The notes beneath the pieces were generated by a model. The model had not been told where the DNA came from, made no database searches, and saw only the letters and a program-made list of their open reading frames with translations. A program made the translations under genes and the position numbers. Positions 1 through 54,183 of a DNA stretch of 54,183 nucleotides are shown piece after piece. Positions within the stretch are counted from its first letter, which is position 1, and each line of letters opens with the position of its first letter. The DNA is from a virus (taxonomy: Duplodnaviria > Caudoviricetes): the IMG/VR virus record IMGVR_UViG_3300031949_000050, positions 1 through 54,183 of that record; one strand, written 5' to 3'.

Positions 1-127
1 GAGGCCCTAGAAGCCGTTGAGCGCCAGGTAGCCAGAGAGGAGGAGATGGCTGGGCGGTACTCCCCTTCGGAATTGTGGTCCCGAGCTGACGCCCAGACGG
101 CGGCTCTGTGGAGAGAGCGCGCCGAGG
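1..127 (+). repeat. Exact 127-bp direct repeat, copy 1 (copy 2 at 14063..14189)
   Basis: Identical from gaggccctagaagcc to gcgccgagg; the copies diverge at 128 (t) versus 14190 (c). Confidence 0.95.
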
Positions 128-453
128 TCCGTTCGGTGCACGCAGTCGGCCAGGTCCTGGTAGATGCAGGGTTCGCCGAGGGCCGTTGGTCTGCCGATAG
201 CGTTCGGGATCTGATCCGCGAGCGGGACGAGGCGCGAGCGATGCTAGACACAGCGACCGCTTATGCCAAGCTAAAGGACGAGGCGCTGACCCGTGAGCGG
301 GACGAGGCCAAGCGAGCACACGGCAAGGACTGTCGCCTTCGTGACGCCGAGTGGAGCCGAGACTCTTTCGAGTACAAGGCTCAGCGCGATGCGGCCGAGG
401 CCGAGCGGGACGAGACGCGGGCCGAGCTGGGTGCATTGAAGGCGAAGACGTGA
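1..453 (+). CDS. Coiled-coil hypothetical phage protein, 5'-truncated; paralog of 13868..14413
   Basis: Frame is open from base 1. Contains repeated ERDEAR motifs and shares an exact 127-bp block with 14063..14189. Confidence 0.6.
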   Translation, partial: EALEAVERQVAREEEMAGRYSPSELWSRADAQTAALWRERAEVRSVHAVGQVLVDAGFAEGRWSADSVRDLIRERDEARAMLDTATAYAKLKDEALTRERDEAKRAHGKDCRLRDAEWSRDSFEYKAQRDAAEAERDETRAELGALKAKT

Positions 454-459
454 AACCCA

Positions 460-488
460 TTGACGCAAGTCCCGATGCAAGGTAGAGT
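460..488 (+). promoter_or_regulatory. Sigma70-like promoter
   Basis: TTGACG (460-465), 17-bp spacer, TAGAGT (483-488), in the intergenic gap before 554. Confidence 0.6.
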
Positions 489-553
489 TCCTTCCGGATC
501 GCCCAAGGCAGAACCCCCCTCCCAGCCTGGGCTCCCCCAACGGAAGGTAACCC

Positions 554-1573
554 ATGTTTGGACGAGCCCTCCCGCTCGTGCTGCTCGTGTGTCTCGTTGC
601 CTGTCAGGATGGTGGCAACGTGATCGTCGGGCCGCCGAGCCCCTCCCCTCAATCGTCTCAGTTCCAGGTGACGGCAGTGCCTAGCCCCCCCGTCTCGGCG
701 TCCGATCCCACGCCAAAGACGTGCAAGGATCGTTTCGCGTGGTGGGATCTGAAGACAGCCCCCGAAGCCGGTACCGCCGTCGCCACGTTCGAGCTTTCCG
801 GTTGGGATGACGGGAAGCTTCCCGGCTACCACTTCGCTTGCTTCAGTCCTCCGGGGCAGGGAGCCGGAGTGTTCGTGCGCTACGCTTCTGGGGACTCGAG
901 TCCGCTGCTGGTGGACCAGCTTCGGCGTTGCGATCCGATGGTCTATCAGTGTGACCTTGGCTGCGGATTCAGTCCACCGCAGAATGCTTCGTATAACGGT
1001 GGGAGCTTCGCGGGGCATGTCAACGTGTCGGTGCCTGCGCTTCCTCCGGGGCAATGCCAAGAGTGCCCATGGGTGACTCAGAAACCAGAGATCACATACG
1101 GGGAGTGGAGCGCATGCTCTCAGGACAAGAGCGCGCCTCAGTGCCACCGTTCGCGGTCAGTCACGACGCGCATCTATGAAGTGAACTCCTGTACGGAGGA
1201 ACGGCGCTTGGTGTCCGAGGAGACGCACACGGAAACGGAGCCATGTGCTTGTCCGACTCCTACGCCGCCGCCTTGTGAAGTGGACGGAGAGCCGGACGAT
1301 TGCGCGTGCTTGGATCTTCAGCCGGGCGAGGAGGAGTGCAAATACCTTGGGCTGACGCTTCTCCGAAAGATCGACACAACGGGGGATCCGTCCCAGATCG
1401 TAGCGGCCATGGATGCGGCGGCCGTGATGATCAAGGACGGGCGCGGTCAGTGCGACCAGCACAAGCAATCGTATCGGATCTACGTCGGAGTCCATGCCGG
1501 CGACGTGCTGCTCAAGCCCTCGTGCGGCGGTGCAATCTCGCATGTCTCGTACTGTCAATGTGACGAGGACTGA
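554..1573 (+). CDS. Cys-rich lipoprotein with a thrombospondin type-1-like motif
   Basis: Hydrophobic N-terminus ending in lipobox LVAC, Pro/Ser linker, many Cys, and motif YGEWSACS...CHRSRSV. Confidence 0.7.
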   Translation: MFGRALPLVLLVCLVACQDGGNVIVGPPSPSPQSSQFQVTAVPSPPVSASDPTPKTCKDRFAWWDLKTAPEAGTAVATFELSGWDDGKLPGYHFACFSPPGQGAGVFVRYASGDSSPLLVDQLRRCDPMVYQCDLGCGFSPPQNASYNGGSFAGHVNVSVPALPPGQCQECPWVTQKPEITYGEWSACSQDKSAPQCHRSRSVTTRIYEVNSCTEERRLVSEETHTETEPCACPTPTPPPCEVDGEPDDCACLDLQPGEEECKYLGLTLLRKIDTTGDPSQIVAAMDAAAVMIKDGRGQCDQHKQSYRIYVGVHAGDVLLKPSCGGAISHVSYCQCDED

Positions 1574-1813
1574 ATGAACTTTGAGCCGACGCCGGCCGTT
1601 CTCGCCGCCCGTAGCGTTCTGAGGGAGCGGCTGGCGTTGGTTCATCCAGACCAGACAGAGCGGTTCGTGCGCGACTGCGTGTTGGTGGAGGTGCGTGAAG
1701 CTGCCCTTGTCTACCTTCGATGGTGCCAGGAGACGCAGAAGCCGAAGGACTGGCCCACGGGGAAAGTCGTGAATGAACTTGTGGACACCATCATAAGGGC
1801 GGTGATCAGATGA
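1574..1813 (+). CDS. Hypothetical protein
   Basis: ATG abuts the previous stop, GAGGA lies upstream, and it overlaps the next gene by ATGA. Confidence 0.55.
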   Translation: MNFEPTPAVLAARSVLRERLALVHPDQTERFVRDCVLVEVREAALVYLRWCQETQKPKDWPTGKVVNELVDTIIRAVIR

Positions 1814-2055
1814 ACGTGATTGAAGCACTACGGGAAATCAGCCGTCCCGACCAACAAATGCGCTGGGCCTGGGCGCGTCCGGTGAGTTGGCGCGGAACTG
1901 GCATGGCTCTCTGTTTCGAGCCACCGCACCATTGGAAGCTGGTCCCCACGCTTCACGGAGGGCAAACAGCAAGCTTGCCAGCCCCGGAGGATCTGTTCGG
2001 GGAATGGGAGGTGGTAGACCCAGGTGCGGTGAATAGGGAATGGAGCCGAACGTGA
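1810..2055 (+). CDS. Hypothetical phage protein
   Basis: ATGA-coupled ORF with plausible composition (WARPVSWRG...DLFGEWEVV). Confidence 0.55.
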   Translation: MNVIEALREISRPDQQMRWAWARPVSWRGTGMALCFEPPHHWKLVPTLHGGQTASLPAPEDLFGEWEVVDPGAVNREWSRT

Positions 2056-2245
2056 AGCGGCCGAAGCGCGTCGTCTACGTGATCTACGGTGAAGGCTGGC
2101 TGTGGAATGGACTCGGCCCATGGGTGTCATCGACGGCCCCTGATCGGATAGCCGGTATCACATTCCCCAGTCGGCGGGCCGCACTGTCCATCGTGGCCCA
2201 ACTCCGTCGTTTCGGTGCGGCGAAAAGATTCCGTGTGGATCGGGC

Positions 2246-2386
2246 ATGAAAACATGCCATAGATGCGAGCGTCCTCCCGTTGGACGATGCGTTCTGTGTA
2301 GGGCGTTGGTGTGCGACACGCACCGTTCCGGGCACTGGATCGTAAAGCCGCTGGAGGAGGAGCCACAGCCCGATGTTGAAGGTTGA
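2246..2386 (+). CDS. Small zinc-finger protein (46 aa, not in ORF track)
   Basis: MKTCHRCERPPVGRCVLCRALVCDTH...; CxxC-CxxC-CxxH pattern resembles a B-box; ATGA overlap with the upstream ORF. Confidence 0.5.
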   Translation: MKTCHRCERPPVGRCVLCRALVCDTHRSGHWIVKPLEEEPQPDVEG

Positions 2387-2915
2387 TCGCTACTGTCCTC
2401 GGTGCAGGGAGCCCCGTCCATGGGAGCGGCTACGTGATTCTGGCGCTCGAGCCTCACGCTTCCCGTGCTTGGTCTGCGGGATGTCAACCAAGCGGATCAA
2501 GGGCCAGTTGAAGCGGGAGGTCATGCCTGCGCGGCTGTACGAGTACCGCAAGATGGTGGAGGAGGCGGACGAACTCTGCCGTGAGATCATCGCGCGCGAG
2601 AAGACGTGGTGCGCGGTATGCCACGCGAAACCGTACAGCGACGCGATGCACCTGTTTCCGAAGAAGCGGTATCCCCACATGCGGCATGACCTAGAGAACT
2701 TGGCCACAGGGTGCCGTGGCTGCCACATGAAGCTGACGAACGACCATGAGGCTCACCGGGACTTCTGCATCCGGCATCTCGGCCCGGAGCGATATGAGGC
2801 GCTGCGGCTGCGGTCGCTGAGTCGCTGCAAGGTGGACATGAAGCTGGTCATTTTGGACCTTCAGACACGGCTGTCGGTGCTACACTCCACTCGTCTAGCG
2901 ACCAAGGGGGCATGA
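2373..2915 (+). CDS. NinG/Rap-like HNH-fold endonuclease
   Basis: CAVC...DAMHLFPK...RHDLENLATGCRGCH followed by LGPERYEAL, typical of the NinG family; GGAGGAG RBS. Confidence 0.7.
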   Translation: MLKVDRYCPRCREPRPWERLRDSGARASRFPCLVCGMSTKRIKGQLKREVMPARLYEYRKMVEEADELCREIIAREKTWCAVCHAKPYSDAMHLFPKKRYPHMRHDLENLATGCRGCHMKLTNDHEAHRDFCIRHLGPERYEALRLRSLSRCKVDMKLVILDLQTRLSVLHSTRLATKGA

Positions 2916-3259
2916 TGCCCGACGATTGGCAGAAGCGGCGGCGCAGCGATCCACAGCCGGATGACTCCCTGTTCAGGAAACTCAACAAGAACCCGTTGGT
3001 CGACAAGGTGATCTACGCCGTCGTAACGGTTCTGATCGGTGGCTCGGCCAGCCTGGCAACGCACCAGGTGGCGGACGCCAACGGCATCGCGGCTCAGGAG
3101 AAGAGCCGTGCGGAGGTCCTCAAGCTCGAGGCGGACCTGAAGGAACTGCGCCAGAAGATGTATGAGCGTGTGGGCCGCGAGGAAGACGCTCGGGAGAAGG
3201 TTGAGCGCGAGTTGCAAGACCGACTGATAGTGATCGAGACGAAACTGCGGATGAGGTGA
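2912..3259 (+). CDS. Single-TM coiled-coil protein (possible lysis accessory)
   Basis: One hydrophobic segment (VIYAVVTVLIGG) followed by a coiled coil; lies upstream of the endolysin. Confidence 0.55.
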   Translation: MMPDDWQKRRRSDPQPDDSLFRKLNKNPLVDKVIYAVVTVLIGGSASLATHQVADANGIAAQEKSRAEVLKLEADLKELRQKMYERVGREEDAREKVERELQDRLIVIETKLRMR

Positions 3260-3570
3260 GCATGAGCGACACGCGAGGAGCAGCACCGTTCGACGGCGTG
3301 CCCAAGCCGGACTATGTGGTGACCAAGACCACTGCGGATGGCGAGCAGATCCGGAAGTTCGCTGACGCCAACATCTCGGCGGCCATCGACCGCGCCCTGG
3401 CGCAACTCCCCGCGGACAAGACGGTGGCGGTAGTGGCGACGGCCAATCTCGAGGGCGCGACTGGAGCGGTGATGGTCCGGATGAGAAACGATTGGTCGTT
3501 TGTTGCGACCGTCAATCGAACGTGGTCCGGCGAACTCAAGGCCGAGGCAGCAGTCAAATGGTCGCACTGA
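3256..3570 (+). CDS. Hypothetical protein
   Basis: Coupled ORF with GAGGTG RBS. Confidence 0.55.
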   Translation: MSMSDTRGAAPFDGVPKPDYVVTKTTADGEQIRKFADANISAAIDRALAQLPADKTVAVVATANLEGATGAVMVRMRNDWSFVATVNRTWSGELKAEAAVKWSH

Positions 3571-3742
3571 GGCGCAAAGCGCTCGGGGCCATGTCCACGC
3601 AGACCGCTATCGCGGATCTGGCCCGAGCCGTGCGATTGCTGGCACAGGCGAGACGGTGGAAGGAAGAGGATATCCCAGCGATGCGCCATGCTGAAGCGAT
3701 GGCGGACGAAGTGCTACATCGCGTGGAAGGGAGGCGGTCCGA

Positions 3743-4288
3743 ATGATCCTACCGATCAAGGGCCTTGACGCCGTGCGCCGCGAGCTTGGGGACTTTCGCT
3801 CGCATATCCTTCCGGACGGAACGGTGGCGCGGAATTGGGAGGAGAACATCCTCGGCACGGTGTACCTCCCCGAGCCGTTGCCCCTGGGTTGGGATCAGGA
3901 CACGAAGGTGTCACAGATTCGGTTCCACCACCTGCTGTGCGACCCGCTGCTTAAGGTGTTCGCGGAGATTCATTTGGCTGGCCTGTGGCGCGAGTTGCGG
4001 ACGTATGACGGAGCGTATGCGTTCAGGGCACAGCGTAGCAGCGTGTCGAAGCCATCGGCTCACTGCTGGGCTGCGGCCATCGACCTGGGGGCAGAGTGGA
4101 ACCAGCAACACACGCAACCGACGATGCACCCGAAGATCGTTGAGCTGTTTGAGTCCAGGGGGTTCGTCTGGGGTGGCAGGTGGGGACCGAACGGGGCACT
4201 GACGAGATGGGTTGATGGAAGGTGGACACGCCCCAGAGAGGACTGGACACGCTGCGACGGGATGCACATGCAACTGGTGAACTTCTGA
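3743..4288 (+). CDS. Endolysin, M15-family (L-Ala-D-Glu/D,D-type) Zn peptidase
   Basis: R...SAHCWAAAIDL (SxHxxxxAxD), GFVWGGRW and DGMHMQL (DxxH) motifs. Confidence 0.85.
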   Translation: MILPIKGLDAVRRELGDFRSHILPDGTVARNWEENILGTVYLPEPLPLGWDQDTKVSQIRFHHLLCDPLLKVFAEIHLAGLWRELRTYDGAYAFRAQRSSVSKPSAHCWAAAIDLGAEWNQQHTQPTMHPKIVELFESRGFVWGGRWGPNGALTRWVDGRWTRPREDWTRCDGMHMQLVNF

Positions 4289-4630
4289 AGTTCCGCAGGC
4301 TGCTGCTGGAGGCGCTCACGGTAGTGATCCTTGGCGGGCTGTTCTTTCTTGGCCTTGGTCTAGTGGGGAACTACTTTTTCTATGGGCGGTGGATCCGATG
4401 ATGCCACGTCAGATGCTTGTGCCAGTGTCCTCCTTCGCGGCGCTGTTCGCCATCGGCCACGTGGGGAGGCGCGGCTACCGGGACAAGCAGCGGCCATCAG
4501 TCGATGAGCACTTCGCTCCGCTGCCCCATGCTGATGGGGCTCAGTGCGTGAGCGTGAACGGCAGGCTGCGGTACCACCACACTCCGGACAAGGATGGGCG
4601 GTGCGTGTTCTGCCCAAAGAAGGTGAACGA

Positions 4631-5938
4631 ATGAGACGCTTCGCGCGGTGGCTGTACTTGGTGCTGATCCTGTTTCCGGTGATGGGCCTGCTCGTGGGGT
4701 GCGTGAGGCCGAAGCCGCCGAATCCGATCCCTAGCCCGACGCCAGTCCCTCCGTCTCTCTCTCCGCTTCGGATCGTGGGTGGAATATTCGTTCCGGAGCT
4801 CAAGGGCGCGATCGTCTGCTGTGACGACCCGCGCACGCCATCGGTGGACGAGGGCCTACGGGATGGCTGGCCCATGATGAACGTGGCGGCCCTGGACCGC
4901 ATCTCAGGGGCTTCGGTGAACTTCGCCCATGTTCGGCCAGGGCCGTACAGCCGGGGCGGATTGCAGGGTACGCAGTATGCTGGCAAGGAAGGGACCGAGG
5001 TGCTGCCCGATCTTCGCGCCTTCGTTGTCGAGGCCAACCGCCGAGGGATCTACGTGGAGATCAGCGTCATAGACAACTGGACGTTTGCCTCTCATCCGGA
5101 TCAGGGGCTGTACGGTGACGATTGTTCGGTGACGCAGGTCGCGCCAGGAGCGAACTATCTCGGGTGGGTGGACGCCCTGGTGTCGAGCACTGGCGATCTA
5201 CAGGTGCTCTACAACCTGGGGAACGAGGGCTTTCGATGCAAGCCGTCAGCGGTCTGGGAGGACGGGTTCGTGGCCAAGATCCGGGAGGTTGAGGCGGCTC
5301 GGGGCTGGCAGCGGCATCTCGTCGGGTCTGAGTGGTGGCTGCCCGACGTCCGAACCACCTATGACTACGTAGCCATCGGAGACGTGTTCTTTCGGCCACC
5401 CTCTCTCGGGACGCCGATCACGGCCAGTTACACGCTCAATGTTCCATTGATCTTGGTTGAGGACGATGGCGGCTGGCATCCGCCCTCGCAGTGGCGCGAC
5501 GTCGGGTCCATCGTCTGGCGCGGAATCATGTCGGACTCGGAGTTCTTGGCGGCGCTCAAGGGCCAGGACGCACCGCCGTATCCTTGTCCGGTCCCGGAGG
5601 AGGTGAGCCGGATCAACGTGACGGCCCACTACGGGGCGAGCACGCTCACTGTGGATGGGACGCCAAAGCACGCCTGTCCGGAGGGCAACTGCGACTATGG
5701 CCCAGAGACTCCGGAGGGCTGGACGCAGCGCATCGTGTGCGAGAGCGAGCGTGGCTACCCATACGTGTGGACGTTCAACGGCGTGACGTGCGACCCGTGG
5801 GCCAAGCCGACATCTCAATGCTTCCACGTCGGAAACCCCCTCCAAGTCAGAATCGATCCGGCGGCGCTGTCCGGCACGGTGACGGTCTGCGCCAAGGGCG
5901 GCGCATCCGGATGTGGTAGCGTGCGGCTTGCTCCGTAG
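4631..5938 (+). CDS. Lipoprotein with a clan GH-A (GH5-like) glycoside hydrolase barrel and Cys-rich C-terminal domain
   Basis: Lipobox LVGC, Pro linker, EANRRGIYVEI, YNLGNEG (NE acid/base) and PLILVED (candidate nucleophile). Start moved to ATG 4631 after an AAGGTG RBS. Confidence 0.6.
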   Translation: MRRFARWLYLVLILFPVMGLLVGCVRPKPPNPIPSPTPVPPSLSPLRIVGGIFVPELKGAIVCCDDPRTPSVDEGLRDGWPMMNVAALDRISGASVNFAHVRPGPYSRGGLQGTQYAGKEGTEVLPDLRAFVVEANRRGIYVEISVIDNWTFASHPDQGLYGDDCSVTQVAPGANYLGWVDALVSSTGDLQVLYNLGNEGFRCKPSAVWEDGFVAKIREVEAARGWQRHLVGSEWWLPDVRTTYDYVAIGDVFFRPPSLGTPITASYTLNVPLILVEDDGGWHPPSQWRDVGSIVWRGIMSDSEFLAALKGQDAPPYPCPVPEEVSRINVTAHYGASTLTVDGTPKHACPEGNCDYGPETPEGWTQRIVCESERGYPYVWTFNGVTCDPWAKPTSQCFHVGNPLQVRIDPAALSGTVTVCAKGGASGCGSVRLAP

Positions 5939-5946
5939 GAGGTCTG

Positions 5947-6051
5947 ATGGCCGGTTGGGCATGGGCGATCATCGTGGTGTTTGGCCTCATGGCCGTGGGT
6001 GCGCTGGCGGTGTGGATCTGGTCCAAGCGCTGGGGTAAGGGAGGGTGGTGA
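5947..6051 (+). CDS. Small single-TM membrane protein (34 aa)
   Basis: AGGAGG RBS; translates MAGWAWAIIVVFGLMAVGALAVWIWSKRWGKGGW. Confidence 0.55.
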   Translation: MAGWAWAIIVVFGLMAVGALAVWIWSKRWGKGGW

Positions 6052-6194
6052 TGGAACAAACGATCAAGTGCCCGATCTGCGGGCTTCCCTACGTGGTGTA
6101 TTCGCACTATGCCGGAGACCAGTCGGCATGTTGGAGCTGTAGACGAGAAGCACGTCGGGAATTGGAGCAAGCCGCCTATCCCGGATGGTCGTGA
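6051..6194 (+). CDS. Small zinc-ribbon protein (47 aa)
   Basis: TGATG coupling, GGAGG RBS, CPIC...CWSC. Confidence 0.5.
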   Translation: MEQTIKCPICGLPYVVYSHYAGDQSACWSCRREARRELEQAAYPGWS

Positions 6195-6265
6195 GCGCTA
6201 GACACGACCCTTCGAAGGGCGTATCCTCTACGCAGTGTGATGGTACCAAACACACGGGAGGTCGC

Positions 6266-6658
6266 ATGAAGAACGTACGCTTGTTCGCCTTTAGGCTGTT
6301 GCCGTACTTCCTGGGGACGGTAGCGGTGCTGACGCTGATGGTGCCGGCGCTGCTTCTGGCCCAGAGTCCGGCACCGCCAACGCCGCCGAATCCTGCGGAA
6401 CTCGGGGCTCAGTTGATCCCTCAACTGGTGTCGATCGTGGTCATCCCCTTCGTGGTGTACCTCGTGCGGTTGGGTCTGCCGAAGATCCCGCGCATCGCGG
6501 TCCCTGTGGTCGTGTTCGCCCTGGCGAGTCTCGCTGACTACTTGGGCGGCCTGGTCACGGGGGGCACGTTCAGCGTGCTGACCGCCGCGGCCATTACCGC
6601 GGGAGCGGTGCTGTTGCGTGAGGTGGTGACCACGCTGCAGGAGCACGGGTTCAACTGA
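6266..6658 (+). CDS. Multi-TM membrane protein, holin candidate
   Basis: GGAGGT RBS, several hydrophobic segments, IPRIAVPVVV motif, close to the endolysin. Confidence 0.55.
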   Translation: MKNVRLFAFRLLPYFLGTVAVLTLMVPALLLAQSPAPPTPPNPAELGAQLIPQLVSIVVIPFVVYLVRLGLPKIPRIAVPVVVFALASLADYLGGLVTGGTFSVLTAAAITAGAVLLREVVTTLQEHGFN

Positions 6659-7230
6659 TGTACCGAGGCGTTGGGCTTGTCCTCGTCGTGCTTCTAGCCG
6701 GGTGCAAGCCCACGCCTCGGCCGATTCCGCCCAGCCCATCCCCGTCACCGCTACCGACGCCTACGCCGTGGCCCTCATCTACGCCTCCAACTCCGTCCCC
6801 ATCTATCCCGCCGCCGGACCCCCCGGCACTGTGTGGACTCCCGGTCGAGCAAGACCGTTTCGTCTGTCAGCCGGGAGTCCCCACCCTCGCGCGCAACGTG
6901 CGCGTGGCCATCCTGGGGGTGATGCTGGACGCTCCGGAGCGCTTCGAGGTGGCCGAGGACGGGCAGGCGTGGCTGCTCAAGGCGGACGGCACTCGGGCCC
7001 GCCACGAGGAGCCGGGCAGCCCCGAGGCCAGGGCCTGGTTCGTGGCGGCGGTGGTGCTGAAGCTTCAGGAGGATGGTATGTGCGCCGGGTCGTTCGGCTC
7101 AGACGAAGTGGTGCTTGCGGCGACGTCAGCGGGGCCGTTCCAGACGTACGACGTGGTGAACGACGGGGGAGGCAACGTGCGGAAAGACCCTCCCGGCTAC
7201 GGAAACGATTGCGTGCCACAGGAGGACTAG
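6658..7230 (+). CDS. Lipoprotein with Pro-rich linker
   Basis: Canonical lipobox LAGC, PSPSP/PTPTP linker, Cys-containing globular domain. Confidence 0.75.
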   Translation: MYRGVGLVLVVLLAGCKPTPRPIPPSPSPSPLPTPTPWPSSTPPTPSPSIPPPDPPALCGLPVEQDRFVCQPGVPTLARNVRVAILGVMLDAPERFEVAEDGQAWLLKADGTRARHEEPGSPEARAWFVAAVVLKLQEDGMCAGSFGSDEVVLAATSAGPFQTYDVVNDGGGNVRKDPPGYGNDCVPQED

Positions 7231-7232
7231 CC

Positions 7233-7520
7233 ATGCTCGGATTCGTCTCCCTCCCATCGAAGCAACTCCAGTCAGATCAGCGCCTTGAGGTCCACGTCGG
7301 ATGGTTGGACATCGTGATGGGCCGCATGGGCTCACAGAGCGATTGTGCCATCGCTCGGGCGGTGCGCCGGGCGACAGGCGAGCAGTACGTGCGCGTGGAC
7401 GGCTCGGGCATCTACTACGGCACGGGCCGCTCGGACACGTCCCAGGCGTGCCGGGAGTTCATCGCCCGGTTTGACGGCACGGTGCTGGACGCCCGCCCAT
7501 TCTCTTTCGTGTTAGAGTAG
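7233..7520 (+). CDS. Hypothetical phage protein
   Basis: AGGAGG RBS; CAIARAVRRA...FIARFD...PFSFVLE motif. Confidence 0.6.
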   Translation: MLGFVSLPSKQLQSDQRLEVHVGWLDIVMGRMGSQSDCAIARAVRRATGEQYVRVDGSGIYYGTGRSDTSQACREFIARFDGTVLDARPFSFVLE

Positions 7521-7575
7521 ACGGGTCAGTACGTTATCCGACGCGCGCCGCGCCGACCGCGGCAGGAGTTGAGCG

Positions 7576-8205
7576 TTGAGACAGGTAATGGGCGCGGCGC
7601 AGATCCTCGAGTTGCTGCGCCACAGGCACGGCGGAGAATACTTCATCGGCGAGGCGAAGACGGGCAGCAGTTGGGGTCGCGAGTATGGCCGTGGCGAGCG
7701 CCTAGATGGCTGGGCGCTGCGCAACACGTGGTCGCCGCTGACGGCCTGCGGCTACGAGATCAAGGTCAGCCGCGCGGACTTCCGCGGAGACCATAAATGG
7801 CGCGACTACCTGCCATATTGCCATCAGTTCTACTTCGTGGTTCCCGCGCGGCTGATAGACAAGCGCGAGATCCCGACGGAAGCTGGATTGCTGTGGGCGC
7901 ACCCCAATAGGTTGACGGCCGTCAAGGCGGCGCCGCGTCGCGTCGTCGCCGCCGCGGATCTGGTGTCCATCATGGCCTACGCGCTGATGAGCCGCAGCCG
8001 CGCGGTGCGCAACATGTACGAGGCCAACGCCGAGGCGCGTGACGGCTGGCGCGCGTGGCTCGTCGGCGAGATACGAGATGGCCACATCGGACATCTCGTG
8101 GGCGCCAAGCTGCGCGAGCGCCTGGACCGCCTGTACGTCCTGGAGCAGCGAGAGGCATGGCGCGACGCTGACAGGGGCGTGCTCGTTGCGGGGAGGAGCG
8201 CGTGA
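7576..8205 (+). CDS. MmcB-like PD-(D/E)xK endonuclease
   Basis: RLDGWAL...GYEIKVSRADFRGDHKWRDYLPYCHQFYFVVP...EIPTEAGLL. Confidence 0.8.
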   Translation: MRQVMGAAQILELLRHRHGGEYFIGEAKTGSSWGREYGRGERLDGWALRNTWSPLTACGYEIKVSRADFRGDHKWRDYLPYCHQFYFVVPARLIDKREIPTEAGLLWAHPNRLTAVKAAPRRVVAAADLVSIMAYALMSRSRAVRNMYEANAEARDGWRAWLVGEIRDGHIGHLVGAKLRERLDRLYVLEQREAWRDADRGVLVAGRSA

Positions 8206-8588
8206 GGGCGTTCCTCGGCCTGATGCTTATGCTCGCCTGTCAGGGGCGCGCATCAACCGAGCTTTGCTTTTGTCCTTGCCCACCGCCACCAGGCTGCACT
8301 CTGATCGTGAGCAACTACCACGCCTACCCGCTCTACGTCGAGGTGAGCTTCAGCGCGACCTGGGAGGCTCCGGTAAAGCTCGCCGGGCTCACGGATGGGG
8401 GGAACGCTGGTCCCGTTCAGTACACGCGCATGACGCGCCGGGACGAACCTACGTTCTCCTACATGCGCGGCCCCGAGGGCACGGGCAACCAATACCTGTT
8501 CGGCTGGCTCACGGTGCTCGAGGGCGACAAGCGGTGTGAGGCTCGAGCAGATTTCATCGTGCCGTCACAGGGGACGGGACGCCGGTGA
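8202..8588 (+). CDS. Putative lipoprotein
   Basis: MRAFLGLMLMLAC lipobox-like N-terminus; Cys/Pro-rich start. Confidence 0.5.
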   Translation: MRAFLGLMLMLACQGRASTELCFCPCPPPPGCTLIVSNYHAYPLYVEVSFSATWEAPVKLAGLTDGGNAGPVQYTRMTRRDEPTFSYMRGPEGTGNQYLFGWLTVLEGDKRCEARADFIVPSQGTGRR

Positions 8589-9112
8589 AGAGCGTGGCCA
8601 CGAAAGCCAGCAGCCCCCGAAGAAAGCAAAAGGTGCCGAAGACGCTGCGCCCAGGCGTGCGTAGAGTCATCGCCTTGGTCGCTCAGGGTGCGACTCAGGT
8701 AGAGGCGTCTCGCATCGTAGGCTACGATTCGGAGTACATCTCCACGGTCTTGCACAACAGCGAAGCGGCCAAGCGCTATCTGGAGGAGTCGGTCGAGCGG
8801 ATCAGGACTAAGGCGCGGGTGCTGATCAGCCATTCCATGGACCGCGACCTGGCGGCCATCGTTCCGGGCTCGGTCCGGGGCATCAAGCCATCGGAGGCGG
8901 ACCCGGAGCGCATCGCGGCGCGGAGCCGTACGCCGGTCATGGCCAAGCTCGCGGGGTTGGATGTGGGCGAGGAATGGCAGAGCCGGCAGCCGGCGCAGCC
9001 GCCCGTGGCGATCTTCGTCAACGGGTTGACCGACGCGCAGTTGCGTCAGATGTTCGAGGTCGTGCAGCGGGTGGAGCGCGGGGTGATCGACGTGGAGGCG
9101 CGGGCGAAGTGA
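8585..9112 (+). CDS. Terminase small subunit (putative)
   Basis: N-terminal HTH (LVAQGATQVEASRIVGY), C-terminal LTDAQLRQ...VIDVEA, upstream of TerL. Confidence 0.6.
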   Translation: MKSVATKASSPRRKQKVPKTLRPGVRRVIALVAQGATQVEASRIVGYDSEYISTVLHNSEAAKRYLEESVERIRTKARVLISHSMDRDLAAIVPGSVRGIKPSEADPERIAARSRTPVMAKLAGLDVGEEWQSRQPAQPPVAIFVNGLTDAQLRQMFEVVQRVERGVIDVEARAK

Positions 9113-9163
9113 GCTTTGGGAGATCCGGCAAGGGCAACGTCTTTGACGTGCTGTCGACGCCAC

Positions 9164-11020
9164 ATGAGCAACGTTCGCGTTCTTGACCTGTTCGCCGGTA
9201 TCGGCGGCCTTGCGCTTGGCCTCGAATGGGCGGGCATGGAAACGGCCGGTCTCTGCGAAATCGACTCGGCGTGCCGTTTCTGGCTCGGCCAGCACTGGCC
9301 GGGAGTACCCCTGTTCGGCGACGTCAAGGAGGTGACAGCCGATGCGGTTGCGGAGGCGTGCGGAACAATCGACGTTGTGGCCGGCGGCCCGCCGTGCCAG
9401 CCCGCCTCGGTGGCAGGACGACGACAGGGTGCTACTGACGTACGATGGCTCTGGCCTGAGTTCCTCCACGTCGTGCGAGAGGTTGCTCCCCGCTGGGTCG
9501 TGGCAGAGAACCCTCTCGGAATCGCTAGCCTCGAGCCTCAGGGCCTTGACTGGATCTGCCGTGAGCTTGAGGGTGCGGGCTACGAAGTCTGGCCGGTCGT
9601 TATTGGTGCCGACGACGTTGGGGCACCGCATAGACGGAAGCGCGTCTGGATCGTGGCCCACCGTCCACGGGATGGACAACGAGGGGAACCGGCGCAGGAA
9701 CGGGCCGACCGGGAACGAGCTGGGGCGGGCGGTGACGCGCGAGGAGTGGGCGACCCCGAACACGATGGACGGCGGGCAGACGAGCCGGGGCGGGAAGCGG
9801 AAGGGCGAGCTGCTGCTCGGCGGGCAGGTGCGCCAGTGGCCCACGGCGCGAGCGGAGGACAGCGAGTCGGCGGGTGCTCATGTGGCGCGTGGGACTGCGG
9901 AGACGCTCACGGCTGCGGCGAGGCTCTGGCCGACGCACACGGTCAGCAGCCAGGCGCAGCTTGCCGAGGACCCGTATCCGGGGCAGACGGGCGGTACGAC
10001 GCTCGTGGGGGAAGTGCTGCGGCAGGCCGGCCTGTGGGCGAGCCCACAGGCGCGGGACTGGAAGGACAGCGGGCCTACGCAGGGGAACCGAAAGAGCCCG
10101 AACCTCGGCACGCAGGCATGGGCAACGCCGCGCACCTCGGATGTAGCGGCGGGCCGGATAGTGGAAGAGGGGCGTCGAGTGAGTGCCTCGGGAGTCTACG
10201 GGATCAATCTCAGCGATCAGGTAGCCGCTGGCCTGCTCGACCAGGGGAGCAGCAGCACGAGTGGGAAGCCAGCCGTCTCGGCCCAGGGAAGTCGCGGAGC
10301 CCTGTGCTTTCTGTGGGTGTCGCAGCTTCTTGGCTTTCCGAATGGTTGGCTCGAAGTACCACCATCGGAGTATCCCATGCTATGATGGGATATGGGAAGA
10401 AAAGTGAAGGTCTACCCGACGCGGTTCTGTGTCGCGTGCGGGAAGCCGCTTCAGCGGAAGAGGTACAGGACGCAGTTGGAGGATGGCTCGGCATTTCTGC
10501 GGAGGAAGTTCTGCGACGTTCTCTGCATGGGCCGGGCCAAGGTGAAGGACAACCCAACCCTCGGGGCGCTTCGGTCACGAACCCGCAGGGAGGTGAGGCG
10601 CGAGGATCGGTGCAGCAAATGTCACGGCACGCGCCTCCTTGGGATTCACCATCTCGACGGCGACTGCTCGAACAACACGCCGAGGAACGTCGTCACGCTC
10701 TGTGCTTCCTGCCATACGCGATGGCACTGGCAGAATGGAAAGAAAACGCCCCGCCCCTCGCCGCCCTGCGTCGTGTGTGGGGCGAAGTCGCGGCGGCTCC
10801 GAATGTGTCAGAAGCACTACTTCCGATTCAAGAAGCATGGCGATCCGCTCCTGACAATGAAAGCCGCTGGGCCTGGGCGCTTCTATTTGGTCCGAGTATC
10901 TCCGACCGAGTAGGCACCTCCCGTCACAGCCGCGAGGCGCTCAAAGCCCTCGGCAACGCCGTTGTCCCGCAAGTCGCGGAAGTGATCGGCCGCGCGATCG
11001 TGACGATCGCTGTTCGCTGA
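9164..11020 (+). CDS. DNA cytosine-C5 methyltransferase, alpha-like polypeptide
   Basis: Motif I VLDLFAGIGG, IV GGPPCQP, VI VVAENP, VIII HRRKRVWIVA and X LKALGNAVVPQ. Motif IX is not seen in this frame. Confidence 0.85.
   Translation: MSNVRVLDLFAGIGGLALGLEWAGMETAGLCEIDSACRFWLGQHWPGVPLFGDVKEVTADAVAEACGTIDVVAGGPPCQPASVAGRRQGATDVRWLWPEFLHVVREVAPRWVVAENPLGIASLEPQGLDWICRELEGAGYEVWPVVIGADDVGAPHRRKRVWIVAHRPRDGQRGEPAQERADRERAGAGGDARGVGDPEHDGRRADEPGREAEGRAAARRAGAPVAHGASGGQRVGGCSCGAWDCGDAHGCGEALADAHGQQPGAACRGPVSGADGRYDARGGSAAAGRPVGEPTGAGLEGQRAYAGEPKEPEPRHAGMGNAAHLGCSGGPDSGRGASSECLGSLRDQSQRSGSRWPARPGEQQHEWEASRLGPGKSRSPVLSVGVAASWLSEWLARSTTIGVSHAMMGYGKKSEGLPDAVLCRVREAASAEEVQDAVGGWLGISAEEVLRRSLHGPGQGEGQPNPRGASVTNPQGGEARGSVQQMSRHAPPWDSPSRRRLLEQHAEERRHALCFLPYAMALAEWKENAPPLAALRRVWGEVAAAPNVSEALLPIQEAWRSAPDNESRWAWALLFGPSISDRVGTSRHSREALKALGNAVVPQVAEVIGRAIVTIAVR
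9342..10385 (+). CDS. Methyltransferase beta-like polypeptide in an alternative frame inside the alpha gene (true start uncertain)
   Basis: Repeated W(P/A)T(P)xxxD units and a C-terminal motif-IX-like WVSQLLGFPNGW. Confidence 0.65.
   Translation: MRLRRRAEQSTLWPAARRASPPRWQDDDRVLLTYDGSGLSSSTSCERLLPAGSWQRTLSESLASSLRALTGSAVSLRVRATKSGRSLLVPTTLGHRIDGSASGSWPTVHGMDNEGNRRRNGPTGNELGRAVTREEWATPNTMDGGQTSRGGKRKGELLLGGQVRQWPTARAEDSESAGAHVARGTAETLTAAARLWPTHTVSSQAQLAEDPYPGQTGGTTLVGEVLRQAGLWASPQARDWKDSGPTQGNRKSPNLGTQAWATPRTSDVAAGRIVEEGRRVSASGVYGINLSDQVAAGLLDQGSSSTSGKPAVSAQGSRGALCFLWVSQLLGFPNGWLEVPPSEYPML
10392..10913 (+). CDS. HNH endonuclease nested inside the methyltransferase alpha ORF
   Basis: CVACGK...RKFCDVLC zinc finger; CSKC...IHHLDGDCSNNTPRNVVTLCASCHTRWH HNH core; C-terminal CVVC...MCQKHYFRFKKHGDP. 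Confidence 0.85.
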   Translation: MGRKVKVYPTRFCVACGKPLQRKRYRTQLEDGSAFLRRKFCDVLCMGRAKVKDNPTLGALRSRTRREVRREDRCSKCHGTRLLGIHHLDGDCSNNTPRNVVTLCASCHTRWHWQNGKKTPRPSPPCVVCGAKSRRLRMCQKHYFRFKKHGDPLLTMKAAGPGRFYLVRVSPTE

Positions 11021-11029
11021 GGCGGCGAA

Positions 11030-12649
11030 GTGAGCCAAGCCCAAGTCACCCCGGAGGACGTAGCCCAGCGTTGGATGGCCTACGCGCCGGAGATAAAGCG
11101 CGAGGCCGCCAAGCGGTGGCTGTATCACTTCTTCGTCCAGGCGTGGCCGCAAGTGGACCCGGCTCCATTGGTTTCGGGCTGGCATCTCCAGGCGATAGCG
11201 GAGCATCTCGAGGCCGTCTCACGGCTGGAGATCAGGCGCTTGGCCATAGCCTGCCCCCCCGGCTCGTCCAAGTCGTGGATGACGTCGGTAGCGTGGCCGG
11301 CGTGGACCTGGATTCATGACCCGGGCTCCAAGTGGCTTACCTCGTCCTACTCCCACGATCTGTCCACGAGGGACGCTGTGCGCTCCAGGCGGCTCATGAA
11401 CTCGGCATGGTACCAAGCCAATTGGGGGCCTCTCTTCGAGTTCGTTGGCGACCAGAACACGAAGCAACGGTACGAGAACAACTTTGGAGGCTTCCGCGTG
11501 GCGACGTCCGTCTCTGGGCTCGGGACGGGAGAAAGGGCTGCGTTTGTAGTTTGCGACGATCCGCACAACGTGCTGGAAATCTACTCGGACATCAAGCGCA
11601 AGGCTGTGGTCCGGTGGTGGAACGAGTCCATGTCCACGCGCATCGTGGACCCGGCCACGTCAAGGCATGTGATCATCGCCCAGCGCATCGCAGAGGACGA
11701 TCTGATTGGGCACGTCCTGGAGCAGGGCGGATACGAATACCTGTGTCTGCCAATGGAGTACGACCGCAAGCGCATGGTCTCGACGTCACTCGGCAACCCG
11801 GACAAGCGCACGAAGGACGGCGAGCTGCTTCATCCTGAGCGCTTCGGCCCGGATGCCGTAGAGGAGCTGAAGCTACGCCTAGGCGCGTTCGGTGCAGCCA
11901 GTCAGCTTCAGCAGCAGCCCTCGCCCCTCGGAGGCGGTGTGGTCAAGCGCTCGTGGTGGAAGTTCTGGGACGTGGACAACGCGCCCGCGAAGTACGACCA
12001 GGTGATAGACACCTGGGACTTGGCGTTCAAGGATCTGACGACGAGCGACCCCGTAGCCGGGCTGAAGCTCGGCCGGATCGGGGCAGCGGTTCACATTCTT
12101 GAGCTTGCTCACGGGCAGATGGACATCGTGGAGACTCTGGTCGCCGTGCGGGGGCTGGCGATGCGGAGGCGGCCCAACGCGATCCTGATCGAAGACAAAG
12201 CCAACGGCCCGGCTGTGGTCTCGTTGCTCCAGCACGAGCTCCCTGGCATCCTGCCGGTGACTCCCGAGGGCGGGAAGGAAGCGCGCGTGGCGTCGGTGGC
12301 CCCCATGGTGGAGGCGGGGAACGTGCTGCTGCCTGGACGTCGGACCGCTGACGCCTGGGCCCCGGCATATCCTTGGGTCGCTGACCTGATCCACGAGGCA
12401 GCGATGTTCCCTCGCGGCGGGCACGACGACATGGTTGACGCCTTGGCCCAGGGGTTGAACTACATGCGGACCGCGGTGTACGTGGCGATGGCGAGGCAGC
12501 GCGCCGAGGACGAGGTGACGCCGCCGATCAACCCTCTGGAGCAGTGGCGCGAGGAGATGATGGGCAAGATTCAGAAGAAGATCAAGGAGCAGGAGAAGCG
12601 CCAGAGACAAGAGGAGCGGTACGGCGGCTCAGATCTTCCGGGGTTCTAA
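11030..12649 (+). CDS. terL: Terminase large subunit
   Basis: Walker A IACPPGSSKS, Walker B VVCDDPH, QLQQQP, nuclease motifs DTWDLAFK, IEDKANG and HDDMVDALAQGL. Confidence 0.93.
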   Translation: MSQAQVTPEDVAQRWMAYAPEIKREAAKRWLYHFFVQAWPQVDPAPLVSGWHLQAIAEHLEAVSRLEIRRLAIACPPGSSKSWMTSVAWPAWTWIHDPGSKWLTSSYSHDLSTRDAVRSRRLMNSAWYQANWGPLFEFVGDQNTKQRYENNFGGFRVATSVSGLGTGERAAFVVCDDPHNVLEIYSDIKRKAVVRWWNESMSTRIVDPATSRHVIIAQRIAEDDLIGHVLEQGGYEYLCLPMEYDRKRMVSTSLGNPDKRTKDGELLHPERFGPDAVEELKLRLGAFGAASQLQQQPSPLGGGVVKRSWWKFWDVDNAPAKYDQVIDTWDLAFKDLTTSDPVAGLKLGRIGAAVHILELAHGQMDIVETLVAVRGLAMRRRPNAILIEDKANGPAVVSLLQHELPGILPVTPEGGKEARVASVAPMVEAGNVLLPGRRTADAWAPAYPWVADLIHEAAMFPRGGHDDMVDALAQGLNYMRTAVYVAMARQRAEDEVTPPINPLEQWREEMMGKIQKKIKEQEKRQRQEERYGGSDLPGF

Positions 12650-12870
12650 TGGGGCCAGTGGATCGCCAGTACCTTGACGGCTTCGCCACGGCGGCTCAGA
12701 CCATCGCGGCGGACAAGCAGGCATTCACGCTCGCGGAGATTCAGCGGGCGTTTGGCTACGCCCCTGACCAAGATCACGGTCGGTCGCGCGGGGACTACAA
12801 GGGCGGCGGTGGTTGCTGCGCCTGGCTCGCCGGCTTCGATGCTGGAGTGCGGTCGGCCTACGGGCACTGA

Positions 12871-13281
12871 ATGGACCAGATCGTAGATCCCGCCACGAGC
12901 CGGACAAAGGAGCACGACACGCTGTTGCAGTGCCTAGACCGCTGGCTCTCGGATCCGTGGATCCTGAGCGAAGCGCTGCGCACCGGACGTCGGCGGCGGG
13001 ACGTGGAGATCGTGCTCGCGGCCGTGCGGTTCACGCTGGACGGCAAGGGCGGGGACGGGACGGCGGTTGATGCGCCGAGGGCGGCGCGGCTGGTCTTCGA
13101 TCTGCTGGCTCAGAGGGCGGTTCGTAAGGCGGTGATACGGCACGAAATACAGCGTACTGGATACGAGGTGCCCAGGCGTGCTATAATCCAGGGGCTGAGA
13201 GAGGCGCGCCTCCACGCCAAAGCTCTCTCAAAGGAGGGTATCGTGACCGACTCACGAACCGTCGTGGAGATGCCGTCATGA
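12871..13281 (+). CDS. Hypothetical protein
   Basis: Coupled ORF between TerL and the peptidase gene. Confidence 0.45.
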   Translation: MDQIVDPATSRTKEHDTLLQCLDRWLSDPWILSEALRTGRRRRDVEIVLAAVRFTLDGKGGDGTAVDAPRAARLVFDLLAQRAVRKAVIRHEIQRTGYEVPRRAIIQGLREARLHAKALSKEGIVTDSRTVVEMPS

Positions 13282-13871
13282 CAGCACTGCTCTTGCTGTT
13301 CCTGGCCGCCGCTGGCCCTCGAGTGACCGCGGACCCCACCTCAACCGCAGCCGTAGACGTCGCGTGCGCCGCGGACTATCTCTCGTATTTCGAGACGCGC
13401 TTGGAGGTGCCGTCGGACAGGGCGCTTCCGCTGGTCTACACGGCGACGTCGGACGTGGCGAACGTGGTAGTTCTCTCCGGGGACTCTCGCTCTGGCATCC
13501 AAGGTTTGTACCGCCTGGAGCGGGCCGCACAGCGAGGCCATCTCTGGACGTCGCTACCATGCCATCGGCACGAGATAGCGCATCATGCCATCACCGAGCG
13601 TTGGGGGTGGAGGGTCCTGCCCCTGTTCGTCGAGGAGGGCTTGGCCTCGCACCTGGCGTGGGGCGATGAGCACCAATTCGCACAGGTTCCGATCAGCGCT
13701 TACTACCTCAAGCGCGACCTCAGCATTTACGAGTACGGGGTGGCGCTGCGGTTCGTGGAGCGGACGTGGCAGCGTACGTCGTGGAAGCGATTCCTCGGCT
13801 GGCTTGATCGTGGGGCCAAGCTTGAGGAGTACAGGCGCACGTTCGGATTCACTCCGGAGCAGACTCAGTGA
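13278..13871 (+). CDS. Secreted gluzincin-like metallopeptidase
   Basis: Hydrophobic N-terminus; HEIAH...PLFVEEGLA (HExxH plus downstream EGLA). Confidence 0.65.
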   Translation: MTALLLLFLAAAGPRVTADPTSTAAVDVACAADYLSYFETRLEVPSDRALPLVYTATSDVANVVVLSGDSRSGIQGLYRLERAAQRGHLWTSLPCHRHEIAHHAITERWGWRVLPLFVEEGLASHLAWGDEHQFAQVPISAYYLKRDLSIYEYGVALRFVERTWQRTSWKRFLGWLDRGAKLEEYRRTFGFTPEQTQ

Positions 13872-14413
13872 TTTCTGATCCACGAGACGTGGAGCGGGCG
13901 CGGAAGGCGGCAGAGGATCTTCACTACGGCCGTTCGGGGAGGCCGGCGCACGACTTCATCGCCTTCGCTACGGGGATCGTCCTCCGCTCCTTAGAGGACT
14001 CCCGGCGCGAGGACCGGGAGGCGATCGAGCACCTCAGACGCCAAGTCTACAGAGAACGAGGCGAGGCCCTAGAAGCCGTTGAGCGCCAGGTAGCCAGAGA
14101 GGAGGAGATGGCTGGGCGGTACTCCCCTTCGGAATTGTGGTCCCGAGCTGACGCCCAGACGGCGGCTCTGTGGAGAGAGCGCGCCGAGGCCGCCGAGCGC
14201 CAGGTCGAGGCCCTGGTCCGCGAGCGGGACGAGGCGCGGTTGGCAGCGGAGAACACGGCTCATCTCGCGGCCCAGTACCAGCGAGAGTCGGCAGAATTAA
14301 TGGCCGGACTCGACCGGATGCGTGCTGAGCGGGACGAGGCGCGAGCGATGCTGAAGATGGCGCTGACGGGGCCAATGGAACCGTGGTTGGACAAGCTAAG
14401 GGTGGACGTGTGA
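13868..14413 (+). CDS. Coiled-coil hypothetical protein; paralog of 1..453
   Basis: Contains the 127-bp repeat and ERDEAR motifs. Confidence 0.6.
   Translation: MISDPRDVERARKAAEDLHYGRSGRPAHDFIAFATGIVLRSLEDSRREDREAIEHLRRQVYRERGEALEAVERQVAREEEMAGRYSPSELWSRADAQTAALWRERAEAAERQVEALVRERDEARLAAENTAHLAAQYQRESAELMAGLDRMRAERDEARAMLKMALTGPMEPWLDKLRVDV
14063..14189 (+). repeat. Exact 127-bp direct repeat, copy 2
   Basis: Identical to 1..127. Confidence 0.95.
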
Positions 14414-14445
14414 ACAGAGCTTGCCTCTATAGCGAGGCGAGGCCC

Positions 14446-14468
14446 GCCAGTGGGAACGCTGGCATTTT
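14446..14468 (+). terminator. Possible intrinsic terminator
   Basis: GCCAGTG-GGAA-CGCTGGC stem with a GNRA loop followed by ATTTT, just after the stop at 14413. Confidence 0.4.
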
Positions 14469-14511
14469 GCCCCCTCTCAAGGAGTGCCTATCGCCTGAAG
14501 CATCGCTACCT

Positions 14512-14541
14512 TTGACGAAGGTAAACGACGTGACGTACCGT
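14512..14541 (+). promoter_or_regulatory. Possible promoter for the head operon
   Basis: TTGACG, 18-bp spacer, TACCGT, in a 250-bp intergenic region. Confidence 0.35.
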
Positions 14542-14544
14542 ACC

Positions 14545-14636
14545 GTGGGCGTGCAGTCCAAGCATGAGCGTGCCGTCAACCCGCCCCAAGACCGGGGGAG
14601 TTCTCTGTACCGGGAGCGCGTCACCTGTACGCCCAC
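14545..14636 (+). ncRNA. Structured leader RNA upstream of the scaffold gene (putative)
   Basis: 12-bp closing stem GTGGGCGTGCAG (14545-14556) with CTGTACGCCCAC (14625-14636), enclosing three short hairpins. Confidence 0.4.
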
Positions 14637-14662
14637 ACTTCTGACCCTCACAGGAGAATCGA

Positions 14663-15748
14663 ATGACTGACGAGACGGCCGCGCCGACCGCGGAAGCAGA
14701 GGCCACAGAGGTCGAAGAGACGGCAGAGGTAGAAGCCGCCTCCGAGACGGAGCGGGCCGAGGACGCAGAAAAGCCGGAGAGCGAAGGGACGGACGAGTCC
14801 GCCGAGCAGGAGCAGGAGCAGGTAGACCTGCTCAAGAAGTTCAAGGGTGACATCAAGGCGGCGGATCGGTCGTACTGGCACGCCGTGAACCGGGCCACGC
14901 GCGTGCAGGACGAGAACCGCGTGCTACGCGAGCGGCTCTCAGAGCTGGAGCAAGGATCGAAGGCTCGCCCGGCCGAACGGGAAGAGCCTCGCACCGAGGA
15001 ACCCCTGACGTCGGAGGACATCAAGCGCATCGACATGGAGCTGTCTGAGGTCGATGGCGAGATGAAGCAGGCCAAGACCGATTACGAACAGGGGTTGCTG
15101 GACATCGGTGAGGCTGACAAGGCCATAGCCAAGATCGAGGGCAAGCTCGAGGATGCGCTCGAGGAACAAAAGCCGGCGCTCGAAGCGCGGCTCGAGGCGG
15201 CCAGGGTGAAGCGGCTCCAGATCATCAGGGACGCCAAGGGGGCGCTCCGTTGGCATCAGGAGGCCAAGCATCGCGGCGGGCGACTCCGGGCCGAGCGCTC
15301 TACCGCAGAGCGCATGGTCAAGATGGAGCAGACCAACGCGCAGAAGGTCGAATCGGAGCGCATGGAGGTGTACCGCGACTTCCCCGTGGAAGTGGATGCG
15401 ATGTTCGAGCAGGCGTGCATCGACTTGGCGGTGTCGAAGGAAGACCGCGAGGACTTCTGGGAGATTGTAAACCAAGACCTCATGGCCAAACTGTGGGCGG
15501 CCGGAGCTCAGGGGCACAGCATCGCGGACGTGAACGTGGAGGGGATCATCAAGGGCCGGGTGCAGAAGCTCATGGCGCGTATCGACGGCGGCCGGGGCGA
15601 GTTCGCCAAGAAGTCGAAGGAGGCCCTGGAGCGGGCGAAGGCGAGCGGGACCAAGGTCGTGGCCCCCGGCTCTCGGGCGGTGGTGGGTAAGCCGAAGCCG
15701 GATCAGATGGCCATCGCCCGTGCGGCGCTGCTCAAGCGGGGGCTGTGA
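14663..15748 (+). CDS. Capsid scaffolding protein (putative)
   Basis: AGGAGA RBS, very acidic N-terminus, long coiled coil, upstream of the capsid gene. Confidence 0.7.
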   Translation: MTDETAAPTAEAEATEVEETAEVEAASETERAEDAEKPESEGTDESAEQEQEQVDLLKKFKGDIKAADRSYWHAVNRATRVQDENRVLRERLSELEQGSKARPAEREEPRTEEPLTSEDIKRIDMELSEVDGEMKQAKTDYEQGLLDIGEADKAIAKIEGKLEDALEEQKPALEARLEAARVKRLQIIRDAKGALRWHQEAKHRGGRLRAERSTAERMVKMEQTNAQKVESERMEVYRDFPVEVDAMFEQACIDLAVSKEDREDFWEIVNQDLMAKLWAAGAQGHSIADVNVEGIIKGRVQKLMARIDGGRGEFAKKSKEALERAKASGTKVVAPGSRAVVGKPKPDQMAIARAALLKRGL

Positions 15749-15765
15749 GCCCTTGACTCAAGCCC

Positions 15766-16344
15766 ATGAGGAAGCGTAGGATCTGGGCGATGGCGAAACG
15801 TGGCCGAGCCGCCCAATGGGCCCGAAACCCGAAGGCGGAATTGCTTGCTAGAGCCAATCTGTCCGTCTCGGGCTGTTGGGAATGGCAGGCTGCGACGCAG
15901 AACCAAGGCTATGGCGATCTGGGCTTTGGTGGGAAACGATGGCTAGCTCACCGACTGAGCTACACGCTACTCGTTGCTCCAATCCCGGACGGGCTGACCA
16001 TAGATCACCTGTGTCGAAACAGGCGTTGCATCAGGCCAGACCATTTGGAAGTGGTCCCGATGAAGGAGAACATCCTTCGTGGTACCAGTGCCTCGGCGAA
16101 CAATGCGCGCAAGGCGGTGTGCCCTCGTTGCGGTAACACCTACAGCCGCGATTCAATTCGTGGCTGGAGGCGTTGCCGGACGTGTTACAACGACTGGCAT
16201 AGGGCTCACAGAGCCCGACAGCGTGACGGACGACCCGCACGCTCGTTCGACGTACCAGGCCAAGCGGAGCCGACCTCGAGCTTGTCACTGGAAGTGGGCC
16301 AGGCGTTCTGGTCCAAGTTCATTGGCGACCTTGTGCGTACGTAA
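15766..16344 (+). CDS. Free-standing HNH homing endonuclease
   Basis: GCWEWQ...GYG...AHRLSY...IPDGLTIDHLCRNRRCIRPDHLEVV...EN, then CPRC...CRTC. Confidence 0.9.
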   Translation: MRKRRIWAMAKRGRAAQWARNPKAELLARANLSVSGCWEWQAATQNQGYGDLGFGGKRWLAHRLSYTLLVAPIPDGLTIDHLCRNRRCIRPDHLEVVPMKENILRGTSASANNARKAVCPRCGNTYSRDSIRGWRRCRTCYNDWHRAHRARQRDGRPARSFDVPGQAEPTSSLSLEVGQAFWSKFIGDLVRT

Positions 16345-16377
16345 TCGTGCGCGCATGGCCTAAACGAGGTAAGTCGA

Positions 16378-18059
16378 ATGGCTACTGGAGCCTCAATCCT
16401 TTAGGGGCTCGTTAAACCCTCTCTGATCAAGCTGAACCCTGAGATTGGGAACAGACTGCAAGCAGGCACGAGCCGGGCAGCAGTAGAGACTAAGCGAGAG
16501 GGCACCGAAAGGTGATGCGATAGTCCGTCCTCTGGCGAAGGCGAAGCCGGAGAGGCTGGCGGAAACGACCAGCCCGGTGAGGTGAGCGTAGTCTCACAGG
16601 TAACAGCAGAGTCGAGGACATTAGCACAGAACTGAAGAACCTCTAAAAAAGGGTGGAGGTTTAAAACCCTCTCTGATTGACTTGGACCCTGAGATGGGAA
16701 CAAGGCGGAAGGCCAGTGGCCACCGTGACAGACTGAGCGAGAGGGCCGCCGCGAGGCGGATGCGACAGTCGGGTCTGCATCGAATTGGAAGATGCAGAGG
16801 TTGGCAGAAATGACCAACCCGCGCCGCAAGGCGAGGTAACAGACCCGGATGACCCTCCGGGCTCATTCGAAGAGCCTGTCAACAAGGAGGCCCCGTATCG
16901 GGCCGCCTTGAACCGCGTCGATCTGAAGATGGTCGAAGGGATCGCGAAGATTCCGCTCGGCCTGCACTCGGCGTGGAACGTCAGCATGACGTCGGACGTC
17001 GGGACGTTCAACAGCCCTATCGACCCCACTCGGGTGCAGGGCGAAGTCACGCCGGAGCTGTTCTACGGGTCGTTCCAGATCGGCGTGAAGACCAAGATGG
17101 CCGCGAAGTCCGGGAAGTCCACGTTCCATCAGGGTGGGACGATGGCGGACCGGATCGAGAAGACGGTGGAGGATTTGGGGAAGTACATCAACCGGGTGTA
17201 CGCGGGCAGCAACCGCGGCGCGCTCGGGGTGGTGGAGGCGGACGGCGCGAACACGATCACCTTGGCTCGCCCCATCGGGGCGATCCTCGTGAACGTGAAC
17301 ATGCGCATCGAGGTTCGGGACGCGCTGACCGCGGGCGCGATCCGGGACTCGCTGTCGAACCGCACGATCACGGCGCGCAACAAGGACACTCGGGTCATCA
17401 CGTACGGCGGTGCTAACCAGACCGCCGTGGCCGGGGACTTCGTGTTCATGGCCGGCTCCTACGGCCGGACGGTGAACACGCTCAACGACATCGTGGATGA
17501 CGGGACGACGGTGGATTCGATCTTCGGCCAGTCGCGCACGACCTACCCATCGCTGAAGGCGATCGTGCTCGGCAACGGCGGAACGCTGCGGAACCTGGAC
17601 GAGCAGCTCATCCTGAAGGCCATCGACGAGCCGCGGCGTGAGACCGGGAAGAAGATCACCCGCGTGCTCAGCAACTCGGGGCAGGCTCGCAAGTACGTGG
17701 AGTTCGTGGCTCCCGACCGGCGCTATCCGTTCGCGCCGGGGCAGAAGACGCCGCAGTACGGCATCGGCTACGAAGACGGCAGCCTGCCGATCGTGGCTCC
17801 TGGGGTTAACGCCAAGCTCGAGGTGGACTTCGACATCCCGACCAGGCAGATGTACTTCCTGGCCTGGGACGTGTTCGGGCTCTACCAGGCCATGGGCGTG
17901 GACTGGATCGACGACGACGCGCTGCTGAAGATGGTCCCCACGGACGGGGGCCACAAGGCGGGGTTCTTGGCGTACGTCGGTTGCGTGGAGAATCAGTTCT
18001 CCACGATGCTGGCGTGCAACTCCAAGCTGTCGGATCTTCGCGATCCGATCTACGACTGA
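16378..18059 (+). CDS. Major capsid protein, spliced: exons 16378-16393, 16612-16644 and 16852(or 16843)-18059; about 418-421 aa
   Basis: GAGGT RBS before ATG 16378. Joining the exons gives MATGAFEDISTELKNLYP(DDP)PGSFEEPVNKEAPY.... Size and position after the scaffold fit a capsid protein. Confidence 0.8.
16394..16611 (+). ncRNA. Group I self-splicing intron 1 (218 nt, no ORF)
   Basis: P1: exon GAGCCU with IGS GGGCUC (16405-16410), U-G pair at the splice site. P3: CCCUCUC (16417-23) with GAGAGGG (16496-502). P7: GACUA (16488-92) with UAGUC (16521-25). P8: CACC-GAAA-GGUG. P9 hairpins follow, and terminal G16611 restores the frame. Confidence 0.88.
16645..16851 (+). ncRNA. Group I self-splicing intron 2 (207 nt, or 198 nt if it ends at G16842; no ORF)
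   Basis: P1: exon AACCUCU with IGS GGAGGUU (16655-61), U-G pair. P10: AGGGU with 3' exon ACCCU. P3: CCCUCUC (16667-73) with GAGAGGG (16739-45). P7: GACUG (16731-35) with CAGUC (16766-70). P8: CCGCC-GCGA-GGCGG. Confidence 0.88.
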
Positions 18060-18146
18060 GGTAGACCAGCGTAAGTAGCTTCACCGGAACGCCGCGATTC
18101 CAGGCGTGACAGGCCGGAGAGGACGGCCAAAACGGAGGATGCTCCA

Positions 18147-18791
18147 ATGATCGTAAGCCGAAACATCGACTTCTCCCGCGGGGCCATCGGCCCAGGGATT
18201 CTCTCCAACCGAGACGTGGACTTCAACCTGGATCTTCAGACGTTCCGTGGCGATCGTCCGATCAGGCTCAACTCCCGCAACTGGACTGGCACTGGCGGCT
18301 CGCACATCGGGTTCCAGGCGAAGCCGGCTCAGGCCACTTCGATGGCCAACAACGTGATCGGGTGTGAGATCAGTCCCCGGCTCAACTCCGGAGTGGCTCT
18401 CACTGGAAGCGGATCCATCATCGGGGCACACATCGATGCCTTTCTCCGGGGCACGGCTGCCGGCACCGTGGCCGGCGACGTACGGGTGCTCAACCTCGAG
18501 GCGGTGACGGATGACGCGGGGACGCGGACCATCAGCGGCAACGTGTCCATGTTGCGGTTCCGAGCCGCGTTCTCGGCCACGACGATCACCGGGAAGTTTG
18601 TCCCCATCCGGATCGAGGCCGCAGAAGCGCAGACGAACAGCAAGCAGTTCGATGCCGTGCTCGAGTTGCCGGGGACGGTCGGTGGAGTGTGGCACGACAC
18701 CCAGACGTCGGCCACCGGGGCAGGGTTCATCAAGGTGCTGGTCAACGGCAACGCGCGGTACATCACCCTGACGTCCGGAGCTCCCAGCTAG
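18147..18791 (+). CDS. Putative virion protein (head decoration or fibre-like)
   Basis: GGAGG RBS, directly after the capsid gene, beta-rich, C-terminal GFIKVLVNGNARYI. Confidence 0.6.
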   Translation: MIVSRNIDFSRGAIGPGILSNRDVDFNLDLQTFRGDRPIRLNSRNWTGTGGSHIGFQAKPAQATSMANNVIGCEISPRLNSGVALTGSGSIIGAHIDAFLRGTAAGTVAGDVRVLNLEAVTDDAGTRTISGNVSMLRFRAAFSATTITGKFVPIRIEAAEAQTNSKQFDAVLELPGTVGGVWHDTQTSATGAGFIKVLVNGNARYITLTSGAPS

Positions 18792-18794
18792 ATC

Positions 18795-19088
18795 ATGACT
18801 CCAGAGAAGATCCGAGAGCGTATCCAGGGGTTGCTGGGGCGACGCGACGAGGCGCTCGCCCTGGCGCACTCCCTCGACGGTGCGGTGCAGGACTGCGAGT
18901 ATTGGCTTAAGGAGCTAGAGAAGGATGGCCAAGAAGAAGGACGAGCCGAGGCCGGAGCCGAAGCCAACTCCGGTGACAACGACAACGGACATAGCGGTGG
19001 ACTTGGACTCAGCCTTGTCTCTGCTGGACACGAAGGTGGCGCTCCCGTTGTCGGACATGCTGGCGGGGCTGAGGCGGAAGGACCGTAG
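18795..19088 (+). CDS. Small helical hypothetical protein
   Basis: GGAG RBS; LDGAVQDCEYWLKEL helix; 3' half overlaps 18925..19296. Confidence 0.45.
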   Translation: MTPEKIRERIQGLLGRRDEALALAHSLDGAVQDCEYWLKELEKDGQEEGRAEAGAEANSGDNDNGHSGGLGLSLVSAGHEGGAPVVGHAGGAEAEGP

Positions 19089-19296
19089 CGCGGTCCCGCC
19101 AGTCCACGTCAGTGCCGCCGGGTTCACGGCGTGCGAGCACGCGCTGCTGGCGGTGAACCGTTCCCTCGCGCCGCTGTACATCGCGGTCGGCAAGGACATC
19201 TCGGTGTCGCTGAAGCAGCAGGCGATCGACTTGGTGTCAGCGTGCTTCAAGCAGAAGGAGGGCGGCACGGCTCCCAATGAGCCGGTGGAAGAGTAG
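18925..19296 (+). CDS. Hypothetical protein
   Basis: Plausible RBS and composition; its stop abuts the next ATG. Confidence 0.55.
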   Translation: MAKKKDEPRPEPKPTPVTTTTDIAVDLDSALSLLDTKVALPLSDMLAGLRRKDRSAVPPVHVSAAGFTACEHALLAVNRSLAPLYIAVGKDISVSLKQQAIDLVSACFKQKEGGTAPNEPVEE

Positions 19297-20046
19297 ATGC
19301 CGCTCCCGTCCTGGCTTCTGGAGCCGAACGCGACCAAGCGTGTCGGGCCGATCCCTCACGGCATAGCGGGCTCGCGTTGGACCGCCCCCGGCTGGAGACT
19401 CGTCGGGGAGGACCACTACACAGCCATCCCGGTTCCAGGGTACGAGATGGATCCTGACATCCTGCGGGCCATCCGCGTCTTCGACCCCGGAGCCGTGCCC
19501 ATCTGGAGAAAGCAGCTTTGGCTCGCGCCGGGGAAGAACGACCAGCCGGCGTTGTTCGTCCATCATGCCCTCGCCCGGTGGGTGGCGCATCCCAGGGCCT
19601 ACGAGCTCAGGCTGAAGCGGCTGGAGTTGCCGAACGACTGGAGCGGCCCGGTCCCCAACGTCATAGACGTGGTGCTGGAGAACTCCGACTGCGCTCGGGT
19701 GCTGAAGCACGGCGGGCCTGGGATGTACATCGAATGGGACGACTGGCTTGAGAAGTTCTGCCGCCGGGCGTGGGAGGAAGTGAGCCTCAAGCGGTTTGAC
19801 TCCGCGATGAAGGCGCTCCAGGCGAAGCGTGAGGCCGAGGCGGCCAAGGAATGGCGGTCGCTCGAGGAACGGCGTATTGACCTGGACGACTGGATCGTCC
19901 GGCAGCGAGAACAGGGTAGACTTAGCCGTGACAACTGGTTGGAGTACGAGCACAAGAGGAAGCAGATCATCGTCGGCAAGAGCCGAGTGATGGCGTTCCT
20001 CAACGGTGGATCCGGGCCGACCCTGGATCAGGAGGCAATGGCATGA
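19297..20046 (+). CDS. Hypothetical protein
   Basis: Long coupled ORF in the head module. Confidence 0.65.
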   Translation: MPLPSWLLEPNATKRVGPIPHGIAGSRWTAPGWRLVGEDHYTAIPVPGYEMDPDILRAIRVFDPGAVPIWRKQLWLAPGKNDQPALFVHHALARWVAHPRAYELRLKRLELPNDWSGPVPNVIDVVLENSDCARVLKHGGPGMYIEWDDWLEKFCRRAWEEVSLKRFDSAMKALQAKREAEAAKEWRSLEERRIDLDDWIVRQREQGRLSRDNWLEYEHKRKQIIVGKSRVMAFLNGGSGPTLDQEAMA

Positions 20047-20825
20047 GCAGTGCGACGATGAGCGTGGCCGGACTCGGCGTGGACTTCGAGCGCAAACGGC
20101 AGTTCGTGATCGGGTGGCCTGGGGACGAGGAGTGGATCGAAGTCTGCTGGGACGGCCGGATCACCTGGATCCCCGGACGGGGAACGGTGGCGGACACGAA
20201 ACGCAACAGCCGCTTTCGGTGGCCCGCAGCCAAGACTTCATCTGGACAGCCCATCCCGGGGACGGTCTGCATCGAAGACGAGATGGCGGTGAACGACTTC
20301 GGGACGGTTACGAAGAAGTTTGATGCCCTGGCGTACTGCAAGGGCCTCGCGTCTCAGACGTTGCTGATGCAGCGTGGGCTGATCATCGTGGACGACGTGA
20401 CCAAGCTGCCTGCGATCTGGGAACAGGCGCGGGAGTTGTGGGAGGCCGCGGAGGACAAGAACGCCGAGCTGATCTTGCGGCAGGAGCTCGAGCGCATGGC
20501 TAGGTGGGACAGCAAGGGCCAGCCTGCGCCGCCGCCGCCGAACGTGGCAGAGATCAGCAGGGCCAAGGAGCACATCGAACGCCGCCGGGAGACGGGCAAG
20601 ATCAAGTCGTTCACCAAGGATGACCTGCTGAAGGCGCTCAACATCACGGTGCCGTCGCTGCCTTCCGTTCCGGTGTCGTTGCCTGCGGCGGCCCCGCCGG
20701 AGCCGCCCCCGGAGCCCCCGGACCTGTCTGGGGTGGAGGGATCGTTCCTCCCGGAAGATCCGGAGGAACGGAAACGCGCGGCGTTGGCGGGGGTGAGGAA
20801 GAACCTCGTACGTCGCGGTCGGTAG
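20043..20825 (+). CDS. Hypothetical protein
   Basis: AGGAGG RBS; coupled ORF. Confidence 0.65.
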   Translation: MSSATMSVAGLGVDFERKRQFVIGWPGDEEWIEVCWDGRITWIPGRGTVADTKRNSRFRWPAAKTSSGQPIPGTVCIEDEMAVNDFGTVTKKFDALAYCKGLASQTLLMQRGLIIVDDVTKLPAIWEQARELWEAAEDKNAELILRQELERMARWDSKGQPAPPPPNVAEISRAKEHIERRRETGKIKSFTKDDLLKALNITVPSLPSVPVSLPAAAPPEPPPEPPDLSGVEGSFLPEDPEERKRAALAGVRKNLVRRGR

Positions 20826-20849
20826 TCAGACTGCTGTCGGGGGTGACCC

Positions 20850-21536
20850 ATGAACGTCACGGAAATCATCGACCAGGTGATGCAGCGGACGGATGGGATC
20901 ACCCCCGCTGATGCCGACTATGCGGATCGACGTCAGAGGATCCTTGAGTATCTACGAGAAATCGTGGCCGAGGTCTGGTTCTACAGGCAATGGCGGTGGC
21001 GACGGCGCTCGGCGACGATCACCTTCCTGGCCAACACGCCAACCGCCCTCACCCCGACTGACTTTCTGGACATCGGTCCGTACGGGTCGCTGACGCGCTC
21101 CGATGGCGTGCAACTGGAGTGGGTCCCCGAGTCCAGGATCATCGTGAGCCGTAGGAGCGGGTTCACCACGGCGAGCCCCGAGTGTTACTCCGTCTTCGGC
21201 CAGGACGATGAGACGCCGTTCTTGCAGCTTCTTCAGATCGAGACGAACAACGTGGAGATCGCCCTGCAACTGGAGTACGAGACCACGGTGCCGACGCTGT
21301 TAGAGACGGATGCGGACACCATAGCGGAACTCAACAAGATCCCACAGGCGTACCATCAACTCGTTTTGGTCCCTGGGCTACGTTACAAGACGGAGGCCAG
21401 CAAGGGAGACGGCAAGAGCGCTCAGAGCCTTGCAGAGTACCAGCGCGGGCTGAAGTACATGACGGAGATCGAGCGCCGGGGCAAGGACACGCTTTTGCGG
21501 CTGCCGTCGTTCTTCGGTGAGGGCTGGTACCGATGA
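20850..21536 (+). CDS. Head-to-tail adaptor (podovirus tubular protein A-like)
   Basis: MNVTEIIDQV...ILEYL...WRWRR...PTDFLDI...IPQAYHQLVLV pattern, size and position. Confidence 0.7.
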   Translation: MNVTEIIDQVMQRTDGITPADADYADRRQRILEYLREIVAEVWFYRQWRWRRRSATITFLANTPTALTPTDFLDIGPYGSLTRSDGVQLEWVPESRIIVSRRSGFTTASPECYSVFGQDDETPFLQLLQIETNNVEIALQLEYETTVPTLLETDADTIAELNKIPQAYHQLVLVPGLRYKTEASKGDGKSAQSLAEYQRGLKYMTEIERRGKDTLLRLPSFFGEGWYR

Positions 21537-23233
21537 AGTGGACGCCGACCCCGGACAGTAAGCCGTTCACGTACCGGGTGGGGATGGGGGACATGCCTGG
21601 GTTCCGTGGCATGGACCGGGATTCCGATCCTGGGGCCGTGGCTCCAACGCGCTTTCATCTGCTACAGAATGCTCGCCTAGACGGGCCTCCGCAATCGAGG
21701 CGCGTGATCTGTCGTGGTGGCCAGAGCAAGCTGCACACTGCTGCTCTGAGCAAGACGCCGCGCGGGATCTTTGAGTTTGGGTTGGACCGTGGTGGGGACG
21801 GAGGGAGTTCCACAATCTCAATGCGACCAGACATCGTTCTCTTGGCTAATGCTCCTGCCGATGCGTCGTTCGGGTGCGGGTTTATGGCTGACGGCGTGAT
21901 CTTCGGGAACAACCCGCAAGGTGCGTTGAACCATGTCCCTGGCGATGTAGGCGCTGCGGCGGTACCAGGGTACGTCTCATTCGTCCCCTGTGCTGTTCAA
22001 GTGGAGCAGGGAGAATTTGACCGTACGGTGAGGCTTCAGCGGAAAGGCACGTCTCTGGACAAGGGAGGGGCCAAGGATCGGCTCGAGCGCGATCCGACGT
22101 TGGGGTTCCGGCGGAACACGGTAAGCTCTCGGGTCGGGTACTTCATGGCGGTCGGAATCACCTACGATGGTGCCACCGCAGGTGACCCGGCGTTCATCCG
22201 GATCTATCAAGTAAGCCCTTCGGACACCAGGGCCAACGAAAGAGGCGCGCTCTCTATCTCAGTGGCGGCACAGCTTGAGTTTACCGGGACGACACTTGCC
22301 GCCGGACAGGGCAGGTTCATCACCGACGTCATCCCGTACCGAGGTGGAATCCTTTTCGCGCTCAAGACCAAGACTGCGGCAAACGGTGACACCACTCAGG
22401 TTTGGAAGTGGAGCCCGGCGAACGGGTTCACGCTGTTGCGGTCCACGGCCACGTCCCTTGCTCACTGCTACCTTGCGGCGAGCTCGGATGCGGTGGTGGC
22501 GTTTCACACCACGGCTTTTGACGACGTGACCATGACGATTCCCACCTTGGCGACCAACATCGTGGAGTGGGCCTTCGACCCATTTACTAGCTGGCAGTCA
22601 ATCTCTCTCGACGCGGCCGTGGTGGACCGCTTCAGGGCCGAAAGCGCGTTCTTCTGGAGGAACAAGTTCTATTTCGGTGGCTCTGGCATAGAGACGGCCT
22701 ACGTGTTGCTGGACACAGAGGCGGACAACGCCCACACGGGACCAGCGATGTACGCATGGACGCTCGGCGCAGCCACGGCGAGCGTCCTCTCCGGAAGTTT
22801 CGTGAAGCCGTGGCCTACCACGCCGTGGGTTGGAAGCGGTCTGCAAGCGAGGTTCGGCCAGGGCTACACGGCATTCGCGGTGCTCGGGCGGTCTCTGTAT
22901 GCGCTCTACGAAGACTCCCCCCAGAACCCAGGCAGCGGATTCCAAGCGCTGTTCACTCGCTTCTGGGTGGCCAAGTACGATGGGACCACATTCACCACAC
23001 AGTTTGGGTATACGGGGGTGGGGAACTCATCTCCCGATGTCGCGACAATCCGCGCCATTGATCTGTTCTCGGGCCACGGCAGATTGTACGCAGTGGGGCA
23101 GCTATCAAGTTCCACTCTGCGCCTCGGAACTTCAGTGGTGGATAACGCTTCGAGTTGGGCTTTCACCGGTTCAGCCGGAAGTACGTTTGCGAGTTCCAAC
23201 ATAGGTCAGGGCCATTGCGGCCTGGTGTTCTAG
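21533..23233 (+). CDS. Beta-propeller-like tail protein with a nozzle-type N-terminus
   Basis: GFRGMDRDSDP...LQNARL...RGG N-terminus followed by aromatic beta-strand repeats. Confidence 0.6.
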   Translation: MKWTPTPDSKPFTYRVGMGDMPGFRGMDRDSDPGAVAPTRFHLLQNARLDGPPQSRRVICRGGQSKLHTAALSKTPRGIFEFGLDRGGDGGSSTISMRPDIVLLANAPADASFGCGFMADGVIFGNNPQGALNHVPGDVGAAAVPGYVSFVPCAVQVEQGEFDRTVRLQRKGTSLDKGGAKDRLERDPTLGFRRNTVSSRVGYFMAVGITYDGATAGDPAFIRIYQVSPSDTRANERGALSISVAAQLEFTGTTLAAGQGRFITDVIPYRGGILFALKTKTAANGDTTQVWKWSPANGFTLLRSTATSLAHCYLAASSDAVVAFHTTAFDDVTMTIPTLATNIVEWAFDPFTSWQSISLDAAVVDRFRAESAFFWRNKFYFGGSGIETAYVLLDTEADNAHTGPAMYAWTLGAATASVLSGSFVKPWPTTPWVGSGLQARFGQGYTAFAVLGRSLYALYEDSPQNPGSGFQALFTRFWVAKYDGTTFTTQFGYTGVGNSSPDVATIRAIDLFSGHGRLYAVGQLSSSTLRLGTSVVDNASSWAFTGSAGSTFASSNIGQGHCGLVF

Positions 23234-25012
23234 GTGCTCATCGTCCCGCAGCTAAGCTCGGACGGCACAAAGGCGCTGAGCCGGAAGCGCCTTGATGACG
23301 CCGCGTTCAGCGCGCTCACCATCCCCGTGGACGTCGCGGTCAGCGGCGGGCTACGTCCGTCCGGGCAAGAGATCCTCGGGCGGCTGTACATCGTCGGGCA
23401 CTACGTACCGGGGCTGGTGGTGGGCGAGGACGCAGACTCCCCGACGTGGCGGCTTGGGATAGAGCCTCCGGCTGTCGCCCCGACGCTGGCGGTGGACACC
23501 ACGCCTACCGGGGGTACGGGGCTAACCGGACCAGCGCTTGGGCGGTGGCGCTTCGCGCACAAGAGGGATGGCCGCCTGATCGCGGCGTCCCCCATGGGCC
23601 CGGTATCGAACCTGATCAACTTGGTGTCACAGGCTCGGAAATGGACCAACCAGCCGAAGAACGCTTCGGTGCGGGTCACGCATCTCCAGGCAATGCTCTC
23701 CCAGAACGGAGGGCTGTTCCGACTCGCATGGGAACTCGAGATTGGGGCCATGGGCTCGAGCTTCACCGAGACCGTGCCAACGCTTGCCCTGGGAGACGCG
23801 GCCGACGAAGATGCGCAGCCGATGGTCTCCGCTGAGATCATGGCGGTGTACGCGCAACGTGCTTGGTACGCTCGCTTCGGGAAGGACAAGTACCGGGTGG
23901 CGTTCTCGGCCCCCAACGACCCCGAGATCATAGACGGGTTCGTGGAGACGCTGGACCGCTCGCCGGTTGTCGGCCTCGGGCCGCGGAGTGACGAGCTCAT
24001 TCTGTTTGGCGCGCACTCCATGCAGGCCGTGCGGGGGTTCACCGCCTCAGACTTCGTGGTCCACTTCGTACACCATTCGATCGGAACGGTGTCTCATCAC
24101 GGGATCGACAACATTCACGATCAGCTCTGGTTCCCGTACCTTGACGGCGTGTACGTGTACAACGGGGGGATACCTTTCAACGCGGCAGAGGCTATAAAGC
24201 CGCTGTGGGAATCCGACTTCAAGGCCAACCCCACAGCCTACTACGATTCCATCGCGTATCACGACGACTTCAAGAGCATCTACAAACTGCTGGCGCCACG
24301 GACGGAATCGCCAAAGAGCGTGTGGTGGATCGGCAACTATCATGACTTCTACCGGGGGGAGGGCGAAGTCATGTGGATGGTGGATGCGCGGAACCGCGAC
24401 GACGTTCAGGGGCTCCTCTCGAGACAGATCGGGGACACGGTGGTTGTCTCTGCCACCGACAAGTTTGTGCGTAAAGAGGACGTGGCCACGAATGGCGATG
24501 ACGACGGGGACACGTACAACAAGCTGCTGATCGTCAGGCACGGCGTGAACTTCTTCGGGACCCCTGGCGGCATGAACGAGGAGGGCAAGTCCTATCCGTT
24601 GCTCTACACGTTCCTCGAGAGCGAGCTCACCGCGTGGCGTCTCAACGTGATTGCTGGGGACAACACGGGGATCGTTCAGGCGATGCGCCCGGACAACATC
24701 CTGGCTTGGTGGAAGGAAGACGTCGCCGCGAGCGCGCTCACCGAGACGCGGGACATCGGTGGGGTGGATCATGACCTGGTGTTCACGCCAAAGGACGCGC
24801 ACATCCACTATCCGCAGCGCGTGTCGGGAAACGGGCTGTTGATCGAAGTGCGAGCCACGGCACCCAAGGGCCTCGTGTACTACGGCTACGGCGGATGGTG
24901 GGTGCCGGGACCTACCGGAAGGCCGCCGGCAAGCGACGATCCAGAGGGTGGCGCTCCGGTGGGCGGCGGTGGAGGATTCGGGGACACGCCGCCTCCGTCA
25001 GAGGGGGAATGA
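23234..25012 (+). CDS. Tail nozzle / packaged-DNA stabilisation protein (P22 gp10 or T7 gp12-like)
   Basis: RVAFSAPNDPE, PVVGLG...LILFG, SIGTVSHHGI...LWFPYLDGVYVYNG propeller motifs; follows the adaptor. Confidence 0.7.
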   Translation: MLIVPQLSSDGTKALSRKRLDDAAFSALTIPVDVAVSGGLRPSGQEILGRLYIVGHYVPGLVVGEDADSPTWRLGIEPPAVAPTLAVDTTPTGGTGLTGPALGRWRFAHKRDGRLIAASPMGPVSNLINLVSQARKWTNQPKNASVRVTHLQAMLSQNGGLFRLAWELEIGAMGSSFTETVPTLALGDAADEDAQPMVSAEIMAVYAQRAWYARFGKDKYRVAFSAPNDPEIIDGFVETLDRSPVVGLGPRSDELILFGAHSMQAVRGFTASDFVVHFVHHSIGTVSHHGIDNIHDQLWFPYLDGVYVYNGGIPFNAAEAIKPLWESDFKANPTAYYDSIAYHDDFKSIYKLLAPRTESPKSVWWIGNYHDFYRGEGEVMWMVDARNRDDVQGLLSRQIGDTVVVSATDKFVRKEDVATNGDDDGDTYNKLLIVRHGVNFFGTPGGMNEEGKSYPLLYTFLESELTAWRLNVIAGDNTGIVQAMRPDNILAWWKEDVAASALTETRDIGGVDHDLVFTPKDAHIHYPQRVSGNGLLIEVRATAPKGLVYYGYGGWWVPGPTGRPPASDDPEGGAPVGGGGGFGDTPPPSEGE

Positions 25013-25139
25013 TCGTGCTTGACACCGCGCAAGTTGTGGCCGCACAATACGTCACGAGAAGCGGCGCAGTCGCGCCCTTTCCTGGCCAGCGGGCCGACCC
25101 CGATAGCCCGAGGGGCATGGCGTCGCGGGAGAGCACGCG

Positions 25140-25955
25140 ATGGCTGTGAACTACAGGCCGGGAGTCAAGATGCCATCGCAGCGCCCTCCGGGCGGTGGCT
25201 CCATGCAGCAGACGCTCACCCCCATCCCGGCGCGAGAAAGAACTCCGTATACGGTACGCCCGCAGAACCTCGCGCCTGGATACGTCATGGGTCCGGACGG
25301 AAGGCCCGTGTGGGTGGGAGAACGTGAGGCGGCGCGACAGCGGGGTGGCGGCCCCGGGTTCGGTGGATCGAACGTCCCAGGGTCGGCCGGTATCGGCGGC
25401 GGGGGAGGTGGTGGAACCGACGTCGGGGCATGGCTGAAGTCCATCATGGGAGGCGGCGGGGGAGGACCCATCGGAGGCGCAGGGATCGGGGAGGCTGGAG
25501 GCACAACCATCTCTGCTCAGGCTGATCCGCGGCTCGAGGCGCTGCAGAAGCGGTACACCGATTGGCTCACTCAGTACGAGCAGGGTACTGGGCACGCCTC
25601 TGAGGTCGCTGGCCAGCGCGCGCAAGAGGCGTTGATGGGTGGCCGCAAGATGATGGAGGAGCGCTCTGCGCTCACCGGGCGGCCCATTGATGAGACGCGC
25701 TACGCCGCCGAGGTGGCTCGGGCCGGGGCCGGTGGCGCTGCCGCCGAGGCGTTGCGGCGAGAGGAAACGCTAGGCCAGGCGATCAGCGGCGGGTTGCCAC
25801 TCGCCGGGTCGGTGGGTGAGGCGCAGCGGGCGGAAAAAGGGCTTGGGCTTCAGGCGCGCGGCCAGGACATTCAGGCGCGGCAGGCAGAGGCGCAGATCGC
25901 TCAGTCGAGACTGGATCAGTTCCTTAGACTGCTCCAGGCCATGGGCGGGTTCTAG
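25140..25955 (+). CDS. Putative internal virion (DNA ejection) protein
   Basis: Gly/Ala/Gln-rich and helical, QARGQDIQ motif, located after the nozzle. Confidence 0.55.
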   Translation: MAVNYRPGVKMPSQRPPGGGSMQQTLTPIPARERTPYTVRPQNLAPGYVMGPDGRPVWVGEREAARQRGGGPGFGGSNVPGSAGIGGGGGGGTDVGAWLKSIMGGGGGGPIGGAGIGEAGGTTISAQADPRLEALQKRYTDWLTQYEQGTGHASEVAGQRAQEALMGGRKMMEERSALTGRPIDETRYAAEVARAGAGGAAAEALRREETLGQAISGGLPLAGSVGEAQRAEKGLGLQARGQDIQARQAEAQIAQSRLDQFLRLLQAMGGF

Positions 25956-25966
25956 GGGAGGGCAAG

Positions 25967-26509
25967 GTGGCTCAGATCAGGGCGACGTATCCGGGTGGGA
26001 CGGGGCTCACCGAGGTCTCGGAAGGCGGCGGCGGGATGGTCGGCGGCAACGTCGGCATCGGGGACTTCTGGGGTGCGCTGCTCAACCGCAGGCTTCAAGA
26101 GGCGGAACGCCGGAGGCAGATGGAAGAGGCGGTGTTCAAGGAAGACCTTGCCATGAAGCAGCTCCAGCGCCGTGGCATGACGCAGGCCGCTCATGCCGGA
26201 GACCTGGGTTCGAGTGGCATGGGGATGGATGCCCAAGCCAGGATGAAGGAGACGCGGGCGAGGATCGCTGCTGCGGACACCTCCATGGGAAGAGCCCCCA
26301 CGGCCCCGACGTTCATCGGCGGTCAGTGGGCCGGGTACCAGGCCCAGCCCGGGGCGATGACGGGGATACAGCGGCAGATGTTCATGCCTGCGGAGTCGCG
26401 CTTTGCCCCTGGGGCAACGACCACGCCGAGAGAGGTCGAAGAAGCTGGAATCAGAGCCCGGCAGGAAGAGGAAGACCGCATGAAGCGCCTGTTCCCAGGC
26501 CGGTTCTAA
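25967..26509 (+). CDS. Putative internal virion protein
   Basis: GGAGG RBS; Gly/Met/Ala-rich. Confidence 0.5.
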   Translation: MAQIRATYPGGTGLTEVSEGGGGMVGGNVGIGDFWGALLNRRLQEAERRRQMEEAVFKEDLAMKQLQRRGMTQAAHAGDLGSSGMGMDAQARMKETRARIAAADTSMGRAPTAPTFIGGQWAGYQAQPGAMTGIQRQMFMPAESRFAPGATTTPREVEEAGIRARQEEEDRMKRLFPGRF

Positions 26510-26519
26510 GGAGCGCCCA

Positions 26520-27290
26520 ATGAAGAGACTCGCCCTAGCGATTCTGGCCCTGGTTCTCTCGACGTCCGCCGCGGCTCAGGAGGACCGTACCGCACGGTGG
26601 ATGACCAAGTACGATCTGGACGCCAACACGTTCACGTACTGCGTGGTGCTTGGTAAGGACGGCAGCCCGTGGGGTGCGCCGATCGCGGGGCCGGCGCTCA
26701 TCGAAACCAGCGGCTCCAGCACGACCGTGACGGCGGTCACAGCGAGCTCGGGGCCATTCACTGAGTTGGCGGTCAAGGACATCATCATGGTCAAGCCCTC
26801 GCCAGCGAGCGAGGCGTGGAACGTGGTGACGATCACGGCCAAGGCTTCGGACGATTCGATCACGGTGGACACCGCCGTAGACTGGAGCGCCGGATCTGGC
26901 TTCTCGTTCCAGTACCTCAAGACGTCTTGCGGCACGGACGCCAACTCGGGATGGATCGACGTGTCCGGGTTCGTGTTCAAGACGATGCTGATGGAGTGGA
27001 ACCAGGGCGATCTGGACGCGCTGCAGGCGCGGTGGGAATGCCGAGCCTCAGCCATCGGATCGCAGCCCGTGGTGATCTATCCTGGGGAGAGCGATGGCTG
27101 CGGCGGTGGCACGCTCGCCAGCGGCGTGTGCGAATTCGCCACAGCCGGCGAGACGGCGCGACTGGGCATAGGCGACGAGTTCCCGTGGCTGGAATGCAGG
27201 ATCGGGGTGAGGTACAAGACGACCGATACCGCAGACACCGGGAGTAACCTTGAGTCCATCACGGCGTCGGTAACGGGGCGCACTCGGTGA
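26520..27290 (+). CDS. Signal-peptide-bearing beta-rich virion-like protein
   Basis: TAAGGAG RBS; MKRLALAILALVLSTSAAA-Q; fibre-like Thr/Ser stretch (TITAKASDDSITVD); several Cys. Confidence 0.7.
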   Translation: MKRLALAILALVLSTSAAAQEDRTARWMTKYDLDANTFTYCVVLGKDGSPWGAPIAGPALIETSGSSTTVTAVTASSGPFTELAVKDIIMVKPSPASEAWNVVTITAKASDDSITVDTAVDWSAGSGFSFQYLKTSCGTDANSGWIDVSGFVFKTMLMEWNQGDLDALQARWECRASAIGSQPVVIYPGESDGCGGGTLASGVCEFATAGETARLGIGDEFPWLECRIGVRYKTTDTADTGSNLESITASVTGRTR

Positions 27291-28075
27291 CCCTGCTCGC
27301 TCTGGCGTCCCTGCTGTTGCTCGAGGTCGCGGGCACCGGGGGAAGCGCGCCGAAGTCGGAGGGTGGCAACGCTCCGTCCTTGGCCAGCGCCGTCCTCGCC
27401 TGCTACAACTTCAACGAAGCCGGAGGAGACCGCTCTGACTCCGGTCCAAACGGTTTGAAGCTCACAGAGAATGGCACTGTGGGAGCGGTGAGCGGTGTAG
27501 TCGGAGATGCGGCGTCGTTCGATGGGATTGAGGCCAACTTCCTCGATCACGCTCACACCGATGTGCTGTCAAACATCTCTGACGACTTCGCGGTGACGGC
27601 GTGGGTGAACCTGTCGAACAAGGCCACGAACCAGTGCATAGCTGGGAAGTTCCATTCCGCGGGTGAGGCGATGAGCCCAGCGGAATGGACCCTCTGTTAC
27701 TTCCTGGGGCTTGGTGATCGCTTCGGGTTCCTCTTCTATCCGGTGTTCAACCTGTCGCCGTTCAGCGCCGTGTTGGCGGATACGTTTGGGGCGCCGGACG
27801 CCGCGACGTGGTACTTCCTCTATGGCGAGTGGGACAACGCGCGTGGCGTCATGTGCATCTCGGTGAACAACGGGCCAAAGGACTGCAAAATGTACCAGGC
27901 CCCGCTTGGACGTAGGTCTGTGGTCGCACCGTTCACCGTGGGGAAGATCGACCACAGCACGACGCCAAACCAGCTTTGGGGCTTCGTGGACGTTCTAGCG
28001 CTCTACCGTCGCAAGCTGAGCAGAACGGAGTTGGCGACGATGTACAACAGCGGAAATGGAGCGGCTTGCCCATGA
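27287..28075 (+). CDS. LamG/ConA-like domain protein with hydrophobic N-terminus
   Basis: CYNFNEAGG..DSGPNG..LT, FAVTAWVN, TWYFL, GFVDVLALYRRKLSRTELATMYNSG. Confidence 0.8.
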   Translation: MTLLALASLLLLEVAGTGGSAPKSEGGNAPSLASAVLACYNFNEAGGDRSDSGPNGLKLTENGTVGAVSGVVGDAASFDGIEANFLDHAHTDVLSNISDDFAVTAWVNLSNKATNQCIAGKFHSAGEAMSPAEWTLCYFLGLGDRFGFLFYPVFNLSPFSAVLADTFGAPDAATWYFLYGEWDNARGVMCISVNNGPKDCKMYQAPLGRRSVVAPFTVGKIDHSTTPNQLWGFVDVLALYRRKLSRTELATMYNSGNGAACP

Positions 28076-29313
28076 GAACCAGACTCACGTGTGCCCTCGT
28101 CGCGCTTGGCCTTGCTGCCTCCTCGGTTGAGGCTCGGGAGTTGGATCAGTCTCGGCTGAGGTCGCTCAAGGCGAAGCGCGACTACACATTGCTGCGCGGC
28201 CCGCGCGTGGCGTCCCTCGGCTACTACTATGCTGACCCGGACGTAGCGAAGGCGGGGAGCGGCGGCGGTGGCAGCGGCGCTTCGGCGTGGGGGGACATCA
28301 CTGGAACGCTCTCCGACCAGACGGACTTGCAGAGCGCACTCGACGCCAAGCCGGACTTGGGCGACCCAAATGTGTGGACCGGGGTGAACACGTTCGGAGC
28401 GGCTGCTGCGGCTGCCAACAGCATCGCGCTCAACGAGACGGCAGGTTGCATTACGTGGGAGGGGTTGACGGCCGACACCATCCAGGGACGGCTGTGCGTC
28501 ACCGACCCGACAGTCTCGGACAAGACGTGGACACTGCCTAACAGCACCGGCACCGTCGCGCTTGTCGAGGTTAACAACAGCTTCACGGTGGCCCAGACTC
28601 TGCAAACGGGGATCTTTGGGACGAACATCACACTCGTCGCCAACTCTGGACTGAACCTGAGCGCGACCAACGGTTTTGTGGACTGGGGAGCCACCATTGG
28701 CGGAATCAATGCGCGCGCTGCGCCGACGCCCGACACTCTGGAGTTCTACACGGGTACGGCCAGCGAAGCGATTCACGTGCTACAGCTCGGTGACGTGGGG
28801 TTCGATCACCAAAACGGGCCTTGCGGCACGAGCGTGTGTACCGATCCGACGTTCATCGTCCGCAGCCATAACCAGGCGACCGGCGAGTTCACTGCGACGC
28901 AGGCCGGGGCTCTCACCACCCGCATATCCAAGGCGCTGACGGAGGCGGGCGGGGCGGAGGTAGCCTTCCAGATCACTCTTGCCACGACCCAGATGACGGG
29001 CGGGGAGGTGTTCTACACCGTCCGGGCGACAGACGCGACTGATCTCGTGGCCCGCAACGGCTCGGTCAAGTTCGTGACGATTGACGCCGCCGGGGCTGTG
29101 ACCGCCACGCTGTCAGGTGCCAGCGAGGCTGCGGATGGTTCGGTCCTCATTGCTACCGGGGGCGCGACGCTCACGTATGCGATCACTGCCGACGTCGCCA
29201 CGGCCAACGTGTTCAAGCTCGCTTTCAACATCGACTCGTCGCTAGTGGTGTCTGCCGCGTCGATTGACTACCTGGTGATCCTGACTGGTCCGGGTGCAGT
29301 GACACCGCAGTAA
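28072..29313 (+). CDS. Tail fibre-like protein with signal peptide
   Basis: MRTRLTCALVALGLAASSVEA-R; WGDITGTLSDQTDLQSALDAK and TWTLPNSTGTVAL fibre motifs. Confidence 0.7.
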   Translation: MRTRLTCALVALGLAASSVEARELDQSRLRSLKAKRDYTLLRGPRVASLGYYYADPDVAKAGSGGGGSGASAWGDITGTLSDQTDLQSALDAKPDLGDPNVWTGVNTFGAAAAAANSIALNETAGCITWEGLTADTIQGRLCVTDPTVSDKTWTLPNSTGTVALVEVNNSFTVAQTLQTGIFGTNITLVANSGLNLSATNGFVDWGATIGGINARAAPTPDTLEFYTGTASEAIHVLQLGDVGFDHQNGPCGTSVCTDPTFIVRSHNQATGEFTATQAGALTTRISKALTEAGGAEVAFQITLATTQMTGGEVFYTVRATDATDLVARNGSVKFVTIDAAGAVTATLSGASEAADGSVLIATGGATLTYAITADVATANVFKLAFNIDSSLVVSAASIDYLVILTGPGAVTPQ

Positions 29314-29324
29314 TGGAGAAAGAA

Positions 29325-29774
29325 ATGAAGAAGCTTTTGTTCGTGGGACTGCTGCTGCTGGCTCCGATTGTCGAGGCCCAGGAGACGTACTCACTGTCAG
29401 CCACGGCGGCGCAGGTGACAGACTTGCAGGCCATAGTGCAGGCCAGCAACGAGAAAGTGTGCAACCGATTCGCTCTTGCGGATAGCTGCACTCAGGCCCA
29501 GGCGTGTACGGCGGCCGGCGCTCCGGGTGGGGCGAGTTGTACTGCGGCACAAGCGCGGTCTGTGAATGTCCGGGTGTTCCCGAACACCCAGGCAGGACGA
29601 GAGGAGTTCGTGACGTTCGTGGTTGCTGCTCCGCGATTCCAGGATCTTCGCGCCGGCATTCTCGGGCACAATAGAGAGAAGTTCTGCGCGTTCTGGGCAA
29701 CGGCGACTCGGGGGCAGAAAGACGGGATCTGCACGGCCGCCGGGCGTGCTGCCGGGTGTGAGCTGTGCCCGTAG
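29325..29774 (+). CDS. Secreted Cys-rich small protein
   Basis: GGAGA RBS; MKKLLFVGLLLLAPIVEA-Q; multiple Cys. Confidence 0.65.
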   Translation: MKKLLFVGLLLLAPIVEAQETYSLSATAAQVTDLQAIVQASNEKVCNRFALADSCTQAQACTAAGAPGGASCTAAQARSVNVRVFPNTQAGREEFVTFVVAAPRFQDLRAGILGHNREKFCAFWATATRGQKDGICTAAGRAAGCELCP

Positions 29775-30643
29775 TCAGAGCGGCGTGGCGAGTCTTGGCT
29801 GTGATGCTTCTGGCTGTCTCATTGCGCGCCGAGGCAGCAGACCCGCCAATCTTCATTCGACACAACAGAGCCACGGGAGAGGCAGAGCCGTACAAAGCAC
29901 CGATGGGGGCGTACCCGTTTGCTGGGCTGCCAACCTGCGACTCTAGTCTACAGGGCGAAATCGCGTGGGACACGACAGGGCTGCTCTGGCGAGTCTGTGA
30001 CACGAACGTCTGGCGCTTCCCCTCCCCGCTCACGACAAAGGGGGACATCCCGGTGTTCGACGGCGGGACATCGCAGCGTCTCCCGGTGGGGACCAATGGG
30101 CAGGTAGTGACCGCCGACTCGACAGAGACGCTCGGGGTCAAGTGGGCAGACGCACCCGGTGCCTCGTCTCTCCCGGCCGGGCTGATCGTGCTGACGCTGT
30201 CGAGTTGCCCGAGTGGGTTCAGTGAGGTGTCTTCTCTGGACGGGAAGTTCGTGCTTGGGACACTCGCGGCACACGCGGACGTCGGTACGACTGGCGGGGC
30301 GGACACTATCTCCACCGTACTCAACCACACTCACGTCACCGACGTGACCGACCCGGGCCACAACCATACCCAGAACTCTCACAACCACACGCAGGACGCC
30401 CACCAGCACGGCATGGCTGAGGGCACAACCGACGGCTCTGGGACGTTCATGGACAGATCGAATGCCGCCGCAGCGACGTCTGCTGTGACTGATCTCGCCA
30501 CGGCGACCAACCAGGCCGCCACCGCCACCAACCAGGCGAATACGACAGGCGTCACAGCATCGACGCAGAACCCGGCGGGGGGGGTCGCGACGATCGACAA
30601 TCGCCCCGCATTCGTCAAGGTGATCTTTTGTTCCAAGGACTGA
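29765..30643 (+). CDS. Tail fibre / collar-domain protein with signal peptide
   Basis: LTTKGDI...RLPVGTNGQVVTADS...GVKWA; collar-like LPAGLIV...CPSGF...LDGKFVLG; His-rich HTH/HNH repeats; DNRPAFVKVIFCSK tip. Confidence 0.8.
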   Translation: MPVVRAAWRVLAVMLLAVSLRAEAADPPIFIRHNRATGEAEPYKAPMGAYPFAGLPTCDSSLQGEIAWDTTGLLWRVCDTNVWRFPSPLTTKGDIPVFDGGTSQRLPVGTNGQVVTADSTETLGVKWADAPGASSLPAGLIVLTLSSCPSGFSEVSSLDGKFVLGTLAAHADVGTTGGADTISTVLNHTHVTDVTDPGHNHTQNSHNHTQDAHQHGMAEGTTDGSGTFMDRSNAAAATSAVTDLATATNQAATATNQANTTGVTASTQNPAGGVATIDNRPAFVKVIFCSKD

Positions 30644-30899
30644 GGCGGTGCGTTGCGGCAATTGCGTGGGCACAGGGCCGGTGAAGTCAAGTGTCCATGT
30701 CGCTGGTGCCAGAAGTGGCGGAAGGTGCAACTTGAGATGGCGCGACAGCGGATGACAGCAGATGAGCCGAGCAAAGGGCATAGCGGGCCTTGCTGTGCTT
30801 GTGTTGGGCGTCTCATGGCTGAGCGTGCTGACGCTAAAGAAGCGCGGGCCGCAAAGGCCGGGACGGCTCGTGGTGTCCTACGTCGTAAGGGAGATTGAC

Positions 30900-31277
30900 G
30901 TGAAGAAACTCAGCTTGTTCGCGCTCCTGGCAATGACGGCCACGGCCGAGGGCCAGGTAGGCGTGTTCGCGCATCTCACGTGGCAGGACAAGAGCAACAA
31001 CGAAGAGGGGTTTCGCGTCTACTCCAAGGCCGAGGGAGATCCGAGCTTCACGACGATGGCCACGCTGCCGGCGGACGCCACGTCCTTCGACTCCATCTTG
31101 CCGCTGAGCCCAGGCGTCACCTACTGCTGGGCGGTCGGCGCGTTCAACGCCGCGGGCGAGAACCTGTCTCAAGAGAAGTGTGAGAAGACGCCACCGCTAC
31201 CGGGCCCCACGGTCCCGACCGCTCCGGATGGGCTGGCGGTGACCTATACGCTCGAATCCCCGCCGCCGTCGCCATGA
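30900..31277 (+). CDS. Secreted fibronectin type III domain protein
   Basis: AAGGGAG RBS and signal peptide; LTWQDKSNNEEGFRVY...LSPGVTYCWAVGAFNAAGE. Confidence 0.8.
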   Translation: MKKLSLFALLAMTATAEGQVGVFAHLTWQDKSNNEEGFRVYSKAEGDPSFTTMATLPADATSFDSILPLSPGVTYCWAVGAFNAAGENLSQEKCEKTPPLPGPTVPTAPDGLAVTYTLESPPPSP

Positions 31278-31585
31278 CTTCGAAGCTGCTGCTGACCGCA
31301 AATGGAGTGGGGTTGGCGCTCTTGGCCCTGGTCCCCTCTACCGCCGATCGTTTTGAGGTCGTCTTCGGCGTCTTGGCCTCGGCGTGCGTGACGCTCGCCG
31401 GGGCGACGCTGTTCTTCATCCGAAAGTGGATGGCGGCACGAGAGGCATTCGAGTCCCAGGACTTGCAGTCTCATCACAAGATCGAGGAACGACTGTCGAG
31501 ACTGGAACGCGAGCTTGCGGTGATGCGAGAGACGCTTGAGCACGTGGCGTCAGGAATGGGGCGGATCGAGGCCAAGGTGTCATGA
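31274..31585 (+). CDS. Membrane protein with C-terminal coiled coil (holin-like)
   Basis: Two hydrophobic segments followed by ERLSRLE...MGRIEAKV. Confidence 0.5.
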   Translation: MTSKLLLTANGVGLALLALVPSTADRFEVVFGVLASACVTLAGATLFFIRKWMAAREAFESQDLQSHHKIEERLSRLERELAVMRETLEHVASGMGRIEAKVS

Positions 31586-31678
31586 AGAGTCTGACTGGGA
31601 ATCGCATCTGGTGGATCCTGGCGGCGGTGACGTGGGCGTGCGTGCTCGCCCTCGTCCTGATGTTTCGGAGGTAAGGGC

Positions 31679-31960
31679 ATGGACATCTTTGGACGAGAGG
31701 CGCTACGCAAGGCGTATGAGTCAGAGGTCACCTTTCTCCGGGAGAGGATCACGCAACTGGAGACGACACTCTCCCAGGTGAACGCGAAGCTGGCCGAGAT
31801 GATCGAACCTGGGATCACGAACCGCGTGCAGGAGCGGGCCGCCCGAGCAGAGAGGCTCAAACGGGTGATCACCTATCCGCTCCCCGGCGCTGAGACGCCG
31901 TTCATGGAGTCTGACGACAGGGCCGAATACGTCCCTGGTACGGGAGCAGAGGAGAGTTAA
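31679..31960 (+). CDS. Small coiled-coil protein preceding the portal
   Basis: GGAGGT RBS; its stop abuts the portal start. Confidence 0.55.
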   Translation: MDIFGREALRKAYESEVTFLRERITQLETTLSQVNAKLAEMIEPGITNRVQERAARAERLKRVITYPLPGAETPFMESDDRAEYVPGTGAEES

Positions 31961-34633
31961 GTGGCCGAAGCCGTGTCCACCGACGTCAAGGGCTATCCGG
32001 CGCTTGATTGGCGCGATGAGGACGTACGCGGGTGGGCCACTCGGCACCTTAACCCTCGGTCCAGGTTCCGCCGCTGGATCATGATCAATGCGGCCCAGAA
32101 TCTATGGTTCTATCTGGGCCGCCAGTGGTTGGCTCCGGTTCCGGACGTGAGGAATCAGCAGAACTTCGTCTATGCGTTCAGGGACGTGTACCGTCAGAGC
32201 TTCGCCTCGTACCCTCGCCCAGTGACGAACCTCATAGCGCCCGCCGTGGACAACGAGGTAGCTCGCCTCGGCCGTCGTGAGCTTGTTCCGGACACCCAGC
32301 CGCGGAAGAACGAGCCCAAGCTCGAGGCGGCGGCGCGGGCGGCCAGGAACATGATCCTCTGGGAGTTGGCCCAACAGGCGTGGCCGAACACGAGAGAGGA
32401 GATCAACTTCGAGCTCGTGATGAGCGGGACCGCTGTGATGCGCAGCTTCTGGGATGAGGTCACGACAGAACTCGTGCCGTTGGCCTCAGAGGGCGCGTGC
32501 TGCTGTCCCATGTGCAAGCGGGTGTTCGCCTCCGACATGATCCCCAGGGCGTTCGCCAACTTCGGGATGCCGGGGCTAGGAGAAGACGGCGGGCCGATGC
32601 CCATGATGCACGTCGAGACGACAGAGGAGGTGGACGCGGCCGAACACGCCGGATACCCAGAAGTCCGGATGAGGCACTGCCCGTTCTGCGAGCAGCAGAC
32701 GGAGTTGAAGCCGTACGAGATGTCCAAGGAGGAGGCTCGGGACGGGGAAGATCCGTTCGGTCGCCAGCTCGGGACCACGATCCCGAAGGGGAGCCCGCTG
32801 ATCGAGGCCGTTTCGATTCATGATCTGTATCCCGAGAATGGCGGGGTGAACGTGGATCCGTGGACGTGCTCCGTCTGGGCGCAGAGCACGGTGCGGCCAA
32901 TAGATTGGGTGGAGGCGCGCGCTCCAGAGCTCGCCGGCAAGATCGACCCTGACCCGGTGGCTGACCTGCGAAAGCAGCACCCGCTGCTGGGTGATCCGCT
33001 GTTCTCCGGCGCTGCGGTGATGAGCCTCTCGGCGATGGACGGGATCTTCGACTACCACGTGATGGTGAAGGAGATCCACATCGACCCGAAGCCGATCCCT
33101 GGGCTTGAGATGGGCGCTTCGTTCATGCTCATCGGTGACAAGCACATCATCAAGCGTCCGCTGTGCGTGGAGGTGGAGACAGAGAACGGTCCGAAGAAGG
33201 TCAAGCGGGTGAGGTACGGTGCGGCCCGGTATCGTCGGATCCCCAAGACGTTCTGGGGTCGTACCTTCGTGAGCGACCTGACTGGAGTCAACCGCCGGCT
33301 GAACCAGCTAGACTCGCAGGTGATAGACATCCGCGAGCGAGGCATCCCCACTCTGTACGTGCCGACCGGGACTGAACTCTACAAGCGCGACGAGGACGGC
33401 GGGGCGCTGCGCGTCGTAGAGTACGAATCGCAAAACCCGGCGTGGCATCCCAACGAGTCCGTTTTCAACGGCCAGCCCATGACGGGTAACTCTTACTTCA
33501 CGGAGCGTAACTCTGTCCTGAACGATGCGCAGCTTGTCGGAGCGCCGCAGGACATAGAGATCGGGAAGGCTCCCAAGGGACTGAAGACCACGAGCGGGCT
33601 CATGGTCCTCGGGGAGGAGGCGGCCCAGGATCGTGCCCCTCGGGAGCGGCAGTTGATCGAGATGTACGAATCGCTGTGGCAGCACTTCCTCGAGCTTCAG
33701 TGGGTGTTCCGCAAGGACGACGCAGAGTACCGCGTGCTCAACGTCCAGGGCAAGCGTGAGGTGAAGTCATTCAAGGACACGGACCTTCTGGGCGGCATCG
33801 AGGTGTCGATAGAGAAGCGCGCGGACTTCGACTCCAAGCTGTACCAGAAGGAGGCGACTGCGGAGGCGCTTGAGGCGCGTCTGTACCGGCTCGACAGCCA
33901 GGCGGCCATCGACAAGGTGCTGACGCTCATGGGCCTGCCGAAGGACGTCAACGAGGACTCGTCTCTGCAAGTGGACCGCGCCGAGGACGCATGGGGCGCG
34001 TTCTTGGAGACTGGCAGCGTGCCGGTGCTCGACTCCGGGCTGGTGGACCCATGGATCTGGTTCCAGATCCTAGGCAAGCGCTGGTTCTCTGACGAAGCAC
34101 AGGAGCTCCAGCGCAGCGTCAACTGGCCGGAGGTGACACGGGCGCTCGCCGGCTGGGAAGAGCGCATGGCCAAGATGCAGGGAGAAGACGACCGACTGCG
34201 TCCGGTCTACGGCAATGTGCCGCCTGAGCGGTGGGCCGAAACCTATGAGCAGGGCAAGGCGCTGTCCGAGCAGGCCCAGCAGGCGATGGCATCCGCAGCC
34301 GAAGCCGCGGGGCAGCCCGCGCCACAGACGCAGGAGTTCCCGGCACCGCCACAGCGGCCGTTCCTGCCGCGGCTGCTGCAAGACAAGGTGTACGCGGTCT
34401 GGGCCGGCTTGCTGTCCACGGCGCTTGAGGCGCTACAGAACATCCGGCCCATGGACGGCTTGCAGCCGGAGATACTCCAGAAGCACGACACGGCACAGCG
34501 GCTCGACAACCTGCTCAAGATGAGGGCCGCCATAGAGGCGTGCCGGATGACGGACCTTGAGCGGAAGAAGGCGATGGCGGGCGGCGGGGCTCCAGCGCCG
34601 GCTCCGGGCGGCGGCGCCCCAGGCGTGGCATAA
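31961..34633 (+). CDS. Portal protein (P22-like) with a zinc-ribbon insertion
   Basis: FYLGRQW, PVTNLIAPAV, SGTAVMRSFWD, FWGRTFVSDL...NRRLN, TSGLMVLGE pattern; CCCPMC...HCPFC insert. Confidence 0.8.
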   Translation: MAEAVSTDVKGYPALDWRDEDVRGWATRHLNPRSRFRRWIMINAAQNLWFYLGRQWLAPVPDVRNQQNFVYAFRDVYRQSFASYPRPVTNLIAPAVDNEVARLGRRELVPDTQPRKNEPKLEAAARAARNMILWELAQQAWPNTREEINFELVMSGTAVMRSFWDEVTTELVPLASEGACCCPMCKRVFASDMIPRAFANFGMPGLGEDGGPMPMMHVETTEEVDAAEHAGYPEVRMRHCPFCEQQTELKPYEMSKEEARDGEDPFGRQLGTTIPKGSPLIEAVSIHDLYPENGGVNVDPWTCSVWAQSTVRPIDWVEARAPELAGKIDPDPVADLRKQHPLLGDPLFSGAAVMSLSAMDGIFDYHVMVKEIHIDPKPIPGLEMGASFMLIGDKHIIKRPLCVEVETENGPKKVKRVRYGAARYRRIPKTFWGRTFVSDLTGVNRRLNQLDSQVIDIRERGIPTLYVPTGTELYKRDEDGGALRVVEYESQNPAWHPNESVFNGQPMTGNSYFTERNSVLNDAQLVGAPQDIEIGKAPKGLKTTSGLMVLGEEAAQDRAPRERQLIEMYESLWQHFLELQWVFRKDDAEYRVLNVQGKREVKSFKDTDLLGGIEVSIEKRADFDSKLYQKEATAEALEARLYRLDSQAAIDKVLTLMGLPKDVNEDSSLQVDRAEDAWGAFLETGSVPVLDSGLVDPWIWFQILGKRWFSDEAQELQRSVNWPEVTRALAGWEERMAKMQGEDDRLRPVYGNVPPERWAETYEQGKALSEQAQQAMASAAEAAGQPAPQTQEFPAPPQRPFLPRLLQDKVYAVWAGLLSTALEALQNIRPMDGLQPEILQKHDTAQRLDNLLKMRAAIEACRMTDLERKKAMAGGGAPAPAPGGGAPGVA

Positions 34634-34648
34634 TCTGCGGGGTGGCAC

Positions 34649-34864
34649 ATGGCTGGATCGAAGATAGAGCGAGTGATGGGCGAGTTCAAGCGCGGTGAGT
34701 TGCACACGGGGTCCAAGAAAGGCCCGCTCGTGCGGTCTCGTAAGCAGGCCGAGGCCATCGCCATGTCCGAGGCACGCAAGGCCGGGGAGGGCGTGCCGCG
34801 CAAGAAGAAGCGGCGCACCGTGAACGCGCGCGTTGGAGCCGCGGCACTCGCGGCAAGGAGTTGA
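34649..34864 (+). CDS. Small basic protein, DUF6496-like
   Basis: KIERVMGEFKRGELHTGSKKGPLVRSRKQAEAIAMSEARKAG. Confidence 0.7.
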   Translation: MAGSKIERVMGEFKRGELHTGSKKGPLVRSRKQAEAIAMSEARKAGEGVPRKKKRRTVNARVGAAALAARS

Positions 34865-34867
34865 GCG

Positions 34868-35254
34868 ATGGCGCAAGCGGCTGAAACGGCGCGCAAGAAG
34901 AAGCGCGCAGAAGAATCGTTCTACACCGATCCCGCCGAGTACAAGCGGCTCAAAGAGCAGGCGGCGGCGGAAGAGCGCGCGGCGGAAGAGAAGCGCAAGG
35001 AAGAGGAGGCCCGCAAGCTCAAGGAAGCTGCCGAGGAAGGGGCCGTCGTCAAGACCAAGGAACGACAGGCCGGGCAGCGCGAGTCCGCCGAATCCAAGGC
35101 TGAGAAGATGTCCGACGAGGAGTTGGACGGGTGGAAGCCGACGACCCCGGGAGAGTTGGCGATCAAGGCCAGGGTGAAGCGCAAGAGGGCATCTCAGAGC
35201 AACGTCTCTGCCAGTGATGGCGCGGCTGCGCTCGCCAAGCGCATGACGAAGTGA
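34868..35254 (+). CDS. Charged coiled-coil protein
   Basis: AAGGAG RBS; E/K/A-rich; ends in a GAAALA motif also seen in both neighbours. Confidence 0.55.
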   Translation: MAQAAETARKKKRAEESFYTDPAEYKRLKEQAAAEERAAEEKRKEEEARKLKEAAEEGAVVKTKERQAGQRESAESKAEKMSDEELDGWKPTTPGELAIKARVKRKRASQSNVSASDGAAALAKRMTK

Positions 35255-35535
35255 TGACCGCTGCCGCGATAGCCAAGTCGAAAGAGCTTTTGGAGAAAGC
35301 CATTAGCCTACACTCGGCTCACATCGAAGGCGGCGAACCGACGAGTGACGCATCGCAGCGGAAGCTGATGGGCTACTTGGAAGGTGCAGAAGATGCACTG
35401 GAGGGCGACATGGAGTCAAACGGCGGGATGATAATGGGCAAGGGCATGAAAGCCACGAAAAAGAAGAAGTACGGGAAGACCAACGCCATGGAGGGGGCCA
35501 AGGCCCTGGCCAACCGCACCAAGGGGGCGTACTGA
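35251..35535 (+). CDS. Hypothetical protein
   Basis: Coupled to both neighbouring genes. Confidence 0.5.
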   Translation: MMTAAAIAKSKELLEKAISLHSAHIEGGEPTSDASQRKLMGYLEGAEDALEGDMESNGGMIMGKGMKATKKKKYGKTNAMEGAKALANRTKGAY

Positions 35536-35864
35536 TGGTGACGGCCCTGCAGGAGATAACGAGCGTGGCAACGGAGTGGCAGCCGACAGCGGACAAGATC
35601 ATCGTCCGCGTGGACCCGGCCAAGATCAAGACCGAGGGCGGAATCGAGATCCCTGAATCGCATCAGGAGCGGCCACGCACGGGAAGCGTCGTCGCGGTGG
35701 GGCCTGGTCGGATGCTGGAGAACGGCCATCTCAAGTTCGTGTCGATGAACGTGGGGGATCGCGTGCTGTTCGGGCCGTACGCCGGGATCGCCGTCGAGGA
35801 GCTCGGAGACGACTACCGGGTGCTCCGCGACGACGAAGTGATCCTGGTGCGCCGATCCTTCTAG
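35535..35864 (+). CDS. groES: Co-chaperonin GroES (Cpn10)
   Basis: QPTADKIIV...KTEGGIEIP...GSVVAVGPG...VGDRVLFGPYAG...YRVLRDDEVI. Confidence 0.92.
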   Translation: MVTALQEITSVATEWQPTADKIIVRVDPAKIKTEGGIEIPESHQERPRTGSVVAVGPGRMLENGHLKFVSMNVGDRVLFGPYAGIAVEELGDDYRVLRDDEVILVRRSF

Positions 35865-35873
35865 GGGGGCGTC

Positions 35874-37079
35874 ATGGCGGATGACTACTACGAGCGTATC
35901 GCCGGCCAGTTTCTTCCGACCTTCGGGGTACTCCGTGGGCTGAGGACGCAGGCCCAAGAACGCGAGAAGGAACGCCGCCGTCGGGAGCATCCGATTACCT
36001 CGGAAGAGACCACCATGGTTCCTGCAGAGCCGGAGGCCCCGGTGGAGCGTGCGTTTCGTGAGGCATCGCAGCTTCCTGAACAGCTTGGCCGAGGGCTCTT
36101 TGAAGTGGGCGAGCGAGCGCTTGGTGCTGCGCGGGAGCTGTTCGATCCGTACACCGACGTGGCGCGCTCGGCTGAGGCATCGGCTGAGCGAAAGGCGAAC
36201 GAGCAGGCCATGGCTCGCCAGGCCGCGGAAGCGGCGCTGATGAAAGAGCGCACTCGGCAGGCAGTAGGCGGCGTACAGCCTGGAGAGGAGAGCCGCGCCA
36301 CCGCCACCGCCGGTCCGGAGGCGTCTGAGGCGGGGTTCATCAGCGTCGGCGGTCAGCGTTTCTCGGTCCGCAAGTACCAGGAGCCGAAGGCGGGAGAACA
36401 GCCGTTCTCGTGGGCGGCCGGGGCGCAGCCCAAGGCGACGTTCATAGCGCCTAGCGAAACCATGACCGGCCCGGTGATCGCTGGAGAGACCGCTCCGCGG
36501 TCGCTCGAGGAGCGACGGGCTCAGTCCAGGCGGGTGCTTGCGCCCCATGCGTTCAGGGGATCGTCTGCGCCTCGAGGCGTTCCGTCTTGGTCCGAAGTCC
36601 AGGGAGCGGGATACCGTGATCTACCGAGTTACCTCACGGCGCAGGCTCAGATGGGCGCGGCACAGGAGATGGCGCAGATGGCTCCGGAGCAGGCTCGGAT
36701 GCAGATGGAGGAGGAGGCCTCGCTCTCGCCCCTCAGACGGTCCGCCGCCGAAGCTGAGCTCCGTCGAGCCGCCACCATCACGCCGCTCGTGACCGAAGCC
36801 GAGAGACAGAAGTTGACGACGCCACAGCCGCCGTCCGGGCAGATGATTGGTCTGGACATCGTGAACCAGATTGCTGGCCGCGCCACGCGGCTGTATCAGG
36901 AGGCCGACGCCGCGGCCAAGGCCGGTAACGCCGCAGAGGCGGCGCGGTTACGCGGTCAGGCGGAATCGGAGCGGCGGCGCGCCGAGGAGTACGCCATCGC
37001 CATCTCTACCGGGGTGCAACTCAAGGGGCAGGACCCGCTGGCTGCGATGATGGCGCTGTCTCCTCCGGCTCCCAAGTAG
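35874..37079 (+). CDS. Putative internal virion / ejection protein
   Basis: Ala/Glu/Gln-rich and helical; precedes the giant virion protein. Confidence 0.55.
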   Translation: MADDYYERIAGQFLPTFGVLRGLRTQAQEREKERRRREHPITSEETTMVPAEPEAPVERAFREASQLPEQLGRGLFEVGERALGAARELFDPYTDVARSAEASAERKANEQAMARQAAEAALMKERTRQAVGGVQPGEESRATATAGPEASEAGFISVGGQRFSVRKYQEPKAGEQPFSWAAGAQPKATFIAPSETMTGPVIAGETAPRSLEERRAQSRRVLAPHAFRGSSAPRGVPSWSEVQGAGYRDLPSYLTAQAQMGAAQEMAQMAPEQARMQMEEEASLSPLRRSAAEAELRRAATITPLVTEAERQKLTTPQPPSGQMIGLDIVNQIAGRATRLYQEADAAAKAGNAAEAARLRGQAESERRRAEEYAIAISTGVQLKGQDPLAAMMALSPPAPK

Positions 37080-37090
37080 GGTGAAAGAGC

Positions 37091-40000
37091 ATGGCCTCGG
37101 AAGACATCCTGGCGTCTCTGCGCCGGATGTATGAGGCCGAGTCCGGCGCGTCTCGGCCGTACGACCAACGGGAAGAAGCGGAGGGGAGCGCGTTCTCTAG
37201 CCTGGGCAGCGCGCTCGCGGCTGGCTTGCGTCTCCCGCTCGAGGCGCTCGAGCTTCCGGCTTCAGCGTTTGCCGCAGCCACTCGTGGAGTAGCACGGTTC
37301 GCGGGGCTGCCTGTCGCTGAGACGTCTACCCGCGGCGACCTGATGCGATCCGCCCTCGGCCTGGGCCCGGAAGAGGCAGAGGACAGCTACGGTAAGCGCC
37401 TGCTCGGGCTCGGCGTCAAGCTGACGACGGACATCGGGTTGGACCCCGCGACGTGGGCCGCCGCCGGCTTGGGGCAGGCGGCTACCGCCGGCCGGGCGGC
37501 CGAGGCAGGGTTGGCCGCTGCCGCGCGAGAGGGCGCAGTTCTGGTTCCTGACGCTCTGGCTGCGGCGGGGAAGACGATTCAGGAAGGCCACCGCGCAGGG
37601 CAGGCGCTCTCGGCGCTGTCCGCTGGATTCGGGGCCGGGATGGTCCCCGATGTACTCGAGGGCGTGCCACACGTCTACTCCAAACTCCGCGACGAGGGCA
37701 TGACCCCAGAGACGGCCGAGGAATTGGTAGGCACGGCCCTCGCAGGGGTTGGGGCCGCCGCCGGGCTGACACATGCAGCGCTTGGGCTGCGTCCACGTCC
37801 AGCCGCGAGGCCCGTCCCAGAGCCGGCACCCGCCGTGGAAGCGCCCGCGGTGATCCCCGGGCCGCCGCCCGCCACAGAGATAGCCGTGCCCAGGACGGCG
37901 GGGCTCGAGACGCTACCTCCTGTCCCGGCGGAAGCGGCGGCGGTCCCCGGGATGGAGACGGCGGTACGCCGTGCGGACATGGCGGCGCGGACGCAAGAAC
38001 TGCTACAGCGCGCTGATGCTGGCGCGGCTGGACTCCCGGAGGGCATGGCCAGGCCGGCGGTGCCACTGGCGGGGGAGATGGTGGCTCCACGCGTGGAAGC
38101 GGCCCCAGAGCCGGTGACGGTCCCTCGTGCGCTCATGGCCCCGGAGCCGTTGCCCCCCGTGGTGCCCTCCGAGACGCGCCTTGCTACAGAGGTTCCCCCA
38201 CAGCCCCCGGAATTGGCCCCGCCCTTGGCCGGCCGCGTGCCCACCGAGACGCTCCCGCCTGTTCCACTGCCGCCGCCAGTCCCAGAGGCTCCTGCGGCCA
38301 TTCCGCGCGAAGTGGAGGCTCAGGCGCTAAGGGAGCAGGCCGCTCGGACTATCCCACCGGAGCCGACAGAACCAACAGAACCGACGCCATCCCAACTCGC
38401 TCCAGCCTTTGCCACCGCAGAAACGCCATCCCCCGCCAAGCCACTCCGGGTGGAGATGGTAAAGGAAGCGTTCGGCCCGAAAGTTGAGCCGGTGGCGGTA
38501 GAGGGCGGCTTCGAGGTGCCCATCGGTGGTGGGCGCAAGATCACGGTGCGCGAGACGGGAGCGATCGAGTACGATCCGGCAGAGTTCGCGGCAGGCTACG
38601 GCCGAGAGAAGGGCGCAGCGGAGCGCATCGTAGGCAAGTACCAGCGACTCGGCCCGGACGGCATGATCTGGCTACTGAAAGAGGCCGGTGCTCCAGTGGT
38701 GCATCACGAGGCGTTCCACGCCGCGATGGACCTGGCGTTGAAGCCCAAGGAACGGCTGGCGGTGCTGAAGCGGTACGGCAGCGAGGAGGCGGCGGCCGAG
38801 GCTTATGGGAAGTGGGAGCCCGCGGTGCGCAACAGCGCGTTCTCGCGCATCCTCGGGTTCTTCCGGCGCGTGTATCGAAGCTTCCGCCCATCGTGGGAAA
38901 GCGCGTTCGAGGAGGTGCGGAGCGGCCGTGCGTTTGAGCGTGCTCCTGCGGCTGAACTTCCACTGCCATCTTATGCGGCAACAGGTGGGCCTCGTGAATT
39001 GTCTTTTGCTGGTTACCTGGACGAGAGAGGGATTGGGGATCCAGGCTTAGAACATGCTGCCTATGGTCCGTCTGGACAGGTTTCTAGGGGGACACGCCGG
39101 GCGTTCCTTGAGCGCAGGGAAGCCGAAACCACAGAATACTCCCAGGCGCAGGAAAACTATAGGCTGGCCGTAGATCGTGGAGAGATTGTTGATCCTACCG
39201 GGAGAGTCAAAGCCTCGGCACCATCGACCGTGATGGCAGCGATCCAAGAGGCAACACGTTTGAGAGAACGTGCGATTGAGTTGCGAGACTTGGCGGACCG
39301 CGGTATGAAGCCTAGGGCATACCGTGCGGAAGCAGACCGTTTGGATGCGAAAGCGCTACAGGTAGAAACTCAATCCCGTTACGCCACGGCTCCGACGGAG
39401 CCCGCTTCGGAGGCGGCTCCTGAGCCAATGGGCCGCAGAGTGCGTCCAGAGGAATCGCCTCGGGTGGAGATGAAGGTGGAGGATCTGCGGCGCATAGAGC
39501 AGCTCGGCAAGCTCGAGCCCGCAGCGCTGTCACGTGAGCAGGCACGGCGGTGGGAGGATCTGGACCCCGAGGTCAGGCAAGTGCTGAAGACGGTCCCAGA
39601 CGAGAAGCTGTATAACAAGGCGGTCAAGGGCCAGTTGAACGACGTCGAGGTGATGGCGCTTGACGCGCGGGTCAGGGACGCCGTGGAGCAGACGGAGAAC
39701 GCTCGCCTACGTCTGGAGCAGGCTAGAGTCGAGGGCAAGGACGTCGGACCGATCAACGCTGAGTTCTTGGAGGCGGCGCTCAAGGCGCAGGCGGTCAGGG
39801 CGGCGCGTGCGGCGCGGACAGACGTGGAGGCCGGGACGAAGCTGGCCCGCGCGCTGGCGGCCCGTGCTCGGGTCATGGAGGCGGGCAAGTCCGTCCCGAC
39901 CGACTTCTTGCGCAAGGTGTTCCGCGAGATCGAGGGCGTGACGGACGAGCAGGCTGCCGGGCTGCTGAGGATCCTGCAGGAGGATCCCGCCAAGCTCCCC

Positions 40001-41806
40001 GATGCGTTGAACGCAGCGATCCAGCCGGGGCTACTGCCCAAGTGGCTGGAACTCTGGAAAGCGGGACTCGTCTCAGGTCCGGGGACTCAGGTAGCCAACA
40101 TCTTGGGAAACATCGGGGAGCAGGGGATGCGTCTGCTAGAGACCCCCACGGCCGCCCTCGTGGACCGGATCCTTCCCGGCGAACGTGGGCGGTTCGTTGG
40201 AGAAGCTGGCGCTGAGATCGGGGGCGCGTTCTCGCGGCTGCCCGATGCGCTGAGCGGGCTCGGGGCGGAACTCAAAGAGATTGTATCTCTGGCTCCAGAG
40301 CGCATTGACCTTACCAAGCCCCTGGAGTACCAAGCCGGGAAGATACCGGGCAAGGTTGGGCGCGTGGTGCGCATCCCGTTCCGGCTGCTCGGGGCGTTCG
40401 ATTCGTTCTTCAAGGCCGTTGGCGGTGAAGCGGAGTTGCACAAGCTCGCCCATCGGAAGGCCAAGATCGAGCTTCCGTCCGCTGACGTCAAGGCCGTGCA
40501 AGAGCGGTCCGCCGCCATCGTGAAAGAGGCGCTCGATCCGAAGAGCGACAAGCATGCGGATCTGGTTCAGCAAGTAGCGGAGGCGCGGCAGGCGCGGACA
40601 TTCCAGGACGATCCGCACCCGATGATCAAGAGCCTCATGCGGCTGCGGAATCAGCATCCGTGGATGCACGTCATTCTGCCATTCCTCCAGACTCCGGGGA
40701 AGATCGCAGAGATCACGATCCAGCGCAGCCCGCTGGGGTTCGTCAAGGCGGCGCGCGCCTACAAGGCATTCCGAAACGCTGAGACTCAAGGGATCAAGGG
40801 GCCCGAGTTGGCGCGGCTGCGCGGCCAGGCCGTGGACGCCATAGCTCGGCCATTGGTCGGTACGGGGATGATAGCCGGGTTCGTGACCTACGCCAAGATG
40901 GGCGGCATGACCGGCTCCGGTCCGGTGGACCCGGCCGCACGCAACTTGCTCAAGGAGACGGGATGGCAGCCGTACAGCTTCGTGGTGCCAACTCCGGGCG
41001 GGAATGTGTACGTGCCCTTCAACCGCTTCGAGCCCGTCTCGAGCTTGCTGGGCGCTGCCGCTGATCTGGCAGAGTTGAAGGACGAGAAGAAGGCGGCTGA
41101 CATCTTCGACAAGACCCTGGGCTCCGTGGCGAGCAACCTCACGAGCAAGACGTACCTCGCGGGGCTGTCCGATGCCGCGTCCATGATCGCCAAGCCTCAG
41201 CAGTTTGCGTCTCAGTACCTCAGCAACCTAGCCGGGACGCTGATACCCAACGTCGTGGCGAAGGCGGCTCAGGCGGCTGATCCGGTGATTCGAGACGTGC
41301 GACCGAACCAAGCGGGGTTGCTCGGAATACCGGAGCGCGTGGCCAAGACCATAGCGTCTCGTGTCCCCGGCCTGAGCATGACGCTCTCTGCGCGGCTGTC
41401 CGGTACTGGTGCCACGGTGCAGCGGCCCGGGACGGCCGCAACGAGGTTCTTGCTCCCAAGCCAGCCGAGCCGAGAGAAGCCTGGGGCGGCCCTCGAGCAG
41501 ACGCTCGTACGGCTGGGCATCGTGCCGTCAGAACCGCCGAGGGAATTGACGATCAAGGGGCGAAAGGTCCGCCTCGAGGACGATGAGCGCCAGTTGCTTG
41601 CCGCGGCACGTCAGGCCACGATGCGGTACCTGCGAGAAAACGTGGTGAGCCAGGCGTGGTTTGAGCGCCTTCCCGACACGATCGAGGAGGGTGGGGACGG
41701 CTCCAAGGAGGCCGTGATCAGGCGTTCACTGGACCGCTTCAGCGACCGGGCGCGGCAGATGGTGGCGCGGATGCCGGACGTGGTGCGCCGGGCGGTGGCC
41801 GGGTGA
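37091..41806 (+). CDS. Large polyvalent / DNA-ejection protein with a zincin-like domain
   Basis: 1571 aa; Gly/Ala hydrophobic N-terminal part, Pro-rich linker, HHEAFH...EEAAAEAY, C-terminal GWQPYSF...FNRFEP region. Confidence 0.7.
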   Translation: MASEDILASLRRMYEAESGASRPYDQREEAEGSAFSSLGSALAAGLRLPLEALELPASAFAAATRGVARFAGLPVAETSTRGDLMRSALGLGPEEAEDSYGKRLLGLGVKLTTDIGLDPATWAAAGLGQAATAGRAAEAGLAAAAREGAVLVPDALAAAGKTIQEGHRAGQALSALSAGFGAGMVPDVLEGVPHVYSKLRDEGMTPETAEELVGTALAGVGAAAGLTHAALGLRPRPAARPVPEPAPAVEAPAVIPGPPPATEIAVPRTAGLETLPPVPAEAAAVPGMETAVRRADMAARTQELLQRADAGAAGLPEGMARPAVPLAGEMVAPRVEAAPEPVTVPRALMAPEPLPPVVPSETRLATEVPPQPPELAPPLAGRVPTETLPPVPLPPPVPEAPAAIPREVEAQALREQAARTIPPEPTEPTEPTPSQLAPAFATAETPSPAKPLRVEMVKEAFGPKVEPVAVEGGFEVPIGGGRKITVRETGAIEYDPAEFAAGYGREKGAAERIVGKYQRLGPDGMIWLLKEAGAPVVHHEAFHAAMDLALKPKERLAVLKRYGSEEAAAEAYGKWEPAVRNSAFSRILGFFRRVYRSFRPSWESAFEEVRSGRAFERAPAAELPLPSYAATGGPRELSFAGYLDERGIGDPGLEHAAYGPSGQVSRGTRRAFLERREAETTEYSQAQENYRLAVDRGEIVDPTGRVKASAPSTVMAAIQEATRLRERAIELRDLADRGMKPRAYRAEADRLDAKALQVETQSRYATAPTEPASEAAPEPMGRRVRPEESPRVEMKVEDLRRIEQLGKLEPAALSREQARRWEDLDPEVRQVLKTVPDEKLYNKAVKGQLNDVEVMALDARVRDAVEQTENARLRLEQARVEGKDVGPINAEFLEAALKAQAVRAARAARTDVEAGTKLARALAARARVMEAGKSVPTDFLRKVFREIEGVTDEQAAGLLRILQEDPAKLPDALNAAIQPGLLPKWLELWKAGLVSGPGTQVANILGNIGEQGMRLLETPTAALVDRILPGERGRFVGEAGAEIGGAFSRLPDALSGLGAELKEIVSLAPERIDLTKPLEYQAGKIPGKVGRVVRIPFRLLGAFDSFFKAVGGEAELHKLAHRKAKIELPSADVKAVQERSAAIVKEALDPKSDKHADLVQQVAEARQARTFQDDPHPMIKSLMRLRNQHPWMHVILPFLQTPGKIAEITIQRSPLGFVKAARAYKAFRNAETQGIKGPELARLRGQAVDAIARPLVGTGMIAGFVTYAKMGGMTGSGPVDPAARNLLKETGWQPYSFVVPTPGGNVYVPFNRFEPVSSLLGAAADLAELKDEKKAADIFDKTLGSVASNLTSKTYLAGLSDAASMIAKPQQFASQYLSNLAGTLIPNVVAKAAQAADPVIRDVRPNQAGLLGIPERVAKTIASRVPGLSMTLSARLSGTGATVQRPGTAATRFLLPSQPSREKPGAALEQTLVRLGIVPSEPPRELTIKGRKVRLEDDERQLLAAARQATMRYLRENVVSQAWFERLPDTIEEGGDGSKEAVIRRSLDRFSDRARQMVARMPDVVRRAVAG

Positions 41807-42024
41807 TAACGACCAGCCGAAAGATCCAAGATCCGCCCCGCCTCGTCGGCAAACCGTGGGATGGCCAGACTCAGCGCGACGTCGAGACATATCTCCGGCG
41901 CGTGCGCGAGGCGCTCGACGGCGAGGCAGAGTTGAGGCAGATAAGCATCGTGGTCAACCTCGGGGCGGCGACGGCGGCGGCTGACAATGCTGATGCCCTG
42001 AGCTTCTTCCGCGGTGGCTGCTGA
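41803..42024 (+). CDS. Small putative virion protein
   Basis: Coupled ORF (GTGA and TGATG overlaps). Confidence 0.45.
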   Translation: MITTSRKIQDPPRLVGKPWDGQTQRDVETYLRRVREALDGEAELRQISIVVNLGAATAAADNADALSFFRGGC

Positions 42025-42350
42025 TGGCGATACGCTGGGGGACGTTCACTCAGCTCTCGCCTTCCGCGGCGACGCTCACCGATCTGTACACGCCGCTTTC
42101 GCCGGCGACTTCGGCCGAAATCATCGTGAGTGTCGCGAACAGGAGCGCGTCTCCCACGACCTTTCGTATCTCCGTGGCCTTGGCCGGGATCGCGGACAAC
42201 GTGAAGCAGTACGTCGCCTATGATCTGCCGATCAAGGGGAACGACGTCTACAAGACCAAGTTGGTGATCGCTTCGACTGACGTGATCCGAGTGTACGCCA
42301 CCTTGGCGACGCTGAGCTTCAACGTCTATGGACTCGAAAAGAGCGACTGA
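42024..42350 (+). CDS. Small beta-sandwich virion protein
   Basis: TDLYT...IIVSVANR...YVAYDLPI...DVIRVY...LSFNVYGLE. Confidence 0.65.
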   Translation: MAIRWGTFTQLSPSAATLTDLYTPLSPATSAEIIVSVANRSASPTTFRISVALAGIADNVKQYVAYDLPIKGNDVYKTKLVIASTDVIRVYATLATLSFNVYGLEKSD

Positions 42351-43601
42351 GTGAGCTGCAACGGCTTTGCACGTCCGGACCCGCTAGAGATCCTCTTTGC
42401 TGACAGCCCCATACTGGGGGCATTCGGCGGCGTGCGCGTGGCGGAAGATCGTGGGATCTTCGACAACACTTTCCAGTACGACACGTCTCCGGTGCAGTGG
42501 GAGACGGTGCTGACCAACAACGGCACGGAGACGCATCTCCCCAACGAGAGTTCTGTGCGCTTGCGCACGACCAACACGAACACGGACAAGGTGGTGAAGC
42601 AGACCCGCCGATACATGCGGTATCAGCCGGGGAAGGGTCAGTACATTCGTTGTACCGCGGTGATGCCGGACCTGTCTGAGTCGGGGCTGAGGAGAAGGTT
42701 CGGCTACTTCGACGCCGACAACGGGATCTTCCTAGAGCAGACCTTCACCGGGCTGTCCATCGTTCGCAGGAGCAAGGCCACCGGCTCTGTGGTGGATGAG
42801 GCGGTGGCTCAAGCATCGTGGTCAGTAGACAAGCTCGATGGGACCGGAGTGTCAGGGAAGACGATTCAGCCCGCCAAGATCATGCACCTGGTCATTGATG
42901 CCGAGTGGCTTGGAGCCGGTCGGGTCCGCGTCGGGTTTGACTTCGGGGGCAAGGTCGCGTTCGCGCACGAGTTCATCAACGTCAACGTCTTGACCACGGT
43001 CTACTGCACGACGTTCAACCTGCCGATGCGCTACGAGATAGAGAACACGGCGGCGATGGGCGCGGACCACGATCTGATCGCTGTGTGCCAGTCCGTGTCT
43101 TCCCAGGCGGGTCAGGAGGAAGAGCGAGGCTACGACTTCGGGGTCGGCAACATAGCGGTTGTCTCTGGAATAGGGACTGGGGCATGGGTGCCACTCGTGT
43201 CTATCCGGCCGGCGGCCACGTTCAACAGCCTCGTGAACCGAGGCACGATCATCCCCGAGTTCGTCTCAGTCGTCGTCGGCTCGGGCTCCGCTGCGTGGCG
43301 CTTGTTCTACGCGCCAACGGCGTTGACTGCGGCGTCCTTCGCCTCGGTCCATGCCAGCAGCATCACAGAGTTCGATGTGGCCGCGACGGCCATCACCGCC
43401 GGGCTGCCTATCGTCGCCGGGTTTGCTTCTGGCGGCGCTGCGGTGGGAGATCGACGTGTGGACGCACGGGACTTCACGGCGCGCTATCCTCTGACGCTGG
43501 ACATAGCCGGAGCGAATCCGATTGTGCTGACGCTCGCCGCACGAGCGTTGTCCGGGCTCGTAGACGCGGCCGGGGCGATTTCTTTCAAGGAGCTCCGCTA
43601 G
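42351..43601 (+). CDS. Conserved phage structural protein (lectin-like beta fold)
   Basis: AFGGVRV...KQTRRYMRYQPGK...RFGYFD...IDAEWLGAGRVRVGF...NLPMRYEI. Confidence 0.7.
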   Translation: MSCNGFARPDPLEILFADSPILGAFGGVRVAEDRGIFDNTFQYDTSPVQWETVLTNNGTETHLPNESSVRLRTTNTNTDKVVKQTRRYMRYQPGKGQYIRCTAVMPDLSESGLRRRFGYFDADNGIFLEQTFTGLSIVRRSKATGSVVDEAVAQASWSVDKLDGTGVSGKTIQPAKIMHLVIDAEWLGAGRVRVGFDFGGKVAFAHEFINVNVLTTVYCTTFNLPMRYEIENTAAMGADHDLIAVCQSVSSQAGQEEERGYDFGVGNIAVVSGIGTGAWVPLVSIRPAATFNSLVNRGTIIPEFVSVVVGSGSAAWRLFYAPTALTAASFASVHASSITEFDVAATAITAGLPIVAGFASGGAAVGDRRVDARDFTARYPLTLDIAGANPIVLTLAARALSGLVDAAGAISFKELR

Positions 43602-44281
43602 TGGGATTCGGAGACATTTCAGGAAGCAACCGAGCAACGCAGGCTACGATCAACGCGGTTGGCCCCCCGCTGCCGCTAGTGCTCTCCGTTGGCGGATACG
43701 GTTCTGCCGGGTTCACTCTGGCGGCCGGCACTCTGGCGGCCACGATCATCCCAGAGGTCAGCTTCGACGGCAAGGATACGTGGATGCCGTGGGAGTTTGA
43801 AGATCCACAGACCGGGCAGAAGCTATCGGCGCTCACCGTCACGAACCCCAATGCGGCGAGTTCATGGTCGATCCATCCTCCAGGCGGCACAACTCACGTC
43901 CGGATCAACGTCACGGCCTACACGTCGGGGTCGGCTACTGCGATTCTCGTGCTGACAGAGATGAGCCGTCCGGCGAGGCGTGTAGCCCACTCGCGGTTCG
44001 TGCTCAGCCAGGGCGTAGCAGGGACAACTCTCGTGGCAGAGGCGGTGGCCGGGAAGCAGCACAAGGTGCTTGGCATCCTCATCTCGCTGGCGAACGATGG
44101 GGTCTGGCACTTGGATAGCGGGGCGACGCCACTCATGGGGAACCTCAAGCAAGATGGACAGTTGCAGCCGGCGGTGATGGGACCGTCTGAGATCCCCCTC
44201 GTTGAGACGGTGGCCGGTGCGGCGCTCAACATCGTGACCACGCAGGCGGCACAGGGAGTCATCGTCTTCGTCACGGAGTGA
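43601..44281 (+). CDS. Putative structural protein
   Basis: TAGTG coupling at 43601; HVRINVTAYTSGSAT motif. Real start taken as GTG 43601 rather than 43085. Confidence 0.6.
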   Translation: MGFGDISGSNRATQATINAVGPPLPLVLSVGGYGSAGFTLAAGTLAATIIPEVSFDGKDTWMPWEFEDPQTGQKLSALTVTNPNAASSWSIHPPGGTTHVRINVTAYTSGSATAILVLTEMSRPARRVAHSRFVLSQGVAGTTLVAEAVAGKQHKVLGILISLANDGVWHLDSGATPLMGNLKQDGQLQPAVMGPSEIPLVETVAGAALNIVTTQAAQGVIVFVTE

Positions 44282-44442
44282 GGCCGCCCGGGCAGGTTTG
44301 AAGTGGGGGAGTGGGCAGCTTACCCGGCTGGGCCACCGTGCGCCGCCCGTGCCCGTGAGCCTCCCCCAGGCAAAGTCTAGCACGCCGAGCAAGCTCCAGG
44401 CTACTGAGTAGCCACACAATACAGCGTGATGTAGAATAGCCC

Positions 44443-44471
44443 TTGACGGATTGTCCATCGCGCTGTATATT
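44443..44471 (+). promoter_or_regulatory. Sigma70-like early promoter
   Basis: TTGACG, 17-bp spacer, TATATT, at the boundary between structural and early modules. Confidence 0.75.
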
Positions 44472-44573
44472 GTAGGCGGGGGGCATGATGAAGCTGAAGT
44501 GCAGTGGTTGTGGACGGGATGTCACCAAGGTAGGCTACGGCAATACCAGCCTTTGCTGCAAGCGGGTCGTGAG

Positions 44574-44783
44574 ATGACCACAAGCGAGCAGAAGCGAGCC
44601 GCTGCGATGGCTCATCGGGCGCGCGCCAATGTCTGCGTCTGCGGCCACAACGAATCTTTTCATTACGGTCCTTCAGGGCGTTGTGGTGGTGGGCGGATGC
44701 GTAAGGCGACATGTGGCTGCGTTCTGTATCGCCCCGCCCGCGCAGCCTTCCGCGCCGTACCAGGATTAAGGGGTGACAAGTGA
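44574..44783 (+). CDS. Small Cys/His zinc-binding protein
   Basis: [10 protein letters not shown]...C...CGCVLY. Confidence 0.5.
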
Positions 44784-45499
44784 AGGCGAGTGAAATCCGT
44801 GAGGTCCTAGACGCACACGCGGCGTGGCTCCGGAACGGTAGCGAAAAGCGGGCCGACCTGGGCGGGGCCAACCTGCGCGAGGCCAACCTGCGCCGGGCCA
44901 ACCTGCGCCGGGCCAACCTGGGCGGGGCCAACCTGCGCCGGGCCAACCTGGGCGGGGCCAACCTGCGCGAGGCCGACCTGAACTGGGCCGACCTGGGCGG
45001 GGCCAACCTGCGCCGGGCCAACCTGCGCCGGGCCAACCTGCGCCGGGCCAACCTGGGCGGGGCCAACCTGCGCGAGGCCAACCTGCGCCGGGCCGACCTG
45101 TGCGGGGCCGACCTGGGCCGGGCCAACCTGCGCGAGGCCGACCTGCGCTGGGCCAACCTGTGCGGGGCCAACCTGGGCGGGACATGCCTAGATCCTGCGG
45201 GCAAATCAAACGGAGATGTGGCCACGTTCGCTCGGGACGGGGGCCTGGTGGTAGGTTATCGAACGGCCAACTCTCCGGTGGTCGGCGGTGCCGGGTACGA
45301 GTCAGGCAAGACGTACACGGCCCCAGTATTCTCGGTCGCTGACACCGAGTGCCACCCGGGGCTGTATCTGGCTCCGACCATTTACAGCGTCGAACGCCCA
45401 GGCCCCTACGTCAAGGTCTGGGCGCGGCCCGAGGACGTACACAAGGCCGGAACGAAGTGGCGGGCACGGGAGTTCGTCCGAGTGGAGAGCGTAGAGTGA
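44780..45499 (+). CDS. Pentapeptide-repeat protein
   Basis: HAAWL..G.EKRADL followed by about 22 A(N/D)Lxx repeats; C-terminal domain with ECHPGLY. Confidence 0.92.
44851..45180 (+). repeat. 15-bp coding tandem repeat
   Basis: ggcc(a/g)acctg-nnnnn units encoding A(N/D)Lxx. Confidence 0.9.
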
Positions 45500-45916
45500 T
45501 TGGGGGGTGAGTGATGCCGAGAGACAGACGGGACGAGTTCAACGCGGCCGAGCGCGAGACGGTTCGTTGGCTGGCCGTGATTCTGAGTCTCTACGCGCTG
45601 TGGTGCGCTGGCATCATGTTTGCGTGGTTCAACGGGTGGATCCAGTGACCGATTCTGGGATAAGGCTTCGGAAGCGTAGGCCCACAAGGCGCGCCTACGG
45701 GCACAGGCGGTGTGTCGTGTGCCAAGAGCCGTTCCGGCCCCGCTACGCCCACGCAGAGGCGTGTGGCCCACCTTGCTCTCGAATCCATTGGGGCTTGGTC
45801 ACTTTGGCCCAGAGTCTACGTCCCAAGCGCCGGGATGACTGGACCAAGGTCTTGATCGAGGCGGCCCGGCTGGCGTGGCTCAAATACCGCAGCTTCATAG
45901 ACGGGGAGGCCGCCAG

Positions 45917-46120
45917 ATGAGCTACCGCGTGCTGCTCCAGGACCATCAGACCGGAGCCTGGATTCACTGCCAGGAACGATACGCGCACGACGCCGAGGCC
46001 AAGGGCCACGCTCAGCGCATGTTCCTGGCATGGCATCCGTTCGTCAGGGGCTTCAGGGTGCTCCCCTCAAAGCGCTCTCCAACGCATACTTGGTTCGGTA
46101 GGTTCCGGAGGATTCGATGA
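45917..46120 (+). CDS. Hypothetical protein
   Basis: GGAGG RBS; ATGA coupling. Confidence 0.45.
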   Translation: MSYRVLLQDHQTGAWIHCQERYAHDAEAKGHAQRMFLAWHPFVRGFRVLPSKRSPTHTWFGRFRRIR

Positions 46121-46581
46121 CCCCTCTCGTCCTCATGGCGCTGCTCGCTGCGCCGAAGCCAAATCATGCCTACTTCGTGGCTCACGTCCAAGCCGCAGCT
46201 CGGCGTATGGGCGTCACCGATACGATCACTGTGGAGCCCTCCGTCGGGGAAATCCGCCTCACCCTGGTCGGGTTCAAGAAACCACAGCAGCGCCGAGCCT
46301 ACGTCCAGCCGGTGGGACGTGACTTCGTGGTGTTCTACGATCCTTCATGGCTGGCCAAGACGAGGGAGCGCGAGGCGCGGTGGGTGGCGTACCACGAGGT
46401 TGCGCACGTAGCCTTTGACGCTCCGCTGCTGCGCCGTGGGGTCGTCACGAAAGCAGAATCTCGTGAGATGGAGGATTGAGCCAACGACGCGGCCGACCAG
46501 TGGATTGCGGTTTTGGACAAGGAAGCGCGGAAGGGCGGCAAGCGCAAATGGCTGGCCATCGGCGCAGCCATTCTATTCTGA
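46117..46581 (+). pseudogene. HExxH metallopeptidase-like gene interrupted by an in-frame TGA (46477-46479)
   Basis: YHEVAH then EMED*ANDAA; the frame stays open to TGA 46581, just before the next RBS. Confidence 0.55.
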
Positions 46582-46594
46582 GGGGAGATAGCTC

Positions 46595-46816
46595 ATGGTG
46601 CTCTCACTGTACATGACCACGCGCAACGCGCACGCCTCGCTCGTGCTTTCTACGGAGGAGGCTGCGTATCAGGCCGAGGCGGCGGCGCGGCGGGCAAAGA
46701 CGAACCTCCGCGATGCCTGCACGTTCGGCGGTGACCGCTCCATGTTCGAGGACATCCGGACCAACCTCGTACTGCGGCTGCGGAAGATAGCGGAGGAGCT
46801 TGAGGCCAAGCGATGA
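46595..46816 (+). CDS. Hypothetical protein
   Basis: GGGGAG RBS; coupled to the next gene. Confidence 0.45.
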   Translation: MVLSLYMTTRNAHASLVLSTEEAAYQAEAAARRAKTNLRDACTFGGDRSMFEDIRTNLVLRLRKIAEELEAKR

Positions 46817-47025
46817 CCAAGATCACCGCCGTTCGTGATGCGTATTTCGCCGGCTACGTGGCCGCTCTAAAGCAGGCCGTGGACCGGCTGGACGACGACG
46901 GGACGCTCAACCGGGAATCCCTCGGATTCGTGCGCCAGACGTTCGAGCGCATGAAGCGGGTTGCGGAGGAAAACCGCAAGGGGCTGGAGGAAGCGGAGTT
47001 GACTTACAGCCACGCGGAGGAGTGA
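46813..47025 (+). CDS. Hypothetical protein
   Basis: Coupled ORF with a GAGG RBS. Confidence 0.45.
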   Translation: MTKITAVRDAYFAGYVAALKQAVDRLDDDGTLNRESLGFVRQTFERMKRVAEENRKGLEEAELTYSHAEE

Positions 47026-47330
47026 TGAGTGGATCTACGCCTGGAGCATGGAAGGCGATACGTCCCAAGAACGATCCGAATGCTTGGGACGTGGTTAACG
47101 AGAAGTCCGGCACCGTGATAGTCCGCCTGCCGTGGGGCACCTATGAACAGATCGTTCATCTGATCGCGGCGGCCCCGGATTTGCTCTATGCCGCGAAACT
47201 CGCCGCTCTCAACTTCTCCCGTCAGAACTTACATCCAGACGTGAACTTTCTCGGTGATGACGACCACGAAGCCTGGACCGCGCTCAACGCCGCCATTGCC
47301 AAGGCCAAAGGTCCCGCGGAGGAGAAATGA
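47022..47330 (+). CDS. Phage protein of the TPG(P/A)W...LIAAAPDL family
   Basis: STPGAW...HLIAAAPDLL...AAIAKAKG. Confidence 0.65.
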   Translation: MMSGSTPGAWKAIRPKNDPNAWDVVNEKSGTVIVRLPWGTYEQIVHLIAAAPDLLYAAKLAALNFSRQNLHPDVNFLGDDDHEAWTALNAAIAKAKGPAEEK

Positions 47331-47650
47331 GCAAGCACACGCCGGGACCGTGGATCTTCGATCCGGAGAATGAAGGGATGGACCATCATCGCGGGTGGGG
47401 CATTTCCGCTGAGGGGATGGCCACCGTGGCCCACTTGCCCGTCCGCGGTTGCGAAGGATCGGAGGCTCTGGCTGTATCCTACGCCAACGCCCGGCTGGTC
47501 GCTGCGGCCCCCGAGATGCTGGCGGCGCTGCACGAGATTGCCAAGGGCGAAGGACGCTTTAGCCGCGATCCTCTGGAACACGCCGCCAACACGATCGAGG
47601 ACATGAAGGCGTTGGCTGTGGCCGCCATCGACAAGGCCGAGGGCCGCTGA
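47327..47650 (+). CDS. Second TPGPW...ANARLVAAAPEML family protein (tandem paralog)
   Basis: MSKHTPGPW...ANARLVAAAPEML...AAIDKAEG. Confidence 0.7.
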   Translation: MSKHTPGPWIFDPENEGMDHHRGWGISAEGMATVAHLPVRGCEGSEALAVSYANARLVAAAPEMLAALHEIAKGEGRFSRDPLEHAANTIEDMKALAVAAIDKAEGR

Positions 47651-47901
47651 TGCCTCGGACCCCAACGTCCGCCATCGCCTGCCCGACGTGCGGCAGCCCG
47701 GCATCACACGTCGTGGACAGCCGCGGGGTGCGGGCGAGTGACTACATCCGCAGGCGGCGCGTCTGCGAGAGTGGCCATCGGTTCTCGACGGTGGAGACGG
47801 CGGTGCGAGAGACTCAGAAGCCGCAGGACGCGGCTTCGATAGTTCGCCGGATTCGGTTCCTCGTGGCCGAGCTCGAGGAGAAGCTTGGGGGCCTGACGTG
47901 A
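47650..47901 (+). CDS. NrdR-like N-terminal zinc-ribbon protein (no ATP cone)
   Basis: CPTCG...VVDSR...IRRRRVCESGHRFSTVE. Confidence 0.75.
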   Translation: MPRTPTSAIACPTCGSPASHVVDSRGVRASDYIRRRRVCESGHRFSTVETAVRETQKPQDAASIVRRIRFLVAELEEKLGGLT

Positions 47902-48311
47902 TAGTCCCTCGCTTCGCGGCCGTGGTCACGGACAAGGGGGAACTGAGAATCTCCGATCCGGTCGTGTGGCGCACTCGGGTCTCTGGGCTGCGGGGCAAAG
48001 AGGTTTGGGTCACGGTCCAGGCGCGGAAGGCGGCTCGCAGCCTGACGGCTAACGCTTACCTCTGGGTCTGCTACACCTACCTGGCCGCCTGGAGTGGCCA
48101 CGACCCGGAGGAGATCCACGAGGCCATGAAGGACATGTTCCTTCCTCGACGGGAGTCCAAGCTGCCGAGTGGCGAGGTGCTCTCCGCGCCGGGGAGCACG
48201 ACCGTCTTGGACACGCTGGAGTTCTCGGAGTACGTGAGCAAGGTCAAGCGCTTCGGGGCCGAGAACGGGTGCTATATCCCTGAGCCTGGAGAGGTTGAGG
48301 TGTCGCTGTGA
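47898..48311 (+). CDS. NinB/YbcN-like protein
   Basis: RSLTANAYLW...EEIHEAMKDMFL...STTVLDTLEFSEYV...GCYIPEP. Confidence 0.75.
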   Translation: MIVPRFAAVVTDKGELRISDPVVWRTRVSGLRGKEVWVTVQARKAARSLTANAYLWVCYTYLAAWSGHDPEEIHEAMKDMFLPRRESKLPSGEVLSAPGSTTVLDTLEFSEYVSKVKRFGAENGCYIPEPGEVEVSL

Positions 48312-48317
48312 TTGAGC

Positions 48318-48346
48318 TTGACTTATACCGTATGATGTACTATATT
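48318..48346 (+). promoter_or_regulatory. Sigma70-like promoter
   Basis: TTGACT, 17-bp spacer, TATATT, in an AT-rich gap. Confidence 0.75.
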
Positions 48347-48361
48347 CCAGTAGGGGGTTGA

Positions 48362-48508
48362 ATGGCTCGCAAGCTTACCGTGGTCGAAGTCGAGTGCATC
48401 CGATGCGATCACGTGTGGTTCCCTCGACGCGCCGGCCGGCCGCGGCGGTGCCCTCGGTGCGGTGATCCCAAGTACGACAAGCCACGACGCTGGAGGAGGA
48501 AGAAGTGA
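48362..48508 (+). CDS. Small double-CxxC zinc-finger protein (48 aa, not in ORF track)
   Basis: MARKLTVVEVECIRCDHVWFPRRAGRPRRCPRCGDPKYDKPRRWRRKK; first gene after the promoter. Confidence 0.65.
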   Translation: MARKLTVVEVECIRCDHVWFPRRAGRPRRCPRCGDPKYDKPRRWRRKK

Positions 48509-48791
48509 CCGACGTCAACGGCCGATACTCAGACCGCCTCGAGCCCCACAGCCGTCAGTGCTACGAATGCGGGCTGTCCCACGTGGGTACGCTCAACTGG
48601 CTTCGGTGCCCTGGCCCCGTCCCGGTCCCGGCCGCGCAGGAGCCGAAGGTAGACTATTCGGAATCGCTCGTCGGCCCGGTGAGGGATCACATGTGGGCCG
48701 AAGACATCTGGGCCGAAGACCTCGACTGAAAGAAACGAGGCCAGCGAGGGATGCCGCCCCGCTGGCCCATGGTTGAAGGGAGACAAACCAC

Positions 48792-49649
48792 ATGAACAAC
48801 GTAGCACAGGAAACGTCGGAGACGCAAGCGGTCACGCATCCGACTCAGAGTGCCGAGATCGGGGAGCTTGCCGCGGCGCTCGCCAAGGCGCAGGCCGAGT
48901 TCCCGAGCGTCAAGAAAGACCAGACGGCCAAGATCGAGAGCCAGAAAGGTTCGTATTCCTACACCTACGCGGACCTGGCTTCGGTGCTCGAGGCCGTGCG
49001 CGGGCCGTTGACGAAGAACGGTCTCGCCCTCGTGCAGCCCATGACGTGGAACGACGATCACCCATGGTTGCTCACGCGCCTGCTGCACTCCTCCGGTCAG
49101 TGGCTCGAGTCTCGCTATCCCCTGGCCACGTACGAACGGCCCCAGGAGATGGGGTCGGCCATCACCTACGCCCGGCGGTACGCGATCAGCGCGCTGCTCG
49201 GGATCGCGGCCGAGGAAGACGACGATGCCGCTGCGGCCGAGAAGGGAACGGAGCGCAGGCAGGAGAAGACAGCCGGTCCCAAGACTCCGTGCCCACGATG
49301 CGAGAAGACGAAGCCGGTGATCGCCAGCAAGTACGGCGAGGGCTGGTATTGCATGGACTGCAAGAAGGGCTTCTCCACGATGGTCACGGGCGAGGCTGGC
49401 GCAGCAGCGGCGGCTGCGGAGTTCACGACGAACAAGGCCGCGATACCGACGCGAGGGACTCGCGGACGGACGGATCTCCAGGCGTTGGTGGCCGAGTGCC
49501 GTCGCATCACGGGCGACCCCACGGCGAGCACCGATTTGCTCAAGGACATTCTGAAGACGGACAACCCAAACCAGAAGTTCACGGCCGACGCCATCAGCGC
49601 CGCCTGGGCTCTGCTGGAATCGCACCCGATCTTCGGGAGCGGTAAGTGA
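48792..49649 (+). CDS. erf: ERF-family single-strand annealing protein
   Basis: LAAALAKAQ...YTYADLASV...LLHSSGQW...QEMGSAITYARRYAISALLGIAAEEDDDA; C-terminal zinc ribbon. Confidence 0.9.
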   Translation: MNNVAQETSETQAVTHPTQSAEIGELAAALAKAQAEFPSVKKDQTAKIESQKGSYSYTYADLASVLEAVRGPLTKNGLALVQPMTWNDDHPWLLTRLLHSSGQWLESRYPLATYERPQEMGSAITYARRYAISALLGIAAEEDDDAAAAEKGTERRQEKTAGPKTPCPRCEKTKPVIASKYGEGWYCMDCKKGFSTMVTGEAGAAAAAAEFTTNKAAIPTRGTRGRTDLQALVAECRRITGDPTASTDLLKDILKTDNPNQKFTADAISAAWALLESHPIFGSGK

Positions 49650-49839
49650 GCGGCCCCACGCTTCGGACGCAGATCGAGAGCCAGATAGCGGAGATGCATC
49701 CGACGCCAGAGGAACGGCGCGAGTGCAAGCGGTGCGCCGAGCTCATGGAGATCCTGCACCAAGAGGCCGTCGAAGAGGACGAGGCGCGGTGGATGGCTGC
49801 GTTCTGCGAGTCCAACGGATTCGAGATTGTGAGGCAAGC

Positions 49840-50469
49840 ATGAGAGCCTATCACTTTGTGGCCGAGACGTTGCGTGACGGCCGTGCGGTGCCGGCGGATG
49901 GCGAGTGGCTGGAGCACGAGGGCCCGATGGTGATGTGTGAGAGCGGGCTGCACGCCTCTCTGCACCCGTTCGACGCCCTACAGTACGCTCCGGGCGCGAC
50001 GCTGTGCCTGGTGGACGTCGAGGGCGTGGTGGAGGAGCAGGGCGACAAGCTGGTGGCGCGGCGGCGCCGGATCGTCAGGCGGGTCGACGCGACGGCGCTG
50101 CTGCGCGAGTTCGCGCGGTGGTGCGCGTTGCAAGTCATTCATCTGTGGGACGCACCTGCGGTGGTGCGCGAGTATCTGGAGACGGGCCGCGAGGACCTGC
50201 GGGACGCCGCCAGTGACGCCGCCAGGGCCGCCGCCGGGGACGCCGCCTGGGCCGCCGCCTGGGCCGCCGCCGGTGACGCCGCCTGGGACGCCGCCTGGGA
50301 CGCCGCCAGTGACGCCGCCTGGGCCGCCGCCGGTGACGCCGCCTGGGCCGCCGCCAGTGACGCCGCCAGGGACGCCGCCAGTGACGCCGCCAGGGCCGCC
50401 GCCGGGGACGCTCAGCGTGCGAAGTTTGCGGAGATGGTCAATGCTGCTTTCGGAATGGAGGAGCTATGA
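49840..50469 (+). CDS. Phage protein with AAWDAA low-complexity repeats
   Basis: MCESGLHAS..PFDALQYA...DKLVARRR, then (D/A)AA(W/R/S/G) repeats. Confidence 0.75.
   Translation: MRAYHFVAETLRDGRAVPADGEWLEHEGPMVMCESGLHASLHPFDALQYAPGATLCLVDVEGVVEEQGDKLVARRRRIVRRVDATALLREFARWCALQVIHLWDAPAVVREYLETGREDLRDAASDAARAAAGDAAWAAAWAAAGDAAWDAAWDAASDAAWAAAGDAAWAAASDAARDAASDAARAAAGDAQRAKFAEMVNAAFGMEEL
50202..50412 (+). repeat. 12-bp coding tandem repeat
   Basis: g(a/c)cgccgccnnn units. Confidence 0.85.
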
Positions 50470-50747
50470 AGGCAATAGAAGCCGTTGGCATTGCGGTGTC
50501 AATCTCGGCGGCGCTGGTCGCCGGCTACCGCTTGGGCCTCGAGCGCGGCCTAGCTGATGGGCGGGCAGCGCGTCACGAGCTTGCTATCGACTTCGCTGTT
50601 GCCATCTCCGGTTGGCAGGAGTGCATCACCCTGGCCGAGGAGGGGCGGACGCTCGTGATGTTCTACCGGCAGGCGGCGCTCGGTGCTGGGCTGCGCGAGG
50701 ACGAACGCCCCGACATGCTCATGTCTGAGCCGCTGGAGGCACGATGA
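50466..50747 (+). CDS. Small membrane-anchored protein
   Basis: GGAGGAG RBS; N-terminal hydrophobic helix. Confidence 0.5.
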   Translation: MKAIEAVGIAVSISAALVAGYRLGLERGLADGRAARHELAIDFAVAISGWQECITLAEEGRTLVMFYRQAALGAGLREDERPDMLMSEPLEAR

Positions 50748-51061
50748 CTTTCGGGCTCGCCGTAGTCAAACCGGATCTTCGGGCCTACGTCGGGGAGAAG
50801 ATCGACCGGCACTTTTCGTGGAAGGCCGCCAAGCTTAAGCGGTACTACACGGACCTCGCCGCCGAGGCCATGAACCAGGGGCTCACGTTGCTGGCCGCCG
50901 CGAGTATCGTGAGTGCCGCTCACTGGCAGACGATGTGTGATCGGAACGGAACAGACACGGCCAGCCTCAACTGGCTGACCAAGTTCAACGCGGCTCAAAC
51001 CATCCCCGTTACGGATGTGGAGCCGGAAGTGACCGGGTTCGAAGTGGTGGATCCTCTATGA
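50744..51061 (+). CDS. Hypothetical protein
   Basis: GGAGG RBS; ATGA coupling. Confidence 0.55.
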   Translation: MTFGLAVVKPDLRAYVGEKIDRHFSWKAAKLKRYYTDLAAEAMNQGLTLLAAASIVSAAHWQTMCDRNGTDTASLNWLTKFNAAQTIPVTDVEPEVTGFEVVDPL

Positions 51062-51384
51062 GCGCCATACCTGGGGCGTTGCGCGGTGTGTTGCGCGTTG
51101 GAGAATGGACCTGTTGCGGGCGGATCCGCTCATCGGGTTGTAAGAACTGCCCGACGTGTGGAACGAACCAGGCCGATGCGATGCGCATGGCCGAGAGCCA
51201 GACCGCTGCGCTGCCTCCGTTGCGGGAGTTCCTGATCTACCGCTCCAAGCGGATCGTGGAGGCTACGACTGTTCTTGGGGAGTCCCTCGAGTCCGTGCGG
51301 CAGTCGTTGGCGTCGAGCGACCGGATGGAGTGGATCAAGATCGAGGAGACGACAGAGGGCCTCGAGGTGAAAGAGCGGCCATGA
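51058..51384 (+). CDS. Hypothetical zinc-finger protein
   Basis: WTCCG...CKNCPTCG. Confidence 0.45.
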   Translation: MSAIPGALRGVLRVGEWTCCGRIRSSGCKNCPTCGTNQADAMRMAESQTAALPPLREFLIYRSKRIVEATTVLGESLESVRQSLASSDRMEWIKIEETTEGLEVKERP

Positions 51385-51698
51385 TATTGGACGAGATCAG
51401 GGCCGACGCCAAGGCCGAGAAGAGCAGGCACAACAGTTGCGACTATTGTTCCGGAGCGCGCACACTTGACGAGTTTTGCACGGAGTTGAGGCAGGCCAAG
51501 CGCATCCTCGCCCTCGTTGCGGTAGTGGAACAGTCGGCCTACGCCATGACTGAGGCCGAGCGCAGCCTGCGTGCGTGGGCGCAACCGCTTGGCGGGATGG
51601 GCGTGAACATCCAACAGGAGGACAGAGGCCGCGCCGCATTGGCACTCCGTGAGATCACGAAGGCGCGCGCCGCCCTCGCCACGTTAGAGGCCCCGTGA
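51381..51698 (+). CDS. Hypothetical protein
   Basis: GAGGTG RBS; ATG at 51381. Confidence 0.45.
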   Translation: MILDEIRADAKAEKSRHNSCDYCSGARTLDEFCTELRQAKRILALVAVVEQSAYAMTEAERSLRAWAQPLGGMGVNIQQEDRGRAALALREITKARAALATLEAP

Positions 51699-51959
51699 CC
51701 ACCTACCGCGGCTGCCTGGAGTGCCGTAACGAGCTTTCGTGGGTCCTGAGCAAGGTGGGCCACGAGGTGCCGACCTGCGCGGTCCACGGTGAGCGACATC
51801 GCTGGGGCGTGTTCGACGAGGCAGGTAAGTGCTTGCATGTCGGTACGTTGGACGACGATCACGAGCACTTGGCCCGTCGTCGTGCGATCGGCCGGAGAAG
51901 CTGGAGACGCCGGCATGGACGAAGTCCGGAGGCGACGAGTGCGTAACTTCCCCGAGCCG

Positions 51960-52131
51960 TCTTTTTGTAGGCTTCCCTCTATCTACTTGATCTCTCAAAG
52001 GGATGTTCGTTTATACGGCAACGGACCATCTCCAAAGCAACACCATCTGCTCCAACGCCAACACCAAAGGGCTGACGTTCGTTGACGAGCGTTGACGGTC
52101 TGGGTGTGAACGATTGACGGAGACTGACGGT
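51960..52131. other. Candidate replication origin (AT-rich tract plus phased iteron-like repeats)
   Basis: TGACG at 52073, 52083, 52093, 52115 and 52125 (spacing 10, 10, 22, 10), after an AT-rich tract at about 51960-52020 and directly upstream of the initiator gene. Confidence 0.55.
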
Positions 52132-52142
52132 CATGCTAGGAT
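52114..52142 (+). promoter_or_regulatory. Sigma70-like promoter with extended -10
   Basis: TTGACG, 17-bp spacer, TGcTAGGAT; GGAGGT RBS downstream. Confidence 0.65.
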
Positions 52143-52162
52143 GGACGCGCTTGGAGGTAGGG

Positions 52163-52558
52163 ATGCCATGGACCCCTCTTGACGACGGGATGCTGACGAG
52201 CACCGTGCTCCAGAAGGGCCCGACCGTCGTCGCCGTTTGGACGCTTATTCTCGCCTCGTGCGACCGCTACGGCGTGAGCAAGCTCCAGCCAAGTGCGGTT
52301 GCTGGGCTCATGCGGATCAGCGACGACGAAGCAGAGCTCGCCTTTGAGATTCTCGCCTCGCCAGATGCGAAGAGTCGCAACCGCTCGGAAGAGGGCCGTC
52401 GCATCGTGAAGACCGAGGAAGGCTACTGGCGCGTCGTTTCCCACTCAAAATATCGCAGGCTCGCCTCAAGAGCGGCGGCTGTGGAGCGCCAGCAACGTTA
52501 CCAGGATCGAAGGGCACGGGAGGCCATGCTGGATTCCAAGGGACGAGGGCGCTCATGA
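52163..52558 (+). CDS. Phage replication initiator, N-terminal (winged-helix-like) part
   Basis: MLTSTV...VWTLILASCD...LASPDAKSR...GRRI...GYWRVVSHSKYR...ERQQRYQDRR. Confidence 0.65.
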   Translation: MPWTPLDDGMLTSTVLQKGPTVVAVWTLILASCDRYGVSKLQPSAVAGLMRISDDEAELAFEILASPDAKSRNRSEEGRRIVKTEEGYWRVVSHSKYRRLASRAAAVERQQRYQDRRAREAMLDSKGRGRS

Positions 52559-52794
52559 CCTTGACTGCTGAGCAGGCCCAAGCCTATGCCCAGGCGGTTT
52601 GGGATGAAGCGGGTGGCGGGCGGATCATGAGCCCCGCCGAGTGGGACTTGGTTCGTCGGTGGATTGAAGCCGAGATCCCCCTGGCCATCGTGCTGCGGGC
52701 GATCAAGGACACGGACAAGCCGTCGCGGTCGCTGCTGTATTACAGGCGTCCCGTTGAGAAGGCTGTCGAGCACTGGAGAAAGGCTCTGGCCTAG
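52555..52794 (+). CDS. DnaD/DnaB_2-like small protein
   Basis: SPAEWDLVRRWIEAEIPLAIVLRAI...SLLYY. Confidence 0.55.
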   Translation: MTLTAEQAQAYAQAVWDEAGGGRIMSPAEWDLVRRWIEAEIPLAIVLRAIKDTDKPSRSLLYYRRPVEKAVEHWRKALA

Positions 52795-52800
52795 GAGGAC

Positions 52801-53094
52801 ATGATGCGCTGTGTGACCGTGATCGAGGAAGACGGCGACGTACGGGAGTACCCTCGGGCCTACCGGGACCGGAAGGAGGGGATGCTCGCGGCGTTCTCCC
52901 TCGGAGCCATGTCCACCGTCAATGCGAAGGTGGAGCCGGTGCTGTACGTGCGGCTGCGCGACGTGCAGACCCAGGTCGAGGGACTTCGGGATGATCTCCG
53001 GCGGCACCACGAGGCTAACGGGTTCGTGCCGTCGTGGACGGTGCTGAGCAACATGCTCGAGGAGACGTTGGCCTCGTTTCTCGAGGAGGAGTGA
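52801..53094 (+). CDS. Hypothetical protein
   Basis: AGGAGG RBS. Confidence 0.5.
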   Translation: MMRCVTVIEEDGDVREYPRAYRDRKEGMLAAFSLGAMSTVNAKVEPVLYVRLRDVQTQVEGLRDDLRRHHEANGFVPSWTVLSNMLEETLASFLEEE

Positions 53095-53364
53095 ATGCTC
53101 TGGTTCTTGGCGCTGTTGGCCGCTACGATCTGGATCGTGGCCCGCGAGGCTGAGAAGGCCGAGTCAAGGCGGATGCGGCTGCATGCTCAACGAGAGTGGC
53201 AGCGTCAGGAACAGGATCGTCATCCGTGGCAGCGCGAGGAACCGTGGACCGGGATGGAGGAAGCGCATCGGCCGACGTGGACTCGGCGGCTGAGGCTCAT
53301 AGCCAAGCCGGATTGGTACCGTGAACAGCCGCGGCCGGTGTTCAGGGCGCGGAGACGATCGTGA
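53095..53364 (+). CDS. Small membrane-anchored protein
   Basis: GAGGAG RBS; MLWFLALLAATIWIVA. Confidence 0.45.
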   Translation: MLWFLALLAATIWIVAREAEKAESRRMRLHAQREWQRQEQDRHPWQREEPWTGMEEAHRPTWTRRLRLIAKPDWYREQPRPVFRARRRS

Positions 53365-53551
53365 CCCCAGCCCGCATGGAGCCGACACTGATCGTGCTCG
53401 AAGTGATCGTGCGCGGGAACAGTGATCGGGACCCATGGGAGTGGGCCGCCGCCGCCGCGAGGACGCTGGCGGTGGAGTTGTCCGATGGTCGATTCGGGCC
53501 AGGGGTGGATGTGATGGTGCAGGCCACGGAAGCGCGGCTGGAGGTGAAGCG

Positions 53552-53812
53552 ATGATCTTGAAGCGTCTGGCAGAACTCCCGGACGTCCGCGTAGGCTAGG
53601 TCTGGGAGGACAACGACAAGCGCCAGCGAGGGCGGCGTTCGGTGAGGGTGATCGAAGTGGATAGGATCTTTGCCCTGTGTGAAGTGCTGTACGGCGGAAA
53701 GCCGACGAGACGAACGACTCTCATCCGGCTACGCCGCTTTCGGCCGACGAGCACAGGATACCGATTGATCTCAGAGCCGCCCGACGAGCCGGAGGAGGTG
53801 AAGCGTGGCTGA
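53552..53812 (+). pseudogene. Small phage gene interrupted by an in-frame TAG (53597-53599)
   Basis: GGAGGTG RBS; MILKRLAELPDVRVG*VWEDNDKR...RLRRFRPTSTGYRLI; frame stays open to TGA 53812. Confidence 0.6.
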
Positions 53813-54128
53813 TGATCTGGTAGAGGCGGCATGCCGAGCCTGGCTGAAGGAGAACATGCCCCTGGACCTGCGCGACGACGGAGAGCCTCACTTCGCAGAC
53901 GTCTTGCTTTTGGTCGCCTTCGTCCTCAAGCACCGCCGCGAGGGTAAGAGGGAGATGCGGGAGAGGGTGGCGCAGTTTGTCGGGGCGCACTATCCGGCGA
54001 GAATCAGCAACGATGTTAGAGCGTTCTGGGCAGTAGTGCCGGAGTTGGACGGCGGAAAAATCCAGGGTGAATACGTCAAGGCGATCCGCGCGCTGCCCGA
54101 CGAGCCGGAGCCGAAGGAGGAGCGATGA
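53805..54128 (+). CDS. Hypothetical protein
   Basis: GGAGGTG RBS; ends in a KAIRALP motif. Confidence 0.55.
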   Translation: MADDLVEAACRAWLKENMPLDLRDDGEPHFADVLLLVAFVLKHRREGKREMRERVAQFVGAHYPARISNDVRAFWAVVPELDGGKIQGEYVKAIRALPDEPEPKEER

Positions 54129-54183
54129 AGCTGAGCAAGATTAAGGCTGATGCGGAATCGGGCCGCTGGACGCACGAAGACGC

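What the first reader, a model, noticed from the sequence alone, without database searches (positions are those of the whole stretch)
16378..16851. Major capsid gene needs two self-splicing events: tandem minimal group I introns around a 33-nt micro-exon
Seen: ATG 16378 with RBS; exon 1 is 16 nt; intron 1 spans 16394-16611; exon 2 spans 16612-16644; intron 2 spans 16645-16851 (or 16842). Both introns have P1 with a U-G pair at the 5' splice site, P3, P7, P8 and a terminal G. Both splices preserve frame, giving MATGAFEDISTELKNLYPPGSFEEPV.... Unspliced RNA stops at TAG 16402 or TAA 16644. Known: phage group I introns mostly interrupt DNA-metabolism or terminase genes, and about 200 nt is close to the smallest natural examples (Azoarcus tRNA-Ile). 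Inference: synthesis of the most abundant virion protein depends on two guanosine/Mg-dependent ribozymes within its first 17 codons, which could act as a timer or metabolic checkpoint. Exon skipping would be in frame (33 nt) and could yield a capsid isoform. Standard gene callers would assign a false N-terminus.
Basis: partly seen in the sequence, partly recalled or inferred. Interest (0 to 1): 0.92.

Follow-up and report, generated by a model that had tools for sequence, protein, structure and literature searches.

The report
Two group I introns split capsid gene
A soil phage's major capsid gene is interrupted within its first 17 codons by two small self-splicing (group I) introns around a 33-base exon; this is a real arrangement, but similar ones are already known in other phages.

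Summary
Window 16394-16611 (218 nt) and 16645-16851 (207 nt) are two ORF-less group I introns. They leave a 16-nt exon 1 (16378-16393) and a 33-nt exon 2 (16612-16644) ahead of the capsid body.

- **Junctions:** It matches 111 of 119 homologs; the gene-caller's TTG-16785 start matches 1 of 119.
- **Model match:** a covariance model built from 17 other viral contigs, without the window, hits both elements (136 and 154 bits). It also hits the mycobacteriophage BAKA and LittleE introns, which were shown to splice in vivo.
- **Structure:** covariation supports P3-P9 plus the P7 pseudoknot (96% of cells paired against 33-41% in slid controls).
- **3' end of intron 2:** G16851, not G16842, is the better-supported end.
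- **Rfam:** RF00028 does not detect the family.
- **Homing endonuclease:** a free-standing HNH gene sits 33 nt upstream and is absent at that position in all intron-less relatives, which suggests trans ("collaborative") homing. This is untested.

No RNA data exist, so splicing itself is inferred. The "timer/checkpoint" idea has no support. Twort orf142 (23-nt exon between two similar introns) and the cluster J capsid intron are close precedents, so this is a new member of a known kind.

The parts
15766..16344 (+). Free-standing HNH (HNH_3 type) endonuclease gene, 192 aa. It lies between the scaffold-like gene (14663-15748) and the capsid start; its stop codon is 33 nt before ATG 16378.
   Evidence: Pfam HNH_3 E 1.5e-12 and zf-His_Me_endon; phrog_826 HNH endonuclease E 1.3e-39. 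No homolog lies between scaffold and capsid in the 18 viral loci or in the 17 metagenome loci that reach that far. GC 59.8% against 64.2% for the window.
16366..16393 (+). Shine-Dalgarno-like GAGG (16366-16369), ATG 16378, and exon 1 (16378-16393, 16 nt; five codons plus one base). The last 6 nt form the 5' strand of P1 of intron 1.
   Evidence: Read from the sequence. The translation of the joined exons matches homolog N-termini.
16394..16611 (+). Intron 1, 218 nt, ORF-less group I intron. IGS/P1 3' strand 16405-16410; P3 16417-16423 with 16496-16502; P4-P6 domain about 16428-16485; P7 G16486, G16488-A16492 with U16521-C16526 (A16487 bulged); P8 16503-16506 with 16511-16514 (GAAA loop); P9 16530-16536 with 16546-16552; P9a 16554-16559 with 16569-16574; terminal hairpin 16582-16586 with 16593-16597; conserved GUAACA 16600-16605; terminal G16611.
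   Evidence: R1 136.3 bits, E 7.4e-35, for 16412-16577. Helices come from RNAalifold and pair counts and from the single-sequence MFE fold. With U16393 as the 5' splice site, G16611 is the only G among 16606, 16609 and 16611 that keeps the frame.
16612..16644 (+). Exon 2, a 33-nt micro-exon (two bases, ten codons, one base). Its last 8 nt form the 5' strand of P1 of intron 2.
   Evidence: Encodes the conserved F-E-D-I-S-T-E-L-K-N-L stretch seen in homologs.
16645..16851 (+). Intron 2, 207 nt, ORF-less group I intron. P10 partner 16650-16654; IGS/P1 3' strand 16655-16662; P3 16667-16673 with 16739-16745; P7 C16729, G16731-G16735 with C16766-G16771 (A16730 bulged); P8 16746-16750 with 16755-16759 (GCGA loop); P9 16775-16781 with 16791-16797; P9a 16799-16804 with 16814-16819; terminal hairpin 16822-16825 with 16830-16833 (GCAA loop); GUAACA 16836-16841; terminal G16851.
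   Evidence: R1 153.7 bits, E 1.6e-39, for 16662-16822. blastn gives 86% identity over 49 nt to the cluster J intron P9-P9a region. Pieces identical to intron 2 that bridge both junctions occur in soil DNA runs of three other studies.
16852..18059 (+). Exon 3: the body of the major capsid gene, with its stop codon. The first 5 nt (ACCCU) can pair with 16650-16654 as P10.
   Evidence: phrog_14242 major head protein, E 1.8e-25. 133 homologs at E<=1e-5. An intron-less relative, L075 (83% identical), reads straight through the site-2 junction.
16785..16853 (+). False N-terminal extension produced by gene callers (TTG 16785, 23 codons). It lies inside intron 2.
   Evidence: P0001 is the window's own called ORF, 424 aa. 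This peptide scores >=30 against 1 of 119 homolog N-termini; the spliced N-terminus does so against 111 of 119.

Best explanation
The major capsid gene of this soil phage carries two ORF-less group I introns, of 218 and 207 nt, inside its first 17 codons.

**How splicing would work.** Each intron recognises its own 5' exon through a P1 helix that ends in a U.G wobble. Each folds into the standard P3-P9 core with the P3/P7 pseudoknot and ends in a G. Two independent guanosine-initiated self-splicing reactions join exon 1 (16 nt), exon 2 (33 nt) and exon 3 at U16393|U16612 and U16644|A16852. This restores a 418-aa capsid protein whose N-terminus is the one conserved across the family. Unspliced RNA yields only 8- or 16-codon peptides.

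**What the introns are.** They belong to a compact intron family that is widespread in viral metagenomes. The family also includes the mycobacteriophage BAKA and LittleE introns, which splice in vivo. They are most likely selfish mobile elements that persist because splicing is efficient, not regulators.

**The HNH gene.** The free-standing HNH endonuclease gene immediately upstream is absent from intron-less relatives and, like the introns, has lower GC than its neighbours. It probably arrived with them, or mobilises them in trans by cutting intron-less capsid alleles near the insertion sites (collaborative homing).

**Shown:** sequence anatomy, covariation, family membership, exon conservation, and intron-less alleles in relatives.
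**Inferred:** that splicing happens, that G16851 is the 3' splice site, and any role of the HNH.
For: 1. Exons. The joined exons translate to an N-terminus identical over its first 20 residues to P0002 (86%-identical homolog, contiguous ORF). 111 of 119 homologs score >=30 (median 60) against the spliced 17-mer.
2. Structure. On a 19-sequence alignment, 43 pairs (P3, P4, P5, P6/P6a, P7 pseudoknot, P8, P9, P9a) are 96.2% paired, against 33.4-41.0% for slid controls. 30 pairs have compensatory changes, against 9-13 in the slid controls. 0 of 500 shuffles reach the observed values. Intron 2 itself carries a C:G swap of the outer P7 pair and the G:C form of the inner pair.
3. Family. Model R1, built without the window, gives 136 and 154 bits for the window introns, 56.3 bits (E 2.7e-13) for BAKA and 49.4 bits (E 2e-11) for LittleE. 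Splicing of those two was shown by RT-PCR, and for LittleE also by N-terminal protein sequencing (PMC3706429, passages read).
4. P1 with a terminal U.G of 5 bp or more is found in 17 of the 19 aligned members, including both window introns.
5. Intron-less alleles. All 18 of 18 viral loci, and all 17 metagenome loci that contain the N-terminus, are uninterrupted. L075 (83% identical) reads AAGAACCTGT-ACCCGCC straight across site 2. R1 finds no intron in the 16 viral and 20 further capsid-relative loci searched.
6. G16851. 114 of 119 homologs keep the K-x-x-Y-x-x-G spacing, with no 3-aa insert. P10 is 5 bp with G16851 and 4 bp with G16842. In BAKA the published 3' end lies 5 nt beyond the same GUAACA motif.
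7. HNH. HNH_3/phrog_826, absent at this position in relatives. Endonuclease ORFs directly flank family introns in 5 of 19 loci annotated: L030, L034, L026 and L021 upstream, L005 downstream.
8. GC content: introns 58.3% and 58.5%, HNH 59.8%, flanking genes 64-65%.
Against: - No RNA evidence: no RNA run holds the stretch, so splicing is not observed.
- Rfam RF00028 does not match either intron, even at E<=10 on each alone. It also matched none of the 17 family elements in 17 loci, although it did find 4 other introns there.
- Intron 1 has no convincing P10.
- Intron 1's junctions are covered only by the probable source run X1.
- The window's HNH has no homolog in any of the 54 loci holding related introns (L001-L054), so nothing comparative ties this particular enzyme to the introns.
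- Part of the invariance in P3 and P7 follows from the search pattern that collected the relatives. The covariation in P4, P6, P8, P9 and P9a is independent of that pattern.
- The tree does not resolve whether the two introns are paralogs (support 0.44).
Confidence: 0.88

Rival explanations
1. Intron 2 ends at G16842, directly after the conserved GUAACA motif, or at G16848. The capsid would then carry three extra residues (P-D-D), or one extra (D), after the conserved tyrosine.
For: G16842, G16848 and G16851 are all in frame. G16842 follows GUAACA, as in several relatives whose sequences read GUAACAG. The bases after G16842 are also ACCC, so a 4-bp P10 is possible there too.
Against: 114 of 119 homologs keep the exact K-x-x-Y-x-x-G spacing and none of the 119 shows the insert. 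The 83%-identical intron-less allele L075 lacks the nine bases. BAKA's published 3' end lies 5 nt beyond GUAACA. Same-gene insertions L029, L005, L009 and L051 have tails of different length between GUAACA and the shared exon sequence. P10 is one pair longer with G16851.
Confidence: 0.08
2. Splicing is a regulatory device. The 16-nt first exon makes ribosome loading at ATG 16378 and P1 formation mutually exclusive. The two GTP/Mg-dependent ribozymes would then time or gate capsid synthesis. Exon skipping, joining exon 1 to exon 3 in frame, would make an isoform 11 residues shorter.
For: Geometry only. The 5' splice site is 16 nt from the ATG and the in-frame TAG 16402 lies in the P1 loop. Skipping is in frame. 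P3 strands are identical in the two introns, so a hybrid ribozyme is conceivable. Exon skipping is documented for Twort orf142 (23-nt exon) and Coxiella 23S rRNA (34-nt exon) (PMC10136302, passages). L034 has the same 16-nt first exon in an unrelated gene.
Against: None of the 36 related capsid loci, and none of the 119 homolog proteins, needs introns. The skipped segment is among the most conserved parts of the protein. The introns and the HNH look like recent foreign insertions: lower GC, absent in relatives. No expression data exist.
Confidence: 0.1
3. The elements are decayed, non-splicing intron remnants or another structured leader RNA. The gene would then be a pseudogene, or be translated from TTG 16785.
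For: RF00028 does not recognise them. Gene callers do produce a 424-aa ORF from TTG 16785.
Against: Both score higher against R1 than the spliced BAKA and LittleE introns and CRP-118. All core helices are intact. Both micro-exons are preserved in frame and match homologs, which would not be maintained in a dead gene. The TTG-frame peptide matches 1 of 119 homologs.
Confidence: 0.03
4. Assembly chimera: intron sequences from other phages were mis-joined into the capsid contig.
For: The window is a metagenome-assembled record, 68% complete. Related introns are common in soil viromes. Intron 1's junctions are seen only in the probable source run.
Against: Contigs from three other studies (X2, X3, X4) hold pieces identical to intron 2. 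In X2 one piece bridges exon 2/intron 2 (16626-16751, 0 differences) and another bridges intron 2/exon 3 (16768-17095, 2 differences). Two mis-joins that each fall exactly at U|...G| sites with matching P1 helices and keep the frame are implausible.
Confidence: 0.01

Closest known systems
Group I introns of cluster J mycobacteriophages (LittleE capsid gene 13; BAKA/Optimus minor tail gene) - Pope et al. 2013, PMC3706429
   Same: Same structural family: R1 gives 49-56 bits, and blastn gives 86% identity over the P9-P9a region. Both share the GUAACA motif before a short 3' tail, U at -1 and a terminal G. Both sit in virion structural genes of phages with high-GC genomes. BAKA's intron is also ORF-less (265 nt). 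Splicing was shown there by RT-PCR and N-terminal sequencing (passages read).
   Different: One intron per gene there, two here. The cluster J introns have a P2 hairpin, a larger P8 and a different P4-P6 region (read). LittleE's intron carries its endonuclease inside, on the opposite strand; here the HNH is free-standing upstream. The insertion sites are not homologous.
Staphylococcus phage Twort orf142 (tail tube gene) with three group I introns - Landthaler & Shub 1999, as described in PMC10136302 and PMC11878797 (passages; original PMC22036 not held)
   Same: A phage structural gene with several group I introns. Two similar introns flank a micro-exon (23 nt there, 33 nt here). An in-frame exon-skipped product is possible.
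   Different: Different intron subgroup (IA2 there, as cited) and different host clade. Exon skipping was observed there and is untested here. Here the first exon is only 16 nt and the gene is the major capsid.
Collaborative (trans) homing: a free-standing endonuclease plus an ORF-less intron at the same site (cyanophage S-PM2 psbA/F-CphI; T3/T7-like phages) - reviewed in PMC3984707, PMC6083498
   Same: An ORF-less intron sits in a conserved gene with a free-standing homing-endonuclease gene immediately adjacent. Endonuclease and introns are both absent from relatives.
   Different: Cleavage of the intron-less allele at the insertion site defines that system and is untested here. There are two introns 33 bp apart rather than one. 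The enzyme here is HNH_3, not the F-CphI type.
Coxiella burnetii 23S rRNA introns flanking a 34-nt exon (cited in PMC10136302, passage)
   Same: Two group I introns separated by a micro-exon of about 34 nt.
   Different: An rRNA gene of a bacterium; the introns belong to different subgroups (IB2 and IA3, as cited).
Small (about 206 nt) ORF-less group I introns of Jug jumbo phages (PMC12880540, passages) and Rfam RF00028
   Same: Similar size. Abundant in phage genomes, often next to stand-alone HNH genes, and splitting essential genes into fragments that mislead gene callers.
   Different: Relationship not tested. RF00028 does not match the window introns. The subtype models used in that paper are not available here.

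Membership tests
Group I intron | 5' splice site follows a U that forms a U.G wobble at the end of P1 with an internal guide sequence | tested here: met
   U16393.G16405 (6-bp P1) and U16644.G16655 (8-bp P1). 17 of 19 aligned family members have such a P1 of 5 bp or more.
Group I intron | Intron ends in G (omega-G) and exon ligation restores the reading frame | tested here: met
   G16611 and G16851. The joined frame gives the conserved N-terminus. The intron-less allele L075 agrees at site 2.
Group I intron | Conserved core: P3-P8 and P4-P6 domains, the P3/P7 pseudoknot and P9, in the canonical order | tested here: met
   43 pairs are 96.2% paired against 33-41% for slid controls; 30 pairs show compensatory changes; 0 of 500 shuffles reach the observed values. 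The helix order P3-P4-P5-P6-P7-P3'-P8-P7'-P9 is read.
Group I intron | P7 with a bulged nucleotide and the G-binding pair, followed by a conserved J8/7 | tested here: inconclusive
   A 6-bp P7 with a bulged A, and an invariant AUGCRAYAGUC segment, are present; two P7 pairs covary. That these are the G-binding pair and J8/7 rests on my recall of the Tetrahymena and Azoarcus cores, not on any call.
Group I intron | Match to the curated model Rfam RF00028 | tested here: not met
   No match at the gathering score or at E<=10. 0 of 17 family elements were matched, where 4 unrelated introns were found. I read this as a gap in the model's coverage, because the spliced BAKA and LittleE introns (L001, L002) were also missed.
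Group I intron | Guanosine-dependent self-splicing | not testable with these tools
   No RNA run is listed. Needs in vitro transcription with GTP/Mg.
Cluster J-type compact phage intron family (defined here by model R1) | Significant score against a covariance model built without the query | tested here: met
   136.3 and 153.7 bits for the window introns; BAKA 56.3, LittleE 49.4, CRP-118 91.1 bits.
Tandem group I introns with a micro-exon (Twort orf142 type) | Two group I introns in one protein gene, separated by an exon of a few tens of nucleotides | tested here: met
   33-nt exon 2 between introns of 218 and 207 nt.
Tandem group I introns with a micro-exon (Twort orf142 type) | Exon skipping observed | not testable with these tools
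   The skipped product would be in frame. No RNA data.
Collaborative (trans) homing cassette | A free-standing homing-endonuclease gene next to an ORF-less intron, both missing from related genomes | tested here: met
   HNH_3 gene 33 nt upstream. Absent at that position in 18 viral and 17 metagenome relatives, all of them intron-less.
Collaborative (trans) homing cassette | [quoted passage not shown] | not testable with these tools
   Needs a cleavage assay.

The most novel reading that the evidence does not exclude
The HNH gene and the two ORF-less introns form one homing cassette. The endonuclease would recognise the conserved first ~50 bp of intron-less capsid genes. The two introns, 33 bp apart, would together break up that target, or two targets, and be co-converted with the HNH gene in mixed infections. 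As a side effect, the 16-nt first exon would put the ribosome-binding region and P1 in direct competition. Capsid synthesis would then depend on co-transcriptional splicing, and a hybrid ribozyme (5' half of intron 1 with 3' half of intron 2) could skip the micro-exon.
Probability: 0.15. Interest if true: 0.65.

Novelty: new member of a known kind. Interest (0 to 1): 0.45.

Why it matters
1. **Annotation.** Gene callers give this capsid a false 23-residue N-terminus and miss the conserved first 17 residues. The same error is likely wherever this intron family occurs. A strict pattern found 51 viral-contig loci; among the 19 whose flanks were annotated, portal and major-head genes were each interrupted in 3.
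2. **Detection gap.** Rfam RF00028 misses the whole family, including the experimentally spliced cluster J introns. Rfam-based intron surveys of phages would therefore undercount it.
3. **Biology.** This is a clean natural case of two related ribozymes sharing a 33-nt exon, with a 16-nt first exon and an adjacent free-standing HNH gene. It is a convenient system for studying exon skipping, the interplay of splicing and translation initiation, and trans homing in high-GC soil phages.

It does not open a new category, because Twort orf142 and the cluster J phages set the precedents.

Tried and rejected
- **Rfam.** Whole window at gathering, the region at E<=10, the own record with RF00028 and each intron alone at E<=10 gave no group I match. 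The only hits were chance-level ones (L31 leader, lncRNA models, a CRISPR repeat), which I dismissed.
- **RNA evidence.** The look-up of sequencing runs listed no RNA holder.
- **DNA runs.** Read laying on four DNA runs gave no joint that removes either intron, so no intron-less allele was seen there. The two listed joints (16686-16802 and 17096-17178) have short sides and come from low-likeness contigs; I read them as pieces from other organisms. The small-share holders X2-X4 are used only to say that pieces identical to intron 2 exist in them.
- **HNH against family loci.** tblastn of the window HNH against 54 loci found nothing, so there is no family-wide link for this enzyme.
- **Paralogs or separate arrivals.** In the FastTree tree the two introns are sisters with support of only 0.44; by raw identity each has closer relatives elsewhere. 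Left unresolved.
- **GUAACA as the 3' end.** Rejected (see the first rival).
- **Host genes without a PHROG hit.** L034 downstream, L030 downstream, L017, L032, L045, L035 and L038 gave no PHROG family.
- **Rows dropped.** Of the 51 pattern loci plus L003, 24 distinct sequences had both the J8/7 motif and a GTAACA-like motif. I aligned 17 of these and dropped 7 length outliers (L021, L023, L024, L031, L037, L043, L045). Four were exact duplicates of L008 (L011, L013, L033, L041), and L012 was too near a contig end. L006 and L025 look like chance matches in coding sequence.
- **Tools and files not available.** PMC22036 (the Twort paper) is not held, so Twort details come from passages in PMC10136302 and PMC11878797. 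Supplements were not consulted; the tables of PMC12880540 and PMC11878797 might list further capsid-gene or micro-exon cases.
- **Not run.** No structure prediction, complex prediction or protein-atlas search was run; none was needed.
Full report
**What is in the sequence.** The window is a complete IMG/VR virus record of 54,183 bases, linear, estimated 68% complete. In the head-gene block the order is as follows:

- a scaffold-like gene at 14663-15748;
- a 192-aa HNH_3 endonuclease gene at 15766-16344;
- 33 nt further on, an ATG at 16378 preceded by GAGG;
- a major head protein ORF (phrog_14242) that gene callers start at TTG 16785.

Between 16394 and 16851 lie two related units.

**The exons are real.** A search with the capsid body (16854-18056) returned 133 homologs at E<=1e-5, of which 120 were listed. 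Most are 415-438 aa; one is the window's own miscalled ORF.

- Joining 16378-16393, 16612-16644 and 16852 onward gives 418 aa. Its start is identical over 20 residues to P0002, an 86%-identical homolog with a contiguous ORF.
- Against the first 70 residues of the 119 non-self homologs, the spliced 17-mer scores >=30 in 111 (median 60). The 23-residue peptide of the TTG-16785 frame does so in 1.
- All 18 related viral loci, and all 17 metagenome loci that include the N-terminus, encode it without interruption. L075, 83% identical but cut at its 5' end, reads straight through site 2.

**The intervening sequences are group I introns.**

- blastn against phage records matched intron 2 to the annotated introns of cluster J mycobacteriophages, and to the gap between two ribonucleotide-reductase CDS halves of Roseobacter phage CRP-118.
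- A degenerate pattern from the shared core found 51 viral-contig loci.
- Seventeen compact members plus the two window units align well. RNAalifold recovers P3, P4, P5, P6/P6a, P8, P9 and P9a.
- With the P7 pseudoknot added, 43 pairs are 96.2% paired against 33-41% in slid controls. Thirty pairs show compensatory changes, and 0 of 500 shuffles reach the observed values.
- The search pattern fixes parts of the 5' strands of P3 and P7, so their invariance is partly by selection. The covariation in the other helices is independent of the pattern.
- Intron 2 has its own compensatory swap in the outer P7 pair.
- A covariance model built from the 17 relatives alone scores the window units at 136 and 154 bits. 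It scores the BAKA and LittleE introns at 56 and 49 bits, and finds nothing in 36 capsid-relative loci.
- BAKA and LittleE were shown to splice during infection, by RT-PCR and, for LittleE, by N-terminal sequencing across the junction (PMC3706429, passages read).
- Single-sequence MFE folds recover the same helices.

**Evidence against this reading.** Rfam RF00028 matches neither intron at any threshold tried. It also matched none of the 17 family elements, including BAKA and LittleE, although it found four other introns in those loci. I read this as a gap in the model's coverage, but formally that membership test is not met. No RNA run holds the stretch, so splicing is inferred. Intron 1 lacks a clear P10, and its junctions are covered only by the likely source run.

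**Which G ends intron 2.** G16842, G16848 and G16851 are all in frame. G16851 is favoured for five reasons:

- 114 of 119 homologs keep the exact spacing after the conserved tyrosine.
- L075 lacks the nine extra bases.
- P10 is 5 bp (ACCCU with AGGGU), as in BAKA.
- BAKA's published 3' end lies 5 nt beyond the same GUAACA motif.
- Same-gene insertions in L029, L005, L009 and L051 show tails of variable length after that motif.

For intron 1, G16611 is the only in-frame G near the 3' end.

**Not an assembly artefact.** Soil DNA runs from three other studies contain contig pieces identical to intron 2. In X2 these pieces bridge both of its junctions.

**How it most likely works, and why it is there.** Two independent self-splicing reactions restore the capsid mRNA.

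- The introns (58% GC) and the HNH gene (60% GC) are lower in GC than their neighbours (64-65%).
- Both introns and HNH are absent from every relative examined.
- In the same intron family, endonuclease ORFs directly flank the ORF-less intron in 5 of 19 loci annotated. Head genes are frequent hosts: portal in 3 loci and major head in 3.

This fits the published picture of ORF-less introns mobilised in trans by free-standing endonucleases (PMC3984707, passages). Against that, the window's own HNH has no homolog near other family members, and no cleavage data exist. I put that part at roughly one in three.

The timer/checkpoint idea rests on geometry alone. Whether the two introns are paralogs is unresolved.

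**Comparison with what is known.** Each element of the arrangement has a precedent:

- Capsid and tail introns in cluster J phages (PMC3706429).
- Twort orf142, where two similar introns flank a 23-nt exon and exon skipping occurs, and the Coxiella 23S rRNA gene, with a 34-nt exon (PMC10136302, passages).
- Jug phages, with about 18 introns of about 206 nt per genome (PMC12880540, passages).

What is particular here is the combination: the major capsid gene, a 16-nt first exon, a 33-nt second exon, an adjacent free-standing HNH, and an intron family that Rfam misses.

**Verdict.** The finding is real and well resolved. It is a new member of a known kind and of moderate interest.

Noticed in passing
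L034:13440-13800 (IMG/VR contig): An unrelated gene (no tblastn similarity to the window capsid, no PHROG hit) has the same layout as the window. A GIY-YIG-type homing endonuclease ORF lies directly upstream, followed by an AGGAGG ribosome site. Exon 1 is exactly 16 nt, matching the window's exon 1 at 10 of 16 positions. Then comes the family intron with the highest core identity to window intron 1 (64.6%; identical P9a).
   Followed up: partly
L036:1283-1765; also L045 and L005: Family introns lie next to other group I introns that RF00028 does detect. In L036 an RF00028 match at 1531-1765 starts only about 45-55 nt after the family intron, inside a ribonucleotide-reductase-like reading frame. 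This would be another micro-exon between two introns of different types. L045 has three introns within about 2.3 kb.
   Followed up: partly
L003:2503-2676 (Roseobacter phage CRP-118, OR420741.1 35073-35246): The GenBank record annotates two separate 'ribonucleotide reductase' CDS with nothing between them. R1 scores the gap at 91 bits, so this is probably an unannotated group I intron splitting one gene.
   Followed up: partly
L001, L002 and the 15 other loci: Rfam RF00028 missed all 17 members of this intron family, including the experimentally spliced BAKA and LittleE introns. In the same loci it found 4 other introns. This is a blind spot for Rfam-based intron surveys of phages.
   Followed up: yes
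window 16600-16605 and 16836-16841; alignment A2 columns 247-252: A TAACA core, usually preceded by G (GUAACA in both window introns), is invariant in all 19 aligned introns and is also present in BAKA. It sits after the last hairpin and 1 to about 38 nt before the 3' end. I found no conserved pairing partner; its role is unexplained.
   Followed up: partly
L069:3504-3716 and L078:3422-3634: Two intron-less relatives carry a distant homolog (31-34% identity) of the window's HNH just downstream of their capsid gene instead of upstream. HNH genes of this type seem to settle around capsid genes in this phage group.
   Followed up: no
L022, L031, L040 (major head genes); L004, L008, L014 (portal genes): Members of the same intron family interrupt head-morphogenesis genes in six further viral contigs. 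L022's capsid belongs to the same PHROG (14242) as the window's, but there the intron lies near the 3' end of the gene.
   Followed up: partly
L030:5477-6523: The stop-free frame of the endonuclease ORF upstream of the intron runs on into the intron itself (to 6523; the intron spans about 6308-6538). The endonuclease may end inside the intron's 5' part. Not examined further.
   Followed up: no

Follow-up and report, generated by a model that had tools for sequence, protein, structure and literature searches.

Tailed-phage particles are built in the cytoplasm. In the filamentous phages (Inoviridae), pIII and pVIII have Sec leaders, pIII keeps a C-terminal membrane anchor, and assembly takes place at the membrane. 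Exported phage proteins encoded next to tail genes are also known, such as Llp and Cor of T5. The Cellulophaga phages phi18:3 and phi10:1 are reportedly the subject of a paper by Holmfeldt et al. from 2013. In phi18:3 (NC_021794), leaders were found in 3/3 of the products gp085-087 versus 0/9 of the other MS-annotated proteins, and in phi10:1 (NC_021802) in 4/4 of gp091-094 versus 0/8 of the other structural proteins. The records annotate both gene sets with 'experimental MS/MS proteomics'; envelope proteins that co-purify with virions can also be detected by MS in such preparations. An excerpt of PMC12309495 describes lambda Lom as an exported phage protein encoded beside tail genes, and a portion of PMC10811340 reports that in phage Milano virion disulfides can arise without export. 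Our literature search found no paper describing Sec-leader-bearing tail-fibre gene sets.

The leader-bearing gene block and its genomic context

The window, that is the whole stretch of 54,183 nucleotides (54 kb) analysed in this study, is a podovirus-like contig of an uncultured, short-tailed phage. The phage is tailed by its gene content (terminase, HK97-type capsid, adaptor), and giant virion proteins and GroES are also encoded in the window. Its relevant features are as follows, with a slash marking the cleavage site.

20850-21536, plus strand: SU10-type adaptor (PF24175, E 6.5e-13), leaderless control
21533-23233 and 23234-25012, plus strand: two large tail-position proteins, unflagged, leaderless controls
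26520-31277, plus strand: six leader-bearing genes, g1 to g6, with Sec/signal-peptidase-I-type leaders
26520-27290, plus strand: g1, 256 aa, conserved head of the block; leader MKRLALAILALVLSTSAAA/Q, residues 1-19 (AAA/Q); 6 Cys
27287-28075, plus strand: g2, 262 aa, LamG-like; GTG start, 4-nt overlap with g1; hydrophobic leader MTLLALASLLLLEVAG/T; 6 Cys
28072-29313, plus strand: g3, 413 aa, fibre-type, with the fibre motif WGDITGTLSDQTDLQ; tail protein phrog_25379 (E 2e-7); leader MRTRLTCALVALGLAASSVEA/R, residues 1-21 (VEA/R); 4 mature Cys
29325-29774, plus strand: g4, 149 aa, orphan; leader MKKLLFVGLLLLAPIVEA/Q, residues 1-18 (VEA/Q); 8 Cys
29765-30643, plus strand: g5, 292 aa, collar-type tail-fibre tip with HxH repeats; GTG start; leader MPVVRAAWRVLAVMLLAVSLRAEA/A, residues 1-24 (AEA/A); 4 Cys
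30900-31277, plus strand: g6, 125 aa, FN3-like; internal GTG behind AAGGGAG; leader MKKLSLFALLAMTATAEG/Q, residues 1-18 (AEG/Q); 2 Cys
31274-31585, plus strand: g7, 103 aa, two TM segments and a charged coiled C-terminus, flagged; start overlaps the g6 stop; putative holin-like protein or membrane partner
42024-43601: leaderless fibre-like or structural candidates

The block has stop/start overlaps all along, and its position is that of a late tail operon. Its composition matches the remainder of the genome, and no promoter-like or convincing terminator-like site was found between the adaptor and large tail-position genes and g1 to g6. The sequence-only reading had quoted six export-like leaders in this block, and all of them are present in the sequence where it placed them. 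Each follows the n-h-c plan with a signal-peptidase-I site; that of g2, which has no basic n-region, is the weakest among the six. No C-terminal TM segment, lipobox, twin-arginine motif or beta-barrel was found in g1 to g6, and since both the twin-arginine motif and the lipobox are absent, the route would be Sec with signal peptidase I.

Leaders were flagged by a home-made, crude heuristic, which is not a signal-peptide predictor (an uncharged 10-residue N-terminal window with a mean Kyte-Doolittle value of at least 2.2, and small residues at -3 and -1). When the leaders were compared with structural controls, as the earlier reading had proposed, the heuristic flagged 6/6 block genes and none of the controls (TerL, MCP, the SU10-type adaptor, the 566-, 592-, 890- and 401-aa proteins and the 1571-aa internal virion protein). 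Genome-wide, 14/76 genes were flagged by the heuristic, g7 among them, which makes seven consecutive flagged genes from g1 to g7; a run of at least seven flags arose in about 1e-4 of 200,000 flag shuffles, and a run of at least six in 7.8e-4.

In g5 and g6, the presence of a leader hinges on which start codon is used. The starts used here for g1, g2 and g3 are those of independent gene calls, and that of g4 is the start of the Atlas record. AAGGAG stands 7 nt upstream of the g1 start; the g4 ORF opens at 29313, and its second ATG at 29325 stands behind GGAG. The g5 leader requires a GTG start, and the database call (P0001, 279 aa) begins 13 codons downstream of this GTG. The g6 leader requires the internal GTG at 30900. 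The g6 ORF opens at ATG 30762, and the in-frame stretch 30762-30899, with GC of 0.65/0.46/0.74 at codon positions 1/2/3, looks coding; it would add one more hydrophobic segment.

The domain labels given to the block were upheld for the fibre and the collar/His tip, which match tail PHROGs, and stayed below threshold for LamG and FN3. The g2 match to LamG (PF13385) has an E of 0.0018, under the Pfam cut-off; PF13385 is precomputed on all three of its homologues, one of which has a leader. The fn3 match of g6 (E 0.02-0.04) is also under the cut-off, and for g4 no usable relatives were found, the Atlas holding a 149-aa form. The C-terminal 170 residues of g5 align with tail-fibre phrog_8469 (E 1e-11) and phrog_1800, and no Pfam match was obtained for g5 even at a whole-protein E limit of 5; beyond about 0.1, most matches are removed by the HMMER filters.

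The g5 tip is predicted to form an intertwined trimer. The homotrimer prediction for residues 125-292 scored 0.82 (best control 0.00), the runs shared at least 83% of contacts, and partner pLDDT was at least 84. In the calibration of this tool, which used two copies and its own alignments, the mark was reached by 20/30 proteins with structures solved as same-chain pairs and by 1/23 with single-chain structures, and the pass of g5 may reflect its likeness to solved fibre tips. The mature part of g1 is, in a predicted model with pLDDT 95.3, a jelly-roll with an Ig-like insert. Its best fold matches, PBSX XepA (PDB 6i56; Z 9.1) and YomS (Z 8.9), cover 104-107 aligned residues; according to the fold tool, Z values at this level are common where a model has no true match, and the XepA match is marginal.

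Leaders and cysteines in homologues

Leader conservation in homologues, which had been suggested as a further check, was confirmed with 132/149 flagged in g1, 53/119 in g5 and 21/62 in g3, and the n-h-c layout with small -3/-1 residues recurs across hundreds of homologue clusters. The mature Cys counts of g1 to g6 are 6, 6, 4, 8, 4 and 2, all even. Cys density is three to four times as high in leader-bearing as in leaderless homologues, with 1.47 versus 0.50 per 100 aa in the g5 family (p=2e-12) and 1.41 versus 0.37 in the g3 family (p=5e-8). Even, non-zero Cys counts were found in 46/53 homologues with a leader versus 16/66 without one in the g5 family, and in 17/21 versus 15/41 in the g3 family; in the g1 family, the count is 4 or 6 in 127/149 homologues. 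A collar Cys pair, C148/C289 in g5, occurs in 38/53 leader-bearing versus 6/66 leaderless members of the tip family (p=7e-13), and at these places the leaderless forms have Ile and lack the terminal Cys.

These data concern large phage families with fibre modules, of which g1, g3 and g5 are members. In other phages, leader-bearing forms reach 1365 aa and have tail-fibre PHROG matches. In 35 other viral contigs, 53/194 fibre-tip neighbours are leader-bearing versus 38/387 distant genes (p=1e-7). The leaderless g3 homologues have a different N-terminal module (MADxKISDL-type), absent from the leader-bearing forms, that looks like a particle-binding end. The premise that fibres normally have no signal peptide is consistent with the leaderless cultured-phage homologues found here.

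The g1 family comprises 473 clusters (E<=1e-3) and looks virus-specific; its Atlas neighbours are 89-100% viral, and scanning 185,579 species genomes revealed no relative. In the relatives L041-L046, g1 is a core lineage gene whose conservation is close to that of MCP and portal. It sits there in the structural module, leader-bearing proteins 273-860 aa long come next, and in relatives it always heads a variable, leader-bearing, fibre-like gene set. In relatives L045 and L029, the genes after this block encode small TM proteins and, next, the endolysin.

It is well supported by these comparisons that the g1 to g6 products are exported via Sec and folded oxidatively outside the cytoplasm, because the leaders are conserved, Cys are enriched and even in number in the leader-bearing homologues, and the Cys pair co-occurs with the leader. 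This half of the sequence-only interpretation thus gained from leader conservation and Cys statistics; its other half, addition to particles or display on the host surface, was not borne out by the window.

Possible roles of the exported proteins

We propose, with evenly divided confidence, that the block encodes a set of distal appendages of the receptor-binding type, whose proteins are Sec substrates, fold in the periplasm and dock on tails at lysis. The unfolded chains would cross the inner membrane and lose their leaders, and folding and disulfide formation, with trimerisation of the g5 tip, would take place in the periplasm; both steps have good support. For the later steps the chances seem about equal either way: the cytoplasm would build fibre-less particles, these would meet the exported parts only once the holin opens the inner membrane, and the parts would then dock on the tail, g1 as the constant piece and g2 to g6 as exchangeable recognition modules. 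Parts waiting in the periplasm could also mask receptors. That the exported proteins join virions is argued by analogy only. A virion role is favoured by g1 being a core gene in the structural module at the head of leader-bearing fibre-like genes, and by the Cellulophaga tail-position proteins that bear leaders and are annotated as MS/MS-detected. Against it count the leader-bearing g3 forms, which have no N-terminal module of the leaderless type, and the finding of no cultured relative or proteome of the lineage in the collections searched; with the leaderless fibre-like candidates at 42024-43601, the particle may not need the exported set. No leaderless copy of the binding domains was found anywhere in the genome, and g1 to g6 have no paralogue among the leaderless virion genes, which neither helps nor hurts docking.

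The proteins might instead be exported and never join the particle, acting as periplasmic or envelope-bound binders that mask or modify receptors of the infected cell, which would give superinfection exclusion, protection of progeny from sticking to debris, or envelope remodelling. We regard this as possible but doubtful. All the export evidence applies to it equally, the leader stands where leaderless g3 homologues have their N-terminal module, the genome has leaderless fibre-like candidates at 42024-43601, exported proteins beside tail genes have precedents such as lambda Lom, and in fold g1 comes closest, though marginally, to the 'exported protein' XepA of PBSX. However, exclusion genes are usually variable add-ons and g1 is conserved like MCP and portal, the genome has no leaderless copy of the binding domains to mimic, and a Sec leader alone leads to the diderm periplasm, away from surface receptors. 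The very large leader-bearing forms of other phages also resemble real fibres, and the Cellulophaga precedent points to particles.

An unlikely explanation is that the block consists of 'moron' genes comparable to lambda lom and bor, encoding accessory or host-benefit surface proteins and placed in the tail region by chance. Export and location would fit, as would the orphan g4, the three relatives of g2, and the many other envelope-targeted proteins of this phage, four lipobox proteins among them; but the overlapping stops and starts, the lack of separate promoter- or terminator-like signals in the region searched, the uniform composition, the large phage families of g1, g3 and g5, and the recurrence of the arrangement in relatives count against it, and the block proteins matched no Lom/Ail or lipoprotein family. 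It is very unlikely that the hydrophobic N-termini are uncleaved cytoplasmic anchor helices or products of wrongly chosen starts. The heuristic is crude, g5 and g6 hang on non-ATG or internal starts, and g2 has no basic n-region, but the n-h-c layout with small -3/-1 residues is shared by hundreds of homologues, g1, g4 and g6 have strong ribosome-binding sites ahead of the starts that give their leaders, and a cytoplasmic anchor helix would leave the leader-tied Cys enrichment, even counts and Cys pair unexplained.

Comparison with described systems

The docked-appendage reading can be set beside four kinds of system. Lambda Lom, T5 Llp/Cor and PBSX XepA share with the block a leader or export and a place adjoining tail-fibre or lysis genes, and XepA and YomS share the predicted jelly-roll of g1. 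They differ in that no sequence-family match links them to the block, g1 to g6 have neither lipobox nor beta-barrel, and g1 belongs to the lineage core and is no variable add-on. The leaderless collar/HxH fibres (PHROGs 8469 and 1800; PF07484 and PF21939 precomputed on homologues; tips of the T4 gp12/gp37 type) resemble the C-terminal part of g5 in alignment, HxH repeats and its predicted trimer. Unlike them, g5 and its nearest relatives have a Sec leader in place of a long shaft or particle-binding end, and carry the Cys pair. With filamentous-phage pIII, the block would share a virion receptor-binding protein that has a Sec leader and undergoes periplasmic disulfide folding before joining the particle, although the window phage is tailed and g1 to g6 have no C-terminal TM segment. 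The Cellulophaga phages differ in their Bacteroidota host, low GC and few Cys (0-3 per protein), and phi18:3, the one compared, has no detectable sequence similarity to the window. Both have runs of 3-5 consecutive genes with canonical leaders in the distal tail slot, followed by small TM proteins and the endolysin, with their other structural proteins leaderless, and genes for GroES and giant virion proteins are present in phi18:3 as well as in the window.

Sec-type leaders of the fibre-like block

The block at 26520-31277 consists of six genes and is followed by a gene for a small membrane protein:

26520-27290, +, g1, head of the block
27287-28075, +, g2, LamG-like
28072-29313, +, g3, fibre-type
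29325-29774, +, g4, orphan
29765-30643, +, g5, collar/HxH tip
30900-31277, +, g6, FN3-like
31274-31585, +, protein with two transmembrane segments

It had been noted from the sequence alone that these six products start with export-like leaders, and all six leaders quoted are present. We flagged a putative Sec leader when an uncharged 10-residue window with a mean Kyte-Doolittle value of at least 2.2 lay near the N-terminus and small residues stood at -3 and -1, which is a heuristic rule and not a trained predictor. By this rule, 14 of the 76 products were flagged, namely g1 to g6, the 31274-31585 product and seven others, while the structural controls (terminase, capsid, adaptor, two large tail-position proteins, the portal-like protein and the internal virion protein) were all unflagged. 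A run of seven flagged genes arose in about 1 in 10,000 shuffles of the flags. An h-region (uncharged, hydrophobic, about 7-15 residues long and inside the first ~30) is present in all six block products, and five have a basic n-region, g2 being without any. The predicted cut sites of g1 to g6 are AAA|Q, VAG|T, VEA|R, VEA|Q, AEA|A and AEG|Q. Neither a twin-arginine (RR) motif nor a lipobox (L-x-[GA]-C) at the cut was found in g1-g6, and the route through Sec and signal peptidase I is therefore indicated; Tat export was set aside for want of the RR motif, and a lipoprotein nature for want of the lipobox.

Strong ribosome-binding sites lie 5' of the leader-giving starts of g1 (AAGGAG), g4 (second ATG, 29325) and g6 (GTG 30900, AAGGGAG), and the starts of g2, g3, g5 and the 31274-31585 gene overlap the preceding stop codon. 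The leaders of g1-g6 are all encoded, but the database start of g5 lies 13 codons 3' of the leader-giving GTG at 29765. Likewise, the internal GTG of g6 gives a leader, but the 138 bases upstream in frame look coding too; the N-terminus is membrane-targeted from either start. No C-terminal membrane anchor was seen in g1-g6, as there is no 19-residue hydrophobic window beyond the N-terminus. Over 26520-31585, consensus scans that do not cover phage promoters gave no promoter-like site and one terminator-like site (inside g2), fewer than in shuffles. Read from the sequence, the block genes stand in a late operon, and each product carries a Sec/signal peptidase I-type leader.

Three of the seven other flagged products (554, 6658 and 8202) have a lipobox, and a fourth lipobox lies behind the internal Met 29 of the unflagged 4544-5938 product:

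554-1573, +, lipobox-type leader, LVAC|Q
4544-5938, +, lipobox-type leader, LVGC|V
6658-7230, +, lipobox-type leader, LAGC|K
8202-8588, +, lipobox-type leader, MLAC|Q

Pro/Ser-rich linkers follow the leaders in the 554 and 6658 products, and a 339-aa product of this type has 22 Cys. Counted with the block, envelope-targeted products amount to about a fifth of the proteome. The product of 13278-13871, between the terminase and a scaffold-like gene, is 197 aa long, has a leader-like N-terminus (MTALLLLFLAAAGP...) and matches no family.

The phage, its relatives and the g1 family

The window makes up its entire assembly, as one contig of 54,183 bases. It has 64% G+C with uniform composition, and the convincing genes, judged from GC at the three codon positions, are all on the + strand. 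From family matches, this is a tailed phage of the podovirus type; an internal-membrane virus was set aside in view of the tailed-phage type of the capsid and terminase.

Main features of the phage genome
3743-4288, +, M15 endolysin (family match)
11030-12649, +, large terminase (family match)
15766-16344, +, HNH homing-type endonuclease (phrog_826, E 1e-39), an insertion separating the scaffold-like gene from the major head gene
16785-18059, +, major head protein (family match)
20850-21536, +, SU10-type adaptor (PF24175, E 6.5e-13)
31961-34633, +, portal-like protein, 890 aa (by position)
35535-35864, +, GroES (PF00166, E 2e-22), in the structural region; kept in relatives L044 and L046
37091-41806, +, internal virion protein, 1571 aa (family match)
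42351-43601, +, virion structural protein, 416 aa (phrog_1645, E 1e-88)
44780-45499, +, pentapeptide-repeat protein (PF00805, E 4e-36), among early genes

The 31961-34633 product is called portal-like because it lies 3' of the terminase in relatives. The 42351-43601 product shares 35-37% identity with the T4-like cyanophages S-RIM12 and S-RIM2 and 30% with the SAR116 podophage HMO-2011, an unusual spread over phage types. Cultured phages showed only distant terminase similarity (at most 41% identity), the portal-like protein alone gave no relatives in the scan of viral contigs, and PDB sequence searches with a 566-aa protein, a 592-aa protein and the g5 profile gave nothing usable. No tRNAs were found in the window. 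Positions 1-131 are 99.2% identical to the internal 14063-14192, which may reflect a genuine duplication or a join made in the assembly, and ORF 46-453 is a paralogue of 13868-14413 (41% identity).

Six viral contig loci (L041-L046) were found to be true relatives, with identities of 31-41% for the portal-like protein, 33-61% for the capsid and 37-48% for g1; which of the adaptor, GroES, endolysin and internal virion protein they also share varies. In each of them g1 is part of the structural module, lying after the adaptor (L041, L042), GroES (L044, L046) or the endolysin (L043). Directly 3' of g1 in L041, L042, L043 and L045 is a different leader-bearing protein of 273-858 aa with 6 Cys. L044 has a leader-bearing protein of 860 aa with 12 Cys further 3', L045 codes for a further one (705 aa, 10 Cys), and in L046 the contig ends. 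The order in L045 is a g1-like gene, three leader-bearing proteins, two small transmembrane proteins and the endolysin. Judged from gene order, a constant piece is followed by exchangeable recognition proteins and then by lysis genes, which is a classic arrangement.

The g1 family comprises 473 cluster representatives at E<=1e-3 and 302 at E<=1e-10. The leader is conserved: the strict rule is passed by 132 of the best 149 matches, and among the remaining 17 most have visible leaders just under the rule or with long n-regions, and six of the 17 have an N-terminal extension of ~120 residues. The nearest Atlas clusters are 89-100% viral, and a pattern scan with the g1 alignment found no relatives in 185,579 species genomes. 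The family is large and unnamed, and it looks virus-specific.

Neither g1 nor g4 matched Pfam, PHROGs or NCBIfam. In the confident g1 model (pLDDT 95.3, pTM 0.88), a leader helix precedes a jelly-roll that carries an Ig-like insert (about residues 54-135). The hits from Foldseek were weak (TM at most 0.27 in PDB and 0.34 in BFVD) and pointed to phage tail and fibre proteins. The top VIA-align match was the PBSX "exported protein" XepA (Z 9.1, rmsd 3.3, 104 aligned), followed by YomS (Z 8.9, rmsd 3.8, 107 aligned), a GOLD domain (8.7), the BPP-1 cement protein (8.3) and then many unrelated TNF/C1q-like jelly-rolls at Z 7-8, a level that the tool itself calls common. XepA and YomS, to which PMC6834076 is devoted, are lytic-cassette proteins of PBSX and SPbeta. 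The modelled fold therefore fits a trimer- or pentamer-forming appendage or decoration module, without naming one.

Fibre modules, leaders and cysteines

The sequence-only reading had given the block fibre, collar/His-repeat tip, LamG and FN3 bodies. The first two are supported by matches to tail-fibre and tail PHROGs. The C-terminal 170 residues of g5, with HxH repeats, matched phrog_8469 (E 1.1e-11) and phrog_1800 (E 2.6e-7), both tail fibre, and g3 carries the widespread fibre motif WGDITGTLSDQTDLQ and matched phrog_25379 (E 2.2e-7). Homologues have precomputed PF21939, PF07484 and PF12789, and g5 itself had no Pfam match. For LamG (g2) and FN3 (g6) there is likeness, but both stay under the Pfam cut-offs. 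g4 is an orphan, and the Atlas held no usable relatives of it. Leaderless g3 homologues start with MADxKISDL-type N-termini, and we infer that this end resembles the usual particle-binding end.

The g5 monomer model was poor (pLDDT 61.8), as expected for an intertwined trimer. A homotrimer prediction for residues 125-292 scored 0.82, where the best of three controls scored 0.00, with about 800 intertwined contacts, at least 83% of them common to the runs, and a partner pLDDT of at least 84. The mark was reached by 20 of 30 solved pairs of one chain and by 1 of 23 solved single chains in a calibration run on two copies with its own alignments; likeness to solved fibre tips may lie behind the pass of g5. 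The tip is thus predicted to be an intertwined trimer.

Leaders were also retained in the g5 family, where 53 of 119 homologues pass, nearly all the closest included, and in the g3 family (21 of 62); for g2 it was one of three. Because g5- and g3-type modules exist with and without a leader, they provide an internal control for the comparison of cysteines. Leader-bearing g5 homologues have 1.47 Cys per 100 residues versus 0.50 in leaderless ones (p=2e-12), and the corresponding values for g3 are 1.41 and 0.37 (p=5e-8). An even, non-zero mature Cys count was found in 46/53 leader-bearing versus 16/66 other g5 homologues, and in 17/21 versus 15/41 for g3. The collar domain of g5 has two nearly invariant residues, C148 in CPSGF and C289 in VIFCSKD, which occur together in 38/53 leader-bearing and 6/66 other homologues (p=7e-13); four of these six exceptions have visible leaders missed by the rule. 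At these places leaderless homologues have IPTGW and endings such as YMWKRTA. The mature Cys counts of g1 to g6 are 6, 6, 4, 8, 4 and 2, and the count is even in 142 of the 149 g1 homologues. Such a leader-linked pattern would be predicted by export into an oxidising compartment; an anchor helix in the cytoplasm or a wrongly called start would not predict it. Caution is needed here because the virion of phage Milano has disulfide networks made without export (available text of PMC10811340).

The otherwise unrelated exported proteins g2 and g4 share a terminal Cys-Pro (...GNGAACP at 28060-28075 and ...AAGCELCP at 29760-29774), and the g2 homologue P0335 ends in ...RTCCPF. Leader ends of the ...A|Q type are very common in homologues (P0002-P0333; loci L003, L023 and L029), on contigs of 52-68% G+C, and recall the Bacteroidota "Q-rule".

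We found 35 viral contigs that have only the g5 tip in common with the window, leaving out a 36th with no ORF at the match; the tip gene was flagged in 17. Among the six genes nearest the tip 53/194 were flagged versus 38/387 more distant genes (odds ratio 3.5, p=1e-7), counted with one permissive start rule for both sets and with greedy ORF picking that mis-called some tip genes. Near g5-like tips, leader-bearing proteins of up to 974 aa (L029) and 1365 aa (L036) occur, and the L036 protein has tail-fibre PHROG matches. Among leader-bearing proteins from other loci, 15/17 had no PHROG match and 16/17 no Pfam match. The very large tail-slot proteins with leaders in other uncultured phages (832-1365 aa), most of them without a Pfam or PHROG match, are as follows:

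L023, 7311-9809
L029, 6964-9888
L036, 1862-5959
L044, 12818-15400

In genome contigs, the g5 alignment found four loci only, on Betaproteobacteria and Elusimicrobiota MAG contigs.

Probable export, possible destinations and known systems

Tailed-phage particles, fibres included, are put together in the cytoplasm according to the textbook view. The finding here is that tail-fibre modules appear to be rerouted through Sec. Export and oxidative folding had been proposed in the sequence-only reading, followed by either addition to particles at or after lysis or display on the host. It is well supported by the leaders and cysteines that g1-g6 would be exported, lose their leaders and form disulfides in the periplasm, where g5 would trimerise. 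Fibre-less particles would be made in the cytoplasm; when the holin opens the inner membrane, they would meet the periplasmic parts, which would dock with g1 as the constant piece. We give this docking scheme about an even chance. Biochemically, it is nothing unusual for recognition proteins to be added late to finished particles, as in the in-vitro addition of tailspikes to P22 heads.

The main rival is that g1-g6 are exported but never dock, and act in the envelope of the infected cell by masking receptors or giving exclusion. This would agree with the loss of the N-terminal module of leaderless homologues and with the leaderless fibre-like or structural genes at 42024-43601. However, g1 is a core gene, and no leaderless protein of the window is a paralogue that g1-g6 could mimic. 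Moreover, a Sec leader alone does not reach the surface of a diderm cell, and the lipobox proteins, together with an endolysin in which no wall-binding domain was detected, point to a likely diderm host. Searches of genome contigs with GroES or the g1 alignment found no relative that would name the host. Returning to docking, we tentatively extend it to two-compartment particle completion in this lineage and several unrelated uncultured ones: the head and tail core would be cytoplasmic, and the whole receptor-binding set (g1 and exchangeable fibres) would pass through Sec, be cross-linked by host disulfide formation and dock only after the holin breach. The periplasmic pool could mask receptors in the latent period.

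New from this window are the conserved g1 family, which heads the block, looks virus-specific and now has a confident model, the collar-domain Cys pair linked to the leader, and the predicted g5 trimer. The assembly pathway is put forward as a hypothesis. If Sec-passing, oxidatively folded fibres form a widespread class, assembly would have a second compartment. The export and disulfide machinery of the host would then count among the host factors for infectivity, and the failure that such fibres may show in cytoplasmic expression for structural work or phage engineering would be explained. A leader, paired Cys and a tail-slot position would together mark receptor-binding genes in viral dark matter.

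Full-text searches turned up no description of Sec leaders on the fibres of tailed phages; the nearest in print, from the available texts, are lambda Lom (PMC12309495), the sortase substrates that huge phages encode (bioRxiv 10.64898/2026.10.24.761521) and disulfide networks made in the cytoplasm (PMC10811340). An outer-membrane beta-barrel family match or a lipobox would be expected of exported morons and exclusion lipoproteins of the Lom/Bor/Llp/Cor type; g1-g6 have no lipobox and no Pfam or NCBIfam match of this kind. Inovirus pIII-like proteins have a C-terminal anchor in the inner membrane, which g1-g6 lack.

The Cellulophaga phage phi18:3 (NC_021794) has no detectable homology to the window in its late region, and it has two GroES genes where the window has one, in the structural region. 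Its gp085, gp086 and gp087 lie just 5' of small transmembrane proteins and the endolysin and have the N-termini MKNKITIIMILMSISFGYSQ, MKKTIYILSILLLTISGVSAQ and MKHTFSIVLFFILSIGLNAQ; in the record they are labelled structural or tail, "based on experimental MS/MS proteomics analysis", and none of the nine other MS-noted proteins of the stretch has a leader. In phi10:1 (NC_021802), gp091-gp094 are all MS-annotated in the record, with gp094 called a tail fibre; these four and gp095 all have leaders, compared with none of eight other structural proteins. By these record notes, leader-bearing tail-slot proteins were found in the virion preparations of two cultured phages. Such preparations can carry envelope contaminants, and the leaders may be cleaved or intact there; by analogy, phi18:3 and phi10:1 would offer a precedent for the incorporation of leader-bearing proteins into virions.
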